From an uncultured virus (IMG/VR IMGVR_UViG_3300043786_001842) (taxonomy: Duplodnaviria > Heunggongvirae > Uroviricota > Caudoviricetes), in the IMG/VR virus record IMGVR_UViG_3300043786_001842: DNA of 64,000 nt. The stretch is one strand, 5' to 3'. Position 1 is the first letter of the stretch. Every line of letters starts with the position of its first letter. The position numbers and the translations under genes were made by a program. Shown here one piece after another: positions 1 through 64,000 of the stretch. The notes beneath the pieces are model-generated. The model made no database searches and was not told the DNA's origin. It saw nothing but the letters and a program-made list of their open reading frames with translations.

Positions 1-3000
1 ACCGCGCCGACCGTCCGCGTCGTCGGCGACCTGGTCACCGCCGTCAATGCCACGGTGGGCGGGAACCTGACCGTGTCCGGCAACCTCGTGGTCTCCGGCA
101 CCCAGTCGCAGGTCAACTCCACCGTCGTCACGGTGAAAGACAACATCGTCGTCTACAACCAGGGCGAGATCGGCTCCGGCGTCACGAACCGCTACGCTGG
201 CATCCAGGTGGACCGCGGCGACCTCACCGACGTTCGTCTCGTGTTCGACGAGCAAGACGACAAGTGGAAGGTCGGCGAGATCGGCCTCGAGATCGCGCTG
301 GCGACTGCCACCGACATTGCGGCACTGGCTGCCCACAACCATGACAGCGTGTACGCGCCGCTGAGCCACACGCACGCCTGGAGCGCGGTCACCGGCACGC
401 CGACGACGATCGCTGGCTTCGGAATCACCGACGCGCTGGCACTGGGCTCCGCCATTCCCACCGCCGCCGGCACCGCCGCCGCCGGCACCGCCGGCACCGC
501 CGCCCACTCCGACCACGTCCACCCCTTGCAGGTAAACGTTTCTGGCAACGCCGCCACTGCGACGAAGCTGGCCGCAGCGCACACCGTCACCGCCTCTGGC
601 GACGCCTCCGGCTCGGTCTCGTTCGATGGCTCGGCCGACGTTGTGCTCGGTCTGACGCTCGCGAACTCCGGCGTGACCGCCGGCGCCTATCCCAAGGTCA
701 CCGTCGACTCCAAGGGCCGCGTCACCGCTGGCTCGGCCCTGCTGGCTTCCGACATCCCGTCTCTGGGATGGAGCAAGATCACTGGCACCCCGACGACCCT
801 GGCTGGGTATGCCATCTCTGACGCTTACACCAAGCTCGAGGTCTCCACGGCCCTGGCCATGAAGTCCGACAAGACCTACGTCGACGCCGGGCTGGCCCTG
901 AAGTCCGACAAGACCTACGTCGACGCCGGGCTGGCCCTGAAGTCCGACACCAGCACTCTGGCAGCCGTCGCCATTAGCGGCGACTACGCCGATCTGTCTG
1001 GTGCACCTGCCATCCCGACCGCGCTGAGTTCCCTCACTAATGATGTCGGCTTCCAGACGTCCTCGCAGGTTGATTTCGCCATTCAGGCAATCGTCGGCGC
1101 AGCCCCTGCCGCCCTGGATACCCTCCAGGAAATCGCCGCCCAGCTGGCCTCGGACGAGTCCGCTGTCGCGGCGCTGACGACCGTCGTCAGCGGGAAGGCC
1201 AACGTTTCTTCTCTGGCGGCCGTCGCCACCGCTGGCACCTTCGCATCCCTGACGTCCAAGCCGACGACGATTTCCGGCTACGGTATCATCGATGCTCTGA
1301 CATTGGGTTCTACGGTCGGCGCCGCAGCGGGTGTCGCATCTGCTGGCGTCGCCACGACCGCCGCCCATTCCGATCACGTCCACCCTCTCCAGACTTCTGT
1401 GTCTGGCAACGCTGCGACGGCGACGGCACTGGCGACGGCACGGACGATCAATGGCGTGTCCTTCGACGGCTCCGCGAACATCACCATCCCGTTCGCGAAT
1501 CTGGCCTCCAAGCCGACGACGATTTCCGGATACGGCATCACTGACGCCTTGACATTGGGCTCGACGGTCGGCACTGCAGCCGGAACAGCGGCCGCCGGAA
1601 CCGCCACGACGGCCGCCCATTCCGACCACGTCCACCCACTCCAGACGACCATCACTGGCAACGCCGCCACTGCGACGAAGCTGGTCACGGCACGGACGAT
1701 CAATGGCGTGTCCTTCGACGGCTCCGCGAACATCACCATCAATGCGGTCGATTCCACGGCTCGAGTCGCCTCCACCGAAAAAGGCGTGGCCAATGGCGTG
1801 GCCACTTTGGACGCCTCTGGCCTAGTTCCAATTTCACAACTGCCGTCTTATGTGGACGACGTGGTGGAGTACGCCAATCTCGCCGGCTTCCCAGTCACCG
1901 GCGCGAGCGGAAAGATCTACGTCGCGCTCGATACCAACAAGACCTATCGTTGGAGCGGCAGCGCCTACATCTACATCACGTCGGGCGCCGTCGACTCCGT
2001 AGCTGGCAAGACCGGTGTGGTCACTCTGGTCAAGGGCGATGTGGGTCTCGACAGCGTCGACAATACCGCCGACAGCGCCAAGAACGTCCTGAGTGCCACG
2101 AAGCTGGCCACGGCCCGCAGCATTTCGGCCACTGGCGATGCGACCTGGTCTGCCTCCTTCGATGGCTCGGCAAGTGCGTCCGGGGTGCTGACCCTCGCGA
2201 ACAGCGGTGTGACTGCTGGCACGTATCGTTCTCTGACCGTGGACGCCAAGGGTCGTGTCACGGCCGGCTCGAATCCGACGACGATTTCTGGCTACGGCAT
2301 CACTGATGCGCTGGTGCTGGGCTCGACGGTCGGCGCTGCGGCAGGCACTGCTGCTGCCGGCGTGGCGTCTACCGCCGCCCATTCCGACCACGTCCACCCG
2401 CTCCAGACCTCTGTGTCTGGAAATGCGGGAACGGCGACGGCGCTGGCGACGGCGCGGAATATCGCCGGCGTGTCCTTCAACGGATCTGCGGATATCGCCA
2501 TCCCGTTCGCGAATCTGGCCTCCAAGCCGACGACGATCGCCGGCTATGGCATCACCGATGCCCTGGCGCTGGGCTCGACGGTCGGTGCCGCGGCCGGAAC
2601 CGCCGCTGCCGGAACCGCCGCCACCGCTGCCCATTCCGATCACGTCCACCCGCTCCAGACGACCATCACCGGCAATGCTGCGACGGCAACGAAGCTGGTC
2701 ACCGCTCGGACGATCTCGACGACTGGCGATGCCACTGGCTCCGCTTCGTTCGATGGCTCTGCCAACGCGGCCATTGCGCTGACGCTGGCTAACACCGCCG
2801 TGTCTGCCGGCTCGTACGGCTCCGCCACCGCGGCCTCGACCTTTACAGTCGACGCGAAAGGCCGCCTGACCGCCGCCGGCTCTGTCACGATCACGCCTGC
2901 CTTCTCCAGCTTGACCGGCAAGCCTACGACGATCGCCGGCTACGGCATCACCGACGCGGTCAGTTCGTCGCTGCTCGGTGTCGCCAATGGCGTTGCCACG

Positions 3001-4521
3001 CTCGGTGCTGACAGCAAGATCCCAGCCTCCCAGCTCCCCAGCTACGTCGATGACGTTCTCGAGGCCACTAGTTTTGCCGTTCTCCCGGCCTCTGGATCCA
3101 CAGGCGCGATCTATGTCACTCTCGATACCAACAAGATCTACCGCTGGACTGGTACGGTCTATATCGAGATCAGCCCGACTGCTGGTAATGCTGATACCGC
3201 GACGAAGCTGGCTACGGCCAGAACGATCTCGACGACTGGCGATGCCACCGGCTCCGCTTCGTTCGATGGCTCTGCCAACGCGGCCATTGCGCTGACACTG
3301 GCTAACACCGCCGTGTCTGCCGGCTCGTACGGCTCCGCCACAGCAGCTCCGACCTTCACGGTCGATGCGAAAGGCCGTCTGACTGCAGCCAGCTCTGTCA
3401 CGATCACGCCCGCCTTCTCCAACGTGACCGGCAAGCCTACGACGATCGCCGGCTACGGCATCACCGACGCGGCCACTCTGGGCTCGACGGCCGGCGCTGC
3501 TGCCGGTACCGCTGCTGCCGGTACCGCCACGACGGCCGCTCGCTCCGACCACGTCCACCCGCTCCAGACCTCTGTGTCTGGAAATGCGGGTACCGCGACG
3601 AAGCTGGCAGCGGCGCGATTCATCGCCGGCGTGTCCTTCGACGGATCTGCGGATATCGCCATCCCGTTCGCGAATCTGGCCTCCAAGCCGACGACGATTT
3701 CTGGATACGGTATTACCGACGCGGCCATTCTGGGCTCGACGGTCGGCGCTGCGGCTGGAACCGCCGCGGCTGGAACCGCTACGACGGCCGCACGCTCCGA
3801 CCACGTCCACCCGGCCCAGACGACCATCACTGGAAATGCAGGAACGGCAACGACGTTGGCCACTGCGCGAGCCATCGCTGGTGTGTCCTTCAATGGATCC
3901 GCGGACATTGCTATTCCGTTCGCGAATCTGGCCTCCAAGCCGACGACGATCTCCGGATACGGTATCACTGACGCGACCACACTGGGCTCGACGGTTGGCG
4001 CCGCGGCCGGAACCGCATCTGCTGGCGTCGCCGCGACCGCCGCCCGCTCCGATCACGTCCACCCTCTCCAGACTTCTGTGTCTGGCAACGCTGCGACGGC
4101 GACGGCACTGGCCACGGCGCGGACGATCAATGGCGTGTCCTTCGACGGCTCCGCGAACATCACCGTGGCTGACGCGACGAAGCTGTCGCTGGCTGGTGGA
4201 ACGCTGACCGGCGGCGTCTACGAAGCCATCGTGGCCGTAGCTGCGTCGAACATCGCCCTCGGCTCTGGTAATGTCTTCACCAAGACGATTGCGGCCGCGA
4301 CGACGTTCACCCTCTCGGACGTCTCGCCGACTGGCGTGAACTCCTTCATCCTGAACCTCACCAATGGTGGCTCCCAGGCCATCACCTGGTGGTCCGGCGT
4401 GAAGTGGGCCGATGGGGCAGCCCCGACGCTGACGGCTTCCGGTCGGGACATGCTCGGATTCATGTCGTACGACGGTGGCTCGACGTGGAACGGCGTTGTC
4501 CTCGCGAAGAATCTGATGTAA
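1..4521 (+). CDS. Long tail fibre protein with modular repeats (5' end probably outside window)
   Basis: Frame is open from base 1. Gly/Ala/Thr-rich with repeated fibre motifs (KPTTIxGYGITDA, AHSDHVHPLQT, ATKLATARTI, VDAKGRVT, QLPSYVDDV) and a C-terminal domain (ITWWSGVKWADGAAPTLT). Confidence 0.9.
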   Translation, partial: TAPTVRVVGDLVTAVNATVGGNLTVSGNLVVSGTQSQVNSTVVTVKDNIVVYNQGEIGSGVTNRYAGIQVDRGDLTDVRLVFDEQDDKWKVGEIGLEIALATATDIAALAAHNHDSVYAPLSHTHAWSAVTGTPTTIAGFGITDALALGSAIPTAAGTAAAGTAGTAAHSDHVHPLQVNVSGNAATATKLAAAHTVTASGDASGSVSFDGSADVVLGLTLANSGVTAGAYPKVTVDSKGRVTAGSALLASDIPSLGWSKITGTPTTLAGYAISDAYTKLEVSTALAMKSDKTYVDAGLALKSDKTYVDAGLALKSDTSTLAAVAISGDYADLSGAPAIPTALSSLTNDVGFQTSSQVDFAIQAIVGAAPAALDTLQEIAAQLASDESAVAALTTVVSGKANVSSLAAVATAGTFASLTSKPTTISGYGIIDALTLGSTVGAAAGVASAGVATTAAHSDHVHPLQTSVSGNAATATALATARTINGVSFDGSANITIPFANLASKPTTISGYGITDALTLGSTVGTAAGTAAAGTATTAAHSDHVHPLQTTITGNAATATKLVTARTINGVSFDGSANITINAVDSTARVASTEKGVANGVATLDASGLVPISQLPSYVDDVVEYANLAGFPVTGASGKIYVALDTNKTYRWSGSAYIYITSGAVDSVAGKTGVVTLVKGDVGLDSVDNTADSAKNVLSATKLATARSISATGDATWSASFDGSASASGVLTLANSGVTAGTYRSLTVDAKGRVTAGSNPTTISGYGITDALVLGSTVGAAAGTAAAGVASTAAHSDHVHPLQTSVSGNAGTATALATARNIAGVSFNGSADIAIPFANLASKPTTIAGYGITDALALGSTVGAAAGTAAAGTAATAAHSDHVHPLQTTITGNAATATKLVTARTISTTGDATGSASFDGSANAAIALTLANTAVSAGSYGSATAASTFTVDAKGRLTAAGSVTITPAFSSLTGKPTTIAGYGITDAVSSSLLGVANGVATLGADSKIPASQLPSYVDDVLEATSFAVLPASGSTGAIYVTLDTNKIYRWTGTVYIEISPTAGNADTATKLATARTISTTGDATGSASFDGSANAAIALTLANTAVSAGSYGSATAAPTFTVDAKGRLTAASSVTITPAFSNVTGKPTTIAGYGITDAATLGSTAGAAAGTAAAGTATTAARSDHVHPLQTSVSGNAGTATKLAAARFIAGVSFDGSADIAIPFANLASKPTTISGYGITDAAILGSTVGAAAGTAAAGTATTAARSDHVHPAQTTITGNAGTATTLATARAIAGVSFNGSADIAIPFANLASKPTTISGYGITDATTLGSTVGAAAGTASAGVAATAARSDHVHPLQTSVSGNAATATALATARTINGVSFDGSANITVADATKLSLAGGTLTGGVYEAIVAVAASNIALGSGNVFTKTIAAATTFTLSDVSPTGVNSFILNLTNGGSQAITWWSGVKWADGAAPTLTASGRDMLGFMSYDGGSTWNGVVLAKNLM
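861..948 (+). repeat. 39-bp exact tandem repeat within tail fibre (KSDKTYVDAGLAL x2 plus partial)
   Basis: gaagtccgacaagacctacgtcgacgccgggctggccct is repeated back to back. Confidence 0.9.
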
Positions 4522-4566
4522 TCCGCAAATGACTGGGCGGGGTGATCCCCGCCCATGGAGAATCTG

Positions 4567-6879
4567 ATGAATCTACGTAACTTTTTATTGAATGCGAGTA
4601 CCGCCTCCCCAGCTGATCCATACTCAATGATGCAGCAGGCCCGTGTGCAGGCTTCGGACGCATTGGCAACCGACTACTTCGGTTGTTCCGTTGCCTTATC
4701 GTCGGACGGGAACACGATGGCGGTGGGGGCATACAAGGACAATAACTCTGGCGGCACGGATGCTGGTTCTGTATACGTGTTCACCCGCTCCGGGACGACC
4801 TGGATGGAGCAGGCCCGTGTGCAGGCCTCGGACGCATTGGCAACCGACTACTTTGGTTATTCCGTCGCCCTATCGTCGGACGGAAACACGATGGTGGTGG
4901 GGGCGTTTTGGGACGACAACTCCGGCGGTACTGACGCCGGCTCCGCGTACGTGTTCACCCGCTCCGGGGCAACGTGGACGCAGCAGGCCCAAGTGCAGGC
5001 ATTGGACGCATTGGCGAGTGATCACTTCGGCATCTCCGTCGCCCTGTCCTCGGACGGGAATACGATGGCAGTGGGGGCGAATTTGGGCGACAGCTCCGGT
5101 GGTGCCACCAACGCCGGCTCCGCATACGTCTTCACTCGCTCCGGGACGACGTGGACGCAGCAGGCCGAGGTGCAGGCATCGGATGCGGCGATGGACGACT
5201 ACTTCGGCGTCTCCGTCGCCCTGTCCTCGGACGGGAACACGATGGCGGTGGGGGCGAACGGGGACGGCAACTCCGGCGGTATTGACGCCGGCTCCGCGTA
5301 TGTATTCACCCGCTCTGGGACGACGTGGACGCAGCAGGCTCGGGTGCAGGCGTCGGACGCGGCGATGAACGACTACTTCGGTATCTCCGTCGCCCTGTCC
5401 TCGGACGGGAATACGCTGGCAGTGGGGGCATATTGGGACGATAACGCCGGCGGTACTAACGCAGGCTCCGCATATGTCTTCACCCGCTCTGGGACGACGT
5501 GGACGCAGCAGGCTCGGGTGCAGGCTTCGGACGCGGCGGCGAGCGACTACTTCGGCTGCTCCGTCGCCCTGTCCTCGGACGGGAACACGATGGCAGTGGG
5601 GTCGTATCTGGATGATAACGCCGGCGGTACCAACGCAGGCTCCGCATATATCTTCACCCGCTCTGGGACGACGTGGGCGCAGCAGGCCCGGGTGCAGTCA
5701 ACACATGCAGGAGGAAGCGATTATTTCGGTTTTTCTATTTCCCTGTCCTCGGACGGGAATACGCTGGCAGTGGGGGCGTATCTGGATGATAATGCTGGTA
5801 CTAGCGATGCTGGTTCAGCTTTCATTTTCCAATCATCTCTTCAACTTCCCTCATCCGTACTTTACTCTTCTCAGTTGAGATTGCAGGCGTCGGCCATGAT
5901 GTCAAGCGACCAGTTCGGTTGCTCTATCGCTCTGTCCTCGGACGGGAACACGATGGTAGTCGGGTCGTATCAGGACGACAATTCCGGCGGTACTGATGCC
6001 GGCTCAGCGTACGTGTTCACCCGCTCTGGAACAACCTGGACGGAGCAGACCCGGGTGCAGGCATCGGATGCGGCGGCGAGTGACTATTTTGGTTGGTCGG
6101 TCGCTCTGTCCTCGGACGGGAACACGATGGCGGTGGGGGCGTACGGTGACGACAACTCTGGCGGTGCTGACGCAGGCTCTGCGTACGTGTTCGTTCGCTC
6201 CGGGACAACGTGGACGCAGCAGGCCCGAGTGCAGGCTTCGGACGCGGCGGCGATCGGCTACTTCGGTTACTCCATCACTTTGTCCTCGGACGGAAACACG
6301 ATGGCGGTGGGGGCATTGCTGGATAACAACTCCGGTGGGAGCAGTGCCGGCTCCGCGTACGTGTTCACCCGCTCCGGGACAACGTGGACGCAGCAGGCCC
6401 AAGTGCAGGCTTCGGACGCGGCGGCGAGCGACCAGCTCGGTATCTCCGCCGCCTTATCCTCGGACGGGAATACGCTGGCAGTGGGGGCGATTTACGATGA
6501 CAACTCCGGCGGTAGCAACGCCGGCTCCGCGTACGTATTCACCCGCTCTGGGACGACGTGGACGCAGCAGGCCCGGGTGCAGGCCTCTGACGCGGCGGCG
6601 ATCGACTACTTCGGCTACTCCGTCGCCCTGTCCTCGGACGGGAACACGATGGCGGTGGGGGCACGAAGCGACGACACCTCCGGCGGTGCTGACGCAGGCT
6701 CCGCGTACGTGTTCACCCGCTCCGGGACAACGTGGACGCAGCAGGCCCAAGTGCAGGCATTGGATGCGGAAAAAACGGGTATGTTTGGTAGCTCCATTGC
6801 TTTGTCCTCGGACGGGAATATGCTGGCAGCGGGAGCACCTCAATCTACCATGAATTCTGTCTACATTTTTTACAAGTGA
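4567..6879 (+). CDS. FG-GAP repeat beta-propeller protein (13 repeats, 7+6), probable virion adhesin
   Basis: 13 copies of a ~57-aa unit FGxSVALSSDGNTMAVGA...AGSAYVF. GGAG precedes the ATG at 4567. Lies directly after the tail fibre. Confidence 0.85.
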   Translation: MNLRNFLLNASTASPADPYSMMQQARVQASDALATDYFGCSVALSSDGNTMAVGAYKDNNSGGTDAGSVYVFTRSGTTWMEQARVQASDALATDYFGYSVALSSDGNTMVVGAFWDDNSGGTDAGSAYVFTRSGATWTQQAQVQALDALASDHFGISVALSSDGNTMAVGANLGDSSGGATNAGSAYVFTRSGTTWTQQAEVQASDAAMDDYFGVSVALSSDGNTMAVGANGDGNSGGIDAGSAYVFTRSGTTWTQQARVQASDAAMNDYFGISVALSSDGNTLAVGAYWDDNAGGTNAGSAYVFTRSGTTWTQQARVQASDAAASDYFGCSVALSSDGNTMAVGSYLDDNAGGTNAGSAYIFTRSGTTWAQQARVQSTHAGGSDYFGFSISLSSDGNTLAVGAYLDDNAGTSDAGSAFIFQSSLQLPSSVLYSSQLRLQASAMMSSDQFGCSIALSSDGNTMVVGSYQDDNSGGTDAGSAYVFTRSGTTWTEQTRVQASDAAASDYFGWSVALSSDGNTMAVGAYGDDNSGGADAGSAYVFVRSGTTWTQQARVQASDAAAIGYFGYSITLSSDGNTMAVGALLDNNSGGSSAGSAYVFTRSGTTWTQQAQVQASDAAASDQLGISAALSSDGNTLAVGAIYDDNSGGSNAGSAYVFTRSGTTWTQQARVQASDAAAIDYFGYSVALSSDGNTMAVGARSDDTSGGADAGSAYVFTRSGTTWTQQAQVQALDAEKTGMFGSSIALSSDGNMLAAGAPQSTMNSVYIFYK

Positions 6880-6890
6880 GGTAACAAGCA

Positions 6891-7448
6891 ATGCGCATTC
6901 AGATCATCGAAACCGGCATCATCCAGGCCTACGGCCAGTGGCGCCTAGCCAACTCCAACGTCTCCATGCCCGCCGTGCTGAGCGAGGAGACCCTCGCCAG
7001 CGTCGGCATCCGCCAGGTGACCGAGACCCCCGCCCCCGCGACCGACGACCTGCACGTGGCCGTCGAGAACGGTGTCGACGAGAGCTGCGTCCTGCAGTGG
7101 AAGATCATCGATCGCTTCGCCAGCGAGGAGGACAAGCAGGCCTTCCTGGCGAAAAAGGCCGAGACCGACCGGGCCGCCCTGGTGCGGGCCGTGACGGTGA
7201 TGGCCCAGCGCCGCCTCGACGACTTCGCCAAGACCCGGAACTACGACGGTATCCTCTCGCTGTGTAGCTACGCGACCGACCCGAACCCGAGGTTCGCCGC
7301 TGAGGGCCAGTACGGCGTCGAGGCTCGCAGCGACACCTGGGGCTCGTTGTACTCCATCATGTCTGCCGTGGAAGCCGGCACGCGCCCCATGCCCTCCAGC
7401 GTGGCCGAGGTCGAGGCCGAGCTCCCCGTTCTGACGTGGCCGGCCTGA
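6891..7448 (+). CDS. Probable tail fibre assembly/chaperone-like protein
   Basis: GAGG RBS. RLDDFAKTRNYDGILSLCSYA...LPVLTWP resembles small phage proteins that follow fibre genes. Confidence 0.6.
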   Translation: MRIQIIETGIIQAYGQWRLANSNVSMPAVLSEETLASVGIRQVTETPAPATDDLHVAVENGVDESCVLQWKIIDRFASEEDKQAFLAKKAETDRAALVRAVTVMAQRRLDDFAKTRNYDGILSLCSYATDPNPRFAAEGQYGVEARSDTWGSLYSIMSAVEAGTRPMPSSVAEVEAELPVLTWPA

Positions 7449-7744
7449 TGCGGGGCCTAGTCAGGCGGGTCGCGTTCCTTGCCCTGTGGGTGCTGTGCCT
7501 GCTCGCGGGGCTGGTCGCCGCCGTCTGGATGCTGCTCTCCATCCTCTTCGGGTCCGGGGCCCGGGCCTGGAGGGTGGCGGTCGGCTTCGACCAGCTCGTG
7601 AACGCGACTTCGGGCGGAAGCGAGGACGAGACGATATCGAGCAGAGCAGGGCGCCAGGCGACGAGGAACTGTGGCTGGAGGGCGCTCTGCCGGATCCTGG
7701 ACGCAATCGACCCGGGGCACTGCAAAAAGAGCATCGGCAGCTGA
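7448..7744 (+). CDS. Small phage membrane protein (DETISSRAGR type)
   Basis: N-terminal hydrophobic helix, then DQLVN...DETISSRAGR...C..LD..DPGHC. Start overlaps the upstream stop (TGATG). Confidence 0.65.
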   Translation: MRGLVRRVAFLALWVLCLLAGLVAAVWMLLSILFGSGARAWRVAVGFDQLVNATSGGSEDETISSRAGRQATRNCGWRALCRILDAIDPGHCKKSIGS

Positions 7745-7770
7745 CCGGTGCGCCGGACCGACGTCGAGAA

Positions 7771-7795
7771 CCCCATCCCCTCAGAGGGGATGGGG
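7771..7795. terminator. Hairpin between convergent genes
   Basis: CCCCATCCCCT-CAG-AGGGGATGGGG forms a perfect 11-bp stem. Confidence 0.7.
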
Positions 7796-7806
7796 CCTTC
7801 TCTCGC

Positions 7807-10257
7807 TCAGGACTCCATGGAGGAATCGTCGCCTTCTCCCGACGCCGGCGACGCTGCTGGCGTCGTTGGCTCGGTCTCGATGGCCTTCTTGCGACCGCTC
7901 GCGGTCTTCGCCTCCGCGAGCATGTCCTCGTAGTGGTTCCATCGGATCTGAGGCATGAGGTCCTTCGTGACCAGCAGCTTCAGGGTGCTCTTCGTTCCGT
8001 CCTCCTCGGCGGATGCGAGGGACTCTACGATGAACTCCACGACGCCGGACGCCTGGTTGATGGCGTCCGCGAGATTCGTCATGTTGAGCGTCGCCGGGCT
8101 CGGGAACCGGACGATGAGGTACTCCGGGCGGATGCGCTCCCGCGGGGTCTCCCGATTGTCCTCCTCCCCAGCGGCACTCCCGTCGCCGCTCCTCTTCACC
8201 TCCTCCCGGTCGCCGTCCTTCGCCTCGCCCTCGCTCCTCGCCCCGCCGAGGATCTCGTCCAGCCCGAGGAACTCGTTGCGGTACAGGAGGCGCATTATCT
8301 GCGTGGCCTGCCGTCCGTAGTGCTTCTGGTGGCGGACGACGCGGCGGAGGAAGCGTCCGTTGTCCATCGTCAGCGACCTGGCGAACGCGACCTCTTCCGA
8401 GTACCCGACGAAGGCGGCCGGGACCCCGGTCCCGCCGATGATGGCCTTCCTCAGGTACTCGAGGAAGGGCGTGTCGACGTCAGCCGCGCCGCCGAGCGTG
8501 AGGGTCTCGACCTCGACCGGACGCTCGCCGTTGTACGTCGGGACGTAGAAGTCGTGGAACTCGCCGACGTGGTTGATGGTCGTCGTGATGTCCCGCAGGT
8601 TGGAGAACTTCACCTCGCGCTGCTTGATCGTCCGGATGAAGTTCTGGACGGCGTTGTTGCCGTCGTTGTCGACGCCGATGTCGATGTACCACACCAGCCG
8701 CTCGGGCCGGCGGATCGAGTTCCGCATGAACGCGTTCGTCATCGCCCCGATGTACAGCTTGGCGAGGAACTTGACCCGGCTGAGGACGGAGTCGCCGTAC
8801 CCGGGCGTCCCATTCGGCGTGAAGTGGACCATCTGGTCCGGCGCTACGTACGTCACCGTGACGCGGCGTCCCTCCTGGCGTGCGCGGAGGAGCACCGTGT
8901 ACGCGTCCGCCGCCGCCTCCTCGTGGTCGGTCAGGAACTTGGAGTTGCCGAGGCGGGCAGCGAGCGTCTTCACGATGAGCCGCCCGATGATCGCCTCCTT
9001 CCCCTTGTTGGGTCCGAAGCCGGCGTCGTTCGTCCCGAACATCTTCAGCGAGTAGTTCTGGTCGATGGCGCGCGACATCGTCGTCTGATCCGGAGTGCCA
9101 GCCCCGGAGGCGGCGGTGCGACTGAACGCGGCCAGGGACGGGCCGGAGTACTCCAGAAAGTAGTACCCGAACAGAGTGTCGCCGTGGTACAGCTTGATGA
9201 CGTTCTCCGGCGGGATCATCTTCACCACGGACCCGCGGATCTTGCTCTTGGCGAGCAGCGCCTTCTTCTCGTCCTTGCCGCCCCTACCGCCCCGCCTCGC
9301 CGACTTCGCCGGGAGGTCCTGAGCGGTCCTCATGTCGAAGATGGTCTGGGCGGCGATCTTGCCGACATTCTCGTTGAAGGCGAAGGTCTCGTTCATGAGC
9401 GCCGCGAAGTCGGCGCGCAGCCGCGCCTTCGCGCCGTCGTCGCCGTCTGCCGCCTCGACGAGATGACGCATGTCGTCGTCTTCCGTGTTCGGGACGTGGT
9501 GCTCGGTGAACAGCGTCTGAGCCTTCGCCTCACCCTCTTCCGTCAGGAGCGTCTCCAGCTCCTGACGGAGGTTGAAGACTCCGACGAAGAAGTCCCCCTT
9601 CTTCAGGGACTCGACGATGGCGGTCTCGATGCGGTCCTCGAGCTTGTACTTCTCGATGAGCTCGTTGCAGCGAGTCCGGGCCTCGTCCACCACGTCCGTC
9701 TCCGCAGTGCGGGATGGGTCCTCGTAGAAGACGCTGATGTCGCGCTTAGTGAAGTCATCCGGGCTGATGATGTTGTCGCAGTACGTCTGGACGGCCTCCG
9801 ACACCTGCGTGATCAGCTCGTACATCTGGGCATACGTCAGGTAGTCGTCGGTGCGGCCCTTCTCGGAAAAGAAGAGCTCGTTGACGGCGGAGGCGTCGAT
9901 CTGCTCCAGGGCGTCCTTGAGCTTCTTCCCGCCGTCCACCATAGCGGCACGCGAGACAGCGGGGGACGTCTCGGCGACGGGCGTGTTGAGCAGGGAGTCC
10001 TGCTTCAGGCGGGCCATCGTCTCCAGCGTGTTGCCGCCGGTCAGGCGATTCTGGGACGCCGAGACGCGCCGGGCGACGGTTCGCACGATGCTGTCCAGGT
10101 GTGCGCGGCCGTCCAATTCCGGCTCGGCGCCCCCCTGCATCTGCTCGGCGGCGTCGGACTGCGCGCGCTCGCCGCGCCGGATGGCCTCTTCGGCGCCCCT
10201 CTGATTGGGGCTGTGCCGCGCGGCAGCCGGACGTTGCGTAATGCTTTTCTTTCTCAT
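7807..10257 (-). CDS. Portal protein (T4 gp20-like, jumbo phage type)
   Basis: RRPERLVWYIDIG matches T4-type RAPERRIFYIDVG. Also HDFYVPT...VETL..G and YLRKAII...GVPA. Confidence 0.8.
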   Translation of the reverse strand: MRKKSITQRPAAARHSPNQRGAEEAIRRGERAQSDAAEQMQGGAEPELDGRAHLDSIVRTVARRVSASQNRLTGGNTLETMARLKQDSLLNTPVAETSPAVSRAAMVDGGKKLKDALEQIDASAVNELFFSEKGRTDDYLTYAQMYELITQVSEAVQTYCDNIISPDDFTKRDISVFYEDPSRTAETDVVDEARTRCNELIEKYKLEDRIETAIVESLKKGDFFVGVFNLRQELETLLTEEGEAKAQTLFTEHHVPNTEDDDMRHLVEAADGDDGAKARLRADFAALMNETFAFNENVGKIAAQTIFDMRTAQDLPAKSARRGGRGGKDEKKALLAKSKIRGSVVKMIPPENVIKLYHGDTLFGYYFLEYSGPSLAAFSRTAASGAGTPDQTTMSRAIDQNYSLKMFGTNDAGFGPNKGKEAIIGRLIVKTLAARLGNSKFLTDHEEAAADAYTVLLRARQEGRRVTVTYVAPDQMVHFTPNGTPGYGDSVLSRVKFLAKLYIGAMTNAFMRNSIRRPERLVWYIDIGVDNDGNNAVQNFIRTIKQREVKFSNLRDITTTINHVGEFHDFYVPTYNGERPVEVETLTLGGAADVDTPFLEYLRKAIIGGTGVPAAFVGYSEEVAFARSLTMDNGRFLRRVVRHQKHYGRQATQIMRLLYRNEFLGLDEILGGARSEGEAKDGDREEVKRSGDGSAAGEEDNRETPRERIRPEYLIVRFPSPATLNMTNLADAINQASGVVEFIVESLASAEEDGTKSTLKLLVTKDLMPQIRWNHYEDMLAEAKTASGRKKAIETEPTTPAASPASGEGDDSSMES

Positions 10258-10270
10258 TGCTGATTCCGCC

Positions 10271-11329
10271 TCAGATCACAGGGTAGTTGCCGCGGAGCTC
10301 GCGGATGCAGCCATCGCGGGTGGCAACGAGGAAAGTCCTCAAGCGGTCCCGAGCGCCGCGCAGCGCCGCGACGCTCTCAACCAGGGCCTCGACTCTTGCG
10401 GGGATTCCCGCGTCCGCGGGCTCGACGCCGGCAGCCAGGGCTGCGGATGCCAGCATCACATCGAATTCCAATTTCGCGACTGATCGGTTGGTCCAGACGT
10501 GTGCTGGAGTAGCGCCCTCGGCCGCCTCCACGAGCGACGTGATGTCAGCCGAGGTGATGGGGCCGAGGGCAGTCCGTACCGCCGCTTCACGGTGGACGCG
10601 GAGCTGGAAGTCCGCGGACGGGACGACTGCGTCCAGGATCCAGCCGGTCAGGCCGGGAGCGAGCTGGAGGGCCGGCTGGAGGGGTCCGATTGCCACCAGC
10701 CGCTGGAGGAGGTCCGCACCAGCCGCTGGCGGGACAGCCGCGCGGAGCGGGGACAGCATCGCCCCGAGCCACTTCCACAGGAGATCGGCAACCGGCGATG
10801 CCTCATCCGGAACCAGCGCTCGAACGTCTGCCTCCTCGAGCGGGAGCACCCGCTCGAGCGGGTTGCCCGCGAGGGCGCCATCCAGGACCCGGGCAGCAAA
10901 GATGGACTCGACCTCAGCGACCGAGGCGTGGCCCGTCGGGCCGCCGACTGCGATCTGAGACCGGAGAAACGTCGCGGACGACGGGGCCGGGCGTGCGGCG
11001 GTGGCTGCCGCCACGAACGACGAGCGCAGGCCGAGGGTATCCATCAGGTACGCGTACCCGTCGGTGCCGACCGACGGCACTGCCACGCCGGGGGTCGTCC
11101 ACCCGCCGGGGATCTCGCGGAGAAACGCTTCGACATCCTCCGGCGTGAACGCTCGCAGGCGGGTTAGCTCCTCGACGAATATGTCGCCGTTCAGTAAGCC
11201 ATCCATGACGGCATCGAAATTCGTCTTTGACAGCAGGTGGAGACCGTACAGTAGATGATAGTTGGTCTCGTCGACGCAGGTCTCGATGAATGATCGAACG
11301 CTGTCCGGGGAGACGGTGATTCGCTCCAT
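10271..11329 (-). CDS. Hypothetical protein (paralog family with 11917 and 12996 ORFs)
   Basis: Tightly packed ORF sharing an N-terminal helical motif. Confidence 0.7.
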   Translation of the reverse strand: MERITVSPDSVRSFIETCVDETNYHLLYGLHLLSKTNFDAVMDGLLNGDIFVEELTRLRAFTPEDVEAFLREIPGGWTTPGVAVPSVGTDGYAYLMDTLGLRSSFVAAATAARPAPSSATFLRSQIAVGGPTGHASVAEVESIFAARVLDGALAGNPLERVLPLEEADVRALVPDEASPVADLLWKWLGAMLSPLRAAVPPAAGADLLQRLVAIGPLQPALQLAPGLTGWILDAVVPSADFQLRVHREAAVRTALGPITSADITSLVEAAEGATPAHVWTNRSVAKLEFDVMLASAALAAGVEPADAGIPARVEALVESVAALRGARDRLRTFLVATRDGCIRELRGNYPVI

Positions 11330-11331
11330 CG

Positions 11332-11904
11332 TCAGTCCCTCTGCACGGACAGCGCGATGCCGAGTGCATCGGCCGCCGCCAGCGACACGGCTCCGCGCGC
11401 CACTGCGACTGCGTAGACGGACGGGGAGCCCGAAGCGCCGACGAGGAGGAGGCTCGGAACTGCCAGATTGGCCACGCCGTGCCCGCCGATGAATGAGAAA
11501 TCAGAGCTCTTGACGTGCACGACTCCGAGCATGTTTCGCATCTCGGCGGCGGCTACGGAGAGCGAGGACCCGTCGACGGGGGGAGTCTGGAGGGGCTCGG
11601 ACCGCAAGATGAGGTCGAAGTCGATGCCACCGGTGGCAGCGGCGTTCGCAAGGGTCACGACGACTCCCACGAGCCACGCCGTCTCGGCGGCGGCTCGGAC
11701 GGCATCCCGGACAGCGACCTCGCCGCCGATGCATTGGCCGTAAGCGTATGACTTGGACGGATCGGCGGACGGAGAAAAAAAGAGGCGGGATCCGTCGGTG
11801 TGCGCGATGACGCGCTGGTTGTGCATCCCGAGAACGGACTTGGTTGCGATGTTGACGCCGTAGCCGGGCGTCACAGAAACATTGGTAGGTGTGGTGCCAC
11901 TCAT
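11332..11904 (-). CDS. Hypothetical, beta-rich, possibly structural protein
   Basis: AAGGA RBS. Packed between neighbouring ORFs. Confidence 0.65.
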   Translation of the reverse strand: MSGTTPTNVSVTPGYGVNIATKSVLGMHNQRVIAHTDGSRLFFSPSADPSKSYAYGQCIGGEVAVRDAVRAAAETAWLVGVVVTLANAAATGGIDFDLILRSEPLQTPPVDGSSLSVAAAEMRNMLGVVHVKSSDFSFIGGHGVANLAVPSLLLVGASGSPSVYAVAVARGAVSLAAADALGIALSVQRD

Positions 11905-11916
11905 GATTCTTTTCCT

Positions 11917-12987
11917 TCAGTTGGTCGTTAAGGCTAAGAGTAGTCCGACGGGCGATCCGGTGACCCTCCGCCGAATGGCAGCGACGGCCACCCCCTCCGC
12001 CACGGCGGAGGCGAATGCTACGACGCAAGACCTGGCTGCCTCCAGATACACGGTCACGCCTTCGGCGATCGCGGCGTCGGCTTCATCGGCTACGCCGTAG
12101 GCCGCCGGGAGGTGCACTCGCGCCATGCGCCTGCCTGCCAGCCATCGCGGAAGGTCGGTCGCCGGGAGGGGCCCCCACAGAGTGGCGTTGCGGACGGCCA
12201 GAGCTCCCGCCATCCCGGACCGCTCGGGGTCCGAGACGGCGTGCGCCGCCATGGTCGGGTACGCCGTCTCATCCATGAATGAAGTGAAGTGCCACGGCGC
12301 GACGCCTCCCGAAAGCTCCCCCCGGTAGAGCTGACTCACGATCTCTCCCGGGCCGGAACTCTTCGGGTCTTCGAGGAGCGCGGCGGTTGTGAGCAGGCGC
12401 TCGATAGACGCGAGCACGGGACAGTCCTCGTCTCGCGCCTGGCAGAGGTCGGGGTGGGCGGCCCGGAATGCGGCGTGCGCACCGCGGAACGCCTCGATGA
12501 TCGATGTGGCGCGCGGCTCGTTCGCGACGATCATGTAGGTGGTGTAGGCTTCCAGGAATGAGTGGAACCGGAGCTCGTCGACCCTGAGAAAGTCATACTC
12601 GGGGCGCACGAGCAGTGCGCCGATGTCTTTCTGCCGATTCGCGATGTGTGAGAACGCGTCGCCGATCGCGCCGGTGCGGAGCGCACCGACGTTGACCGAT
12701 GCGGGGAGCCACTCCGTCTTGTACCTCCACGCGAGCAGTCCCACATCGTCGGCCCCCATTCTGGAGGCAACGAGGTCCTCCATCAGGCGGGCGTTCATCG
12801 CCGACAGGGCCCGAACATCCGCGAATGTGACGAGCCCCTGAGCCATGGCCGAGATAGCCGTCACGAAGGCAGCCTTCGGCAGCAGGAGGAGCGCGTTCAT
12901 GGTCCGGTACGCTTCGGAGCCGGCGGTCAGATCGAGGGAGGCGATGTACTCAGAGACCTCCCGATCGTTGAGAGTGACTAGTTGCAT
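11917..12987 (-). CDS. Hypothetical protein (paralog family)
   Basis: 356-aa ORF in operon arrangement. Confidence 0.7.
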   Translation of the reverse strand: MQLVTLNDREVSEYIASLDLTAGSEAYRTMNALLLLPKAAFVTAISAMAQGLVTFADVRALSAMNARLMEDLVASRMGADDVGLLAWRYKTEWLPASVNVGALRTGAIGDAFSHIANRQKDIGALLVRPEYDFLRVDELRFHSFLEAYTTYMIVANEPRATSIIEAFRGAHAAFRAAHPDLCQARDEDCPVLASIERLLTTAALLEDPKSSGPGEIVSQLYRGELSGGVAPWHFTSFMDETAYPTMAAHAVSDPERSGMAGALAVRNATLWGPLPATDLPRWLAGRRMARVHLPAAYGVADEADAAIAEGVTVYLEAARSCVVAFASAVAEGVAVAAIRRRVTGSPVGLLLALTTN

Positions 12988-12995
12988 TGTATGTC

Positions 12996-13499
12996 TCAGC
13001 CGATGTCAGGTTGAACAGCCGCAGCGAGGGCCCGCTGGATTCGTTTTTGAGCTTCCTCCAGAGTGCCGGCCCGGGCCAGCTCGATCGCGTTCGGGACGGC
13101 GACTGTGGAGTCGACCCCGGCAACGCTCGTTCCCCCGGGAACGAAGACGCCGGACGGCCGTCCGTCTTCCGCCAGGAGAAGACCTGGGTCCGTCGGGACG
13201 GCGACTGCACCAGGAGTGACCCGCGCGCCGCCTGCTAAGTCGCGTATGCGGGCCATGAGGGCGTCGGGCGATACGTTGTAGTCGGCAGCCGCGGCGCCGT
13301 TGATCGCACCCCCAAATGCCGCCCCGGGAGGAGGCAGGAGATCCTCCGGAACGATGTCTTCTGCCAGCAGGAGGTCCATCACCGGGCGATAGATGTCGTA
13401 CGGGAGCTCCAACAGTGCCTGAAAGAGAGGCGCATTCGTCTGGTTGATCGGGAGTCGACCGAACAGCGCCTGGAGCTCCGGGAGGGGCCAGTGGCGCAT
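12996..13499 (-). CDS. Hypothetical protein (paralog family)
   Basis: ATG lies 3 nt after the upstream stop. Confidence 0.65.
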   Translation of the reverse strand: MRHWPLPELQALFGRLPINQTNAPLFQALLELPYDIYRPVMDLLLAEDIVPEDLLPPPGAAFGGAINGAAAADYNVSPDALMARIRDLAGGARVTPGAVAVPTDPGLLLAEDGRPSGVFVPGGTSVAGVDSTVAVPNAIELARAGTLEEAQKRIQRALAAAVQPDIG

Positions 13500-13501
13500 G
13501 G

Positions 13502-13720
13502 TCAGATGGCGAAGCACGCGATGCGATCGCGGAGAATATCCGCGTACTCGCGCATCACGGCGAGCTGGCTGGCGAGCAGCGTGCGCTCTTTCGCTTCAAC
13601 GGTCTGGAAGACATCCCCGTTGACGAACGCCGAGAGGCGCTCGATCTTCTCGTCGAGATCGCGGAGCTCGGTCACGACTCGGCTCTGGTACGTCGGTCCC
13701 TGCTGGGAAGAAAAAGACAT
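13502..13720 (-). CDS. crAss001_48-like small coiled-coil phage protein
   Basis: YQSRVVTELRDLDEKIERLSAF...LLASQLAVMREYADIL.RI pattern. AAGGAG RBS. Confidence 0.7.
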   Translation of the reverse strand: MSFSSQQGPTYQSRVVTELRDLDEKIERLSAFVNGDVFQTVEAKERTLLASQLAVMREYADILRDRIACFAI

Positions 13721-13801
13721 GGGTTGTTCTCCTTGATAGTCCGGGAGCCCGAAGTCGGGCCCCCGGATTGCCTATCGTCTTGTTCGCGTTTCCCGGAAAG
13801 G

Positions 13802-14539
13802 CTAAAGCTTCAGCACGCGGAAGTACTGCGTGCTGGCGAAGAGGTCCGTGTCGGTCTCGACGCTGACGATCCGGTCGTCACCGTCAGCGGCATAGACGAC
13901 GACCCGCGCCTTCGTGCCGTGGAGCATTCCCGGTCGCAGCCGGACCTGCGCGAGCCCGCCGAAGTCCGGGGCAAGCCAGCGGGCGGCCTCCACGCTGCTT
14001 GCTCCCACCGCCAGGACGAACGGCTCCCCGGATTCCGGGACGTCGAACTCGAGCGGGTCGGTCAGGCGGCGGTCTTCCGTGACGCGCTCCCCGAGCAGGT
14101 CCGCCGCTTCGGCGGCCCGCGACAGCCCGGCCGGCGACGGCGGCGCGCTCAGCTCAACCAGACCCTCGGCCACGACCATCGAGAGCCCGTCGGCCCCCAG
14201 GGTCGCCGCCTGGACGGTCTTCTCGTGCAGCTTCAGCCATGGACTGAGGGTCCCGTAGTTCAGCGTCGTCGCGAAGTCGAGACCCTCGAGGCCCGCCCTC
14301 AGTGGGCTCTTCTTCTTGCACATTTCCACCAGCTTCGGCCGGACCAGGGTGATGCCGGGAGTGTGGTCGTACCACGCATGCAGGACGCCGCCCACGAACG
14401 TGACGTCCAGGTGCTCGCGCTTCTTCTCGAGATTCTCCCTCGTCGGGACGAACGTCCGGACGATTTTGGCGAGGCCGCCGGCGATGCGCTTGGCCAGTTC
14501 CTGAGCGACGCCTGGGTCGCTCGTCGCGTACGATCTCAC
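13802..14539 (-). CDS. Hypothetical protein downstream of DNA polymerase
   Basis: GTG start overlaps the stop of ORF 14536..14802 (GTGA). Confidence 0.6.
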   Translation of the reverse strand: MRSYATSDPGVAQELAKRIAGGLAKIVRTFVPTRENLEKKREHLDVTFVGGVLHAWYDHTPGITLVRPKLVEMCKKKSPLRAGLEGLDFATTLNYGTLSPWLKLHEKTVQAATLGADGLSMVVAEGLVELSAPPSPAGLSRAAEAADLLGERVTEDRRLTDPLEFDVPESGEPFVLAVGASSVEAARWLAPDFGGLAQVRLRPGMLHGTKARVVVYAADGDDRIVSVETDTDLFASTQYFRVLKL

Positions 14540-14802
14540 GCCGCGCCCTCGGAGAGGGGCATCATGAAGTGGATGCCGTCCGCCATCCCGAACAGCGTCC
14601 CGTCCGGGAGGGCGACCTCGCAGCCGTCCGGTAGACTCCCCGTGTTCACGGCGCCGTACAGCGCCGCGAACAGGTTGGAGCGGTCCTCGTGGGAACTGAA
14701 GGGCCACGGTATCGTGTCGCAGTCACCGGCGTCATAGCGGTGCACGAGGACGTCGTCTCCCAGATGGAGGAGACCTTCCTTGGCTTGTAGTGTGATTTTC
14801 AT
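14536..14802 (-). CDS. Hypothetical protein
   Basis: AAGGA RBS. Packed behind polB exon 2. Confidence 0.6.
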   Translation of the reverse strand: MKITLQAKEGLLHLGDDVLVHRYDAGDCDTIPWPFSSHEDRSNLFAALYGAVNTGSLPDGCEVALPDGTLFGMADGIHFMMPLSEGAA

Positions 14803-14815
14803 TGACTTTCCTTCT

Positions 14816-16949
14816 TCAGGTAGTTTCCTGCTCGGCGTCCGCGAACACGATCTCGCAAAGATCTGCGAGATCCGGCAGCCCGAGCCACCTCGCGCCGACC
14901 TCGAGCGGGTCGCCGCTGGCCCACGCCTGCATCAGGAGCGACGAGTCGGCGTCGGTCCCGTCCGGCTGGGGGAGGACGAGCCGGCCGCATTGGCCCGTTG
15001 CGTCGATGTTGGTTGCGAGGATGATGGAGGGGTACAGGGACGTCGCGTCGAAATCGACGACGTTCTCGAACACGCGATCCGACTGGTTCCCGCCTATCGG
15101 AGCCCCGGTCGTGTCCATCAGCTGGGGATCGGCTACAACACATTCTTCGTATCGGATCGCGACTCCGACACCGTCCTTTCGGACTGCTGCACGTCTCCGT
15201 GCAAGGTGAGACTATATCACGACTCCTTCCGGAGCCCTTCCTGTTTCCGCCCGCTTGGGCGTACTCCCTTTCGGGATAGTCGTTGAAGGTTGCTCTTAGC
15301 ATTGTTACATGCAAGAGCTTTCCCTGCTGATTGTCTCTATCCTACAGATTTTCAGGGGTCGCCACTCCGTCACCGGGCGGTATCCTACTGTAGTCTTATC
15401 GAGAGTTTCCAGCAATTAAGGAAGTTTAGCGTGCGCATGTAGTTTACGCACCTTGGAATTTGGCGGTGTCCGTCCGCTCCTTGTTCCTGTTTCGGTTGTT
15501 GCTCAACGCGAGACCCCGCTCTCGGTAGAAGACCGCCGCGAGGTTCCGGAGGCAGATGGTCTTCTTCAGCACCTTGTTGAAGCGCGTCCTGGTCATCATG
15601 CTGAGCTGGTAGGCGAGGGCGATGTCCTCGGTCTTCTCCTCCAGGGTCGCCATCGGGACGACGTCCATGAGGCCGTACAGCATGAAGGCCGGGAAGTCTC
15701 TGTAGGAGAGGTCCCGGATGCTGCCCTCGTACTCGACCTTGCTCTCGCCGATCTCGGACCTCAGCGTGAAGTCCAGCCCGTAGCTCTCCTTCTTCCCGGA
15801 CTGCTTTCTCAGCTGGGCGTACAGGAGCATCTGATCGACCCAGAGAGTGTACGAGGCGACGTTGAACGTGTCGCTCCTCTCGGTCGGCTCCGTGTTGAAC
15901 GTGTCGTACTGGTAGTCAGCCAGCGTCCACGGGTGGAAGTCCTTCGGCGTAAAGGCGTCCTCCGGGTCCACGCCGAGCCGCCGAAGGCGGTTCATCAGGG
16001 TGTTGGCGTCGAACGCCATGTTCCACCAGCATATCGCGTCGGGCCGGTCCAGCTCGTTCACGAGATGGAGGAAATCGAGGATGAGGTCGACCTCCGAGTC
16101 GTAGAATCGCACGGTCACCGCCCGGCACCGGGCGTGCTGCCAGCCGTCCGTCGCGACGTCCGTCTCTTCCCCGGTCATCGGGTCCAGCCCGAGCGCCGCC
16201 GCGATGTCCGTCCAGTCTGCCCCCTCTCCCACCATTCCGGCTCTGGCCAGCGGTGTCCGGTTGGCCTCGCACAGCAGCCAGGTCTGGTAGGCCGGGAGCT
16301 CGGACTCGAACTCGGCGATCTGGGGGTTGTCCCGGACGGTCTTTCGCAGCGCGAACTGGGTGACCTTCTTCGACGGCGCGTGGAGGTAGGTGATCAGCGA
16401 GACCGGGCACGGCGCGTCCCGCTCGTCCGGAAATCCGCGGTGCTCGACCGGGTCGACCTCGATGTCGGCGAACGCCAAATCGAGCGGGCTGACCATGTCG
16501 AGGCTGGACTTGAAGTGCTCCATGTAGCGGTCGATGTAGTGGTCGACGAGGTTGACGTCGCTGCCGTGCGCAAACGGGTGGTCATGGATCACGGCGCGGC
16601 GCCGGTTCTGGCCGGGTCCCCGCACCTCCTCGTAGTACCGCTCCTGCCCGGTCAGCTGGGCGACGTGGAGCACGAGATCTTCTATCTTCGACTCGTACGG
16701 CACGCACTTCGATATCTCGACCGCCAACTCCGCGTGCGTCTGGGCTGCCTGGTGGGCTGGTGCCGTGATGTGGTACCGCACGGTCGGGTCCACGTTCTTC
16801 AGCACGCGCTTGGCCTTCTTCCCGTCCGGTGTGATGAGCTTCTCGACGACGAGAACGCACGAGGACTTGCCGAACCACTGCTCGTGGTACCTGTTCTTCT
16901 GGTGAGCCACCACGTTCAGAAGTTGGTGGCTTACTGTGTCTGCTGCCAT
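14816..16949 (-). CDS. polB: Family B DNA polymerase, N-terminal subunit (3'-5' exonuclease + motif A); exons 16949-15446 and 15138-14816
   Basis: ExoI FADIEVD, ExoII WNMAFD, ExoIII YGLMD and motif A DFDATSLYPSII. Splicing gives KFQGAFVADP in frame. Confidence 0.88.
15139..15445 (-). mobile_element. Group I intron, ORF-less (307 nt), in polB
   Basis: Core motifs AATTGCTGGAAA, AATCAGCAG, TCAACGACTAT, GATATAGTC. The 5' exon ends in U paired to G in P1 (GTGCGT/GCGCAC), P10 is CTACA/TGTAG, and the intron ends in G. Confidence 0.9.
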
Positions 16950-17067
16950 TGGATTCTCCGTTGTCAATGATCTGGTCAGAACCCTTTTGGGTCGCTGTCT
17001 CCAAAGAAATGATATTTAGCCAGAGCCGCTCTCGGTCTAACAAGGGATTGAGACGAAAAATGGATGG

Positions 17068-17736
17068 GTGATCATGGGTGTCGACTACTCCGAGAAGCGC
17101 TTTCGGTCAGACTTCAAAGCAGAGCGGGATCGCGTCATATCCGCGATCAGGGAATGTGAGGAGCTCGACAAAGAGCTCACCACCTCCCTGACGGGGCTGC
17201 GGCGCGACATGAACAGGGTGCGCGGGGCTGCGTCGCTCGTCGTCAGGCTCACCGAGCAGCAGATTGCAAACCGAAATCAGCGTTTGGCGCTGGTGAAGGA
17301 ACTCCGCCTGCTCAAGCGGGACGTGCTCGAGCGCGAGATCAAGCTAGCGCAGCTCGGGTCGGACCAGGCCGTGGCCGGGGCGGTCAGCGCCGAGCTCCTC
17401 CGACGCCTCCAGGGCCTCATCCTGGGACAGGGCTTGAGCCACGAGATGCTGGAGCCGGGTGAGCTCGACGACCTCATCGCCGCGCAGCTGGTGGGCGACG
17501 CGCCCGAGGAAGTAGCGCCCGAGGAAGTAGCGCCCGAGGACGGCACGGAAGAGCAGCCGGAGGAGGGGAGCATCATCGCCGACCAGGACGGGAACACCTG
17601 GGTAGTTGGCCCGGACGGCTTGGAGCCGGCCGGGGTGGGAGTGGAGGAGCTAGATCTCGAGCCGGAAGACGGCTCGGACGCGTTCGCCATCTTGGTGGAC
17701 GGCAGTGTCGTCCCGGTCTACGAGATCAGGGGGTGA
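17068..17736 (+). CDS. Coiled-coil protein with acidic C-terminus
   Basis: Only clear + strand gene in the - strand block. Divergent from polB. Confidence 0.7.
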   Translation: MIMGVDYSEKRFRSDFKAERDRVISAIRECEELDKELTTSLTGLRRDMNRVRGAASLVVRLTEQQIANRNQRLALVKELRLLKRDVLEREIKLAQLGSDQAVAGAVSAELLRRLQGLILGQGLSHEMLEPGELDDLIAAQLVGDAPEEVAPEEVAPEDGTEEQPEEGSIIADQDGNTWVVGPDGLEPAGVGVEELDLEPEDGSDAFAILVDGSVVPVYEIRG

Positions 17737-18845
17737 GCGACCGGGGGCGGGAGGATCACGGAGCTGCTCGTGTCGCAACCGATACCGCACCCGGCAGCAT
17801 CGAACTGCTCGCAGGCAGCCAGCCACCCCGGGAACCGGTCTTCTAGAATGGCGATCTCCTCCGCCGCGGCGAGGCGGGCGCCGATCACGATTAGATACGG
17901 CTGATCGCCATCCGGCCGCGCAACCTCTATGAGCTGCCACACATACGGTTTGCCAGGGCGAGCCGAGGCCAGGATCGCGGTGGTGCGCTCCTGCATGAAT
18001 TTGAGCGAGACTGCGTCTGTCTCTGAGTCGTAGCCGTACTCGACGAAGGATTGGTCGACCTTCGCAAGAACCCTGCGCAGACGGACGCCGCACGCCGCCG
18101 CGATCGGAGCGGAGCTCGTCTCGCTTTCACCGTCGGCGATCAGGATCTCCTTGAGGCCAGGCTCGTCCGAGAACTCGGCGAGAAAGAAATCGTCGGGGTT
18201 GGTGCTGGTTGCACCCTCTTCGACGAGGATATTCGGAGTGTTCGGTTGTGTCATCCTTTTTGCTCCATTCGGTTCTTGTAAAGGGCCGCGACTACGTCGC
18301 GGATGTCGATTTCATCGAGACGGCCGGGAATGAGGGCGACGGTCATCGGGCCGACCCGCTCGCTTGCGTCCATCTGCTGCCACGCCGTCAGCAGACGCAG
18401 CGGGTCGATGTTGACGGATTGGAAGAACGTGTCGGTGGCCTGCTGGTTGACCCGGCCCTCCCAGAGAGCCGAGCAGAGGGCCCAGAGGGCTGCATTACCG
18501 GCCGACGAGTCCAGCCCGCTGAATCCTGCCGAGAAGTAGTCCAGGACTGCGGACGCGATTGCGCGTATTCCATCCATCGCCTCCCGGTCGCTCTGATCGT
18601 ATCCCAGCGTGTGGGCGAGGTGCCGCGAGAGATCGGCGGCGAGGTCACTTCTGGAGAGGGCGGCAGATGACATTTCACTCTCCATACTCATCGGCGATCT
18701 CGCGGGCCACATCGGCGACACTCTTTCCGGCGTTGTAGTCCTCCTCCACGCTGTCCATGTCGCGGAACTCGATGCCAGTCATGTCCAGCACCATTATGGC
18801 CAAATTATCGAACCACGTTTCGAAGTCGAAGTCTTCATTTGTCAT
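17718..18845 (-). CDS. Three small hypothetical ORFs (17718-18254, 18251-~18673, 18675-~18845)
   Basis: Overlapping or adjacent start-stop packing. Confidence 0.55.
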
Positions 18846-18882
18846 CGAATTTCCTAGAGAATAGAAAAAGAGAAGTGCCATC

Positions 18883-18905
18883 CAGGGTTTCTGGATGGCA
18901 CTTCG
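18883..18905 (-). terminator. Intrinsic terminator after HU
   Basis: GAAGTGCCATCCAG...CTGGATGGCACTTC stem followed by a U-rich tract on the - strand. Confidence 0.7.
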
Positions 18906-18921
18906 TCCCTCGATTCAGCGG

Positions 18922-19248
18922 TCAGTCCGCCTGGGGGGCGGCCACGGCTTCTTTCAGTTCCTTGCTGGTGCTGAAGCGCACTTCGCGGCGTGCCGCGATG
19001 ACGCCGGGGAGGACCTCGCCGGTGCGGGGGTTGCGGGCCTGCTTCTCCTTGCTCATCTTCGTGCGAAGAGAGCCGACGCCGCTCAGGCGCACGTCCATCC
19101 CGCGGACCAGACCCTCGCGGATGGTTTCCAAGAGGGCGGTGTACGCCCGCTCGGCATCGGCCTTGCGGAGGCCGGTTTTGGCCGCCATGCTGGTGACGAT
19201 TGCGTCCTTGTTCACGATGACCACCGGTGCCGTCGCTGCTTTTTCCAT
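18922..19248 (-). CDS. HU/IHF family DNA-binding protein
   Basis: NKDAIV..MAAKTGL.KADA...VRLSGVGS...ARNPRTGE...VRFSTSKELKEAV. Confidence 0.92.
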   Translation of the reverse strand: MEKAATAPVVIVNKDAIVTSMAAKTGLRKADAERAYTALLETIREGLVRGMDVRLSGVGSLRTKMSKEKQARNPRTGEVLPGVIAARREVRFSTSKELKEAVAAPQAD

Positions 19249-19366
19249 TGCGTTAACTCCTGTACAAAGTTGTGAGGGTACTGAGTGCCCTCGGAAGGTG
19301 GGAAGCCGGGGTCCGTCGGACCTCCGGCAGGGTTCAGGCCAGTCTCGCCTCAGGCGAGTCGGTGCG

Positions 19367-21493
19367 TCATACGTCTTCCAAATTCACAACCCGCACCGCC
19401 GGGTCGTAATTCTCGTTCTGTTTCACTTCGAGCACGATGCCGAGTCGATCGATCGCCTGGTCCTCGGTGATGATCTCGATGCCGAGCTCGCTGGCTCGCT
19501 TGTTCTTGACGGTGCCGGACGACGGCGTGTTGGTGATGAGGAAGTTCACGTTTCTGGAGATCGACCCCACCATCTTGTGACCCATCTGCTCGATCATGGT
19601 CTTGAACTCGCCCCGCTCCCACCGCTTCAGGTCGCCGGTGACGACGACTTTGTAGAAGGGGCCGGCGTAGTCGGAGCGCAGCTCTTTCGTCGCGTGGAGT
19701 CCGCCAGGGCTCGCCAGGGCCACGTCGCAGAGGGCTCGGATATCAGCAGCCTCGCGGACGATGCCCTCGAGTAGGATGCGCGCCCGCTCCGGCCCGATTG
19801 TCTTGACGAGGCTCGCGAACATGTCGCGCCGGGCGGGCGACGACTCGTCGATTTTTCGGGCAGCGTCGAGCAGCTCGTCGAGCGTCGCGACGCCGAGGGC
19901 AGTGCGCGCGAGCGTGCGCCCGACGCCGTTGATGCCGGCCGACGCCAAGATCTCCCAATCCCAGAGGCCTTGGGAGATCTTGGCCGTGATGGCCTCCGCC
20001 AGGATCTTCGCCGACTGGTCGCCGAGCCCGGGGATGGCGGCGATCGCCGCCGTCTTGGCAGGCAGTTGCCACATGTCGGCGAGCTGCCCGACGACCCCGT
20101 GCTCCACCAGCTTGAAGATCGTCTCGATCCGGACGCCGCGGACGCCGCACTTCACCATCATGCGCTCGCAACGGCCGTCCAACGGCGCGTCCACGTACGC
20201 GAAGACCCGCTCATTGCGCTCGTTGAACGTGAACTCGCAGTCGGACGGCGCGGGGAACGATGCCACCCCCTCGGGGTCTGGACCGTCTCGGTCGAGCCAG
20301 GCCAGGACGTCGCCCCGGATCTCGATGAGGATCGGGGTCCCAGGGCACAGCTTCAGCTGGTCGAAGCGCGTCATGTTGGCAATGCTCGTCCGGCTGAACG
20401 TGCGACCGTCCAGCGTGACCGGCTCGTAGTTGACGACCGGCGTGAGGCGCCCGGTGTTCCCGAGGTCCCAGTCGAGGCTGACGACCTTCGAACGGCCGAC
20501 CGCCGCGGGGAACTTGGCCGCGATGGCGTACGCCGGACAGTCGCTCACCCGGCCGCCGAGTCGCTCGACGTCGTTCTGGCTGACAAACTCGGCAACCACC
20601 CCGTCGATCATGTAGCCGAACTCCGGGCTGGAGCGCCAGAGGTGGATCTCGTCGTACGCGGCGAGCACATCTGCCTCGGACTCGCACTCGTACCAGAAGA
20701 ACGGCGTCCCGCCAGTGTTGCCGGTGAAGACCGCGGGCGTGGCCTCGTCTTCGTCGGGCGTGAACAGCTGGGCCATCATGCCGATGCGCGCGAGCCGCTC
20801 GTCCTCCAACTCGTCCCACTCCAGATCCAGCGGGACGAGGGTGACGTACTTTCGCTTCTCGGTCGGGTCGTCGGAGGACATGACCCCGGCCACCGTGTTC
20901 CTGGGGTTTCGGTAGCTCTGCCCCAGTTCCTCGTTCATGCGGTCGAGGTCGCCCCAGCTCATGACGAGCTCGTACTTCACGCCGAAGCGGTCGGCGCCGA
21001 AGTCGAAGTCGTCGCCGAAGTGGTTCTCCCCGGCGAGCAATCTGGTGACGTCGACGCCCTTGCCGTCGTCGCCCCTGGTGAGTGCCCGCACGACGCGCCC
21101 AGCACGGTCATACGTCACGACGATCGAGCAGCCGTCCCACTTCGGGGAGACGACCCAGCCGCCCTCGACGCCCTCGACGCCCGCGCGCGTCGCCCTCCAG
21201 GAATCGAGCCCGGCCCTGTCAGCGGCCTTGTCCAGCCAGTTGGCCAGGAGGGGCCAGTCCTGCTCCACCGTGGCGTGGCGGTCGGAGCGGACCAGGGTCC
21301 GCTCTCCGGTCTTGAACGCGATGCCGAACCGGGAGGTGTACGCGGCCTGGACCGCGTCGAATTCGGCATCGGTCAGCGCGCTGCTGCCGTCGCGGTAGTA
21401 GTCCTCGTTGTGCTTCTCGAGGAAGGCGAGCGAGGACTGCATGTCCCCCGACTCGATTGCGGTCATCACATCGCCGTATGCAGTCGCGCTCAT
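19367..21493 (-). CDS. ligA: NAD-dependent DNA ligase
   Basis: YY...DAEFD domain Ia, motif I SPKWDG, ALTRGDD..G.DVT, NPRN, IDGVV, OB-fold GNTGRLTPV, HhH IPGLG and C-terminal BRCT. Confidence 0.93.
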   Translation of the reverse strand: MSATAYGDVMTAIESGDMQSSLAFLEKHNEDYYRDGSSALTDAEFDAVQAAYTSRFGIAFKTGERTLVRSDRHATVEQDWPLLANWLDKAADRAGLDSWRATRAGVEGVEGGWVVSPKWDGCSIVVTYDRAGRVVRALTRGDDGKGVDVTRLLAGENHFGDDFDFGADRFGVKYELVMSWGDLDRMNEELGQSYRNPRNTVAGVMSSDDPTEKRKYVTLVPLDLEWDELEDERLARIGMMAQLFTPDEDEATPAVFTGNTGGTPFFWYECESEADVLAAYDEIHLWRSSPEFGYMIDGVVAEFVSQNDVERLGGRVSDCPAYAIAAKFPAAVGRSKVVSLDWDLGNTGRLTPVVNYEPVTLDGRTFSRTSIANMTRFDQLKLCPGTPILIEIRGDVLAWLDRDGPDPEGVASFPAPSDCEFTFNERNERVFAYVDAPLDGRCERMMVKCGVRGVRIETIFKLVEHGVVGQLADMWQLPAKTAAIAAIPGLGDQSAKILAEAITAKISQGLWDWEILASAGINGVGRTLARTALGVATLDELLDAARKIDESSPARRDMFASLVKTIGPERARILLEGIVREAADIRALCDVALASPGGLHATKELRSDYAGPFYKVVVTGDLKRWERGEFKTMIEQMGHKMVGSISRNVNFLITNTPSSGTVKNKRASELGIEIITEDQAIDRLGIVLEVKQNENYDPAVRVVNLEDV

Positions 21494-24448
21494 TCCGCAC
21501 CCCCAACTTGGGAACGCGCCGGCTGGACGGTCGCGCGGGTCGCCATCAGGGCAACGAGGATCACCGGCTCGTCGGGCCGGCGCGCGTCGGTCATCGAGCC
21601 GGAGTGCTCGCCGCCGATCTCGATGTCCTTGGTCGTCACGTCCCCGCGGTATCCCAGCTGGATGGGGGCGAGGAAGAGGGAGGAGTGATCCCTCTCGTAC
21701 ACGAAGACCTCACCACCGGCGAGGTCGCCCCGGCACAGCTGGCTGGCCGACGCCATGTCTATCTTCAGATTCATGTATTTCTCCATTTCATCAAGGTGTT
21801 TCGTCGAAAGCTTTTGTGGGTGAAACGTCTCGACGTTTCCGATCGAACAGCGAGCGCTCGCCCATATATGCCATTTTGGAACTGGCGTCGAGCACCGCGC
21901 GGACGAGATTGGTGGTCATGCGCGTGCTCTGGTCGTTACCCAGGGCGGCGACGAGGGTCTTGACCATGGGGTCCGCCGCGATGTGCTCGCTTCTTTTCCA
22001 GTCGTGATTGAACGGCCGATCGCGGTACTTCACGACGCCGTCCATGAGATGAAGCCGTCCGATCGGGAACCACTCGCCGCAGCGGTCGCACTTCGACTCC
22101 ACGAGACCCCGCTCGACCCCGTACTTGTCCGTCGGACCGCCCGAGAGGCGGAGGTCCCCGACGAATCGCCTGTCGTCGCTCTTCCCGAGCTTATGCCCGA
22201 AGAGGTTGCATAGAACGCTCATTTCGCGATCTCCTCCAGAGTCTGAAGGAGGTGAGCCTGGAACGTCGCGAACTCGCTCTTCGCCGAGTACTTCATGTAG
22301 TGATCGAAGTACCCCTCGCGCGGAGGCTGGCTCTGGACGCCGACCTCCCGACCCCCCGCCGTTTTGTAGATGGCGAGCGTGAAACAGTCGCCGTTGAACT
22401 GGTACGTTACGCAGGCCAGCTCGCCGAATTGACCGCTGTGCTCGATGCCGAGCGTCCCGGTATTGGCCCACTGGGGGCGAGACACTACCTCAAATCCGAG
22501 GCTCTCGATCTGCTTCTTGATGATCCCGAGGATCTTGTCTTGTGCTTGGCTCATAGGGTTGACTGTCGAAAGGTTAGAGATAGAAGATCCGGGTCAGATC
22601 GGACTCCGGACCACCCCGATGATATCTTTGATGCCTAGCTATTCGATCGGCCCCCAGTGCAGAACGATTCGTTCTGCACACGTATTGCTGGAGCAGGAGT
22701 TCTCGACTCTGTACCCGAGATCCCTGAAGATTTTTTCGAACGTCTCGTATGCATTCTCGTATGCATCCGTGTACGACCATTTTCCTTCGCCGAAAAGGCT
22801 GTCCAGGTGAAGGTCGGCGCTGGACAGACCTCGCTGGAAGCTCGCTTCGATTATTCCGAAGGCGTTTTGGATGACATCGTGCAAGAATGGATCGTCATCC
22901 CCCATTTCCAATACCTTGGTGATAGCATCGGAGACGCGCTTCGCCCGAGCCTGGGCTGCCCCTTCGGTAGCGTTCTTTGCCGTGATGATAAGCATTCATT
23001 TTTCCTTGCCAAAGATGGTGACGTCGGTCCACGCATCGTACTCCGCAGGACCGACGCGGTTGGTCCACCACAGACCAGTCCTCTGATCGAACGTGGCGAA
23101 TTCCTCGTTCATCGTTCCGTCCTGCTCCTGGACCTGAAGCGTGTCGCCCGCCAGTCGGACAAGCTTGAATGGGCCGCAGTCCTCAGAGTGCTTGCAGTGT
23201 TGGGTGTATTCGAATCTTACGTAGATGTCCACTTCCGTTCTCTCCTTACGGCTTCTTCCCGGCGCCCGTATTCAGCCCGCATTCTCAGAAATTTCCTTGA
23301 TACTGAGGTACTCTTCGCTGTACTTCTCGGGCTCATTGGTCGGGCAGACCGTGAAGTTCTGGTGGGCCTCCTCGATGGCGGCCGCCTCGCTGGCAGCCCC
23401 GGTGACGCGGATCGTCTTGGTGACGGTGGCCCGTATCGTTACGTCATAGCTGGGCGTATCGGCTCCTCTCGTATTCAGTCCGGCCCCCTCGCGGTGATCA
23501 GCAGGCGGTCGTAGATGATTCGCGACGAGCTCGGCGGGTTCGTCCGGCATCCGAACGAATACGTAAATTTCGCCATCCGTATTACGTTCGATGGTGGCAA
23601 TGTTTCCCATCATCGCAAATGTATCGCGGATGGTAGCATCACCATTTGCGTTCCTGGAGTCGAGGCCGTCATAGATGTATTCATCCTCCTCGAGGGTGCG
23701 CAATATGGACGCGCGGTCCCACGATTCAATTTCGAAGAAGGCTCCGTCTTCTTCTTTGGCGGGAGGTGCCTGCCCGCCGTCAAGAACGAGTACTCGCACT
23801 GTCATTGGATCCTCGCGTGATAACGTTCATTCACTTGTCGTGCCGCCGTTCCCGGCACCGCTCGCATCGCTTTCTTCCCTCGTGTAGACGTCGACGCCGT
23901 CCCAGGACTCGTACTTGGCCTGACCGGTGAGGTTCGTCCACCACAGCCCGCCCTCGGCGTCGTAGACGGCCAGCTCCCCCTCCACTTCCTCGTTCTCCTC
24001 GTTGAGCTCCCGGACCCGGAGGCCGTCGCTCCTCACTTGCGCCACGAGGAATGGCCCCATCTCCTCGGACTCCGTCTTTGCCGAGGAATCCTTGAAACGC
24101 ACAAAGACACTCATGTTGACTCCTTGTAGAGTGTAAATCAAACCTTCTTCCTGGCGCTCACCTTGACGAAGACGACCGTGGTGGGCTTCGTGTGCTCCGA
24201 CAGGAACTTCTCTGAGAGGGCGTCCCGGACGGCAGCCAGGTCCAGCGACGACCGCTCCTGCTCGACGACGACGACGCGGAACAGCTTGCCCTCGGCAGCG
24301 CCGCCGACGCCGAGGGCGTCGATGAGGGCCGCCGAGATCGTCTTGTCCCGGGTGCCGAGGTCGGACTCCGACGCGCGCAACGCGCCGAGCTCGTCAGCGA
24401 GGTCGCCGACGCTCGGGCTCTGCTGCTTCGTAACTTTCTTGGTCATGC
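21490..24448 (-). CDS. Run of small hypothetical ORFs (21490-21786, 21791-~22222, 22219-22554, 22639-22995, 22996-23232, 23272-23805, 23827-~24114, 24138-~24448)
   Basis: Consecutive - strand ORFs with overlapping start/stop codons and RBS-like sequences. Confidence 0.55.
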
Positions 24449-24543
24449 GACTTCTCCTCAGTGGGTTGGGGTCCACATTAGACCGCGCCGGGACCGATCT
24501 TCTTCCGCCACTGGAGGACGAACCGTTGGAGACTGGCCAGATC

Positions 24544-25416
24544 TCAGAACAGCTCTGCCAATTCTCGAATCCTCGTTCTGACGGAGTCGATCTCGGCTTC
24601 GCGCTCGTTCCACGGGCCCGTGTCGATCGCCTCCGTTATGTGCCGGGTCACGAGATTGGCGAGGTACTGGGGACGCAGGGCGTCGAGTTCCCAGCTCTCG
24701 CTGCCGTACCGCACCACGTAGGATTGGAACCGCGCGTCCGTCGTCTTGGCCGGGTTCGGAGGGGGGTCCTCCTCGTCGATCTGCCGCATGGTCAGCGCGA
24801 TGCGACGCAACTCGAACGAGCGCTGCCTGCTGAGGAGCATCAGGCGCTCCTCGAGGTCGCGCGTCATGTCGATCCCGGACGGGTCGTGGTCTCCGAGATG
24901 CAGGATGAGGATGTCCTGGCCCGCGGTGGACGACAGCTCGTCCTTCGCGAACTCCCGCAGGACCGACGCGCTCGGGTAGCCACGGGCGGCCAGGAGCGGG
25001 ACGTCGAACTTCGTGCACACGCGCTCGAGGACGCCGGCCAGCGCCTCCTTCTCAACGATGCAGAAGACCCGCCGCGGCTGACCCTCCCACATGTCCATGT
25101 GGTACTGGACGGCACAGGCCTTGATTATCTCGGAGCCGGACCGCCACCTGGCCCGCTTCTGGAAGCGTCTCGTCCGGTCCTCGATGGCGTCCCAGTCGAG
25201 GAGGCCGGCGAGCCGGGCGTTGTTCACCAGGCTCACCGTGTTCTTGTAGCTCCGCTCCGTGTTCGGGATGATGTCTCTGGCGACGAGCTGGTAGTACAGC
25301 TGACGCACCGTCAGCATGTATCCCTGCTCGACGTACTCGTGCATGATCCCGTCGATGGTACCGATCAGTGCCAGACTGTCCGGCCTGAATTCGGTGTGAG
25401 CGTAGAACTCCTTCAT
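24544..25416 (-). CDS. Spo11/topoisomerase VI subunit A-like (Mini-A-type) WHD-TOPRIM protein
   Basis: TVRQLYYQL (catalytic Tyr helix), TOPRIM IVEKEAL, ARGYPS, GDHDPSG and WELDAL. Confidence 0.8.
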   Translation of the reverse strand: MKEFYAHTEFRPDSLALIGTIDGIMHEYVEQGYMLTVRQLYYQLVARDIIPNTERSYKNTVSLVNNARLAGLLDWDAIEDRTRRFQKRARWRSGSEIIKACAVQYHMDMWEGQPRRVFCIVEKEALAGVLERVCTKFDVPLLAARGYPSASVLREFAKDELSSTAGQDILILHLGDHDPSGIDMTRDLEERLMLLSRQRSFELRRIALTMRQIDEEDPPPNPAKTTDARFQSYVVRYGSESWELDALRPQYLANLVTRHITEAIDTGPWNEREAEIDSVRTRIRELAELF

Positions 25417-27899
25417 GCCTGAGATTCAGGCTCTTCCAGATCCGCGTAGCCCTCCAAGTTCACGTAACGGAGCAGCTCTTTGAAGAATACTTCGAGCACC
25501 TCTTCGGGATCGGCGCTGCCGGCGAATCTCTTGACGACTTCGGACTTGTACGGACTGGTTCGGTCGTACTCGACGGTCACGTATACGGACCCCGAGCGCA
25601 CAACCTGGAGCATGAGCTTCTCGTCCCCCTTGAAATCGCCCTCGACCGGATAGCCGAGGGCGATGACGATCTTGTTGGGGGCCGGGCTCCCGAGCCATGT
25701 CGTGATCTTGTCGAAGTCGATGGTCATCACCTTCGTGCCGCGGCGCATGGTGATGCGCGAGAGGAAGTCCTTGTTTTTCTCCAGCTCCTTCATGATGCCG
25801 GCGAATACTTCACGGGTCTCCTCCTCCTCGATGCGCTGGACATCGGCTGCGTGTCGGCGCGCGGCCAGCGTGAGTTTGGCCATGTGTTTGAGACTTGTCA
25901 TACGTTTTTCGTCCTTGCGTAGGTTGTGTGATCGCAGACCCGCAAAACGGGTCTGCGGTGGAGGCTCCTCAGAGCCGTTGGCTGTTCACAAAAAGATGAT
26001 ATAAGCACCAATCGGCAATATGGAAAGAAGCCCCGCAGGGCTTCTTTCTCTCCGTCAGAAATTACCGATGTGGGTCACTTGGGCGTGGGCTCTCGCCGCC
26101 AACCCTGCGGGACGTCGTAGCAGAGGAAGTAGTCGTGTGGTGCGAGCCCGCCATCCTCCTCGGGGAAGACCTCGCTGAGGTCGCCGCAGTTCGGCACGCA
26201 CGGGCTGCAGAGCCTGGCGTGCACCGTCCTTGGGGACTCGAACACCCACAGGAGCTCGGCAGCGCCGAGCGTGGTGGTCTGCACCCGCAGCTTTCCACCC
26301 TCGATCTGGGCCTCGTAGTAGAAGACCTCGTCCTCGACGCAGTCCGACCACCGCTCGATCCGTCGCGCGATCTCGTCGTCGGCGTCGTCGGCGTCGAGCT
26401 GCTCGGCCTCCACCATGGCATCGACGTCCTTCCTGATCTCAGCCATGGCATCCGCGTAGCTGAGATTCTCTCCGTTGCTCCGAACGCGCTCGACGATTTC
26501 CGGCTTGAGGAGTGCGGCCTGGATGATCCCGTAGCGGATGCCCGTCTCCGGATTGACGTTGCTGTTCATCTCGCCACCTCCGTGTCGCTCGCTGCCGCAC
26601 CGTGCTTCGCGATGAACTCCTCGGGGGTCCAAGTGGAGACGCCATTTTCCAACTTGAGGAGGTACTCGAGCGTGAATACCCCGGGAGTACAGTGGAGGAT
26701 AGTTTGGCGGATCCCGATGACGTCGCCAGACTGGTACGTGGCCTTGACCCGCTCCCCCATCCGAAACTTCGGCATGGGGGCTTTCGAGAAGGGTGACTTC
26801 ACGTCTGCTTCGTACTGGCGGTAGTTCATCCACTCCTGCTCGCCGACGTTGCGCCCGACGACCGGGTTCACGACGTCGGGGGGCGTCATCGGGACCTGCA
26901 CGAAGAGGTCGAGGTCGCCCTGACCGGCGGACCGCACCAGCTCGACGCGGTGGGCGCCTCGGTCCGCGTACTTTGTGAAGTCCTCGACGGCCCAATCCAT
27001 GCGGTCGCGCGATTCCCACAGTCGACCGATTCGGTCACTCATGCGTGTTTCTCCTTCTTGAATTGATGAATTCCGTTGGCCAGAATCACAATGGTCCTTC
27101 CGTCCACCCCTTCGAGCGACTGAAGGATTTTTCTGATCTGGAAGTGCGGTTGTGTCTCTCCATCTCCAGCACGCACGCTCTTTCTCTTGGACCAGCGCAC
27201 CGTGTTCGTCTTCCAGTGCTTCGGCAGCAGATCGCGAAGGCCGATGGAATACATGTCGCGCGTGACGAACAGGTGGTCGGTCTCCCTGATGATCTCCAGC
27301 ACGATCGGCTGGGAGAATCTGGAGGCGAGATTCGGACGCTCATTGACGAGTAAGTATTTTGTTGTCATATTGAGCGACGGTGGAGCTACCCACCGTCGGA
27401 ACGTGTGTTAGAAACCGAGGTCGGCGAGCGTCAGGCCGAGAGCGGCCAGGACGGCCGTCAGGTTCACAGCCGGGTCGCGCTCTTCGACGATGGCGCGGGC
27501 GGCAGCGAGTCGCTGCTGGGGGGACAGCGACATCGGTGGGACCTGTTCGAACGGACCGGCCAGACCGGCTCGCTCGAGGTTGGTATTGAGCGCGGCTCCG
27601 GTGTAGCCCGGGTCAGAGACGACTACGACGCCAGCGATCTCCCCGTTCACCTTCACGATGATTGGGAGGCCAGCCAGACCGGTGCTCCTGCCGCCACCGT
27701 TCACGGCCTCGTGCGGGTACAACGCTCCGAGGTAGACCATGCCACCGTCCTGGCGGGCGATTGCCGCGGGCGCTGCCAACTCCGCCGCGGGCGCTGGCTC
27801 GGGGTCCTCCGGTTGGAGGAACGACGCGAACTCGGGCTCCTCGTTCTGCGCTGCTGAATCGATGGACTCGATTGGTGGGTAATGTGGCTTCTTGCTCAT
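25413..27899 (-). CDS. Run of hypothetical ORFs (25413-25901, 26075-~26568, 26566-27042, 27039-27368, 27408-27899)
   Basis: Packed ORFs, several with ATGA overlaps. Confidence 0.55.
26026..26048. terminator. Hairpin terminator
   Basis: AAGAAGCCCC-GCA-GGGGCTTCTT. Confidence 0.65.
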
Positions 27900-30225
27900 T
27901 CATGATCCTCTTCAGGTGTGTTTTCGAGGCGCAGTCCGATGGCCTCGAACAGTGCTCGCAGGCCGGCGACCGGCCGGGTGACGCCGCTGCCGCGCGGCTC
28001 GATCCTCTCCACCGAGAACGGGTCTTGGCGTAGGAGGAGGTCGGCGATCATGCCCTCTCGGCTGACGTCGTCCGTCGCGTAGAGGCGCAGGAGCCGCTGT
28101 AGCTCGTCCGGCTCGTTGGCGATCAGGAGGTTCTGCAATTCTTGTTCGCCAAGCCTGATGGGCGTGCTGGAGTGGTGCTCAGTGTTGCCCCGGATGCCCC
28201 TGGAGTTCTTCGTCGGCACCCCTCCGATGGACAGGTGCTTCGCGGACCGGGCGGAGAACTTGCCAGTCGGCTCGTGCCGGAGCTTTATGTAGTAGTTCCA
28301 GCCGAGAACCATCGGCTCCTCGATTCCGACAAAGCGGTCGCGCTCGATCCCGAGGCGGGCGTACGTCTCGTGGAGCCCCTCCAGAGAGATGACGCCGTGG
28401 AACGGGGGCTGGTGGATGAAGATCGGCTCCCATCCGGTGACCACTTCCTCCACCATCGCACGGGCGTCGTCTGGCCCGACGTTGGCCCGCATCCACGCAG
28501 CCTGAGCGGGCGATGTCATCTCGAGGAAGGTCATCATCCGCTCGTACGCCTCCTCCGGCGTCGGGTCCGCCCGCATCGCCGTGGCGACCTTGCCCGCCAG
28601 GAAGTTCAGCTCGCACTCGTACAGCTGGGCCGGGTTCAGGCGGTTCACCACGCCGAGACTGTTCACCACCAGCTCGGCGCGCTCTCCGCCGACCGTCGTC
28701 GGCATCTCCGCGTCGGGGCGGATTTCCGCGATGACTCCTTTACCACCATCGTTTGTGTTCCATGCGAATCGCAACTTCGCACGCGTCCTCCCCGTCATCG
28801 GTGGGGCGACTGCCTCCGCTTTCACGGAGGACCAGACTATATCACGGTCTCGCTCATGCGCGAGACCCCTCCTGTTTCCGCCCGCTTGGGCGTACTCTAC
28901 TCGGTTCGCCTTTCGGCGCCTTTCGATAGTCGTTGGACCTTCGTCCTATAGGACGCTTGGCTGCTGATTACCCAATCCCCGCTTTCTCGGACCATCACGC
29001 TCGCTTTTACAAGCCACGTTGTGGTAGAAGGGCTTCAGGGCGTCCCAGCAATTAAGGAGGTTTTCACCGAAGGGTCACCCCCTCGGGCGGCAATTTTTTA
29101 CCGATTGGAGATCTTCGATCCATTGATGATCTTATTCCGGCGGGCGATCGTGAAGATCAGCACGGTGCCGTCGAACTCGCTCTTGTCGTACCGCCACTTC
29201 CGCTCCGTCGCGTTCGAGCAGCGGCGGTGCCAGTAGGCGACGTCCGCCGTGTAGCCCGTTCCGGCCTGCCCCTGCATGTACGGCCCGAAGGTCGCCGTCA
29301 CCCACTCGCGGAACTCGCGCGCCCGGACCTCGTAGCCGAGCATCTGCGCGTGGAAGCCGTGTTTCTCGAGGTCGGTCTCCGACTGGTTCGAAAATACGTC
29401 GATGTCCATGACCACGCCGTCGCTGTAGAACGGCGTATCGATATCCCAGTTTATCTGCGAGAGCTGGGGGGTCGACAGGTCGAACAGTATGGACTCGTGG
29501 TTGATCCGCCGCCGCGCCAGCAGGACGCCGTCGTGGATTTCCTCCCCGACGTCCGGGAAGCCCCGGTGGTCGCCGTCGCTGCCGTAGAGGTTGACCAGCA
29601 GGTCGTTGGCGTTCAGAGTCACGGCGACCTTCTCGACGCTGGTGTGGGCGAGGCGCTCGGCCGCCGACTCCGATATCACGAGCCCGTCCTCGTACGTCAG
29701 GCCGTCGAGGTTCATGTAGACGGTGCGGAGATTGACGCCGTACATGAAGTTCCCGTCTGCGTCGTGGCACGGCCATCCCTGCATCACGAAGTCGGCCGGA
29801 AGCTCGGCTTCGGCGCCCTGCGGGGCCTCGTCCATCGCCTTGTTCAGCGCCGAGTTGTCCAGTAGGTAGCCGTAGGACTCGGTCAGGTGGTGGGCTGGGG
29901 CCGCGAAGTGGATGGCAGCCGTGCCGTCGGCGTACTCCAGAGCGTAGATGCGCTGGAGAGGGTTCTTCTGGAAGAAGCCGATGACCCGGGCGTCCTGGGG
30001 GACCGTCCTGACGGCGGTGGTGTACGAGCCGAACTTGTTCTCGAATCGCGAAAAGACGCGCGGGCGCTCGGGTGCGTCGAGCACGACCGTCTGGCCGATG
30101 TGCGAGCAGAACATATTTGTGCGACCGCCGTCGCACCTGTTGACCATCGGTTGAAGCAGCTCCTCCGCGAGGAAGTGGTGGTTCCCATCGAAGTCTTCGT
30201 GGTCGCGGATTACTGTGCCTGGCAT
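27896..30225 (-). CDS. rpoB: Multisubunit RNA polymerase beta subunit, C-terminal half (non-virion type); exons 30225-29100 and 28749-27896
   Basis: R.NMFCSH.GQ, GVNLRTVY...YEDGLVIS, spliced GSKISNRYGGKGVI, NSLGVVNRLN, YIKLRH and IRLGEQE. Spliced CDS is 660 codons. Confidence 0.9.
28750..29099 (-). mobile_element. Group I intron, ORF-less (350 nt), in rpoB
   Basis: AATTGCTGGGA, AATCAGCAG, CCAACGACTAT and GATATAGTC. Junction CGG T|AT GGT restores R-Y-G-G-K. Confidence 0.9.
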
Positions 30226-30294
30226 TCGTTCCTCCTGATTGGCCGCCGGGAGTCCCGGCGGCAGAATGATATCGACTTACCGAGTCGCCTCGGT

Positions 30295-32580
30295 CTACAC
30301 CGCGGGGGCCGCCTCGTCCGGGGGCGCCATGAGGGCCGCCTCGTCCGGAGTTCCGGGTAGGGGGACGAGCCCGAGGAGTTCCTCCTCGATCCGGGCATCC
30401 ACGATCTCGCGGAAGGTCGCATCTCCCTCGTACAGGTCCTTCCAGTTCCGCTGGGCGAACTTCTGTGTCGTCCGGCCGTCGGGAGCCTCGATGAACAGGT
30501 GAGCGCCCGCGCCCTTCAGCGCCTTCTGGCTCTTCAGGAAGTTCAGGTTGGTCCAGGCGTTGTCGAAGCCTGCGTCCGTCAGGACGAGCTCGAACTGGCG
30601 GCCGTCGTAGGAGAGACGCGACTTGACAATGGTGCAGCGGACGACCTTGCCGGGGATCGCGAAACCCTCGTCGCGAGCGTTGGTGAGAGACGAGGACGGC
30701 GCCATCTTCAGGAAGTAGTCGGAGTACTGCGGAAAGCCGGTGCCGCCGGGGCAAGTCTCGTCCATGTTGAGGTACTGGATGCGCTTCGGCTTGGGCGGGC
30801 CGCCGGAGGGGCCCGGGTCCACGCGGATGTGGTTCACGGCGTAGATCGTGATGTTGGGCTCGCCGATCATTCCCGCGAGCCGCTGGGCGAAGGCGTTGTT
30901 GGCCTTGGCCTGGGCCCCGGACTCGTACAGCAGGGAGCCCATCTCCTCCTTCCCGTTCATCACGTCGTCGCTCTGCAAGGCTGCCACGGTGTCGATGATG
31001 ATCACGGTCGGGATCGGGACGCGCTCCCCGGTGCGCGGGTCGTCGGTCCAGATCTCGGAGTTCGGGTCGGCCATCATCGCCAGCTTGGTGTTGATGATCC
31101 GCTTCACGAAGGCGTAGATCTTCTCCAGGGGGACGGGAGTGAAGCGGCGGTATCGGCGCTTGACCTCCTCCAGCGATAGGCCGGTGATGTCCGCGGTGCG
31201 CTCATCCGACCACGCGTTCTCTAAATCGAAATGGAAGACGCTACCCTGTTCGTGAACGCTCACTAGAGCGAACGCCTCCTGGACACAGAGGGTCGTGTTG
31301 TGCGTGACGATGTAGCTGTCGGTGAGGTAGAGGTGCTCAGGGTCCTCGACCATGATGCACATCTGCTCCTCCGCTACCTGTTCTTTGGCGACAGATACGA
31401 TGTAACGAGCTGGCGCATTCTTTGTCGAACGGCTCCACGTCGACGCTTTTCTCGACGTGAAGAATGGATTGAAGTTCACACGGACGTTCACGGTGTACTC
31501 CACCGGGCGTCCCTCCATAGTGCGGTCGTTGACTGCGAGGATCGCCACGCCACCCATCGACTGAACGAGCGAGACGACATCATCGGCGAGCCTGGGGGAC
31601 GTCGTGTGGAACCGGGTGCGGTTCTTACTGTTGCTTCCGTCTGTGTCCATGAGACCATTGAGAATGGCGAGCCGATTCTCGTAGGAATCGTACAGGTACT
31701 CATCAGGGATGAATTTCGATTTGGAGAGGACGTCGAGTCTGAGACGCGCGATCTCCGACGTAATCCGATTGAGATACCCACCCGTCCCACTCTGCTCCGA
31801 ATCGCTGATGTAGCAGTGAGTGCAGGATCCGGTGTCACGTTTGCGTAAAGCGAACCCGTCAGTGAGAGACTTGGCAACGCGACCGACAACCTCGTCGTAG
31901 TCGTTCTCATTCACGGCAAAGTCGATCCGGTGGTCAGCCAGCGAACCATTCCCTATCAGGACGCCGAGCAAGTAAGGATCGATCACGTGGTCAACAGCCC
32001 GGTACTCTACCGGGGCACACAGCGGGACGCGGTAGTTGTACCCGCGACCGTAGGAAAGATTCCCGTTCAGAAGATCGGCGGTGGTCTTGACCACCCATTT
32101 GTGTTTTCCGGGCCTACAGACCTTCCAGAGGTGATCAATGCCGCATCTGGTTGAGGTGCCGTCCCGAAAAGTCACGCGGTACACATCCTTCACCCCCTGC
32201 GGGTAGATACCGATGACCTTCGTCGCCTTGCCGGAACGGGAGAAAACCTCGTCACCGACGCGCAGATTGCCGAAACGCTTGGGGCCGCCGGGAGTCTGTA
32301 CCTGGGTGGACACCGGCTGCTCTTTTCCACAGCCTGTGTAGCCGATCTTCATGATCAGCTTGCCCATTGGCATCCCGCTGAACAATTCGTATTCACCCGT
32401 ATCGTGGTTCATGAAGTACCGGGCGTTGTAGAAGTCCAGCACGTCGATCCCGGTGGGCACTGGGCGGAATGCGCGAGAGTCCTTGATGCCCATTTCACCG
32501 ACGATGCCGTCGAGGGCATCCATGAGGCCACCACTCGGGGCGGCCACGGGTGCAGCAGTCTTCTTTTTGGCCTGAGCCAT
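30295..32580 (-). CDS. recA: RecA/UvsX-like recombinase with intein
   Basis: PTGIDVLD, Walker A GYTGCGK|TT split by the intein, FDLEN, Walker B IIIDTVA, VNHIR, PGG.G and IVKSR. Confidence 0.88.
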   Translation of the reverse strand: MAQAKKKTAAPVAAPSGGLMDALDGIVGEMGIKDSRAFRPVPTGIDVLDFYNARYFMNHDTGEYELFSGMPMGKLIMKIGYTGCGKEQPVSTQVQTPGGPKRFGNLRVGDEVFSRSGKATKVIGIYPQGVKDVYRVTFRDGTSTRCGIDHLWKVCRPGKHKWVVKTTADLLNGNLSYGRGYNYRVPLCAPVEYRAVDHVIDPYLLGVLIGNGSLADHRIDFAVNENDYDEVVGRVAKSLTDGFALRKRDTGSCTHCYISDSEQSGTGGYLNRITSEIARLRLDVLSKSKFIPDEYLYDSYENRLAILNGLMDTDGSNSKNRTRFHTTSPRLADDVVSLVQSMGGVAILAVNDRTMEGRPVEYTVNVRVNFNPFFTSRKASTWSRSTKNAPARYIVSVAKEQVAEEQMCIMVEDPEHLYLTDSYIVTHNTTLCVQEAFALVSVHEQGSVFHFDLENAWSDERTADITGLSLEEVKRRYRRFTPVPLEKIYAFVKRIINTKLAMMADPNSEIWTDDPRTGERVPIPTVIIIDTVAALQSDDVMNGKEEMGSLLYESGAQAKANNAFAQRLAGMIGEPNITIYAVNHIRVDPGPSGGPPKPKRIQYLNMDETCPGGTGFPQYSDYFLKMAPSSSLTNARDEGFAIPGKVVRCTIVKSRLSYDGRQFELVLTDAGFDNAWTNLNFLKSQKALKGAGAHLFIEAPDGRTTQKFAQRNWKDLYEGDATFREIVDARIEEELLGLVPLPGTPDEAALMAPPDEAAPAV
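31297..32322 (-). mobile_element. Class 3 intein with LAGLIDADG endonuclease (342 aa)
   Basis: Starts EQPV and ends VTHN|T. Shows DHLW, QMCIMV and THN (WCT triad), and LAGLIDADG motifs LLGVLIGNG and ILNGLMDTDG. Confidence 0.88.
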
Positions 32581-32666
32581 GCGTTCACTCCTTGATGAGA
32601 GATATAAAGTCGTTTTCAAACTTTTCGTCCGAAAACTTTTGAGTCAGATCGGAACTGCAGAGATGG

Positions 32667-34142
32667 CTATCGCCGCTTCAGTTCGATCTGTAGGATCCGT
32701 TCCGTCGTCGCTTTCTCCTTTTGCACAGTTGTAGTGAGAGTGCGCAATGTCTGCTCCAGCTCCGCGTCTCGCCTGGCGCGACCGCGCTTCCACTCCTCCA
32801 GTCCCGGCCTCGCGGCGCGGCACGCCTCTCGGACCATCTGGGAGAAGTAGGAGCCGTGCCCTCTCTTGTTCATGCCGAGGTGGTCACGAAACTCGCGAGG
32901 ATCCTCGTAGATGCAGTTGCAGATTTGCTCCGCGGCAAGCTCTGCGTTCGTCGATCGCTCGTGCACGGTGACGACGGCCGTGAAGCACTTCAGCCGGCCG
33001 GACCGGATGCCGGCTAGGACGTCCCGCTTCGTCTCGTAATCGAGGCCGTTGACCGACGGCTCGTCCCTCTCGATGCGCCACTCGACGACGAAGTTCCGCG
33101 TGCGGAACTTCCAGAGCGGCTTCTTCCAGATGTCAGCCTTTGCCATCACCCGCTTCCTCCTCACTCACCGTCGGGATGTCGCGCCACTCGACGCCACCGG
33201 CCGCGCCGCACGTCCATGAGTAGGCGCCCTGCAGCACCATCTCACCGCTCTCCATGCGCTTCAGCCGATACCCCCATGGCCTGGTACTTTGCATGGTGAG
33301 TGGCTGAGTGGTATTGTACATGTTGATAGTCGTCGTCAGGTCTGCCGGCGACCCTGTGGGGTTGCTCATGTCTGTTTCTCCAATAGGATGTCTGGAACAT
33401 TGGTTGTAGTACCTTCGAACATCGAGACGATTGTCTTGGCGACAGCATCTCCGATCGTGGCCCCGTACTCACCGCGGGCGCCGTCCTTCAGGATGACGGA
33501 CGCCGCCCACTGCTTGTCCACCGGCACCATTCCGGGATACGGGTTGAGCAGGCCCGTCGTCGGCTCCACGCGCACCAGGTAGTTGTGGCAGAGCCTGATC
33601 ACCAGGTCGGCGTCGATCTCCACTGGGGATCCGAATATCGAGTACCGCTGGCCGGCCTCACCCACGAAGCGCGGGTTCCCGGCTTCGTCGACGAAGGGTG
33701 GCTCTGAGTAGCACCGGCGCTCGTCGTTGGTGACGTCGGCGACATTGCAGCGATACCACACCTCCGGGGCCCCGTCCCGCTTCAGCGCCACGACGCCGTC
33801 CCGCTCGAACTCACCCTCGAACTCGGCGACCGCCGCCAGTACATGATGGAGAGCCCACACCAGTGCCACCCCTTTGAGATCTCTCACGGGCGTCAGCATC
33901 GCTCAGTCTTCCTCGCCGTTGCCGACGTCCATGTCCATGTCAGCTTTGATGCCTTTGAGTTCGGCGAACAGGCCGAGATTGGAGTCGATGTACTCCGTCA
34001 CCTCGGTGAACCGCCTGTTCGTGACCTCCCTGGCGATCTTCGTGATCAGGTCGCCGTACTGCCGGTCGAGGTACTGCCGGGCGGCGTCGACGCTCTCGAA
34101 CATCCTGCCGTCGCGCACCTGTATCATTTGGATCAGCTTCAC
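32667..34142 (-). CDS. Four small hypothetical ORFs (32667-~33147, 33133-33369, 33366-33899, 33903-34142)
   Basis: Packed ORFs with RBS. Promoter motif upstream. Confidence 0.55.
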
Positions 34143-34200
34143 GGTCTCTCCTTGTGTGGTTGATGACATGAGAATGATATGCGGGCGGTGCCCTGCAACG

Positions 34201-34230
34201 AAAAAAGAAAGGGCGGCTGGAGCCGCCTTT
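34201..34230 (-). terminator. Intrinsic terminator after purA-like gene
   Basis: AAGGCGGCT/AGCCGCCCTT stem followed by TTCTTTTTT on the - strand. Confidence 0.7.
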
Positions 34231-34292
34231 TCGATCAGGACTGTGAGGAGCGGAAGCGGTTCTCGCGGTTCTCCGACCGGCTGGAAGCATAG

Positions 34293-35495
34293 TTACACGA
34301 GGCGCGTCACACCCTTCCGAGTTTTGGTGTGTGCTGTATAACCAACAAATATCGGCACATCTGAGAACGCACATGCGCCTTGCAGTGCCTTGAGAGCGTC
34401 CGAAGGTGGGAGGCCCCTCCAGTCATCTGTCAGCGTCGGGGTGTCGGTGCCCGCATCGGCCCAGGTAAGGGCAATGGAAGGTCGACCTAGCTGGGCGGAA
34501 CGAATCTTCTTCGCTCTGGCCAGGTCGGTGCGGACGGCATATTCCAGCTGGTGGACCACCAGAGGACCGTAGCGTAGACCGTGCTGCCAGTCATTGTGGA
34601 TGTTGGTCGTGTCCACGTCCAAAGCCGGGGGTGGACCCTTCTTCCACTCGCGGTCGCCGACCCAGTCGTAGTACATCGGACCCGCGCCGTGGCGGGTGGT
34701 GTACGAGCGTGTCACGTACACCGGATCTATCGCACGAGCGGCGCCGGCGACTGCCAGCACATTCTGCAATCCAGTATTGCTCGGGGTGACGTGCGGGTAG
34801 AAGCCGCTGTTTTGATCTAGCAGCAAACCCTGAGCCCCCTCAAATATGCAGGGAAGCGATTGGGAAACCACACCCTCGTCAGTACGCATGCTGACGAGAT
34901 CGAACATTGCAGCGGACGTCTCGATGAATGCGTGATCGCTGGCATTGTGCTCGTCGCGCGAACCGACAAGCGGAAACAGCCGACGAACAGCGGCGAGGAA
35001 TGTCATGATTTCGGATGGAGTCATCTCCCCCAGAGCACGCATCGTCAGGCGCATCCACGCGCCGCGCCGCACCGCATGGTTGATGCCATGACCAACAGAG
35101 CCGTGTCGTCCTTCTCCACGCTGGTCGCGAGCTAATTCGTGTTGCCTGTTAGCCATGACATCAATCGGAAGGACCACTTCGCATTCTGGGTCAAAGCTGA
35201 TCGGCGGGATGAATCCGAAGGTGTCGGCGAATACCCCAAGCTCTTCCATGAGGAAGATCGGGTTGATCAGCATAAATCGGGAAAGGTGTGTGTGCAAGCC
35301 GGCCACGGCGCCCGCCCCGATCTGGGAGCAAACGTGGCGAGCGCCATCCGGCGTGACCACCGTGTGGCCCGCCTGCGAGCCACCATTGAATCTTACGACG
35401 GAGGAGTACTCCCCAGTGGAGGCGAAGTAGTCGACCATCTGACCCTTACCTTCGTCGCCGAAGCCAGCTCCTATTACTGCTACGTGGCCCCTCAT
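34293..35495 (-). CDS. Divergent adenylosuccinate synthetase-like protein
   Basis: GAGFGDEGKG, RFNGGSQAGHTV, HGSVGHGI, FEGAQGLLLD, PHVTPSNTG and YTTRHGAGP. C-terminal loops diverge from PurA. Confidence 0.85.
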   Translation of the reverse strand: MRGHVAVIGAGFGDEGKGQMVDYFASTGEYSSVVRFNGGSQAGHTVVTPDGARHVCSQIGAGAVAGLHTHLSRFMLINPIFLMEELGVFADTFGFIPPISFDPECEVVLPIDVMANRQHELARDQRGEGRHGSVGHGINHAVRRGAWMRLTMRALGEMTPSEIMTFLAAVRRLFPLVGSRDEHNASDHAFIETSAAMFDLVSMRTDEGVVSQSLPCIFEGAQGLLLDQNSGFYPHVTPSNTGLQNVLAVAGAARAIDPVYVTRSYTTRHGAGPMYYDWVGDREWKKGPPPALDVDTTNIHNDWQHGLRYGPLVVHQLEYAVRTDLARAKKIRSAQLGRPSIALTWADAGTDTPTLTDDWRGLPPSDALKALQGACAFSDVPIFVGYTAHTKTRKGVTRLV

Positions 35496-35554
35496 TTGTT
35501 TCCCCTCTGTAAATGTCAGTCTAGCCGAAGTCGGCTAGACTGACTGTGCTACAC

Positions 35555-36490
35555 TCAGAAGCGCTTCACAGCACCAGTGCTGCCGGAGTTGGTAACAGCG
35601 ACGGTGCCGAGCCCGGAAACCGCCTTGGCCACGACCATCGAGGTATCGCCTCCCCAGCTGGCGACGACATCCGAGACGCTCCGGCCTTCGACCACCTCGA
35701 TGGTCGAGATCATGACCTCCGAGAGGTTGTTGATGTTCGCCAGCGGGATGGCCCGCTGCCCCATGAGGCTCGTCCAACTTTCTACAACGCGGCGAGGGTA
35801 CGTGGCCATGTGGTTCCCCTGCTCCACCATGATGTGGAACACCTCCCACTGCTGGGAGAGAGCGGCGAGAAGAGCGGCGTTATTCGGCACGGACTGTGGC
35901 GTGCTGCCGAAGACCAACTCGATTTCAGCAGGAGTGAGGTTCGGCGGGACTTCCTCGTCACCTACAGTGAACAGGTATCCCTTCTTCCCGCGCTTGCTGT
36001 ACGCATCGTGCGCCACACGCGTCAGCGCCGCATACCACACGAGATTATTAGACTCCGAACTGTTGGAGCCCCCGCCCGTACCGACGCGATACATCTGCTC
36101 GATCTGCGGCGTCAACGAGGCAGTGTCGGACTCGAACTGCGACATCTGCAACCAGGCGGCGCGGTCGGCCTCCACGTCGCCGAAGCCGGCAAAGGCGAAT
36201 TGGGGGCCGGGGATGACTTTGCGGTTGAGCAGTTCTTCGAAGATCTGACCGAGGCCCTTGGTCACGATCTGGCGGGAGAGCGAACCCATGGAACCGGTCA
36301 GGTCGATGCCGCTCAGCACGGGGGTCGTGATCGGATTGACATCGCTGTCACGTGCTTCGCGGATCTGGAACTTCTTCGGATTGAGATTGTCATGCAGCTC
36401 CGATGCCGTGAAGATGTCGCTCGTGCTCTTCGCGGAAGCGGTAGACCGATAAGCAGCCCAGTCTTTACTGCTATACGAGGTGGAACCCAT
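35555..36490 (-). CDS. vWA (MIDAS) domain protein
   Basis: DLTGSMG MIDAS motif, GDV.AD, QFES, GGGSNSSES and FTVGDE. Confidence 0.8.
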   Translation of the reverse strand: MGSTSYSSKDWAAYRSTASAKSTSDIFTASELHDNLNPKKFQIREARDSDVNPITTPVLSGIDLTGSMGSLSRQIVTKGLGQIFEELLNRKVIPGPQFAFAGFGDVEADRAAWLQMSQFESDTASLTPQIEQMYRVGTGGGSNSSESNNLVWYAALTRVAHDAYSKRGKKGYLFTVGDEEVPPNLTPAEIELVFGSTPQSVPNNAALLAALSQQWEVFHIMVEQGNHMATYPRRVVESWTSLMGQRAIPLANINNLSEVMISTIEVVEGRSVSDVVASWGGDTSMVVAKAVSGLGTVAVTNSGSTGAVKRF

Positions 36491-36498
36491 TTTCTCTC

Positions 36499-37494
36499 CT
36501 AGAGTTTGGGTACGTTGAACTTGACGAACTTGCGCTCGCCAAATGCGCTATCACGGGCCTTTTCCCACTGGGAATAGAGCTCCATTGCTGATGAGGCGGT
36601 GAATGGTGCGGACAGGAAATCCGCGAGTTGAGTTGGCACGTCCTTTCGCATGCGCAGTTCGGTTGCCGATGGCACACCTAGAATTTCGATAGCAGTGTGT
36701 CGAGCCAGCTCGAAGTCTAGCCGCTTATCCGCTCGTGAAGCCAGAAGAACATCCGGCGGGCACAGCCGGACGGATCTGGCTGGGAGCGCAACAAACCGCT
36801 CGCCCGAAGTTCTGGCGTACCACCACCCGCCGTACAGGTGGAGGGAGTGGTCATCCGTGTTGACGAACAAACTGTCTACAGAGATGTCCCCGTGGACGAT
36901 GCCGCGCCACTCCAAGTAGCAGAGTAGGTGCATCAATCGCCCGATCATCCAGGCGGTGTGGACCGCCGGCATCGGCCCGTGTAGATCTAAGAGGGCGCGC
37001 AGCGGACGAACGTCGGGCTCCTTGGAGAGCACGACAATGGTTGGCGGCAGTCTCCACGACGCCGTCTGCGGCACCTGCCGCGGCAGCAGCTTGAGATTGG
37101 TGTCACGAGTACCAATCGGGCCGGGGTGCAGACGATTGGCCTCCATCAACGCCCGGCCCGCCTCGCCGAGATCGGCGAAAGGCGCGTCGAGCAGATACAG
37201 GACACGCCCGCGGCTGACGAACATGCGGCCGACCTCGAGGTTGCGAGCGAACTCGTACTTCAGACGCAGCGTGGTCCCATCGAATGCGAAGGTGACGTCA
37301 CTCCCGTTGTCCCACGGCTCAGATGCTTCCACCTTCTTGATCGCCAACTCGTACAGGTCCTTAAGGAGCTGGAAGTCTGCGGTGGTCCCACCTTTATCGG
37401 GATGGTGCAGCTTTGCAAGCCTGCGGTACTGCGTAGTGATATGCCTCGCGGAACCGTACTCAAACAGCTCCTCAGGCCGTGTTGCATCGATCAT
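36499..37494 (-). CDS. J-domain fused to protein-kinase-like domain
   Basis: YRRLAKLHHPDKGG (HPD motif) and GIVHGDIS catalytic-loop-like motif followed by LYGGWWY. Confidence 0.8.
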   Translation of the reverse strand: MIDATRPEELFEYGSARHITTQYRRLAKLHHPDKGGTTADFQLLKDLYELAIKKVEASEPWDNGSDVTFAFDGTTLRLKYEFARNLEVGRMFVSRGRVLYLLDAPFADLGEAGRALMEANRLHPGPIGTRDTNLKLLPRQVPQTASWRLPPTIVVLSKEPDVRPLRALLDLHGPMPAVHTAWMIGRLMHLLCYLEWRGIVHGDISVDSLFVNTDDHSLHLYGGWWYARTSGERFVALPARSVRLCPPDVLLASRADKRLDFELARHTAIEILGVPSATELRMRKDVPTQLADFLSAPFTASSAMELYSQWEKARDSAFGERKFVKFNVPKL

Positions 37495-37580
37495 GTGGCG
37501 ATCTCCGTCTCTGGGTAATACGATGTGGCCCCATCCCTTTCAGGATGGGGATTTACATTCGTTGCGCGTCTACGCCGCCC

Positions 37581-38198
37581 TCATGTGAGCGGGTGAACCG
37601 CGACGGCAAAGCGTTTCGGCTCGTGGCGTCTGGTGGGGCCGTAGACGTCGAAGTCTTCGATGACCCGCCAGAAGTCGGTCGACTTCTGTAAAGGCACGAT
37701 CTGCTTTGCCAGGAGATCCACGTAGTAGGCGTAGCGCCCCTCGGCGAGCGCCCGGCCGACCACGCCCGACCAGAAGTTCTGCCCGAGCTGGGTCTGCTCG
37801 TCGTCGGTCAGGATCGTCTCCTTCTCCGGAAGCAGGATTTCGAAAAAGACGTCCTTGGCCAGGTGCGCCGTCTCGGGGTAGATCTGATCGGCCCAGACGA
37901 TGGCCTGGGAGACATAGCTGCCACGCACGATCCTCTTCGCGTCGGTCTCGTAGCGCATGTAGTAGCCGACCCGGCGGTCCTCGCCGTGGAGAGCGAAGAA
38001 GTGAGTGCGGAATCGGTACAGGACGACGCTCTCCGAGAGCCGCCGGACCTCCTGTTTGAACTTATTGCCAGCGAGCTTTGCATAGATGCGCGCGTTCTCG
38101 CTGGGCTTGTTCAGCAGGTAGTTGGTCAGGGGATCGATCAGCCTCGGCAGCTCGTTGAGCAGCTCGACATGCAGAAATTCTTCTCTGAAGTGCTCCAT
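37581..38198 (-). CDS. Hypothetical protein (possible GNAT-like fold, possible virion internal protein)
   Basis: AAGGAG RBS, N-terminal LNELP, and ILTDDEQTQLGQNFW motif. Confidence 0.6.
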   Translation of the reverse strand: MEHFREEFLHVELLNELPRLIDPLTNYLLNKPSENARIYAKLAGNKFKQEVRRLSESVVLYRFRTHFFALHGEDRRVGYYMRYETDAKRIVRGSYVSQAIVWADQIYPETAHLAKDVFFEILLPEKETILTDDEQTQLGQNFWSGVVGRALAEGRYAYYVDLLAKQIVPLQKSTDFWRVIEDFDVYGPTRRHEPKRFAVAVHPLT

Positions 38199-38251
38199 GG
38201 GGCTCCTTTTGAAAGATCCCCATCCCGCAGGGGGATGGGGATGGGGATGGA

Positions 38252-38326
38252 TGGTGCCGCTTGTCTGTATCGAACAGACGACCTACGCGTTACGAGTGCG
38301 TTGCTCTACCACTGAGCTAAAGCGGC
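38252..38326 (-). tRNA. tRNA-Thr(CGT)
   Basis: GCCGCTT acceptor stem, D arm TAGCTCAGTGGTAGAGC, anticodon loop CTCGTAA, T loop GTTCGAT and encoded CCA. Confidence 0.95.
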
Positions 38327-38354
38327 GACGGCGACAATGTAACGTTCGCTCGCC

Positions 38355-38828
38355 TTAGCCGGCGAAAGAGCCGGTGAATTGCTGCCGGATCTCCCACTCC
38401 ACCAGGCTCTCCACCGGCGTGTAGTGCCGACAGGAAGTGCAGACCGAGACGAGGGCAGCACCGGCACCGGCTCTCGACCTGCTGAAGATGTCGCGCCCGG
38501 GAGCGCTCCCGCTTATGATGTCCCGGTCGAGGGCATAGCGGAAGTTGGCGCCCGCGATGTACCGGGCGCCCGCGCCGGCCCGGATCTGAATCAGGGCGTC
38601 GACGACGTCCTGGCCGTCCGATGCGTACCCCGAGATCAGGTACCAACCGGCCCCGCGCGGGTAGAGCTTGGCTCCCGTGTTCAGGAGGTGCTCCGCCCCC
38701 ATCTCCCGGAGCCTGGCGTGCCGGAGGCCGCCGGCGAGGATGATGTCCACTTCAGAGTCTGTCAATCGGACTTGGCACCTGTGAGTGGAACGCGCAGTCG
38801 CCCACGCATTTTTCGGGATCTTGCTCAT
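38355..38828 (-). CDS. Hypothetical protein
   Basis: AAGGAG RBS, upstream promoter motif and a CxxC near the C-terminus. Confidence 0.6.
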   Translation of the reverse strand: MSKIPKNAWATARSTHRCQVRLTDSEVDIILAGGLRHARLREMGAEHLLNTGAKLYPRGAGWYLISGYASDGQDVVDALIQIRAGAGARYIAGANFRYALDRDIISGSAPGRDIFSRSRAGAGAALVSVCTSCRHYTPVESLVEWEIRQQFTGSFAG

Positions 38829-38898
38829 TGTCTTCTCCTTGAGAACAAATCAGAAGAATGATATAGCATCGAAGCCGCAGGTAATGGTGCGCTCATCG

Positions 38899-39288
38899 CT
38901 AGTCGAGATCTCTCAGCATGGCCGCACCGTTCAGCACTTCCCGCACCACCGCCGACAGCGTGTTTGGGCGGAACGGCTTCACGACGTAGCCGCCCACGCC
39001 GAATTGCATTAGACGCTGAATCCTCGAGCGCTCAGCCTCCGCCGTCAACATCACGACTGGCATCCGTCTCGTCCGCGGGTCTCCGCGCAGCCGCCGCAGA
39101 AACTCCTCTCCGTCGACGTTGGGCATGTTCCAGTCGCAGATGACGAGATCGATGTTCTCCGCGGCGAGTTTTCCCAGAGCGTCGGCGCCGTCGACGGCAT
39201 CGACGGACTCGTGTCCCATCCACCGGAGCACGGCGGTCACGGCCAGTCTGATCGATGCTGCGTCGTCCACGACGAGGATCTTGGCCAT
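38899..39288 (-). CDS. Stand-alone CheY-like response regulator receiver
   Basis: ILVVDD, ICDWNMP (phosphoacceptor Asp), MLTAE and VKPF. Confidence 0.9.
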   Translation of the reverse strand: MAKILVVDDAASIRLAVTAVLRWMGHESVDAVDGADALGKLAAENIDLVICDWNMPNVDGEEFLRRLRGDPRTRRMPVVMLTAEAERSRIQRLMQFGVGGYVVKPFRPNTLSAVVREVLNGAAMLRDLD

Positions 39289-39291
39289 ACC

Positions 39292-39864
39292 TCAGTCCTC
39301 TTTGATGTCTTCGGCCCGGATGCGATCGAACCGAATCGCCATGGGCGCCCCGCCGAATGGCGGTGACAGCATGTCGCCCGCCCGCCGAACCCAGGCGCGG
39401 ACCTCAGGCGTCTCCGGGCCGACCTTGCTACAGATGCTCAGGTGGGCCTGGAACTTGTCGAAGCTGTGCTGCGCGCCGGCCGCCGCGAGCATCCTATTCG
39501 CAGCATCGGCCTCGGGCGACTCCAGCTTGAAGACCGCGTACCCGTCCTTGTCGTGCCCCTCCCAGTACTCGACTCCTGTGATCCAGGCCACGATATGGGG
39601 TCCGAGGACGGGCCGGACCTTGGACGGGTCGAGGCCGGCCTTCCTCGAGTAGATGAGCGTTACGTGAGCCTCGTCGCGGAGCGTCGTCGGGTCGAAGGGA
39701 GGTCTCGTCAGGTCCAGGAGATCCATCATGCGCCGGACCTCTCCGGCGGCCGGCAGCATGCAGACGTAGGCCGTGCCGTTGTCGGTGAGAGCCGTGAGAT
39801 CGATCGTGACCTCGCTTATGGAGGCGATGAATGCCTCCATCAGTTCGATGCTTTCTTCCATCAT
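39292..39864 (-). CDS. 2H phosphoesterase, Acb1 (anti-CBASS)-like
   Basis: HVTLIYSR and GAQHSFDKFQAHLSI parallel T4 Acb1 HSTICYSR and GATHDFDDYTPHITL as recalled. Confidence 0.75.
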   Translation of the reverse strand: MMEESIELMEAFIASISEVTIDLTALTDNGTAYVCMLPAAGEVRRMMDLLDLTRPPFDPTTLRDEAHVTLIYSRKAGLDPSKVRPVLGPHIVAWITGVEYWEGHDKDGYAVFKLESPEADAANRMLAAAGAQHSFDKFQAHLSICSKVGPETPEVRAWVRRAGDMLSPPFGGAPMAIRFDRIRAEDIKED

Positions 39865-40589
39865 TTCCGCGCCTCCGGCGGCCTGTCCGCGCTCACGCGC
39901 AGCAATTCGGTTGTGTCGATGAGATCGCTCTTCAGGCCGGCGGCCAGGAGGATCGTGTCCATGTAGTTCAGGCCGGGCTGGTTCCTCGAGTCGCCCTTCA
40001 GATCGGCGTAGCGGACGAAGCCGTCCCGCTCCACCGCGTGATACATCTCCAGCCTCTTGTCCCTGTTGTCGGCGCGCGGCCCGAGGACCTCCCTCAGGAC
40101 GGCCTCGGCGCCGACGGTCTTCAGGGCGTACGCCTCCTCGTCCGCGACCCGGCCGATCGCATCGCCGCCGGAGAGCTGGCCGGTCAGCGGGTTGCGCTTC
40201 TGGGCCTCGGTGCTGTATGACGTCTTCTTCGCGAGGATCTGCTGCAGCCGGCGGACGTGCATCCAGCCGACCGGGACCCTGTTCCGACTGCGGTACTCCT
40301 CTCCCTCGTGGTTGAAGTACACGTACTGGTGGAGCTCGACGCCGACGAGCTTCGCGGCCTTCTCGATCTGGGAGAGTCCGGGCTCATTGTGGAATTGCTG
40401 GACGTCCAGGTAGAAGTGGCGGTCCTCGTCACTCTCCATGTCCTTCAGCCACGCCTCGAACTGGGCCGCCGACATGCCGGCGAACTGCTTCTTGTACGTC
40501 ACGGCGTTGGCGCCGGTGGCGTCGAGAGTTCCCATGACATCGAGGACGAGCGCCTCGATCTTCTTGCGTTTAGCAGGTGTTAGTGGCAT
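39861..40589 (-). CDS. Second RNA polymerase beta C-terminal fragment (probably virion RNAP)
   Basis: VPVGWMHVRRLQQ, RNPLTGQ, GRVADEEAYAL..GA..VLRE and RADN align to the last ~240 aa of beta. Confidence 0.8.
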   Translation of the reverse strand: MPLTPAKRKKIEALVLDVMGTLDATGANAVTYKKQFAGMSAAQFEAWLKDMESDEDRHFYLDVQQFHNEPGLSQIEKAAKLVGVELHQYVYFNHEGEEYRSRNRVPVGWMHVRRLQQILAKKTSYSTEAQKRNPLTGQLSGGDAIGRVADEEAYALKTVGAEAVLREVLGPRADNRDKRLEMYHAVERDGFVRYADLKGDSRNQPGLNYMDTILLAAGLKSDLIDTTELLRVSADRPPEARK

Positions 40590-40632
40590 TCCGGTAACTC
40601 CAAAAAAAAAACGGCGCCAACGGCGCCGCTTG

Positions 40633-42569
40633 TTACTTCCTACCGCTGAGGAGGGCCACAGGGCCCTCCTCGGTTTCTATGATGCCGAAACCTTGACTGA
40701 ACTCGATTCTGTCACAGCTGGGGGCCACCCTCAGCGAACGCTTCACTCCGTTCGCTTCCCTCCCAAATAGCACACAACCTTCCTTTATTTCCCACTCCAC
40801 CAATAGAGTGGTCATGACGCGGCTGTCGATCTCCAATTTTACTGACATTCGAATCTCCTACGACAGAGCGTCCGGACCATCCGGTTTCGCTTGTCTGACA
40901 GAGAAATGATATCGGGCCGAGCGGTAGGGGTTTTACGTACCAGAATTACCTTGTGTATATAGGCTTGGAATTTCATGGATGCAACATCGAGGACGAGTGC
41001 CTCGATCTTCCTGTTGGCATAGTGTTTCCAAGAAAAGAGGGGTCCAGGCCCCTCCCTCCTAATGCAGCACTAGGAGCTTCAGCTCCCGCCGCATTTCAAC
41101 ATCGATTCCGACGTTCCGGAGCCGGCCGTAGACCTCGCGGCCGCAGCCGGTCGGGTCGTACACCAGGAGTTGCTCCTGGTGGCCGTGATCGTCCATCGCC
41201 TCTATATGGAGGACAGATCCCTCCAACCACACCGCCAGAAGCGGCCACCCTGTGTGGTGGTGGACAACCGCCCCGATATTCTTGAGCATGTCGTCCCGGG
41301 ACTCATCGCCATCCCAGTTGAGCAGTGTATCCATTTCCATCTCCTACGACAGAGCGTCCGGACCATCCGGTTTCGCTTGTCTGACAGAGAGATGATATCG
41401 GGTCAAGCATCGGGGGCCACACGCCCGTGCCAAATTGCGCTTCTAAAAGGGGCTACCACCTTGTGGAACTGGAGTTCACCAGTGTCGATAGAGAGGGCTC
41501 TGGCGGCGAAGGTCTCCTCCACCAGGATGCGAAGCATCTCCGTCTCTGCGCCGAACTGGATTGCGCCGAGGTGCGTGCCACTCTCGTCGTGGAAATGGTA
41601 TGTCGTCTGATCGACGCTCACCGCATAGAACGCCGCGCACAGCATCTCGATCGTTTCTATCACAGCACTCTCCTTGCCAAATAGCTCAAGAGAATGATAT
41701 TGAACACAGCATTATTTCAGATGTGTTCTTTATAGAGACCGTATCACGACGTCGAGCTCACGAACTCCAGCTTCTTCACCGGGATGTCCTCCGGCCGGTC
41801 GTAGAACCCGCTGGTGCAGCGGTGCGTGTACGCGATGTACCCGCCCTTGGCGCCCTTCTTCTTGGGCTCGAAGTAGGCCACGGTGCACTGGAGCTTGTCC
41901 TTGGGCACCCTCAGGCGAGACGACTCCTCGCGCGTCAGGCTGCGCCTCTCGTACTTGTCCAGCCACGACGCCTCCTCCAGCATCTCGGGGTCGAAGTTGG
42001 CCTCGCGGAGGCTCTTCCGATTGACGGCGTTCTTGCCGAAGATGTGCCAGGCCTTGCCGTAAAGGACGTGAGCCCAGCTCTGACCGTAACGCTTTTTGAA
42101 CTCGTCCTTGTGCTTCATGATCCACTCCTCAGCACCGGGCGCGTCGGGGGCCTCCTCGGCGAGGACGTCGGCCGCGCACTCTATGGCAAGGAACAACTCC
42201 GCATCGATCTCATAGAGTTCCGTCATTGTCCCTCGGCTCCTCATTCTCTTCCAGTATCGAGCGCTTCCACCGTTTGTTGGCGACGCACGAGGCGGCGGCC
42301 CAGTAGTAGCCCTCGATTAGACCATCGGTTTCCACGAGACCCGTGATGCAGGTCTCCAGCGAGGTTTCGATGGCGCAGATGGCTGCGCTGCCGACTCGCC
42401 GCTCCGACTCAATCTTGCACGCAAGATTGATGACCGAGCTGAATTTATCCTCCAGCTCTCGCATCGCCCTCTGCATTTTCGTTTCCGCCTCTTCGAATGC
42501 CGCCGGCACCTCGCATTCCGAGCAGCCCGGCTTCAGCCGCTGCCCTTCCACGACAAGTTTGAAGGTCAT
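40633..42569 (-). CDS. Small hypothetical ORFs (40633-40848, 41059-41340, 41403-41663, 41744-~42226, 42210-42569)
   Basis: Several have their own promoter motif, RBS and terminator. Confidence 0.55.
40853..41402. repeat. 64-bp direct repeat (40853-40916 and 41339-41402) containing promoter motif and RBS
   Basis: atctcctacgacagagcgtccggaccatccggtttcgcttgtctgacagagaRatgatatcggg, one mismatch. Confidence 0.92.
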
Positions 42570-42925
42570 TCGATCGATTCCTCTGTCATTTTCTGCACTT
42601 CCGTTGTGATAAGTTCTGCAATTCGATCAAGATGACACGGCCTCGGGGCACACCAGCACCGGAGGGCGATCGACTCGCCGGCTGCGACCCGGCGGGCCAG
42701 GTCGTCGATCGCCCTGAAGATCGGGCCGCGGCGCACCATGTCGCGTGTCACCATTGCGTTGTACTTGCTGATGCATGCGGCACGCGCCGCGTCATCCAAA
42801 TGGTCATGGAGGGCGAACGGGTTCCCGAGGGCCGCGTTCGTCCTGTCCCCGTCTATCACGGTCTCGCCAGGAGCAGCCGCCACGCCGCCCTTTCGTCGGC
42901 TGACGACGCGGACGGACCCGCTCAT
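42566..42925 (-). CDS. DUF4326-like protein
   Basis: GNPF and L.CWCAP.PCH motifs. Confidence 0.75.
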   Translation of the reverse strand: MSGSVRVVSRRKGGVAAAPGETVIDGDRTNAALGNPFALHDHLDDAARAACISKYNAMVTRDMVRRGPIFRAIDDLARRVAAGESIALRCWCAPRPCHLDRIAELITTEVQKMTEESIE

Positions 42926-44166
42926 TTCTTCGTCGGGTACAGGATGCCCCGGGCGTGGGTCTTCCAGCTGTCGGGATACGCCATTCGCAAATCCACCATC
43001 GCGGAGAACCGGCGGAAATCGATCGTCACGTTCGGGTCCTTCGCCATCGAGTCGATGAGGAAGTCGTACACTTCCTGCTTCACCTTCAGGTCGACCTCCG
43101 GGCTGATGTATTGCAACATCAGCCCGAGGCTGTCTTTCAGCTGCTCGTTCGTGAAGTTGACCGCTACGGACTGGGTCCGGGACAGCAGCGCGCTGTCGAT
43201 CCGCGCCTTGTTCGTGATGATGATGATGCGGCCGTTGAACTCGAAGCGGCTCGGAAGCGGCTCGGCGGAGGCGGAGTAGGCCGTGAGGTTCGGCATCGCC
43301 ACGATGCGGATCGGGTACGAGTCGAGCGCGGCCTTCAGCAGGTTGATCACGTTCTCGTCGGACAGCGCCGAGTCGAAGTCGTCGAAGACGATGATCTTGC
43401 CGTTGTACTTGTAGAGCGTCGAGTAGATGATCTTGATGTTGTCCTCGGCACTGGCGGAGGATCCCTTGACGATCGTGTAGTCGCGCTCCGGCCTCAGGTT
43501 CGAGAAGAACAGCGTGCGCCGGACGATGTACGTCTTCGACGTGCCGGGCGACCCGTAGAGGATGACCCCGCGGCTCTTGCCGTTGATGAGGTTGTGGATG
43601 TAGGCGACGGTCGTTTTGTAGATGTCGAAGGCGGCGTCATCCTTGCTCTGACCCTTGAACAGGAACTGGTTGAGCCGCTGCTCGGCCACGACCTTGGCGT
43701 GCTCCTCGTCGCGACTCGCCACCGCGCTCCCCCAGATCCATCTGCCCATGAATACCAGACCGATGAGCGATGTCAGGATGGACGTGGCGAGCATGAACGT
43801 CGATAGGGCTTCCTCGCCAAGGATGCCGCGGCGCCGCGCGGGGGCAGCCAGTGACGCCAGGAGTTCGGCGGTCGGCGCCGGACTTTCCAGGTACGCCGTC
43901 TTCGTCGGCATGTGGCCGTCGTAGCCCACCACGCCGTCGAGCGTCCCGAAGGAGGGATCGGCACTGAGGAACTCTACGGTCTCCAGCCTCTTGCCGTGCT
44001 CGACGATGAAGCGGGCGAAGTGGTACTTCCGGGCGCGAGACTTGACTGGGCGCACGCCGGCCTCGACGAGGCGGACGGAGGTGGAGCCTTTCCCGAGGGG
44101 CGACTCTGCGATCAATTTCTCCATCGGAGATCGCATCCCTGCGGATGCTTCGGTCAGGAATAGCAT
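42922..44166 (-). CDS. AAA+ ATPase with internal transmembrane segment
   Basis: GSPGTSKT Walker A, IVFDDFD Walker B, NLLKAALD, IIITN, ALLSR, and hydrophobic FMLATSILTSLIGLVFMG. Confidence 0.8.
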   Translation of the reverse strand: MLFLTEASAGMRSPMEKLIAESPLGKGSTSVRLVEAGVRPVKSRARKYHFARFIVEHGKRLETVEFLSADPSFGTLDGVVGYDGHMPTKTAYLESPAPTAELLASLAAPARRRGILGEEALSTFMLATSILTSLIGLVFMGRWIWGSAVASRDEEHAKVVAEQRLNQFLFKGQSKDDAAFDIYKTTVAYIHNLINGKSRGVILYGSPGTSKTYIVRRTLFFSNLRPERDYTIVKGSSASAEDNIKIIYSTLYKYNGKIIVFDDFDSALSDENVINLLKAALDSYPIRIVAMPNLTAYSASAEPLPSRFEFNGRIIIITNKARIDSALLSRTQSVAVNFTNEQLKDSLGLMLQYISPEVDLKVKQEVYDFLIDSMAKDPNVTIDFRRFSAMVDLRMAYPDSWKTHARGILYPTKK

Positions 44167-44257
44167 GTGGTGGTTCCAAAAAAGAGAGAAGGGGAAGACA
44201 GCCCGCCGAGCCAGACGGGCTGCCGGGATCTAGCGAGAGAACGCGATTCCGTCGGGC

Positions 44258-44287
44258 TCAGACAGCCCAGTCGAAATCGCCACCCAT
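44258..44287 (-). CDS. Putative leader peptide MGGDFDWAV
   Basis: AAGGAGG Shine-Dalgarno, promoter motif at 44323-44330 and downstream terminator hairpin. Confidence 0.45.
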   Translation of the reverse strand: MGGDFDWAV

Positions 44288-44352
44288 TTTCGGCCTCCTT
44301 TCGTCGAGTTACAGGTCGAAAGAATAATATGGCACTGAGTGGGTGGGCAGAC

Positions 44353-45546
44353 TCAGCTGCGGAGCTGCATGAAGACGACGAACAGGAGGTACAGGCCCTT
44401 GCGGAAGGAACCCCTGGTGGCCTCGCGGTTCGTCCTCATGTAGTTGGGGGAGTGTGTGCGCAAGAGCTCGTCCAGGATCTGCTTCACCCGCTCGATCCTG
44501 CCGTCGATGGTGTTCGACCGCGCGTACACCGCGTTGGCGAACAGCAGGAAGTTCCGCGTCTTGAATCCCTCGGGTCCGGTCTTGCTCTCCTCGAAGAAGA
44601 GCTCGGATATCAGGCGGAAGATCTCGCGGATCGGGTCCGCGCTCCCGCCGCGGATCTCGTTCGCGGCCAGGAGGAGGCTCTGGCGCGGCGTGTCGGCCAT
44701 TTGGGCGGCGATGTCCACGGCCCTCGGCGGGAGCGGCTCTCCGAAGAAGGCCTCCGCGAAGCGGTCCGTGGCCGCGTCGACCTTTCCGCCGTCGGTCTCG
44801 CGCTCAGCCAGCTCGCCGTCGTCGTGCCGGTCGCGGGACTGGTTCAGGTACGCGCCCTTTGCGCGCGTCTGCTCGTACTGGTTCTTCAGCGACTTCACCA
44901 TCCCGTTCAGGCGGCTCCACATGGACACCAAGTAGGTCCGCAGCGAGAGGTCGTCCCCGGCACGCAGCTGGGGCGCGTACTTCTCGTGGCTCCGCCACGC
45001 GATCGCCAGGATGGCCGCGAACATCGTACCCTCCTGCTTCAGCGTGAACTTGTCGCTCAGCGTGTGCATCGCGTAGCCCATCGCGTTCTCCTGGTGGAAG
45101 CGCCTGAAGAACTTGTACTGGAGGCCCGGGCCGCCGTAGAAGAGCACCGCCAGCATCATGACGAGCATCTTCATTTCCTGCTCGGGGCGACGGGACGCGT
45201 CAAAGTACCTCAGGGCGAGGAGCGTGGCCCAGAAGTACGGCTTCGTGACGATCCTCCACGACGCCCCGATCACGGGACAGTCTCGGATCGTCTTTCGGAG
45301 TTCGTCCTCGGAGACACCGATGTGGGTGTAGATCGGGTCCAGGTCGTCGGGGCCGAAGTACACCGACTCGCCCGGGTGGTTGACCTCGAGCTTGGCCATG
45401 ACCCGGTCCGAGCCGATGAACTGCTGCACGTGGCCGAACACGCGCCCGGCCCCTCCCCCTCCGAGGGCCTTCGCCACAGTCGGGTAGTGACGAGTGAGGA
45501 AGAGCTTCGAATCAGTGGGATCTGTCATTACCGCCTCGTGTTTCAT
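44353..45546 (-). CDS. Hypothetical alpha-helical protein
   Basis: 397-aa ORF with no recognised motif. Confidence 0.7.
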   Translation of the reverse strand: MKHEAVMTDPTDSKLFLTRHYPTVAKALGGGGAGRVFGHVQQFIGSDRVMAKLEVNHPGESVYFGPDDLDPIYTHIGVSEDELRKTIRDCPVIGASWRIVTKPYFWATLLALRYFDASRRPEQEMKMLVMMLAVLFYGGPGLQYKFFRRFHQENAMGYAMHTLSDKFTLKQEGTMFAAILAIAWRSHEKYAPQLRAGDDLSLRTYLVSMWSRLNGMVKSLKNQYEQTRAKGAYLNQSRDRHDDGELAERETDGGKVDAATDRFAEAFFGEPLPPRAVDIAAQMADTPRQSLLLAANEIRGGSADPIREIFRLISELFFEESKTGPEGFKTRNFLLFANAVYARSNTIDGRIERVKQILDELLRTHSPNYMRTNREATRGSFRKGLYLLFVVFMQLRS

Positions 45547-45574
45547 CGTTTTACATCATAAGATTGTTGCCGAG

Positions 45575-45609
45575 AAAAAAAGCGAGAAGGGCGTCTGCCC
45601 TTCTCGCTC
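45575..45609 (-). terminator. Intrinsic terminator
   Basis: AGCGAGAAGGGC/GCCCTTCTCGCT stem plus T-run on the - strand. Confidence 0.75.
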
Positions 45610-47093
45610 ATGCGACCGCCTCCTCCCAGAGGTTGTACCCCCCGTTGGCGAGGCCCCACTGCCGGGCCATCTCGGACTTACTCATCCGGCCCTTGCCCCT
45701 CTGACCACGGTAGACCTGTAGGCGGTCGATGTACTCCATCATCTGAGAGGGGCCACTGAACTCCCGCATCCAGCGTTGGAAGAGCTCGTGGGTCGCCAGA
45801 TCGTCGCGCCACATGTCCTCGATCGCCCAGATCATCGCCCTTTCGGACACTGCGCCGTTGGCGTAGATGGTGTATGTGTTGCCGGTGGCCACCGTTCTAG
45901 TGTCCAGCTTCCCGAGCGCCCGCCGGATCAGCACAAAAAGGGCGTTCGAGTAGCGCTCGTAGGCCTTCATGTTCTTCTTGCCGCGGACGGCGCCCCTCAG
46001 CTCTTCCTGGGTGAGGACGTCCACGAGCCCGCTGGTGGCGACGACGGTTGTGTACTGGATCACCAATTCCGGAGACGTGAGTGGGACGTGCGGCGGCGGG
46101 AAGACCACCGGCGGGACGGAGTCCAGGGGCCCCTCGGACAGCGGGTTCACGAAGTTCACGAAGGCCAGCAACCTGAGCCACTGGTCAGGCTCCAGCCGAT
46201 CGTCGACCATGATCCTGCCGATGATGTCCTCCGGCTTCATCGTCCACTTGATCTGGTTCGCCCGGGAGCTCATGACGGCGAGGTTGGTCGTCGCGTACCC
46301 GCCGTCGTTCCATATGCGGTCGACTGACCAGTCGGTGTCCCGCCCCGTCCCGTGCGTCAGCTCGACGCGCGTGATCGGGCAGTACTTGACGTCGATCGAT
46401 CGCAGGAAATCCGGGGTCACCCCTGGGTCGAACAGGCGGTTCCGTTTGAACGCTCCGAGGCGGAGCTGCAGCCACTTCTTCACGAATCGGTCGTACTGCT
46501 TCGTCCGCCCGGCGAACTGGTGGGCGGCGGCGCGCGCTCCCTCCAGGATGGGGGCCGGGGCGTCCGGTGCGGGAACGATGCCGTGAATGCCGTAGTCCCA
46601 GCCAATCGCGAACCCCTCCTCGCGATGGGGTTCCATCTCAGCTCTCCTCGTCGAGTGGCGGGATGTGGTACCGCTCGGTGAGGTCCTGCGTCAGGTCGGG
46701 AAACGCCTTGATGAGTCGGGCGAGCGCCGCGGCGTGCTCCTCCCAGTCGTGCGAGTGGATGTCGCACTGCTTGTAGGCCAGGAGAGAGCCGTGCAGGGTC
46801 TCGGCGGTGAGCAGGATGGCCTCGGACTCCTCGAGCGTCAGCGTGGTCTCCTGCCCGCTGCCGGCGACCGCCTGGAAGTGCGTCTCGATTTCTTTGCCCA
46901 TCCACTCCGCCGTCTGCTGCCACATCGCGCCGTTGATCATGTTGCCCGCCGCCGTCGTCGGTGGCGAGGTCGCGACGAGCTGTGCGAATCTCGCGACGGC
47001 CTCGAGCACGAAGACCTGGGCGAACGGGCCGACGGGAGAGAAGCTCATGATGCGTTTGATGAACTGGATGTTGGTTTCTTTACTGCGCGGCAT
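45608..47093 (-). CDS. Two hypothetical proteins (45608-46636 with CPIT...WSVDR HNH-like segment; 46638-47093)
   Basis: Packed ORFs with RBS. Confidence 0.6.
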
Positions 47094-47124
47094 TTGATTG
47101 CCTCCTTTCGATGTTGGTAGCGCC

Positions 47125-48399
47125 CTACAGGACGCAGGTGGCGCCGATCTCGAAGACGAGTTTGTCCGTCACGGCCTTGCGGAGCTCGCCAATGGCATAC
47201 TGGTCCCCGGCGGCGGCCTGCCCGAGGGCGAAGATGATGGCCTCAATGTCGTTCTGGAAGTCACCGCCCTCGTCATGACGCTGCAATTCGAAATACGCTT
47301 CGCCGACCGCAAGCAGCCCGAGCTCTCCGGCTTCGCGCGCTGCGAAACCGCCGCAGCGGGAGGCGAAGAAGGACTGAGGGTCCGATTCCGCCGAACTGAT
47401 TACCGATCGGGTCCCCGACACGGTAGAGCCCTTCTCCGCCAGCCACGATTGGAGCGTGTCGATGCTGCAGATGAAACCGGCAGCCCCCGCGTGGCCGCCC
47501 CCGCCCAGGGCCACCGCCAGGGCCTCGACGTCGTAGCCGCCCCTCGAGCGCAGGCTGACCTTCACGAGGCCGTCGGCCATCTGGTACCAGACGAGACCGA
47601 ACGTCTCCGACGTCTCCGCCAGAATGGTCCCCGCCTCGCTGCTGAAGTTAGAAGACATGTTGGCCGCGAGGCCGAAGTGCCGTCGGGAGGGCTGGCCGCC
47701 GTCGGGAGAGACGGGGATGGGAAGCTCCAGCATGATCCCCGACGTGCTGTCCCTCAGCAGTCCTCTGGCCTGCTGCTGGAAGTAGCGCTCGATGGCTCGG
47801 CCGTCAGCGATGAAGTCGCTCAGTGCGGGGCTGCCTTCCTTCAGAGCATGGCAGAGATGGTCCCAGACCTCGAACCTGCGCTCTATGGAGCGCAGGTTCC
47901 GGACGAACGCGCGAGTCGAGTCCAGCCGGTGGCGCCACAGGTCGTTGTCCTCGATGTACTGAATGAGGAGCGGGACCTCCGTCCCGGGATGGAAGAATTC
48001 CCACGCCAGCCTCGCGCCGGATTTCGTGTCGTCCAGACGGATGAGGGACGTCATGTCATCGCCGCCGCGCGTGTAGAGCATCCCGCGCTCGTACCGGCCG
48101 CAGATCCTCTTGAACGCCGTTTTGTGGTGGTCCAGCAGGACGAAGCTGCGCGCGCTGTAGATGGCCCGCTCCGTGTCATCGGCCGGGAAGCTGAAGTCCA
48201 GCACGTACAGGCTCCGACCCTCGAAGAGGTCGTGAGGTATCGGGTCGTCGTACGTCATCGGCAGATAGTCGGCATCGTCTCCGAAGCGCTTCCAGGCTGC
48301 GAAGGCCGCGCCGAAGCCGTCGTCGCACGGGTCGTGGTACACGACGAGAGGCCGCCCGGCCGTCGTCGTAGGTGGAATGACATCTTCGTATTGTTCCAT
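47125..48399 (-). CDS. DHH/DHHA1 phosphoesterase
   Basis: YH..CDDG, LDFS, LDHHKTA, SGARLAW, D.DLW, VSLRS and GGGGHAGAAG. Confidence 0.88.
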   Translation of the reverse strand: MEQYEDVIPPTTTAGRPLVVYHDPCDDGFGAAFAAWKRFGDDADYLPMTYDDPIPHDLFEGRSLYVLDFSFPADDTERAIYSARSFVLLDHHKTAFKRICGRYERGMLYTRGGDDMTSLIRLDDTKSGARLAWEFFHPGTEVPLLIQYIEDNDLWRHRLDSTRAFVRNLRSIERRFEVWDHLCHALKEGSPALSDFIADGRAIERYFQQQARGLLRDSTSGIMLELPIPVSPDGGQPSRRHFGLAANMSSNFSSEAGTILAETSETFGLVWYQMADGLVKVSLRSRGGYDVEALAVALGGGGHAGAAGFICSIDTLQSWLAEKGSTVSGTRSVISSAESDPQSFFASRCGGFAAREAGELGLLAVGEAYFELQRHDEGGDFQNDIEAIIFALGQAAAGDQYAIGELRKAVTDKLVFEIGATCVL

Positions 48400-48451
48400 G
48401 GTTTTCCTTAACAAGAAGAATTCAATTTGACCGTAGTGTTACACGAGGCCG

Positions 48452-49566
48452 TCAGTGCTTTCCAGATTGCCCCGCCTCGTTTCGTATCAGGGCCAGGTAC
48501 TTGCGCCTGCCTGCTAGGAGCTCGTGCAGAAAGACCTTGTTGCACGATCTCAGTGCGCTCGGCTCCTTCACGTAGAAGCGAGTTGCGACCCACGTGTACT
48601 TGTGGCCGTGGTCCATGTCGTATCCATCAATCCGCTCGCTGTGGAGTGGATAGATCTTCTTTTCGAAGTACAGCGAGAATCGCGCGATGTCCTCTGGTGG
48701 CGTCAAGACTCCGTCGATCAGGTGTTCGCCGCCACCCCACCCACCCGAAAGTTGGTACTTCACAGTGTTTTTTTGGCACGCTGTGCTCCTTGAATTGTGA
48801 CTGTCCGCCGATCAGACGTCGGTGACGCCGATCGGAGATTCCGACGTGAGAATGAATTCGAAAGTGACATCCTGATGGATCTCCTGCATTTCTTGCATGA
48901 AGGCCTCTCTGGCGGCCTCTGCCGTCATCTGCTCGAAGCCGCGCCCGATCAGTAGTACTTCGCCGCCCGTCTCCGCGCGCCCAAAAACCATCAAGTAATT
49001 GTGATACACCATAGCATGACCCTCATCATCAACTCGCAGCGCCTGCGTCTCTGCTGAAGTACTTCCACAGGCTGAACTCACCGCAGGACGAGAACTCGCC
49101 CCGGTTGAGGCGGACGACGAGCGGGGGCTCCCGCCCAGTCGCGCGTGCGACAGCCTCGAGCATCTCAACGGACGACGGGTGGAGGTCGCCGCGGCGGTCG
49201 TGCCACTCCACCAGATCCTTGAAACTCGGCATGGCCCGCTCACTCGCCCTGTTGGACGGAGTAGACTAGCCAATTCATATCGTGGAGCTCGATAGCACAC
49301 ATCGCGATCCTTTCTTCATCATCCGCCATTGCGAGGAGCGACCCCTTAGACTCGCATACTATCTGATCCAGGGCAAACCCCGTCTCGCGTGAGATGATGT
49401 TGAACCCCATCTGAATCAGCTCCCAGCCGGTATTGGCCGGACCGAGTCCGGCCGGGGAAGTCTGCAACTCACTGAGTGGTGGGAATCCCATGCCGGACTC
49501 GATCGCGGCGTAGCGCACACCGGGTCCGACGGTTGGGAGGTAGACGGCATCATTTGCGTTCATCAT
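48452..49566 (-). CDS. Small hypothetical ORFs (48452-48763, 48812-~49012, 49029-49232, 49240-49566)
   Basis: Consecutive short - strand ORFs. Confidence 0.5.
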
Positions 49567-49611
49567 GCTTCTCCAATAGACGGCCCAGGCGAGATCTCGC
49601 CCGGGCCAATT

Positions 49612-52098
49612 TCACTCTTCGATTTCAGCCGGCAGGACGGCCGCGGAGACGACGCGGTCCCCGTCCTTCAGGGAGACCAGCTTCACGCCCATGGCGGAGC
49701 GTCCCAGCTCCTTCACGTCGCCGACGCGGAGGCGGACGGTCATGCCGAGCTCCGTGGCGATCAGGACGTTGTCGCTATCCCGCACGATCAGGGCCTCGAC
49801 GAGCTTGGCACCCGGCTTCGGCTTGATCAGGATCCGCCCCTTCCCGCCCCGCCCCTGGGTTGGGAACTGCGAGCTCGAGACACGCTTCCCGATCGCGTCA
49901 GAGGTGACGCAGAGGATGAGCTGGTCCTCGCTCTCGATCTTCCCGATGGACACGACGCGGTCCCCGCCCGAGATGAGGTCCATCCCGCGGACGCCGCCGG
50001 AGTCGCGCTTGGTCAGCCGGATGTCGCTCGGGCTGAAGCGCGTGCCGATTCCGCGATCGGAAGCGAGGAACACGTCTCCGCCGTTCTCCAGCAAGATTCC
50101 CCCGGCGATGTCGTCGTTCGCCGAGCTGCGGAAGAAGACCAGGCGCTTGGTCATCTTGCTGGAGAGGTCCGCCAGCCTGACGCGCTTGACCTCGCCGGAG
50201 ACCGTCGCGACCACCACCTCGGCGTCCTCCGGGATGGGCCACGGGGCCGCGAGCAGTGCCTTCACCTTCTCGTCGGTCTCGAATCCGAGATTGGCGGCGT
50301 GGCGCCCGCTCCCGCCCTCCGGCACCTCGTGGGCCTCGAGACGGACCACGACGCCGCTGTCGGTGATGGCGTGCAGCCTGTCGTGGCTGTGACAGCTGAC
50401 GACGGCGTTCAGGAAGTCGTCGGACTTCAGGGTTGCACCCCTCCGCCCCTTCCCGCCGCGATTCTGCGCCCGGAACTCCTCGATGGACGTGCGCTTCAGA
50501 TACCCCCGGCCGGTCACAGCCAGGAGCACCTGCTCCGGGAGGACGAAGTCGCGGGCGTCCTGGGCGGCGAAGGAGACGATCTTGGTGCGGCGGGGCCGGA
50601 CCAGGCGCCGCTCGGCCTCGGCCAGTTCGGCCTCGATGTGCGCTACGACCTGGGCTGGGTCGGTGAGCAGCCCGAGCAGCCGGTCGATCTCGACCCCGAG
50701 GGCCGCAGCCTCGGCTTCCAGCTCGTCGCGGCGCAACCCGGTGAGGCGGCGCAGCTGCATGGTGAGGATGGCCTCGGCCTGCTTCGTCGTGATGTTGATC
50801 AGGGCGCGCAGCTTCGCCACCGCCTCTGTCTCGTTTGGGGACTCCTTGACGGCCGCCACGACGTCGTCGATGCACCCGATGGCGGCCACCAGGCCCTCGA
50901 GGACGTGCTGCCGCTCTCGGTCGCGGGCGAGCTCCGCGGCGGCGAGGCGCGTCACGCAGTCGGCCCGGAAGTTGGCCCAGCTCTGGATCAGCTGGACAAC
51001 CGACATGACGACTGGCTGCCCGCTCTCGTCGAGGACCGTCGCGTTCATCGAGAAGGCGGACTCGGCCGCCGTGTGCTTGTACAGCTTCTCCAGCACGATC
51101 CCGGGGTCCTCGCCCTGCTTGAGGTCGACGACGATGCGGACGCGGACCTCTCCGCTGGCGCGGTCCTTGGTCGTCTCGTCGCGCACTTCGCGCACCTCGG
51201 GGACGACGGGCTCGCCTCGCTGCTTGGTCTTCGGGTCCCGGCGGCCGGCGGCCGCGTCGCCGATGCTTCCCAGCACGCCGTCGGTGGTGAGGCCGTACGG
51301 GATGCTCGTGAAAACTATCCGCCCACCGGAACGCCCCTCGCCGTCCTCGATAACGGCCTCGCCGCGCATCCGCATGGATCCCTGGCCGGTGGTGTAGGCC
51401 GCGGCGATCTCGGCCGGACCCGACAGCAGGCCGCCGGTCGGGAAGTCCGGACCCGGCATGACCGCGAGGATCTCGGACACCGTCGCCTCGCGCCCCTCCA
51501 CCATGGCCCGGACGACGACGCGGGCGGCTCGGGCGAGCTCGGCCGAATTGTGTGGCGGGATCTGGCTGGCGAAGCCGACTCCGATCGAGCCGCCTGGCAC
51601 GCCGTTCAGCAGCACGGTCGGCAGCTTCGCCGGCAGGAGGGCTGGCTCGGTGAACCGGCCGTCGTAGTTCGGACGATGCGGGACGGCGCCGTCGTCGACC
51701 CCGTCCAGGACCAGCCAGTCCGCGATGGGTGAGAGCTTCATCTCCGTGTACCGCGGGGCGGCCGCCCCCGAGCCGTCGATCGCCCCGACGGAGCCCTGCG
51801 GGGTGATGAGGAGGACGTTGTTGATGTGCTCGCGGGCCAGGCGGCACAGGGCATCGTACACGGACGCGTCGCCGTGCGGGTGCCATCGGGCCAGCACGGA
51901 CCCGACGATCGATGCGCTCTTCACGGTCGCCTTGGAGCTCGGCGCGCTGCGCATGGCCTCGTACAGGATGCGCCGGTGCACCGGCTTCATGCCGTCTCGC
52001 GCGTCGGGGATGGCCCGCGCGTTGCTGGAGATGGCGAAGACGGCGTACTTGTCCGCGAACAGCGTCGCGAGATCGCCGTCGATGATGTTTTCTTCCAT
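49612..52098 (-). CDS. gyrA: DNA gyrase subunit A
   Basis: RAIPDARDGMKPVHRRILY, HPHGDASVY, AAAPRYTE (catalytic Tyr), GPDFPTGG, GyrA-box QNRGGKG and beta-pinwheel repeats. Confidence 0.95.
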   Translation of the reverse strand: MEENIIDGDLATLFADKYAVFAISSNARAIPDARDGMKPVHRRILYEAMRSAPSSKATVKSASIVGSVLARWHPHGDASVYDALCRLAREHINNVLLITPQGSVGAIDGSGAAAPRYTEMKLSPIADWLVLDGVDDGAVPHRPNYDGRFTEPALLPAKLPTVLLNGVPGGSIGVGFASQIPPHNSAELARAARVVVRAMVEGREATVSEILAVMPGPDFPTGGLLSGPAEIAAAYTTGQGSMRMRGEAVIEDGEGRSGGRIVFTSIPYGLTTDGVLGSIGDAAAGRRDPKTKQRGEPVVPEVREVRDETTKDRASGEVRVRIVVDLKQGEDPGIVLEKLYKHTAAESAFSMNATVLDESGQPVVMSVVQLIQSWANFRADCVTRLAAAELARDRERQHVLEGLVAAIGCIDDVVAAVKESPNETEAVAKLRALINITTKQAEAILTMQLRRLTGLRRDELEAEAAALGVEIDRLLGLLTDPAQVVAHIEAELAEAERRLVRPRRTKIVSFAAQDARDFVLPEQVLLAVTGRGYLKRTSIEEFRAQNRGGKGRRGATLKSDDFLNAVVSCHSHDRLHAITDSGVVVRLEAHEVPEGGSGRHAANLGFETDEKVKALLAAPWPIPEDAEVVVATVSGEVKRVRLADLSSKMTKRLVFFRSSANDDIAGGILLENGGDVFLASDRGIGTRFSPSDIRLTKRDSGGVRGMDLISGGDRVVSIGKIESEDQLILCVTSDAIGKRVSSSQFPTQGRGGKGRILIKPKPGAKLVEALIVRDSDNVLIATELGMTVRLRVGDVKELGRSAMGVKLVSLKDGDRVVSAAVLPAEIEE

Positions 52099-52191
52099 GG
52101 TTCTTCCTAGTGTGGTGCCACTGTGATGATATCGTTGCGAGGGCCGGCGGCGAAAAACGAGGAGCGCAGTCTCGCCGGACACGGTTTTCCT

Positions 52192-54591
52192 TTACTTCAT
52201 AAACGGCGGAAGGCGGCCGCTTATGTAATCTCTGTTGACGTAATCCGTGTGTTTCCGCTCCCCCTCGCCGTTCCTTCTCTCCTGCATGATCTTGGAGCAC
52301 TCGGGGTGTTTCAGCTTTCCGCCGCGCGGTTTACCACAGATTGGACACGGATAAATGCCACCTGGTGGTCTGAATTTCATTCTTGTTCCTTCAACTTAAT
52401 TTCAGTGACGAGACAGGACTCGGCTGACGGAGTCCTTCAACCAATCCCAGAGCATCATCGCTCCCACGGCGGTAGCGATCAGAAGGAGCAAGGCGATCTC
52501 GATGGCAAAGCGCGTGATGAGAAGCAAGGCGCTCTCGATGGCGAAGCGCGTGATGGAGCGAGGCATCACCGACCCCCCGTTCTAGCGCGGTGCATGGCGA
52601 GGTAAATGGCGGTCACGCTGTCGATCTCGTCATTGACGTACGCGTTACAGAGATCCATGTTCGCCGCACCGGAGTTACGGAACTCGTCCCACGTCTTTCC
52701 GCCTCCGAGCCCGTTCATGCTCTTCGCCACGTTGGCGGTGATGAGATTGTGGGCGATGTCCCTTCCGGCTTCGATCATCGGCTCGGTCACGATCGGGTCC
52801 GAGTTCGGGCGATCGTCGTCCTCGCTGCCCGTGTCCATCTCGGCCCGCACCCAATCCCAGTAACCACTGCGCGTGTCATCGTTGGCCACCTCGTACTTCC
52901 AATCATCGAGCGTGTGACTCGGGTGCTCCCCCCAGATGCCCCCGTGCTTCTCCGCCAGCTCGCCCGCGGAGGCGGCCTCGCGTACCGCCTCGCGCATCCA
53001 CTGCACGACCCTGTCCATCGTTGCCCCCGAGATGGTCCACTCCGGGATCTTCATGTCGAGGCGCAGCTCAACGCCGGCCTGCCGCTCGATGAGGGTCTCG
53101 ACGTAGTAGCGGGACACGAACTGCCCCAGCGCCGTGTGCTCGTAGCGTGCGTCGTAGAATTCCACGGCCGGCTTCGAGTCCTCCTGCGGCAGGCCGCTCG
53201 GGTCGAGGGACCTCATGCCCGCCACGAGTCGGACGGCCCAGATCCGCCCGCTGTCGTTGAAGATCTTGGCCCTCATGCTAAAGTGACTCCTTTCAGAATG
53301 ACTTCGTCGAGAAAGATCACCTCGAGGTCCGTCGCCAGCCGCACCTCGGGTAGCCCCTTGGTGAGGGACTGGACGTAGACGGTCCTGATTTCGGGTGCCA
53401 GTGACCTGGCCGGCTGTGTCTGGATGATGAATTGGTAGTCGCGGAAGCGGACGGTCCTTGGCCGCCCCGGGGAGTCCTCGGTCGCTTCGAGCTTCTGAGG
53501 CGGGGGGTCCTCAGGCGGCAGGTCGGCCCTGATCTTCTTCGCATGCTTGATCTTCGGAACGCCAGTCGGAGACAGATTCCCATCGAATTCCATCCCCATC
53601 TCCGGGAGGAGCGGAACTGTGGCGACGATCTTTCCAGAGTCCCACCGCGTCACCTTCAGCTTGGCGGTGAGTCCCATGAGTTCGGCGATCGCTTTCGATT
53701 CCGCGATCCCGATGCTCTTGAAATTCGTGGTGTGGATGTATAGCCCGTTCGTCACCTTGTGGCCGGTGTGGGGCGCGTACTCGATCTCGAAATAGCCCGT
53801 CGCTCTCAGTCGGATGGAAAAGCAGTGGAGGTACGGGTCCGCGGCGGCGATGCTGTCGCCACCGGTCATGTGCTGGAAGAATTGATTGAAATCGTTCTCT
53901 CGGAATTTGAAGCACAGATAGTAGCCGGGTACCAGTTTGGCCGGGTCGTGGCTATCCACCCTCCAGCCATTCCTGGATGAGATAGTGATTTCGAACTCCG
54001 CGATCTCTTTCGAGGGCTGAGACTGACGGGGCGGCTCGGGCGGCTCGGGCGGTTGGGCTGTGGGGCGAGCCGCGGGGCGGGGCGTCCCACGCTTCAACGG
54101 AGAATAGACGGCCGCCGGCTGGGGCGGGATTCCTGCTGATGGTCTTGTCATCTCTCTGCTCCAAAATGCTTCTTCTCATGATAGATGGTGCCGGGAATGT
54201 TCCCCAGCACGGCTATCTCCATTTCCTCGATGAGGGGGGCCCTCTCGTAATACGGAAGCCGGATGTCGATGCTGTCGATCAGCACGCCGTCGATGTAGAC
54301 GTATGAATAGATGTCGCGCTCGTACACCACCCGCCCGGATGGGGAGGCCATGCGCCGATGGTCGATCCGCTTGAACCGGACGTTGTTGTCGTGGAAGTAG
54401 TTGATGAACGGCCGAGCATCATCGGTCTCGATGGCGGCATTAATGGCACGGTCCTCTTCGGACAGCGGCGGCAGAGTGCAATGCAGCAACGCTTTGATGG
54501 TATTCAGGAAGGTCAGCATGGACTCTCCACAAGTTTGGGAAATAGTGGACGCGCCCGTCATCGCTTCAAGCAGGATGACGGGCTCGCCCAA
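52192..54591 (-). CDS. Hypothetical ORFs between gyrB and gyrA (52192-52380, 52402-52566, 52566-53276, 53273-54151, 54148-~54591)
   Basis: Overlapping start/stop packing. ORF 52402-52566 contains a 36-bp tandem duplication (ITRFAIExALLL x2) and a hydrophobic helix. Confidence 0.55.
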
Positions 54592-54595
54592 CCAG

Positions 54596-57500
54596 TTACG
54601 CGTCGATCATCTCCTCGGCCACCTGCGCGGCCTGGATGAGCTCTCGCCGGGCCTCGACGCTGCCGGAGCTCATCATGCTGCCGATGAACTCGCCGGCAGC
54701 GTCGAAGTCGCCGACAGTGACGCGGACCAGGCGGCGGGTCGCCACATCGAGCGTCGTCGAGCCGAGCTCTTCGGACTGCATCTCTCCCAGGCCCTTGATG
54801 CGCATGATGGAGATCCCGCGCTGCGACTCGGTCTCGATCACCTCCGCCAGCTCGAGGAGGTGGTAGCAGCTCCGCCCGGCCACCTCGATCCGCCCGGCGG
54901 GTAGCGACCCGAGCAGCTCCAGGACGGCGGTCCTGGCCTCTGTCACGGCGGCCATGAACGGCTCGCCGACGACGGTGGTGAAGAAGCGCCCGCCGGGCGC
55001 GAGGCCGGAGACGACGGCCTGGCCGTCCTCGAGCGTGAAGCCCTCGACCCCCTCGCAGCCGTCCGCCTCGCGCTTCTCGACGATCGCCTCGGCCATGGCC
55101 GTCGGGTCATTCACGTCGAGGCCGAGCGCGTGCGACACGTCGTCCGGCGCGGCCCCCGCGGACCGGGCTGCCCGCTCGATGGCGTTCCGGACCAGCGAGG
55201 CGCACCCAGCGAGGCGCAGCAGGTACGCGTCATCGCCCGTCACCTTCTTGGCGCGACGGCGGAAGAAGTCCGCCAGCGCCCGGTCGTCCTTCAGGTACGT
55301 CCGCTTGCCCTTCTCCGTGATCCGGTAGAGCGGCGGGAGGGCGAGGTAGACGTGGCCGCGCTCGATCAGCGGGCGCATGTGCTTGAAGATGTGCCCGAGA
55401 AGCAGGCACTCGATGTGGGAGTTGTGGACGTAGGCGCCGCTCCCGAGCCGGAAGTTGTGGTGCTCCCGGACCGTGAGGTCGTAGACCGGCTCGCACCCGT
55501 CCTCCGACGAGTCCCACGTCGACGCCAGGGTGCGCTTCACGACGAGGCCCCCCGCCAGCCGGTCCCCCGCAGCGAGGTCCCGGGCCTGCCTGTAGGTCCC
55601 GTCCTCCATGCGGTACTGGTGGTCCGGAGTGCACACGTCCTCGAGCTCGTTGTCCTCGATCCTGACAGACACGTACTCGGACGTCCACTTCGTCATCCGC
55701 GGGGCCTCCAGCAGGACCTCGACCTCGTTCCCGTCGCGGTCCAGCGCGTAACCGGTCAACGGCGGCAGGCCGGCCCGCTCCCGCTCCGCCAGGAGCCAGA
55801 ACGGAACCAGCGAGTCGACCGTGTCGACGAGCGTGTCCCCGACAAAGCACCCGTCGATGTCGGCATCCGCCATCACGATGACTTTCCCGTACCGCAGTTT
55901 CGCGATCGCCGCGTCGACGTCCGCCTCCGGCGCTCCCCACGACATGAACCCGGTGCCAATGGCCGCCGCCAGGTCGGAGAGCTCGGCGTTCGAGAGGACC
56001 TTGGTGGCGTCCGCCTCCCATGAGTTTACATTTACATTCGATGAGGGTCGCAAATCCCCATCCGTCTTTCGACTGCTCACGGTCTCCCGTGAGATTAGAC
56101 CATGTCACGATCTCCTTCGGAGACCCTTCCCATTTCGCATGCCATAAGCTTGCATGCTACTCCCTTTCGGGATGGCCGTTGAGCGTTGATCTAACGGAAG
56201 TACTCGTCTGAGACTTTCTTCCAAATTCTCTTCGATGCAATCGTAGACACGTATCCTCGACGAATCCCTAGTTCTCGTTCGATTACTGGAGGAGTTTCAC
56301 CAGCAGCCAATTTCAAACAGATCTGTCGGATCAAGGATTCGGGATATTTGCACATTGGGTGCTCAGTTCCAGAACGACGTCGCACAAGACCATTTGCGAC
56401 TGCATGCTGGACATTCTCTTTACCTGATACCCATTCGAGATTGCTTGCCGCATTGTTTCTTTTCGAACCGTCAATGTGATTGACCTGGCTCTGTCCAAAA
56501 CGCGGCTTAGGGAGGAAAGCTTCAACGACTAAGCGGTGCACGCGTTCACTTTTGCGTTCACCACTTTTGTCGTACATCTTCACCTGCATGTAACCCCGTC
56601 CATTGATAGTCTGAATCAGGAGGGTATCACCATTAGCTACTCGCCCGAGATTGCTGACACGGTAGCCGGGATGGTGCACACAAGGTTTCCAGTTCTCTCC
56701 AGGTAGCGTCTCAACTTGAGATTTGCGTATTGGCCGTCTCAGGTTGAGACGCTGGAGGAGACCAGTTACAGCACCGACAGTTGTTTCCAACTCGTGTGCC
56801 ATTTCTGGATTGGACTTGTGCAAGTAGTTTTCGGTGAGGAATGCTACATGCTGCGGATTTGATATGCTGAGTGACTTCATTTGAAAACCTCTGAATTATA
56901 CCATATTCATTGGTTCTCAACAATTAGACCCTTCGTTGCCGGTTGTCTCTACCTTCGCATTTTCAGGGGTCGCCGCTCCGTCACCGGGCGGTATCCTAGC
57001 GATAGTCTAGCAAGACTTTCTGGCAGTTAGAGAAGTTCACAGCGCGGATCGCTCCGCGCAGCCGCTAATTTGCTAACGGTTTTCCCTTGAGGCTGAAGAT
57101 AGCCTGGGTTTTGCGATCACGCCCAAGGGCACAGCTGGAACCTGCACTATCCATTCATCTTTGACAGCCGGCGTTACTGACTGTCGCCCGCATATTCGCG
57201 CGGGCCTCGCGGTCTCCCGCGAGATGAGACTATATCTTCGCCCCAGCGGGGCGTCTCCCGTTTCCCCGACACTCGTCGGGTACGTCCTTTCGGACTAGTC
57301 GTTGAACCTTCGCCTGTTTTCTTACACGCGGGATTGCAGTCCCGCCCCAGCCTCACGGCGCCAGGTGGCCGGAGGGCTTCAGCCCTCGAAGTCCCCCTCG
57401 CTGTAGCCGAGGTAGGAAATGGCGTCATCTTTGCTGACGCGCACGGTGGCATTCAGAAGACAGTCGTGCTCCAGGATGACCGTCATGCCGGAGGTGCTGA

Positions 57501-60500
57501 TGCGGTGGCTGGCTTCGATGCGGAATCGCGCCAGGGCGTCGTCGACGCCGTTGCGCTCGAACGTCGGAAACGACGCATTCTCGCTGTCGCCGAACTGGAA
57601 GTTCGTCTTCGGATGGCCGTAGTAGTTCAGGATGAGCCTGATCTTGTCCTCGGCGAGATACGGCGCATAGATTGCCTTGATCTCCTTCACGGAGATGTGC
57701 TGGTTGCCCGGAGTGATTTCGCTGCGTCGGAACATCACCGACCGGCGCACCTGCTCGCGAAGCGCCTCTTCACGCTCGAGCGTCGCGACGAGTTCGCGAG
57801 CGATTTCCAGACGGGAGCGCGTGGCCGAGGAGGCCTGGCGCTCGCGGAGCTGGCGCTCGCACTCGATGAAGTACTTGCGAGCGGCGCGACCCCTCTCGTT
57901 GCGCTCCACCATGGCCAGTTCCTTGGCCATGTCGAGGCTGATGTGATAGTCGATGCGGTTCGATCCGCCGCCACGGTTTCCGACTGCGCTCCCGTTTTGG
58001 AGTGCAGTCGTAAAGTCTTGATTCTCAACGAATTCATACTTCTCGACCCGGTCCTTGATCCAGTTGGAGAAGTCCTTGCCAACCTCCAGGAATGCGTGGA
58101 GCTCCCTGGCGTTCACCGTCGGGACCACTGCATTCCCGACCGGCTGCTCCGTCAGCTTCATAAGGATTTCGTCTTGTGTATCCATATTGGTTCCTTCAAA
58201 TTTCAGATAGAGGCCTCGCTGCAACGAGGCTGGTGGTGGTGTACAGGCGCTTGGCTGCTGATTTCCCAATCCCCACACTTTTCAAGCCGTCGCGCTCGCC
58301 CTTGCGGGCCACGCTGTGGCAGTGGGGCTCTCAGGGAGTTCCAGCAATTAGAGAGATTTTACGAGAGCAATGGTTACTTACCCTCGACGATGAACAGCTC
58401 GGTCTCCGCGGAGTCCTTCGACGAGCAGTCCTTCAGCTTGCCGAAGTTCTTCATTCCGAAGACGCCGGCGTCCTGCTTTCGGACCTGCTCGCGGGCCTTC
58501 GCGGCCGCGACGCGGGCCTTCGCGGCGTTGATCGCACGCTGACAGAGAAGGCGCGCCTCCTTCGGATTCTCCTCCAGCCACCGCTGCAGGCCGGCGTTGA
58601 CGGTCTTCTGGACAGCACCCTGGGCGTCACTGTTTGACAATGTCCTATATTTAAACGGCGTTCGTTACTCACCGTCTAGTTCCAATCTACCAAATTCCCG
58701 TTCGGTCACAGACCATGGATCCATTCCACGCACTAGCACATCTTCGAGTACTTGAACCACATCGGAAACGTATGGGATCCGCAAGAGAGGATAGCCGCGC
58801 TCTTGACAGAAATTAGTCTTGAATGCGTCCCTTTCCTGCATCACCAACATGTCTACCTTCCAATTTGGCCCGACTATAAAATGCTGGCGACCATCGTACT
58901 CGATGAGCAGCGATTCGTCAACGAGAAAATCGAACTTGAGTTGACGCTGAAAAACACATCCTTCCAATGCCACTTCACGTTCATACGACCGGCCATGGCT
59001 AGTCAACCAATTTTCGATAGCCTGCACTGCCTTAGATGTCTTATTCCTTAAAGCACAATACGGACATCTACAACCGCCTAGAAACAGGCCGGACGACATG
59101 TCAAATGTCTGCCCACATGTCTCATGTCTAAATTCGACCTTCTCCCTGAAATTGCGGTACTTGCCGAGAACTGAGTACTCAGTTCCGACCAGCACCGCAA
59201 TTTCCCGAACGAAGTCGTCATGAGTGCGACGGTGTTTTTTGTTGCACTGCGGGCAGCCGGCATGTGGCTTACGGACACGACGTAGCATCGTATTGGGCGA
59301 AATTTCCCATTCGTATCCACACTGATGGCGTGTCAGAATGGGCGTCATCGTGTTAACGTATTTTCCAAGCACGAGATATTCGCCAGGGAAGTGCTTCTCC
59401 AGCTCGGCCACGTACTCAGAGTGTGTCTTCCTGACCGCGTTCCCGCACTTCGGGCAGCGATCGCCACATACGAATCGACTCGGACGCATCTCGAAGATGT
59501 ATCCGCATTCGATGTGCTCGAATCGGATCTTGTGATGGGTGGTTTGGTAGAGGTCGAGCAATCGATACTGATTCTGCCCGCGATCGCGGACTATCTCAGC
59601 AAATTGCTCGTGGGTCATCTTTGCCGGCATCCTATTCTCCTATTTAGAGGACAATCAAATGTTAGCGACGACAACCGGATTGGAACTACTTACAGTTTCC
59701 TGTAAGAGAAGACTATATCTTCACGGTATGACCGTGCTTCCCATTTCCGCACCACTCGGCGCGTACTCCCTCGCGGGATAGTCGTTGAACGTTCACCCTC
59801 GCGGGTGCTTCGCTGCTGATCGCCCAATCTCTCAACTTGTCGAACCGTCGCGCTCGCCGTTCCCGGCCACGCTGTGGTATGAGAGCTCTAAGGGGTTTCC
59901 AGCAATTAGAGAAGTTTTACAAGAGCAGTCATCTACCCTTCGATTGTCCTTTGAAGACTGGAGAACGATGTCTGATCGCGACGAGGACCATAACGCCCTC
60001 GAAGCAATCTGGAGCCTCGATCTTGAGGTCTCTTTCTTTCACCGAAACGAGATTGTTATTCTCGATGTATCCGCGCACGATCTGCGGCAGAGCCATGCGA
60101 ACGCCCTGAACATGTGTGCCGCCTTCAGGCTGACGAACGCAGTTGCAAAAGCCTTGGATGCTGTCGCGGCCATATCCGCTAGTCCAGGCTACCGCAATGG
60201 CGACCCGGATTTCGCTGTCCTCGGGATTTTCGAAGTGGGCGACTTTCTTGAAGAGCACCTTGTCCCCGGCCAGCGACTCGATAAAGGCATCAAGACCTCG
60301 CTCTTCGCGAAAGACTTCGTCTTTCGTGCCGGTTTCGTCCTTCCACTTCAAACGCAGTGTAAGGCCGGGATTCAGATAGGCCCGCTCGCGCAGCATGCGC
60401 TGGAGGGCTTCCCGACCGGGAATCATGGAACTCGCATCCTTGAACACGATCGGGTCGAGGATAAACTCAATCTTGGTGCCGGTACGTTTCTTGTTTCTCT

Positions 60501-60981
60501 CCAGCACTGCGCTCTCGATGTCCCGGATGCGTTTGGCACTTCTGAACTCGATGGTGTGCTCTTGACCGTCGCGCCACACGGTCGCCTTCAGATACGTCGA
60601 GGTCGCCGTGACCGCCTTCAAGCCGGTTCCGTGTAGACCGCCGGAAATTCCATAGGACGTACCGAACTTTCCGCCTGAGTGAGCTTTGGTAAGAACGACT
60701 TCGAGGGTGGACAGACCGGGGTGCTTGGAGTGCTCCTCGACCGGGATGCCACGCGCCTCATCTTCGACACTGATGAGATGGGATGCAGCGTCAACGGAAA
60801 TGGTGATGGTGCTTCCATGCCCATTCATGTGCTCGTCAATCGCATTATCGATCACCTCGCGCACCGCTACTGCCACCCCGTCATCATCCGCGCTTCCAAG
60901 GTACATTCCAACACGAGCCCTGATAGCATCGAGGATCTCCAAAGTGTCGATGTCTGCTGCAGTGTATGTCTTTTTCGACAT
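54596..60981 (-). CDS. gyrB: DNA gyrase subunit B; exons 60981-59935, 58643-58380, 57151-57076, 56028-54596, plus a mini-intein
   Basis: GHKL motifs EVIDNAIDE, HSGGKF and GGLHGTG. Spliced FKGQSKGTLSN, VEGDSAG, KGKPLN and DADIDG|SHI. Joined CDS is 940 codons in frame. Confidence 0.92.
55421..55849 (-). mobile_element. Mini-intein (143 aa) in GyrB TOPRIM
   Basis: CFVGDT start, CTPDH block B, VYDLTV..HHNF and YVHN|S. No endonuclease domain. Confidence 0.92.
56029..57075 (-). mobile_element. Group I intron 3 of gyrB (1047 nt)
   Basis: AACTGCCAGAAA, AACCGGCAA, TCAACGGCCAT and GACATGGTC. Junction CCG T|TA AAC gives P-L-N. Confidence 0.85.
56191..56880 (-). CDS. Intron-encoded NUMOD4-HNH homing endonuclease
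   Basis: ENWKP...YRVSNLGRV, VHRLVVEAFL and VNHIDGSKRNN..SNLEWVS.KEN..HA. Confidence 0.92.
   Translation of the reverse strand: MKSLSISNPQHVAFLTENYLHKSNPEMAHELETTVGAVTGLLQRLNLRRPIRKSQVETLPGENWKPCVHHPGYRVSNLGRVANGDTLLIQTINGRGYMQVKMYDKSGERKSERVHRLVVEAFLPKPRFGQSQVNHIDGSKRNNAASNLEWVSGKENVQHAVANGLVRRRSGTEHPMCKYPESLIRQICLKLAAGETPPVIERELGIRRGYVSTIASKRIWKKVSDEYFR
57152..58379 (-). mobile_element. Group I intron 2 of gyrB (1228 nt)
   Basis: P1 GAGGGT/GCTCTC, AATTGCTGGAA, AATCAGCAG, TCAACGACTAG and GATATAGTC. Junction GGT|GAT restores VEGDSAG. Confidence 0.9.
57379..58185 (-). CDS. Intron-encoded AntA/AntB antirepressor-domain protein
   Basis: VNARELHAFLEVGKDFSNWIKDR...DYHISLDMAKELAMVERNERG..ARKYFIECE. 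GAAGGA RBS. Confidence 0.85.
   Translation of the reverse strand: MDTQDEILMKLTEQPVGNAVVPTVNARELHAFLEVGKDFSNWIKDRVEKYEFVENQDFTTALQNGSAVGNRGGGSNRIDYHISLDMAKELAMVERNERGRAARKYFIECERQLRERQASSATRSRLEIARELVATLEREEALREQVRRSVMFRRSEITPGNQHISVKEIKAIYAPYLAEDKIRLILNYYGHPKTNFQFGDSENASFPTFERNGVDDALARFRIEASHRISTSGMTVILEHDCLLNATVRVSKDDAISYLGYSEGDFEG
58644..59934 (-). mobile_element. Group I intron 1 of gyrB (1291 nt)
   Basis: P1 AAGGGT/GCTCTT, AATTGCTGGAAA, GATCAGCAG, TCAACGACTAT and GATATAGTC. Ends ...ATAGG|ACA TTG. Confidence 0.88.
58665..59630 (-). CDS. Intron-encoded endonuclease: three Zn-binding repeats plus Vsr/EDxHD-like nuclease domain
   Basis: Three H..CG...CPxC repeats, then FDF...IEYDGRQH...D..K..FC..G..LLRIPY. 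Confidence 0.85.
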   Translation of the reverse strand: MPAKMTHEQFAEIVRDRGQNQYRLLDLYQTTHHKIRFEHIECGYIFEMRPSRFVCGDRCPKCGNAVRKTHSEYVAELEKHFPGEYLVLGKYVNTMTPILTRHQCGYEWEISPNTMLRRVRKPHAGCPQCNKKHRRTHDDFVREIAVLVGTEYSVLGKYRNFREKVEFRHETCGQTFDMSSGLFLGGCRCPYCALRNKTSKAVQAIENWLTSHGRSYEREVALEGCVFQRQLKFDFLVDESLLIEYDGRQHFIVGPNWKVDMLVMQERDAFKTNFCQERGYPLLRIPYVSDVVQVLEDVLVRGMDPWSVTEREFGRLELDGE

Positions 60982-61082
60982 GTGCTACTCTCCTTCGTGG
61001 ACTGCGAAATTGCTAGTCTGATACAAAACAAAAGTAAGATTTTGATGCCAGTATCATTTCTCCTAAGTAAATTGATGGCCGA

Positions 61083-61580
61083 CTAACATTCGACCAGAAA
61101 CCAGAGTGCGGCAATCACCGCGATAATGGTGAGCAGCCTCGAGGGAAGGTACTCAGCCAGGTGATCGCTGAAGCTGTAGCGCCCGCCGGACCACCGGCCG
61201 TGCCCGTAGTACGAGTCATCCATGTCCGCCCCCGCAACGATCTGACCTCGGGCAGCGCTCGCAGCCAGTCGGGAGTTTGGTACACGCCCACACGACAAAG
61301 ACCGCAACCAGAAGCAATGGTGGCATGATCAGCACCAACAATTCTTCACTCATTCTCTTCCTCCAGGGTTGATACAAATTGATGATATTCGAGGGATGAC
61401 CAATTCCGACTCTCGATGGTAACCGAGCAAAAAAGAGGGGAGCCTTCAATCCCTCTTCTTTTAATTGCTCGGTTGTCCCAAAGCTTGTCGACGCGATTAT
61501 TTTCGCCTGCGCCAGAGCCATGCCTGAGCCATGCCGATGACAACCGGCACCAGAACTGCCATTACGACCAGAGTACTCAT
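61083..61580 (-). CDS. Three tiny membrane-peptide ORFs (61083-61223, 61216-61353, 61497-61580)
   Basis: Each has one hydrophobic helix. Terminator hairpins near 61430-61462 and 61594-61620. Confidence 0.5.
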
Positions 61581-61634
61581 AATGCCCCCAATAAAAAGAG
61601 GGACCTCTCGGTCCCTCTTTCAAAGCGCGATTTC

Positions 61635-63131
61635 TTAGCAGACCTCGAAGTACTCCTCGAAGTCCACCAGCGCGATCACCCGCGCCTCACCCAGGTCCAC
61701 ACCCATGCCGCCGGGGCGGCGGGGTGCGATGACGACCTGGCGGAGGTCGGCGTCGACGCACTCGAAATCGAGCGCGTTGTACAGCGGGCCGATGACGACC
61801 TCCCATACGACGCCCTCGTAGATGGCGCACTGGCGGGGCTGGTCCACTCCGGCGGCCTCGATGGTGCGCTTGCGCACCCCGAGGTTGGCCAGGCCGATCG
61901 CCGAGCCGTAGTGCGGGGGCTCGCTGATCTCGACCTCGACCTCCGCCTCGCCGGCCCGCAGAGCGGCGACGGCCTCGCCGACGGTCGCCGTGCTCGTGCC
62001 ACCCTTCGGCCGCTCACCTTCCTTCGCGGCCTTTCGGCGCGCGATGTGACCCTCCTTCTCCTCGCGCTTACTTTTGAGGAAAGAGTAGAGCGCGTCGGCC
62101 GCGTCGATGGCGTCGGCCGCGATCGCATCGATGTCCCGTTGAAGCTGGGCCATCCGCGCGTCGATCTCACTCGCCCGCGCGGGAGTCACCGCCTCGCCGG
62201 TCTCCCTGGAGGTGGATCGGAGGTTGACGTAGTCGCCGATTGTGGCTTCCACCTCCTCCTCCGTCCACTGCTCACCGTTTGCGCGGTCGGCGAAAACGCC
62301 GAAGACCTTGGCGCGAAGCACCGCGTTCTCCTGCGGCACGTTCGCCATGGTCTGGAGGTCTTTTGCCATGACCTCCATCCACTCCATCATCCTCGACGCC
62401 GCCGAGCAGATGGCCGCGACGGGGAAACCGTCGTCGGTCCACCCGTCGTCGAGCATCGCCAGGAGGAAGTGGACCCCGATGTCGGGGCACGCGATGGCCT
62501 TCTCCCGGGCCACAGGAGAGCGGAGCGCGGCAATCGGCAGCCGCTTTGCAGCGTCTAGGCTTTCCAAGGCTCTTTCCGGCAGCTTTCCGGAGAAGCCTTG
62601 GAAAACGTCCAGACAGCTGGACGCCGCCCGCGGGCTGTCCGCGGGCTCGAGGGTGGGGTCAGCACCCTTCCTCGCCTTGATCCGGACGAACTTCCCGTCC
62701 TGGGAGGCGGGAAGCTCCCCGAGCACCCGCTGGAAGAGGCTCTTCCAGCGGGTGGACTTCCGCTGGATCCCAACAACATCGGCCCGCATCAGCAGGTCGA
62801 CGATGGCGACGGCCCGGCGGCCTGCTGACGGTTTGCCGCTGAGGTCGGCGAGCATGGCGGCAGAGCTGACCGCCATGCTCGCCAGAGCGAACATGTTGGG
62901 TAACTCGTATTGCCCGGCCACGTGGTCGGCCAGCACGGCCAGCTTCGCAACCGCGTCCCGGATGGGACGCAGCTGCGGGCGGGCGGCGGGCAGCGCCACC
63001 TTTTTCCCGTCCTTGGCCGCGAGGGCCAGAGACGGGGCTTTCACCTTCTCTTCGCGGCGACGGCGAGTCGCCTCGGCAACGGAGATGGTCTTGATCTCGC
63101 CAAGGTGGTTCTTCAACTCATGCAGCTTCAT
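61635..63131 (-). CDS. Hypothetical protein
   Basis: AAGGAG RBS before MKLHELK. Promoter motif at 63235. Confidence 0.7.
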   Translation of the reverse strand: MKLHELKNHLGEIKTISVAEATRRRREEKVKAPSLALAAKDGKKVALPAARPQLRPIRDAVAKLAVLADHVAGQYELPNMFALASMAVSSAAMLADLSGKPSAGRRAVAIVDLLMRADVVGIQRKSTRWKSLFQRVLGELPASQDGKFVRIKARKGADPTLEPADSPRAASSCLDVFQGFSGKLPERALESLDAAKRLPIAALRSPVAREKAIACPDIGVHFLLAMLDDGWTDDGFPVAAICSAASRMMEWMEVMAKDLQTMANVPQENAVLRAKVFGVFADRANGEQWTEEEVEATIGDYVNLRSTSRETGEAVTPARASEIDARMAQLQRDIDAIAADAIDAADALYSFLKSKREEKEGHIARRKAAKEGERPKGGTSTATVGEAVAALRAGEAEVEVEISEPPHYGSAIGLANLGVRKRTIEAAGVDQPRQCAIYEGVVWEVVIGPLYNALDFECVDADLRQVVIAPRRPGGMGVDLGEARVIALVDFEEYFEVC

Positions 63132-63343
63132 TACTCTACTCCTTGTGAACGTGGAAATCCCCTGTCCGCGTCCGGACAGGGGTACATCGGACAAACTACG
63201 GGCTCGGGTCGCGTTGGAACTCGCATCCCAAGTGAATAATATACTTTGATCCTTTGGGGGCTTTACGCCCCCAAAGATGATGCATGAGGTCTCTAGAGGC
63301 CCGATGCCAGGAGGGGCATCGGGTGCGGCGGCGCGCGGTCGCG

Positions 63344-64000
63344 CTATCTGACCAGTCTCGCGAGCTCGTCGAGCATCTCGTCGCCCTCGCGCCCGTAGAT
63401 CGGGTCGACGGCGTACGACGACATCACGTCGGCCCCCGCCTGGTGCGTGGACATGAGCGCGAAGAAGTATCCGGCGTCCTCCATTGCGAGCATGGACGGG
63501 GCGCCGTACAGAGACACGAATGTCTGGATGAAGCCGCGCACGGTCAGGCGAGAGGCCCACGGGGCGGCCTTGGACAGCGCCTCCAGGAACGCCCCGAGGT
63601 CGAGCGCGTACAGCTCTTTCTGAGAGGAGACTCCGGCGGACGCGGCCGCGTCCGTCTCAAACTGGGAGAGCGCGGCCCGGGCGGTGCCGGCGACGGTCTC
63701 GGCAGCCGTCGCGTCCGCCGTCTCGGTGGCAGCGCGCCCGAGCATCCCCACCAGGAAGTACTTCGCGAAGACGTACTTCAGCTGGTCGCTGCGCATCCGG
63801 TCCATCCCGGCACCAGTGATGCGGTCGGCCACCTTGTGCATCATTCGGGAATACACGGCGGCGCCGGTCTTGCCGAGTGGGAGGCTGGCGGAGATCTTGG
63901 GCCACTGGTCGTACGCGTCCACCAGGACCGCGCCGAGGGAGAGCATCCCGTACAGGCGCCGGGGGTCAACGGACGAGGCGCCCGAGGACGGAACATAGGG
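63344..64000 (-). CDS. Hypothetical protein, 5' end outside window
   Basis: Open frame runs to the window edge. Confidence 0.6.
   Translation of the reverse strand, partial: PYVPSSGASSVDPRRLYGMLSLGAVLVDAYDQWPKISASLPLGKTGAAVYSRMMHKVADRITGAGMDRMRSDQLKYVFAKYFLVGMLGRAATETADATAAETVAGTARAALSQFETDAAASAGVSSQKELYALDLGAFLEALSKAAPWASRLTVRGFIQTFVSLYGAPSMLAMEDAGYFFALMSTHQAGADVMSSYAVDPIYGREGDEMLDELARLVR

Follow-up and report, generated by a model that had tools for sequence, protein, structure and literature searches.

A widespread phage and bacterial module places a divergent PurA-like enzyme, predicted not to use aspartate, beside vWA and J-domain partners

Introduction

What would a phage do with an enzyme of the PurA family that is encoded directly behind a vWA protein and a J-domain protein with a kinase fold? 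This question is raised by a 64,000-nt stretch of DNA (hereafter the window) from an uncultured virus of the Caudoviricetes (IMG/VR record IMGVR_UViG_3300043786_001842). Its ORF calls include three co-oriented, tightly spaced genes on the minus strand, for a J-domain/kinase-fold protein, a MIDAS-type vWA protein and a PurA-family protein (Table 1). They lie amid replication genes (DNA polymerase, ligase, topoisomerase and recombinase), and a gene of the Acb1 family is located 1.8 kb upstream of them (PF23474, 40.2 bits versus a cut-off of 27).

An earlier note on this DNA, made by reading its letters and its open reading frames, had proposed that the enzyme probably does not make adenylosuccinate and that the J-domain recruits host DnaK. 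We followed up these proposals with motif and profile comparisons, structure models, a survey of related loci in phages and bacteria, and a Pfam scan of the window that covered 64 proteins out of 78 heuristic ORFs.

Table 1. Genes and predicted structural elements of the three-gene locus (window coordinates)
Feature	Position	Strand	Description
J-domain + kinase-fold protein	36499-37494	(-)	ORF, 331 aa
vWA-fold protein	35555-36490	(-)	ORF, 311 aa
PurA-family enzyme	34293-35495	(-)	ORF, 400 aa; ATG at 35495
Upstream hairpin	37529-37550	(-)	9-bp stem in fold; 86-nt gap before J-pseudokinase gene
Intergenic hairpin, vWA/PurA-like	35515-35544	(-)	13-bp perfect stem, 4-nt loop
Rho-independent-type terminator	34200-34227 (stem 34212-34227)	(-)	GGCGGC-UCCA-GCCGCC, then T-run

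Conservation of the triad as a module

The triad in the window is one phage version of a conserved three-gene module that has a wide distribution. Among viral loci, 65/80 have the vWA gene immediately upstream of the PurA-like gene (74/80 if any position within 4.5 kb is counted), as do 76/82 bacterial ORFs. The two genes behave as an obligate pair in both phages and bacteria. Four of the six bacterial ORFs that lack an upstream vWA gene have less than 900 nt of upstream sequence. The other two are the halves of one locus (L153), for which 8 kb of upstream DNA contain no vWA gene. A J-pseudokinase gene is present upstream in about half of all loci (33/80 viral and 45/82 bacterial), and the order kinase, vWA, PurA-like is kept in 81/81. 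Neighborhood conservation had been suggested in the earlier note as a check, and the three genes are indeed linked in other genomes.

The module is common to phages and to bacteria of many phyla, and the pair of vWA and PurA-like genes also occurs in Rhizobium phage TM30, Vibrio phage Va1 and Mycobacterium phage Sebata. We found no published description of the three-gene module in the literature searched, and PADLOC returned no match to any of the three proteins.

A PurA fold without the aspartate loop

The PurA-like protein of the window carries the motifs GDEGKG (the P-loop, aa 13-18, with the catalytic Asp as D14 in its own count), AGHT (aa 42-45) and EGAQG (aa 219-223). At the position of the E. 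coli loop GATTGRRRRTGW it has DTTNIHNDWQHGLRYG. This loop reads T-N-I-H-N-D-W-Q-H-G-L-R, and the replacement motif can be written as D-x-T-N-x-x-N-x-W-Q-x-x-L-R. The tetrapeptide TWAD aligns to E. coli T330-K331-L332-D333, which makes D347 of the window protein the counterpart of D333. Direct reading of the motifs therefore upholds the earlier description of three kept motifs, a replaced TTGRxR loop and a change from TKLD to TWAD.

Profile comparisons place the protein near PurA (EC 6.3.4.4; PF00709; 1ADE, 1KJX, 1CG3), with which it has the fold and the N-terminal two thirds in common. The match to PF00709 (E 1.9e-37) is limited to this part of the protein (aa 6-275), and in the PDB it is most similar to the E. 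coli enzyme (E 2.7e-22). Scores against the NCBIfam PurA equivalogs were 108.5 bits versus 402 (NF002223) and 98.7 versus 395.55 (TIGR00184), and the NCBIfam PurZ model NF038379 gave 56.4 bits versus a cut-off of 300. On sequence evidence, the enzyme is neither PurA nor PurZ.

To place these differences in a family context, 166 PurA-like ORFs were aligned to E. coli PurA numbering. We take T300, T301, R303 and R305 of the E. coli enzyme to form its aspartate-binding loop (G-x-T-T-G-R-x-R), and the T-K-x-D and S-x-G-P segments to set guanine specificity. The catalytic core is kept almost throughout the family: D13 in 161 ORFs (the other 5 have gaps), K16 in 161, H41 in 163, Q224 in 162 and T239 in 161. 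At D333, 150 ORFs have D and 11 have N, and the R-x-G-x-G-P segment is retained, as in PurA. The PurA-like enzyme is predicted to keep the machinery that moves the gamma-phosphoryl group of a nucleoside triphosphate onto an oxygen of the substrate. It probably also shares with PurA the next step, in which a nitrogen nucleophile displaces this phosphate.

Unlike PurA, the family has lost the residues assigned to aspartate binding, and a different motif, conserved across the family, takes their place. R303 aligns to a gap in 166/166 ORFs, R305 is replaced by the hydrophobic residues L, F or I, T301 is Q in 159/166, and T300 is F, Y or W. Further changes from PurA are N38 to Q (162/166), V273 to H (163/166) and T129 to C or V. 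K331 is C in 106 ORFs and H in 51. Most family members keep S414, G416 and P417, and the guanine pocket of the window protein is more degenerate than theirs, with K331 replaced by W, S414 by A, G416 by T and P417 by K. The window enzyme also forms a long branch in a quick tree (1.47 changes per column). Because of this branch and the degenerate pocket, its preference among nucleoside triphosphates is uncertain.

In bacteria the PurA-like gene is a second copy beside a real PurA. Canonical PurA (496-584 bits) coexists with the PurA-like copy (52-141 bits) in 5/5 module-bearing bacterial genomes tested. The tree separated 6 canonical PurA sequences from 30 PurA-like sequences with an SH-aLRT value of 100, and within the latter group phage and bacterial sequences are intermixed. 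Given the family-wide loss of the aspartate loop, synthesis of adenylosuccinate by the PurA-like enzyme is very unlikely. The claim that this product is not made gains further support from the low equivalog score and from the PurA paralog in all five genomes.

The J-domain pseudokinase and the vWA protein

The first gene of the module encodes a J-domain (aa ~15-56, with HPD at aa 31-33) fused to a protein-kinase-like fold. Its match to Pfam DnaJ (PF00226; E 1.3e-4, 22.5 bits) falls under the gathering threshold of 27.8, and one relative scores 23.4; phrog_3043, labeled "kinase," is matched at E 3.6e-5. In an AF2 model (pLDDT 88), helices 16-30 and 38-56 flank the HPD motif. The best Foldseek match of this model is the DnaJB1-PKAc chimera 4WB7 (E 6.7e-7), and further matches include NIK, Aurora B/C, PKC and ASK1 (E ~1e-6, probability 1.00). 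Because HPD is invariant in 43/43 aligned relatives (alignment A4), recruitment of DnaK, as previously suggested, is a reasonable proposal.

The kinase-like domain of the window protein has HGD at aa 201-203 and YGGWWY at the position expected for DFG. Both features had been pointed out before, but HGD is not typical of the family, whose catalytic-loop consensus in the same alignment is H-N-A. The DFG position is taken there by an invariant G-G-W-W-Y, and no Lys, including a catalytic beta3 residue, is conserved in the N-lobe strands. Since the consensus is H-N-A, the window HGD is exceptional and the canonical catalytic set is missing, the most suitable interpretation of the domain is a pseudokinase that has the kinase fold.

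The vWA-fold protein has no Pfam match, including to the vWA models, although it matches phrog_2971 (E 2e-30). Its AF2 model (pLDDT 90.5) resembles the integrin beta I-like domain, a pilus adhesin and the vWA domain of collagen VI in Foldseek searches (E >= 8.7e-7, probability 1.00). The predicted MIDAS is complete, with D63-L-T65-G-S67 and T175-x-G-D178 invariant in 46 sequences (alignment A3), and DxTGSM is present in 137/141 full-length vWA representatives. These representatives, which share <50% mutual identity, start with Met-Gly in 131/141 cases, and most independent gene calls place residue 1 at position 1 of the vWA profile. The C-terminal tail is disordered and ends in a hydrophobic motif.

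Two kinds of known systems resemble this pair of partners. MoxR AAA+ ATPases form chaperone pairs with vWA proteins, as in CbbQ-CbbO, NorQ-NorD and ChlI-ChlD, and the TerY-P triad consists of a vWA protein, a Ser/Thr kinase and a PP2C phosphatase. As in the MoxR pairs, the module has a MIDAS vWA adaptor gene beside a supplier or recruiter of remodeling activity and an enzyme that is possibly served. In contrast to them, its remodeling partner would be host Hsp70, reached through the J-domain, and not an AAA+ ATPase. The pairing of a kinase-like gene with a vWA gene recalls TerY-P, but in the module the catalytic set of the kinase is missing and there is no phosphatase.

An NAD+/ADP-ribose context in relatives

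The strongest context signal among relatives of the module, drawn only from gene neighborhoods, is one of NAD and ADP-ribose, and it comprises an NrtR-type regulator, NAMPT and NMNAT-Nudix. Members of the NrtR family sense ADP-ribose, a breakdown product of NAD+. Pfam identifies an NrtR_WHD regulator (E 1.7e-18) in 42/80 bacterial loci, where its gene is mostly divergent. Two lineage-specific palindromes in bacterial loci lie at the operon start, TTGCA-N10-TGCAA for 12/17 of its matches and TGTTA-N8-TAACA for 6/7. The published NrtR core GT-N7-AC occurs in 0/39 regulator-operon intergenic regions; the palindromes are therefore of another type, and we can only infer which protein binds them. 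NrtR-type regulators also control non-NAD genes, according to one report (PMC2330246).

Among phages, NAMPT adjoins the module in 10/80 viral loci, several of which also carry NMNAT-Nudix, and the PurA-like proteins of these 10 NAMPT-linked lineages share only 30-49% mutual identity. In the other 70/80 loci no NAMPT is found within 8 kb, and 0/5 complete or near-complete records of module-carrying phages have a NAPRTase/NAMPT-family match anywhere. The window likewise has no NAD-salvage or NARP gene (Adps+Namat, NAMPT+NMNAT or PnuC+NadR) among its 64 Pfam-scanned proteins.

Phages are known to reconstitute NAD+ by three pathways, NARP1 (Adps and Namat), NARP2 (NAMPT and NMNAT) and NARP3 (PnuC and NadR). 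The module resembles them in being carried by phages, in having relatives that adjoin NARP2-type genes, and in having bacterial copies that face a sensor of ADP-ribose type. It differs in that none of its three proteins is a homolog of a NARP enzyme, and a search of the NARP3 paper by terms found neither PurA nor vWA (PMC13464706). We adopt as a working hypothesis that the module may help restore NAD+ after immune depletion.

Proposed function and alternatives

Our best guess is that the module encodes a GTP-driven ligase that uses a nucleophile other than aspartate. The role of this ligase would be linked to the turnover of NAD+/ADP-ribose and, for the phage copies, also to counter-defense. 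This reading is tentative, and our confidence in it falls a little short of even. The PurA-like enzyme would phosphorylate an oxygen of a nucleotide-like substrate, much as PurA does with O6 of IMP, and a second molecule, for which ammonia, nicotinamide and a peptide amine are candidates, would then be coupled to the phosphorylated substrate. The vWA protein would serve as a metal-dependent adaptor of the enzyme, and the J-pseudokinase would recruit host DnaK in a manner analogous to the MoxR ATPases that serve other vWA partners. The module would be active during NAD+ breakdown, and the phage copy may aid replication under host immunity that depletes NAD+.

A bolder form of this proposal, which we consider unlikely, is that the module represents a new nucleotide-coupling system built on PurA chemistry. 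In one version it would be a fourth way, driven by GTP, to remake NAD+ or one of its precursors out of what immune cleavage of NAD+ leaves behind; the enzyme would phosphorylate ADP-ribose or a nicotinate nucleotide at an oxygen, and nicotinamide or ammonia would displace the phosphate. In the other version, the enzyme would covalently "purinylate" the N-terminal glycine of its vWA partner, and the J-pseudokinase would bring in host Hsp70 so that the complex can be loaded or reset.

More generally, a protein-directed ligase would join an activated purine nucleotide to the free alpha-amine of this glycine or to some other protein amine, yielding a covalent nucleotide-protein conjugate for signaling, sequestration or counter-defense. 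Ligation to a protein had already been raised as one option in the earlier note, and the proposal fits the prevalent Met-Gly start, the strict adjacency of the vWA and PurA-like genes, and the loss of the free-amino-acid site (R303, R305) with a gain of aromatic and Gln residues there. However, the glycine may instead serve folding, stability or translation, and we know of no precedent in which chemistry of the PurA type acts on an amine of a protein, so that such a ligase appears quite unlikely. Pairings of kinase-like and vWA proteins also occur in conflict and stress systems such as the TerY-P triad. Together with the nearby Acb1-family gene and the intermixing of phages with bacteria of many phyla, this would agree with a stress or immune module of bacterial type, carried by the phage for ends of its own such as the exclusion of rival phages or the manipulation of host physiology, in which the enzyme would not restore a metabolite but produce a signal or toxin derived from a nucleotide. 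We regard this as distinctly unlikely given that PADLOC matched none of the three proteins, that the neighborhood clusters hold no conserved effector-type domain (nuclease, pore or NADase), and that regulation by an NrtR-type repressor suits metabolism better than immunity. Placement amid replication genes could point instead to a pathway that alters purine nucleotides, by N6 substitution or in another way, for insertion into phage DNA against restriction; PurZ, the other phage branch of the PurA family, has a role of this kind (PMC12884076). This seems improbable, however, for a module that also resides in bacterial chromosomes with an NrtR-type regulator (the 42/80 loci above), whose clusters show no linked dedicated polymerase or dNTP-clearing enzyme, and whose vWA and J-domain pair would have no obvious role in such a process.

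The remaining alternatives take the family label at face value. The PF00709 match, the PurA enzymes as nearest PDB relatives, and the name "adenylosuccinate synthase" that relatives bear in public records would all be expected of an auxiliary metabolic gene, that is, of a divergent yet functional adenylosuccinate synthetase that raises AMP supply for phage replication. This is very improbable in view of the partial Pfam coverage, the low scores on both NCBIfam equivalogs, the family-wide absence of the aspartate loop and the canonical PurA retained in the bacterial genomes; obligate pairing with a vWA gene, moreover, is not a PurA feature. PurZ/PurZ0 (2-amino-adenylosuccinate synthetase; NF038379; 6FM1, 6TNH) is likewise a phage-borne offshoot of PurA with changed substrate use, and as a PurZ the enzyme would supply a phage whose genome is Z-substituted with the 2-aminoadenine (Z) precursor. 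The window protein matches phrog_1211 ("2-aminooxy adenylosuccinate synthetase") at E 3.4e-55 and RefSeq phage relatives share this label, but PurA-like proteins receive it automatically because phrog_1211 is common to both groups. Besides the low PurZ model score, the solved phiVC8 PurZ is matched at only E 1e-4 over ~70 residues. Ser replaces Asp13 in 147/147 phage PurZ sequences (PMC12884076), in contrast to the Asp here and in 161/166 family ORFs. PurZ still uses aspartate, whereas the aspartate site is gone here. True PurZ phages are absent among 238 tblastn matches at E <= 1e-3. PurZ is accompanied by other Z-pathway genes (DatZ/MazZ/DpoZ or DutZ/DmtZ), and no MazG, HD-domain protein or dUTPase was found among the 64 scanned proteins of the 64-kb phage portion. 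A PurZ function is accordingly scarcely credible.

Composition and predicted hairpins of the locus

The triad had been described as less GC-rich than the core genes of the phage. The lower value is real, with a GC content of 0.593-0.600 at 34-37 kb versus mostly 0.61-0.70 in other parts of the window, and the three genes have GC3 values of 0.67, 0.79 and 0.72 versus mostly 0.80-0.92 for larger genes. The difference is modest, however, and equally low values recur in several further parts of the window; low GC alone is therefore no sign of a foreign triad.

The ORF calls and the folding and shuffle scores also bear out the description of a co-oriented triad with a hairpin upstream and a terminator downstream. 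The terminator-like stem lies 66 nt past the stop codon of the PurA-like gene and has a dG of -15.6 kcal/mol (z -4.16, 0/200 shuffles). A hairpin overlooked in the earlier account separates the vWA and PurA-like genes (dG -25.8 kcal/mol, z -7.84), and 0/200 shuffles match it. It is followed on its 3' side by the Shine-Dalgarno-like sequence AGAGGGGA and then by the ATG of the PurA-like gene; a Shine-Dalgarno-like sequence precedes the vWA start as well. The upstream hairpin scores lower (dG -16.7 kcal/mol, z -2.55), with 4/200 shuffles folding equally well, and no T-run follows its stem on the coding strand. A similar hairpin is present at 38218-38240, on the far side of the preceding 205-aa ORF.

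A widespread three-gene module

The J-pseudokinase, vWA, and PurA-like triad is found in large phages, in bacteria of many phyla, and in an archaeal MAG. In Rhizobium phage RHph_TM30 (35% identity, E 1e-67), Vibrio phage Va1 (36% identity, E 3e-59), and Mycobacterium phage Sebata (28% identity, E 2e-27), the gene immediately upstream of the PurA-like gene encodes the vWA protein, and Sebata also carries the kinase-like gene. Linkage was assessed in 80 viral and 80 bacterial loci, which were found by family alignment and analyzed with purpose-built HMMs. Among the viral loci, a vWA gene lies directly upstream on the same strand in 65, within 4.5 kb in 74, and anywhere in the locus in 76; by each of these measures it accompanies 76 of 82 bacterial ORFs. 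The four viral loci that lack it offer upstream DNA of 27 nt (L029), about 1 kb (L023), or more than 7 kb (L068 and L076), and the six bacterial ORFs that lack it comprise four without upstream DNA and two halves of one split gene. The J-pseudokinase gene is found upstream in 33/80 viral loci and for 45/82 bacterial ORFs, and the order kinase, vWA, PurA-like holds in 81/81.

In 20 loci without the J-pseudokinase (17 of them viral, together with the records of Vibrio Va1 and Rhizobium TM30), its place immediately upstream of the vWA gene is taken by a protein of 200-260 aa whose N-terminal half is conserved and whose C-terminal half is rich in Met and Gly. This protein, which has no Pfam match and no HPD motif, is encoded in loci L022, L042, L055, L056, L002 (3252-3965), and L001 (2717-3544), among others.

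An adenylosuccinate synthetase fold with an altered pocket

The Pfam Adenylsucc_synt model matches the PurA-like protein of the window only at aa 6-275 (E 1.9e-37). Among solved structures, those of E. coli PurA match it best (E 2.7e-22), compared with E 1e-4 over only ~70 residues for the solved phiVC8 PurZ. Neither NCBIfam model reaches its cut-off (PurA 108.5 bits vs 402; PurZ 56.4 vs 300). When 166 family ORFs were aligned to E. coli PurA, whose residue roles are those of the PurA literature, two opposite trends emerged. The P-loop (D13 and K16, 161/166), H41 (163/166), Q224 (162/166), T239 (161/166), and D333 (D in 150, N in 11) are kept, and for this reason the phosphoryl-transfer machinery is judged to be under selection. 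R303, in turn, is deleted in 166/166, R305 is replaced by L, F, or I, T301 by Q (159/166), T300 by F, Y, or W, V273 by H (163/166), N38 by Q (162/166), and T129 by C or V. The aspartate pocket has thus been swapped for another conserved pocket. The window copy, a divergent member, sits on a long branch of the tree, and most of the family has stronger guanine-pocket elements than this copy.

Canonical PurA (496-584 bits) is encoded beside the PurA-like copy (52-141 bits) in 5/5 module-bearing bacterial genomes. In a quick maximum-likelihood tree, in which the Sebata sequence carries a long-branch caveat, 6 canonical and 30 PurA-like sequences separate with an SH-aLRT of 100 and a branch length of 2.39, and phage and bacterial PurA-like members are interleaved. 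A search for fusions among longer proteins recovered only an intein-bearing PurA-like protein, and thus no informative domain fusion.

RefSeq and PHROG-based annotation label the gene as "2-aminooxy adenylosuccinate synthetase" (PurZ), including NC_041993.1 gp263 and NC_070966.1 gp019. According to a 2026 survey, all 147 phage PurZ proteins have Ser at position 13; the survey counted 481 PF00709 homologs in phages, only those 147 being PurZ, and left most of the others without assignment (PMC12884076). By this defining feature PurZ identity is excluded, since the present family keeps Asp13. The Sebata and TM30 proteins also keep this Asp (family alignment A1), and by the Ser13 criterion the RefSeq label looks wrong. 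It suggests a genome with 2-aminoadenine, which is misleading. The gene is present in more than 200 sequenced phages, ~200 of them cluster C mycobacteriophages; tblastn with the enzyme matched 237 phage records, 201 of which are mycobacteriophages.

The partner proteins

In the model of the first protein of the triad (pLDDT 88), a J-domain precedes a protein-kinase fold. The structure most similar to it is the DnaJB1-PKA fusion protein, and NIK, Aurora, and PKC come next. HPD is invariant in 43 aligned relatives. The earlier note had read the kinase-like domain as having HGD and lacking DFG. The HGD is indeed present in the window but proved exceptional, the catalytic loop of the relatives being H-N-A, whereas the absence of DFG extends to the family, in which an invariant G-G-W-W-Y takes its place. 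No lysine of the N-lobe is conserved among the 43 relatives. These features led us to regard the protein as a J-domain pseudokinase.

A Pfam scan of the middle protein returned no match. Its model, of high confidence (pLDDT 90.5), is a vWA domain that most resembles the solved integrin beta I-like domains (Foldseek E 8.7e-7, probability 1.00), and MIDAS-type residues are invariant in the family alignment. Of 141 full-length representatives, one per 50%-identity cluster, 131 start with Met-Gly, 137 contain D-x-T/S-G-S-M, and 68 terminate with a [VILMA]-x-x-[LFIMVY] tail after a linker modeled as disordered. A near-invariant N-terminal Gly encoded next to a ligase without its former amino-acid site is suggestive. 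The nearest clusters to this protein in a protein atlas all lack a name, and its profile recovers 949 clusters (50% identity) at E <= 1e-30 among 1.84 billion representatives.

Possible connections to NAD metabolism

All neighboring ORFs were clustered and the cluster representatives scanned against Pfam; clusters 2, 4, 5, 7, 8, 10, and 33 were discarded as spurious, since their ORFs overlap module or regulator genes in a different frame or on the other strand. Outside the module itself, an NrtR-type regulator (NrtR_WHD E 1.7e-18) forms the largest family, present in 42/80 bacterial loci from Proteobacteria, Bacillota, Acidobacteria, and Melainabacteria, and mostly divergent from the operon. 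NrtR proteins are described as ADP-ribose-responsive repressors of NAD metabolism (PMC2330246). The published NrtR core GT-N7-AC was found in 0/39 regulator-operon regions. Two other palindromes are enriched there: TTGCA-N10-TGCAA in 9/39 regions, with 12/17 of its bacterial-locus matches at the operon start, and TGTTA-N8-TAACA in 6/39, with 6/7 matches at the operon start. Over 30 shuffles, no word occurred in >3 regions. Neither palindrome is present in the window.

NAMPT adjoins the module in 10/80 viral loci, and a NMNAT-Nudix gene is also present in five of those 10. The PurA-like proteins of the 10 loci share only 30-49% identity with one another, so that the loci represent separate lineages. 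Two results argue against a NAD link that holds throughout: no NAPRTase/NAMPT-family match was found in five complete or near-complete phage records, and the scan of 64 window ORFs (of 78) recovered no gene for NAD salvage. The idea that the module replaces NadE was dropped, as the presence of NadE (strong in 3/5) and NAPRTase (1/5) in five module-bearing genomes gave no usable pattern.

Possible function of the module

The folds, the conserved residues, the linkage and neighborhood of the genes, and the paralogy are directly established, and a working scheme can be built upon them. The PurA-like enzyme would move the gamma-phosphate of a nucleoside triphosphate onto a substrate oxygen, after which a nitrogen nucleophile other than aspartate would displace the phosphate. 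The vWA protein may serve as a MIDAS-dependent adaptor of the enzyme, and the J-domain may recruit host DnaK. The module would then be active during NAD+ breakdown, in phages as counter-defense. We consider this entire package tentative, at slightly less than an even chance of being right throughout; within it, we rate the specific NAD role as less likely than the enzymology and the partnership.

PADLOC returned no match for the three window proteins or two bacterial relatives, and literature outside subscription-only papers yielded no description of the module. The NARP3 paper deals with PnuC and NadR, and a term search of it found neither PurA nor vWA (PMC13464706). If a PurA-type enzyme does use a new second substrate, this would constitute a new reaction. 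The wiring to NAMPT and an ADP-ribose-type sensor suggests an unrecognized step in NAD+/ADP-ribose turnover, which would bear on the contest between phages and bacteria over NAD+. Laboratory phage-host pairs allow a direct test of what the module does.

The module in its phage genome

The window is a piece of a large phage. Among its genes are those for a DNA polymerase, RNA polymerase beta-like subunits in split form, a T4-type portal, gyrase/topoisomerase II subunits, and a NAD-dependent ligase. All 50 ORFs called from 17.7 to 56.5 kb are on the minus strand. Megablast of 28-42 kb against phages gave nothing beyond three chance 50-nt matches, and thus no close sequenced relative in that collection.

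Features of the window around the module and beyond
Feature	Coordinates	Strand	Details
1488-aa protein	55-4521	+	repeated tail-fiber or head-decoration-like modules
774-aa protein	4555-6879	+	13 FG-GAP repeats
RNA polymerase beta-like subunits, split genes	27896-28825, 29098-30225, 39861-40589	-	
UvsX/RecA-like recombinase with intein and LAGLIDADG homing endonuclease	30295-32619	-	Hint + LAGLIDADG_3 aa ~113-374; UvsX-like aa 442-642
Terminator-like stem + T-run	34212-34227		
PurA-like (P0001)	34293-35495	-	
Hairpin	35515-35544		13-bp perfect stem, dG -25.8 kcal/mol, z -7.8
vWA	35555-36490	-	
J-pseudokinase	36499-37494	-	
Hairpin	37529-37550		dG -16.7 kcal/mol
205-aa orphan ORF	37581-38198		
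Hairpin	38218-38240		dG -21.1 kcal/mol
Response-regulator receiver domain, stand-alone	38899-39288	-	PF00072, E 8e-26
Acb1-family 2H phosphoesterase	39292-39864	-	PF23474, 40.2 bits vs 27 cut-off; also phrog_755 "RNA ligase"
DUF4326 protein	42566-42925	-	E 9.7e-12
GyrB-like, C-terminal part	54596-56080	-	
AntA-like protein	57379-58278	-	between GyrB-like pieces
GyrB-like, remainder of GyrB domain	58374-58640	-	
HNH endonuclease	58665-59630	-	between GyrB-like pieces
GyrB-like, ATPase + first part of GyrB domain	59929-60981	-	

The three ORFs, the upstream hairpin, the downstream terminator-like stem, and every motif quoted in the earlier note were recovered from the sequence. Its impression that the triad is less GC-rich than the core genes holds to a modest degree: GC is slightly lower there (0.59-0.60), and other parts of the window are just as low. 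GC3 is 0.67-0.79 for the triad genes vs mostly 0.80-0.92 for larger window genes. Eight nucleotides separate the kinase stop from the vWA start, which is preceded by AGGAGA. The hairpin between the vWA and PurA-like genes is much stronger than the two flanking structures. The 205-aa ORF lies between two GC-rich hairpins that resemble each other (CCCCATCC...GGATGGGG), a pattern only weakly above chance, with as many matches in 5/100 shuffles. This ORF was rejected as a module part because it has no relative in 164 loci. The public gene call of the PurA-like protein begins at Met20 (381 aa) and drops the P-loop; the SD-like AGAGGGGA that precedes the start at 35495 and the family alignment support a 400-aa form.

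The RNA polymerase beta-like genes are broken up into several ORFs, a trait of phiKZ-like jumbo phages, and two of the pieces enclose the module together with the intein-bearing recombinase and several orphan genes. The Acb1-family gene, immediately 5' of the receiver-domain gene, is 1.8 kb from the module on its upstream side, and the pair (1.4-2.4 kb upstream) may be a counter-defense islet. DUF4326 has been grouped with NADAR/YbiA-type ADP-ribose-related domains. The split GyrB-like gene, in the region of lowest GC in the window (0.50-0.56), looks like the outcome of homing-endonuclease or intron invasion. The genes for the 1488-aa and 774-aa proteins are among the few called on the plus strand.

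What the first reader, a model, noticed from the sequence alone, without database searches (positions are those of the whole stretch)
57152..58379. Group I intron carrying an AntA-antirepressor-like gene instead of a homing endonuclease
Seen: gyrB intron 2 has an intact ribozyme core. The loop between GCGCCTGT and ACAGGCG (the P6 region) holds a 268-aa ORF with its own RBS, an N-terminal AntA/AntB domain and a ~130-aa C-terminal region with no HNH, GIY-YIG, LAGLIDADG or PD-(D/E)xK motif that I can recognise. Established: phage group I intron ORFs are normally homing endonucleases. Inference: either the intron is a safe harbour for a regulatory cargo gene tied to gyrB expression, or AntA is the DNA-binding module of an unrecognised nuclease or maturase.
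Basis: partly seen in the sequence, partly recalled or inferred. Interest (0 to 1): 0.85.

Follow-up and report, generated by a model that had tools for sequence, protein, structure and literature searches.

The report
Antirepressor-like gene inside a gyrB intron
A lake-water phage's DNA gyrase gene is interrupted by a self-splicing intron that carries, where such introns normally carry a DNA-cutting "homing" enzyme, an intact gene of the phage antirepressor type with no recognisable nuclease part.

Summary
The phage gyrB (minus strand) is split by three group I introns and a mini-intein. Intron 2 (58379..57152) has a U.G 5' splice site, a terminal G and a complete core that is 75-78% identical to the Rfam-scoring intron 1, with compensatory pair changes. 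Its P6a loop holds a 268-aa ORF with a Shine-Dalgarno site.

The ORF has a clear AntA domain (E 2.5e-28), a long helical linker and a rare C-terminal module. That module has 38 relatives among 1.84 billion representative proteins. There it follows AntA, Rha, Bro-N, KilA-N or, once, T5orf172 heads.

In 80 related intron loci, all six P6-loop ORFs are homing-endonuclease types and none is AntA-like.

Best reading (0.5): a non-nuclease cargo gene in the endonuclease slot, carried along by the endonucleases of introns 1 and 3, which lie 264 and 76 nt away. A new endonuclease family (about 0.27) is not excluded. Splicing and activity are untested.

The parts
59935..60981 (-). gyrB exon 1 (ATPase and transducer part, 349 codons)
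   Evidence: Pfam HATPase_c and DNA_gyraseB. It ends CAA TCG AAG GGT, just before the intron 1 P1.
58644..59934 (-). gyrB intron 1, group I, with a 321-aa Vsr/DUF2726-like endonuclease ORF (59630..58665) downstream of P9
   Evidence: Rfam RF00028 at 79.2 bits. The ORF hits phrog_559, phrog_9084 and phrog_7140, annotated as endonuclease or homing endonuclease. The 5' splice site after AAGGGU was read from the frame and from alignment A3.
58380..58643 (-). gyrB exon 2 (264 nt), ending ELFIVEG
   Evidence: phmmer to solved GyrB chains, residues 379-463, E 1.4e-15.
57152..58379 (-). gyrB intron 2, group I, the subject of the finding
58362..58370 (-). Internal guide sequence of intron 2; it pairs with the exon 2 end (P1) with U58380.G
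   Evidence: The fold of the ORF-less core pairs 58386-58378 with 58370-58362.
58243..58249 (-). P6a 5' strand (CGCCUGU)
   Evidence: It pairs with 57317-57311. Intron 1 has a short closed hairpin at this place.
57311..57317 (-). P6a 3' strand (ACAGGCG)
58191..58197 (-). Shine-Dalgarno-like GAAGGAA in front of the ORF
   Evidence: Read directly from the sequence.
57379..58185 (-). 268-aa ORF: AntA head (residues about 10-96), helical linker (97-148), C-terminal module (about 150-268)
57382..57738 (-). C-terminal module (residues 150-268): winged-helix-like part (162-225) and a small beta-beta-alpha tail with invariant His240, Asp/Glu241 and Cys242
57254..57259 (-). P3 3' strand (GGGAGA); it pairs with 58356-58351 across the ORF
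   Evidence: There are two compensatory pair changes against intron 1 (CUUCUC/GGGAAG), read.
57076..57151 (-). gyrB exon 3 (76 nt; DSAGSSCALGRDRKTQAIFSLKGKP)
   Evidence: Sequence. Only this join keeps the reading frame open into exon 4.
56035..57075 (-). gyrB intron 3, group I, with a 229-aa HNH_3 + NUMOD4 endonuclease ORF (56880..56191) in its P6 loop
   Evidence: Pfam. It is 71-76% identical to the Rfam-scoring intron at 15187-15484.
54596..56034 (-). gyrB exon 4, with a 143-aa mini-intein (about 55849..55421) in the DADIDG|SHI motif
   Evidence: Translation. DNA_gyraseB_C at the C-terminus. The intein borders were read by eye.

Best explanation
Intron 2 is a self-splicing group I ribozyme. 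It is a paralogue of intron 1 in the same gene. Its P6a loop is the place where relatives carry homing endonuclease genes. Here it holds a phage accessory gene of the shuffled antirepressor-like class.

The protein has an APSES/KilA-N-type AntA head, a long helical linker and a rare C-terminal winged-helix-like module. It most likely binds DNA or a partner protein and does not cut DNA.

It is transcribed with gyrB and translated from its own Shine-Dalgarno site, either on the precursor or on the excised intron.

The intron needs no nuclease of its own. Splicing makes it harmless. It also lies 264 nt from intron 1 and 76 nt from intron 3, and both of those encode endonucleases. A break made by either at an empty allele should copy intron 2 along by co-conversion (trans homing).

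Shown here: the anatomy, the domain content, the rarity and partners of the C-module, and the lack of a nuclease match. Inferred: splicing, expression, non-catalytic function and the hitch-hiking.
For: - **No nuclease family by sequence.** Pfam, PHROGs, NCBIfam and PADLOC give none.
- **Partners of the module.** Of its 38 relatives, 17 have AntA, 9 Rha, 4 Bro-N and 3 KilA-N heads, with 2 counted twice. One has a T5orf172/MUG113 GIY-YIG-like domain. Six have no named head. So the module sits where KilA-C sits in ordinary AntA proteins (13 of 18 AntA proteins scanned), and once it follows a nuclease-type domain, as an accessory would.
- **Conservation.** His240 is the only invariant polar residue, 37 of 37.
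- **Charge.** The protein has pI 5.7 and the family median is 6.0. The neighbouring endonucleases have pI 7.9 and 10.0, and KilA-C domains 8.0-9.9.
- **Composition.** GC3 is 0.81, like the phage's own genes (0.61-0.95). The two endonuclease ORFs have 0.57 and 0.48.
- **A probable paralogue.** A Rha-headed relative, P0006, shares the same sources, contig count and longest contig (136,127 nt).
- **One relative in context.** L086 is a free-standing gene after a DNA polymerase gene, with no intron.
- **Precedent for trans homing.** T4 MobE mobilises the nrdB intron with its defunct I-TevIII (PMC2790892, abstract read). Co-conversion of flanking markers is described in the review PMC3984707 (passages).
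Against: - In 80 related intron loci from viral contigs, all 6 ORFs found in the P6 loop are endonuclease types: LAGLIDADG_2, GIY-YIG twice, HNH_3, phrog_314, and a relative of the intron 1 ORF. None is AntA-like. Occupants of this slot normally arrive and persist as nucleases.
- The ORF is intact and keeps every conserved residue of its family, including the invariant His240 with Asp241 and Cys242. These sit at the end of a strand in a beta-beta-alpha tail. That tail (residues 226-268) was barely tested by the fold searches.
- Heads of this kind (Bro-N, KilA-N) are known partners of GIY-YIG/T5orf172 nucleases (PMC8096241, passages).
This is also typical of homing endonuclease gene families.
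- No function is known for any member of the family.
Confidence: 0.5

Rival explanations
1. The ORF is a homing endonuclease of an undescribed family. The AntA head (in relatives Rha, Bro-N or KilA-N) would recognise the target. The constant C-module would cut, using the invariant His240 with Asp/Glu241, perhaps as a minimal beta-beta-alpha-metal site. It would drive homing of intron 2 into intronless VEG|DSAG alleles.
For: - It occupies the slot that holds endonucleases in 6 of 6 related introns with a P6 ORF and in the neighbouring intron 3.
- The ORF is intact and has its own ribosome-binding site.
- The architecture, with variable heads on a constant module, resembles modular endonucleases.
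- His240 is invariant in 37 of 37, Cys242 is kept in 33 of 37 and an acid at 241 in 29 of 37. These lie at the end of strand 235-239, followed by strand 247-251 and helix 252-259.
- Three pairs of relatives seem to share contigs.
- One relative sits directly after a DNA polymerase gene.
- The same intron arrangement is present in runs of 2020 and 2024.
Against: - No nuclease family or fold was found by any search.
- No conserved metal ligand lies in the helix. Position 253 is acidic in only 25 of 37, and positions 254-258 vary.
- The protein and its family are acidic.
- The module follows a T5orf172 nuclease-type domain in P0036, which would then carry two nucleases.
- GC3 is native to the phage, unlike the two clear endonuclease ORFs.
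Confidence: 0.27
2. The ORF is a maturase that binds the intron RNA and helps it fold or splice.
For: - Intron-encoded proteins can take on maturase roles (review PMC3984707, passages).
- The basic helical linker (residues 97-150, pI 10.6) could bind RNA.
Against: - Known group I maturases are LAGLIDADG proteins (PMC3984707). This ORF has no such domain.
- The core is complete and closely related to ORF-less introns in the same window, at 28813-29135 and 15187-15484, and to 74 of 82 ORF-less relatives elsewhere. Those manage without such a protein.
- Family members occur outside introns (L086).
Confidence: 0.05
3. The ORF is a recent, functionless passenger that happened to land in a tolerant loop and has not yet decayed.
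For: - Peripheral loops tolerate insertions.
- No function is known for the family.
- No RNA contig of the two RNA runs lay on the ORF (weak, because cover was sparse everywhere).
Against: - The ORF is full-length with no frame breaks.
- All near-invariant family residues are kept.
- The predicted fold is confident (pLDDT 91).
- GC3 is fully adapted to the phage.
- DNA contigs from 2020 runs are identical over the parts of intron 2 they cover.
Confidence: 0.1

Closest known systems
Phage group I introns with a homing endonuclease gene looped out of a peripheral helix (T4 td/I-TevI type; six endonuclease families listed in the review PMC3984707)
   Same: A self-splicing group I intron in a conserved site of a DNA-metabolism gene. 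The ORF has its own ribosome-binding site and sits in a peripheral loop (P6a). Intron 3 of the same gene and 6 related introns elsewhere carry endonucleases in this loop.
   Different: [quoted passage not shown] It belongs to the antirepressor-like class. That I-TevI lies in P6a of the td intron is recalled, not checked here.
T4 nrdB intron with defunct I-TevIII, mobilised in trans by the neighbouring MobE (Wilson and Edgell 2009, PMC2790892, abstract read)
   Same: An intron without a working nuclease of its own persists next to active endonuclease genes. Co-conversion gives it mobility. This is the mechanism proposed here for intron 2 between introns 1 and 3.
   Different: There the intron ORF is a decayed endonuclease. 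Here the ORF is intact and of an unrelated family. The helpers are endonucleases of two flanking introns in the same gene, not a free-standing gene. Nothing was tested here.
AntA-KilAC (and Rha-, Bro-N-, KilA-N-KilAC) antirepressor-like proteins of phages and prophages
   Same: The same head (PF08346, E 2.5e-28), the same size and the same head-linker-tail layout. Of 18 AntA proteins taken from viral contigs, 13 have KilA-C at the matching position. The head domains shuffle in the same way (PMC6145125 passages).
   Different: The tail is not KilA-C. There is no Pfam hit and hhalign gives probability 0.13%. The tail is acidic where KilA-C is basic. It is also rare: 38 representatives, none in 50,697 phage records. 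None of the ordinary ones examined lies in an intron (no group I intron in 7 loci).
IStrons (group I intron plus IS200/IS605 transposase genes; PMC3984707 passages; PMC4227781 search listing only)
   Same: A group I intron in bacteria or phages whose ORF is not a classical homing endonuclease. Splicing makes the composite harmless.
   Different: IStron ORFs lie at the 3' end and are transposases that give mobility. Here the ORF lies in P6a and has no recognisable mobility enzyme.
T5orf172/GIY-YIG endonucleases with Bro-N/KilA-N-type DNA-binding parts, and the domesticated CapR of the PLE satellite (PMC8096241, passages)
   Same: They show that heads of this class serve as targeting modules of homing nucleases, and that such proteins can lose nuclease function and act as DNA-binding regulators. 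One relative of the C-module (P0036) carries T5orf172.
   Different: The intron ORF itself has no T5orf172 or GIY-YIG domain.

Membership tests
Group I intron (Rfam RF00028) | 5' splice site after a U that forms a U.G pair in P1 with an internal guide sequence | tested here: met
   Exon GAGGGU (58385-58380) pairs with GCUCUC. The fold pairs 58386-58378 with 58370-58362. Against intron 1 the exon G-to-A change is matched by a C-to-U change in the guide.
Group I intron (Rfam RF00028) | Terminal G at the 3' end, with an in-frame exon join | tested here: met
   G at 57152. The join gives ...VEG|DSAG..., the conserved GyrB TOPRIM motif.
Group I intron (Rfam RF00028) | Conserved core P3-P9, including the P7 strands | tested here: met
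   MFE fold of the ORF-less join. 75-78% identity to intron 1 with compensatory changes in P3, P6a, P8 and P9. The P7 strands GACUA and UAGUC are present. P7 is a pseudoknot and is not shown by the MFE fold.
Group I intron (Rfam RF00028) | Score at or above the Rfam gathering threshold | tested here: inconclusive
   24.4 bits against a threshold of 50, for the 3' half only. The model cannot bridge the roughly 930-nt ORF insert. The joined sequence was not sent to the tool.
Group I intron (Rfam RF00028) | Splicing of the RNA | not testable with these tools
   No contig in two RNA and two DNA runs joins 58380 to 57151. Cover was sparse.
AntA/AntB antirepressor domain (PF08346) | Match to the Pfam model above its gathering score | tested here: met
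Antirepressor in the functional sense (binds and inactivates a phage repressor) | A partner repressor and an immunity region | not tested
   No repressor gene was looked for. The window shows replication and transcription genes. The name is a family label only.
KilA-C / ANT domain (PF03374) | Sequence or profile match of the C-terminal module | tested here: not met
   No Pfam hit at E<=1. hhalign of 37 C-modules against 14 KilA-C domains gave probability 0.13%. A language-model look-alike score of 0.86 to KilA-C clusters is below the level that counts.
[quoted passage not shown] | Family catalytic motif detectable by sequence profile | tested here: not met
   No such Pfam or PHROG family for the ORF, nor for 37 of its 38 relatives. 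The exception is T5orf172 in P0036, which lies outside the shared module.
[quoted passage not shown] | Nuclease fold | tested here: inconclusive
   No nuclease scored well in Foldseek or VIA-align searches of the whole model and of the C-module. Only low-probability LAGLIDADG rows appeared (probability 0.01-0.14). Residues 226-268 were barely covered by any row.
[quoted passage not shown] | Site-specific cleavage of the intronless allele | not testable with these tools
   This needs protein and a DNA substrate.
MerR/excisionase-type winged helix | Helix-turn-helix, beta-hairpin wing and third helix superposable on solved members | tested here: inconclusive

The most novel reading that the evidence does not exclude
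The constant C-terminal module, with its invariant His240-Asp/Glu-Cys motif in a beta-beta-alpha tail behind a winged helix, is the catalytic part of a seventh or later family of homing endonucleases. This family would use swappable APSES/KilA-N-class heads (AntA, Rha, Bro-N, KilA-N) to choose targets. If so, part of the large and unexplained 'antirepressor-like' gene class of phages would be selfish nucleases, not regulators.
Probability: 0.25. Interest if true: 0.85.

Novelty: new variant of a known kind. Interest (0 to 1): 0.62.

Why it matters
Intron ORFs in phages are treated as homing endonucleases almost by definition. The review read here lists six endonuclease families, and IStron transposases as the only other intron-borne enzymes.

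An intact, compositionally native antirepressor-type gene in the endonuclease slot has two possible meanings, and both are of interest.
- Group I introns can carry accessory genes that serve the phage, persisting by riding on neighbouring endonucleases.
- A new nuclease family is hidden in the poorly understood AntA/Rha/Bro/KilA class.

The locus also gives a simple test bed. One gene holds three introns, two clear endonucleases and one odd ORF. The odd ORF is 268 aa and its target is defined (VEG|DSAG of GyrB).

Tried and rejected
- **Window genome.** No whole genome is held for the window, so the probable paralogue P0006 could not be located.
- **Phage records.** Megablast of the gyrB region found nothing. 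tblastn with the whole ORF found 765 records, all through the head only, with none covering 80% of the query. tblastn with the C-module alone found nothing at E<=0.01.
- **Word-index protein search.** The search with residues 120-268 found only the protein itself.
- **Genomic context of relatives.** Eight scans of viral, genome and metagenome contigs with proteins or alignments that carry the C-module (A2, A6, A7, P0010, P0019) found one usable locus, L086. So the question of relatives inside versus outside introns rests on one context.
- **Loci matched through the head.** L011, L012 and L049 matched over most of the ORF, but L011 carries another tail, judged by eye from its translation. None of the 7 loci scanned has a group I intron.
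- **KilA-C kinship.** Rejected by hhalign.
- **PADLOC and NCBIfam.** Nothing for the ORF.
- **Sequencing runs.** No contig of the two DNA and two RNA runs joins 58380 to 57151, so neither a spliced RNA nor an intronless allele was seen. No RNA contig lay on the ORF or on the gyrB exons. Cover was sparse (8 and 4 of 30 bins), so this says nothing either way. The joints at 57315/58245 and 58270-58300/59885-59889 have sides of 19-24 nt. They come from related intron cores, not from this locus.
- **Earlier notes of this scan.** They held only ordinary prophage antirepressors.
- **Literature.** Full-text searches for 'group I intron' with 'antirepressor', for 'KilA-N' with 'homing endonuclease' and 'intron', for 'group I intron' with 'Bro-N', and for 'group I intron' with 'gyrB', 'bacteriophage' and 'homing endonuclease' found no report of such an intron ORF. 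Subscription journals are not covered.
- **Promoters and terminators.** The scan showed nothing above the shuffled expectation in the intron.

Full report

Yes, and at the stated bases. The minus strand of 61.0-54.6 kb encodes a GyrB protein in four exons.
- Exon 1 (60981..59935) carries HATPase_c and DNA_gyraseB.
- Exon 2 (58643..58380) aligns with residues 379-463 of solved GyrB chains and ends ELFIVEG.
- Exon 3 (57151..57076) starts DSAG.
- Exon 4 (56034..54596) ends in DNA_gyraseB_C.

gyrA lies just downstream, at 52182..49612.

Intron 2 is 58379..57152. The last exon base, 58380, is a U. It closes a P1 helix (GAGGGU with GCUCUC) with a U.G pair. The last intron base, 57152, is G.

Rfam finds only the 3' half (24.4 bits, E 0.003), because a roughly 930-nt insert splits the model. 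Other results support the core.
- The two halves are 78% and 75% identical to intron 1, which scores 79.2 bits.
- The differences between the two introns keep the pairs. P1 is GAGGGU/GCUCUC against AAGGGU/GCUCUU. P3 is UCUCUC/GGGAGA against CUUCUC/GGGAAG. P8 and P9 also change on both strands (read).
- An ORF-less join folds at -141.5 kcal/mol into P1, P3 (across the ORF), P4, P5, P6/P6a, P8, P9, P9.1 and P9.2.

The ORF sits between the P6a strands CGCCUGU (58249-58243) and ACAGGCG (57317-57311). It is 268 aa, and GAAGGAA lies 5 nt before its ATG.

**2. The protein**

Residues 24-96 match AntA/AntB (PF08346) over the whole model, E 2.5e-28. PHROGs of 'anti-repressor Ant' match residues 3-145. 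Nothing matches beyond that.

An exhaustive HMMER search of 1.84 billion representative proteins with residues 125-268 found 38 relatives at E<=0.001 (28 at <=1e-10, 4 at <=1e-30). The module is always at the C-terminus. The heads in front of it, out of 38, are:
- AntA in 17;
- Rha in 9;
- Bro-N in 4;
- KilA-N in 3 (two proteins have two heads);
- a T5orf172/MUG113 domain in 1;
- no named head in 6.

This is the head-shuffling known for antirepressor-like proteins (PMC6145125 passages). But the tail is not the usual KilA-C. Of 18 ordinary AntA proteins from viral contigs, 13 have KilA-C at the same place. A profile-profile comparison of 37 C-modules with 14 KilA-C domains gave probability 0.13% (P0038 and P0039 were left out as truncated).

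The module is absent from 50,697 phage records. It was also absent from all but one of the collection scans.

**3. Structure**

With the family alignment, AlphaFold2 gave pLDDT 91.0 for the whole protein (P0009, P0013, P0014, P0021 and P0039 were left out of that alignment). It gave 85.7 for residues 150-268.
- Residues 97-148 are two long helices.

The last 43 residues form strand-strand-strand-helix and were covered by almost no row. A nuclease fold there is not excluded.

Conservation across 37 modules:
- invariant: His240 and Ala255;
- near-invariant: Pro175, Phe221, Ile182, Leu186 and Phe266;
- Cys242 in 33;
- an acid at position 241 in 29.

No conserved metal ligand lies in the following helix.

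The protein is acidic (pI 5.7; family median 6.0). The endonucleases of introns 1 and 3 have pI 7.9 and 10.0, and KilA-C domains 8.0-9.9.

**4. Context in the gene and the genome**

Intron 1 (59934..58644) carries a 321-aa Vsr/DUF2726-like ORF annotated in PHROGs as a homing endonuclease.

Intron 3 (57075..56035) is 71-76% identical to the Rfam-scoring intron at 15187-15484. It carries an HNH_3 + NUMOD4 ORF in its own P6 loop.

Intron 2 is thus 264 nt and 76 nt from two endonuclease-bearing introns.

GC3 separates the three ORFs. The AntA-like ORF has 0.81, inside the range of the phage's genes (0.61-0.95). The two endonuclease ORFs have 0.57 and 0.48.

P0006, a Rha-headed relative with 44% identity in the module, comes from the same sources, with the same number of contigs and the same longest contig (136,127 nt) as the ORF. 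It is probably a paralogue elsewhere in this phage. It is not in the window.

The DNA is from lake-water metagenomes. Contigs from 2020 runs cover the exon 2 borders and the 3' splice site of intron 2 without a single difference. Runs of 2024 hold 93-100% of the words.

**5. What relatives of the intron carry**

A 23-letter pattern from the P5-P6 core found at least 120 places in viral contigs. DNA was held for 80 loci with 82 matches.
- In 62 matches the span to the J6/7-P7 motif is at most 150 nt (60 of these at most 60 nt).
- Fifteen matches lacked my motif. By eye, 14 of them have a short P6 with a variant motif and one (L119) has an ORF.
- Six matches in all have an ORF in the P6 loop.

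The six ORFs are:
- L090: LAGLIDADG_2;
- L098 and L136: GIY-YIG (the same sequence in both);
- L119: HNH_3;
- L122: phrog_314 'homing endonuclease';
- L166: a relative of the intron 1 ORF (BLASTP E 1e-19; phrog_559 and phrog_9084).

None of the 80 loci (368 kb) encodes anything like the AntA ORF or its module (tblastn, E<=0.01). The one relative of the module seen in context (L086) is a free-standing gene directly after a complete DNA polymerase gene, with no group I intron nearby.

**6. Weighing**

The slot argues for a nuclease: six of six occupants elsewhere are nucleases. The intact state of the ORF and the invariant His argue the same way.

The protein itself argues against it, on several counts.
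- No nuclease family or fold was found.
- The best-matching part is a winged helix.
- His240 is the only invariant polar residue.
- The protein is acidic.
- Its composition is native to the phage.
- In one relative the module sits behind a nuclease-type T5orf172 domain, where an accessory DNA- or protein-binding part would be expected.

I therefore favour (0.5) a non-catalytic accessory protein lodged in the endonuclease slot. The intron would be kept by neutral splicing and by co-conversion when the endonucleases of introns 1 or 3 cut an empty allele. This is the trans-homing route shown for the T4 nrdB intron and MobE (PMC2790892, abstract) and described in the review PMC3984707 (passages).

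A new endonuclease family gets about 0.27, a functionless passenger 0.1 and a maturase 0.05. None of these is decided by computation. The cleavage assay on the VEG|DSAG site is the decisive test.

**7. Novelty**

The review of bacterial group I introns lists six endonuclease families, and IStron transposases as the other ORF type (PMC3984707). Four full-text searches found no intron ORF of the AntA, Bro or KilA class. Subscription journals are not covered. I rate this a new variant of a known kind, of moderate to high interest.

Noticed in passing
window 54596-60981 (minus strand): One gene, gyrB, carries four selfish elements. They are three group I introns (two with endonuclease ORFs of different families) and a 143-aa mini-intein without an endonuclease domain, at about 55849..55421 in the DADIDG|SHI motif.
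   Followed up: partly
window 59934..59800 and 58379..58243; splice sites 59935 and 58380: Introns 1 and 2 are paralogues (75-78% identical cores) at two sites of the same gene. Both sites end in RAGGGU, matched by guide sequences GCUCUU and GCUCUC. The 5' exons also share AUCG a few bases upstream. This is the pattern cited as circumstantial evidence for spread by reverse splicing (review PMC3984707), here in a phage protein-coding gene.
   Followed up: partly
window 59935-59964: The Rfam alignment of intron 1 runs 30 nt into exon 1. The reading frame and the likeness to the intron 2 P1 place the true 5' splice site after 59935.
   Followed up: yes
window 28813-29135 and 15187-15484 (minus strand): Two further ORF-less group I introns (69.6 and 65 bits). 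The first splits a gene whose downstream part matches RNA polymerase Rpb2 domain 6. The second splits a gene with no Pfam match. That makes five group I introns in 64 kb.
   Followed up: partly
window 30295-32619 (minus strand): A 774-aa ORF with a LAGLIDADG_3 domain at residues 316-374, possibly another intein or an endonuclease fusion.
   Followed up: no
window 58896-59072, 59399-59668, 56341-56491, 56571-56733: Contigs from two metatranscriptome runs match the endonuclease ORFs of introns 1 and 3 without a difference. None lay on the gyrB exons or on the AntA-like ORF. DNA carry-over in the RNA libraries cannot be excluded.
   Followed up: no
window 57315/58245 (joints): Contigs in a DNA run and an RNA run join the two P6a strands with only 4 or 17 letters between. 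These are related introns with a closed, ORF-less P6a in the same lakes. The matching sides are only about 21 nt, so they are not alleles of this locus.
   Followed up: partly
L011 3279-3366; L005 5500-5584: In unrelated viral contigs fetched through the AntA head there is a type II hammerhead ribozyme (55.9 bits). There is also a C4 antisense RNA (58.9 bits) just upstream of an AntA-KilAC gene, which is the known P1 immI arrangement.
   Followed up: no
window 4555-6879 (plus strand) and 38255-38326: A 774-aa protein made of 13 FG-GAP repeats (E 8e-184), and one tRNA gene.
   Followed up: no
L105/L106 (one viral contig): Two introns of the same subfamily lie 653 nt apart on one 7.4-kb viral contig. 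This is another case of clustered paralogous introns.
   Followed up: no
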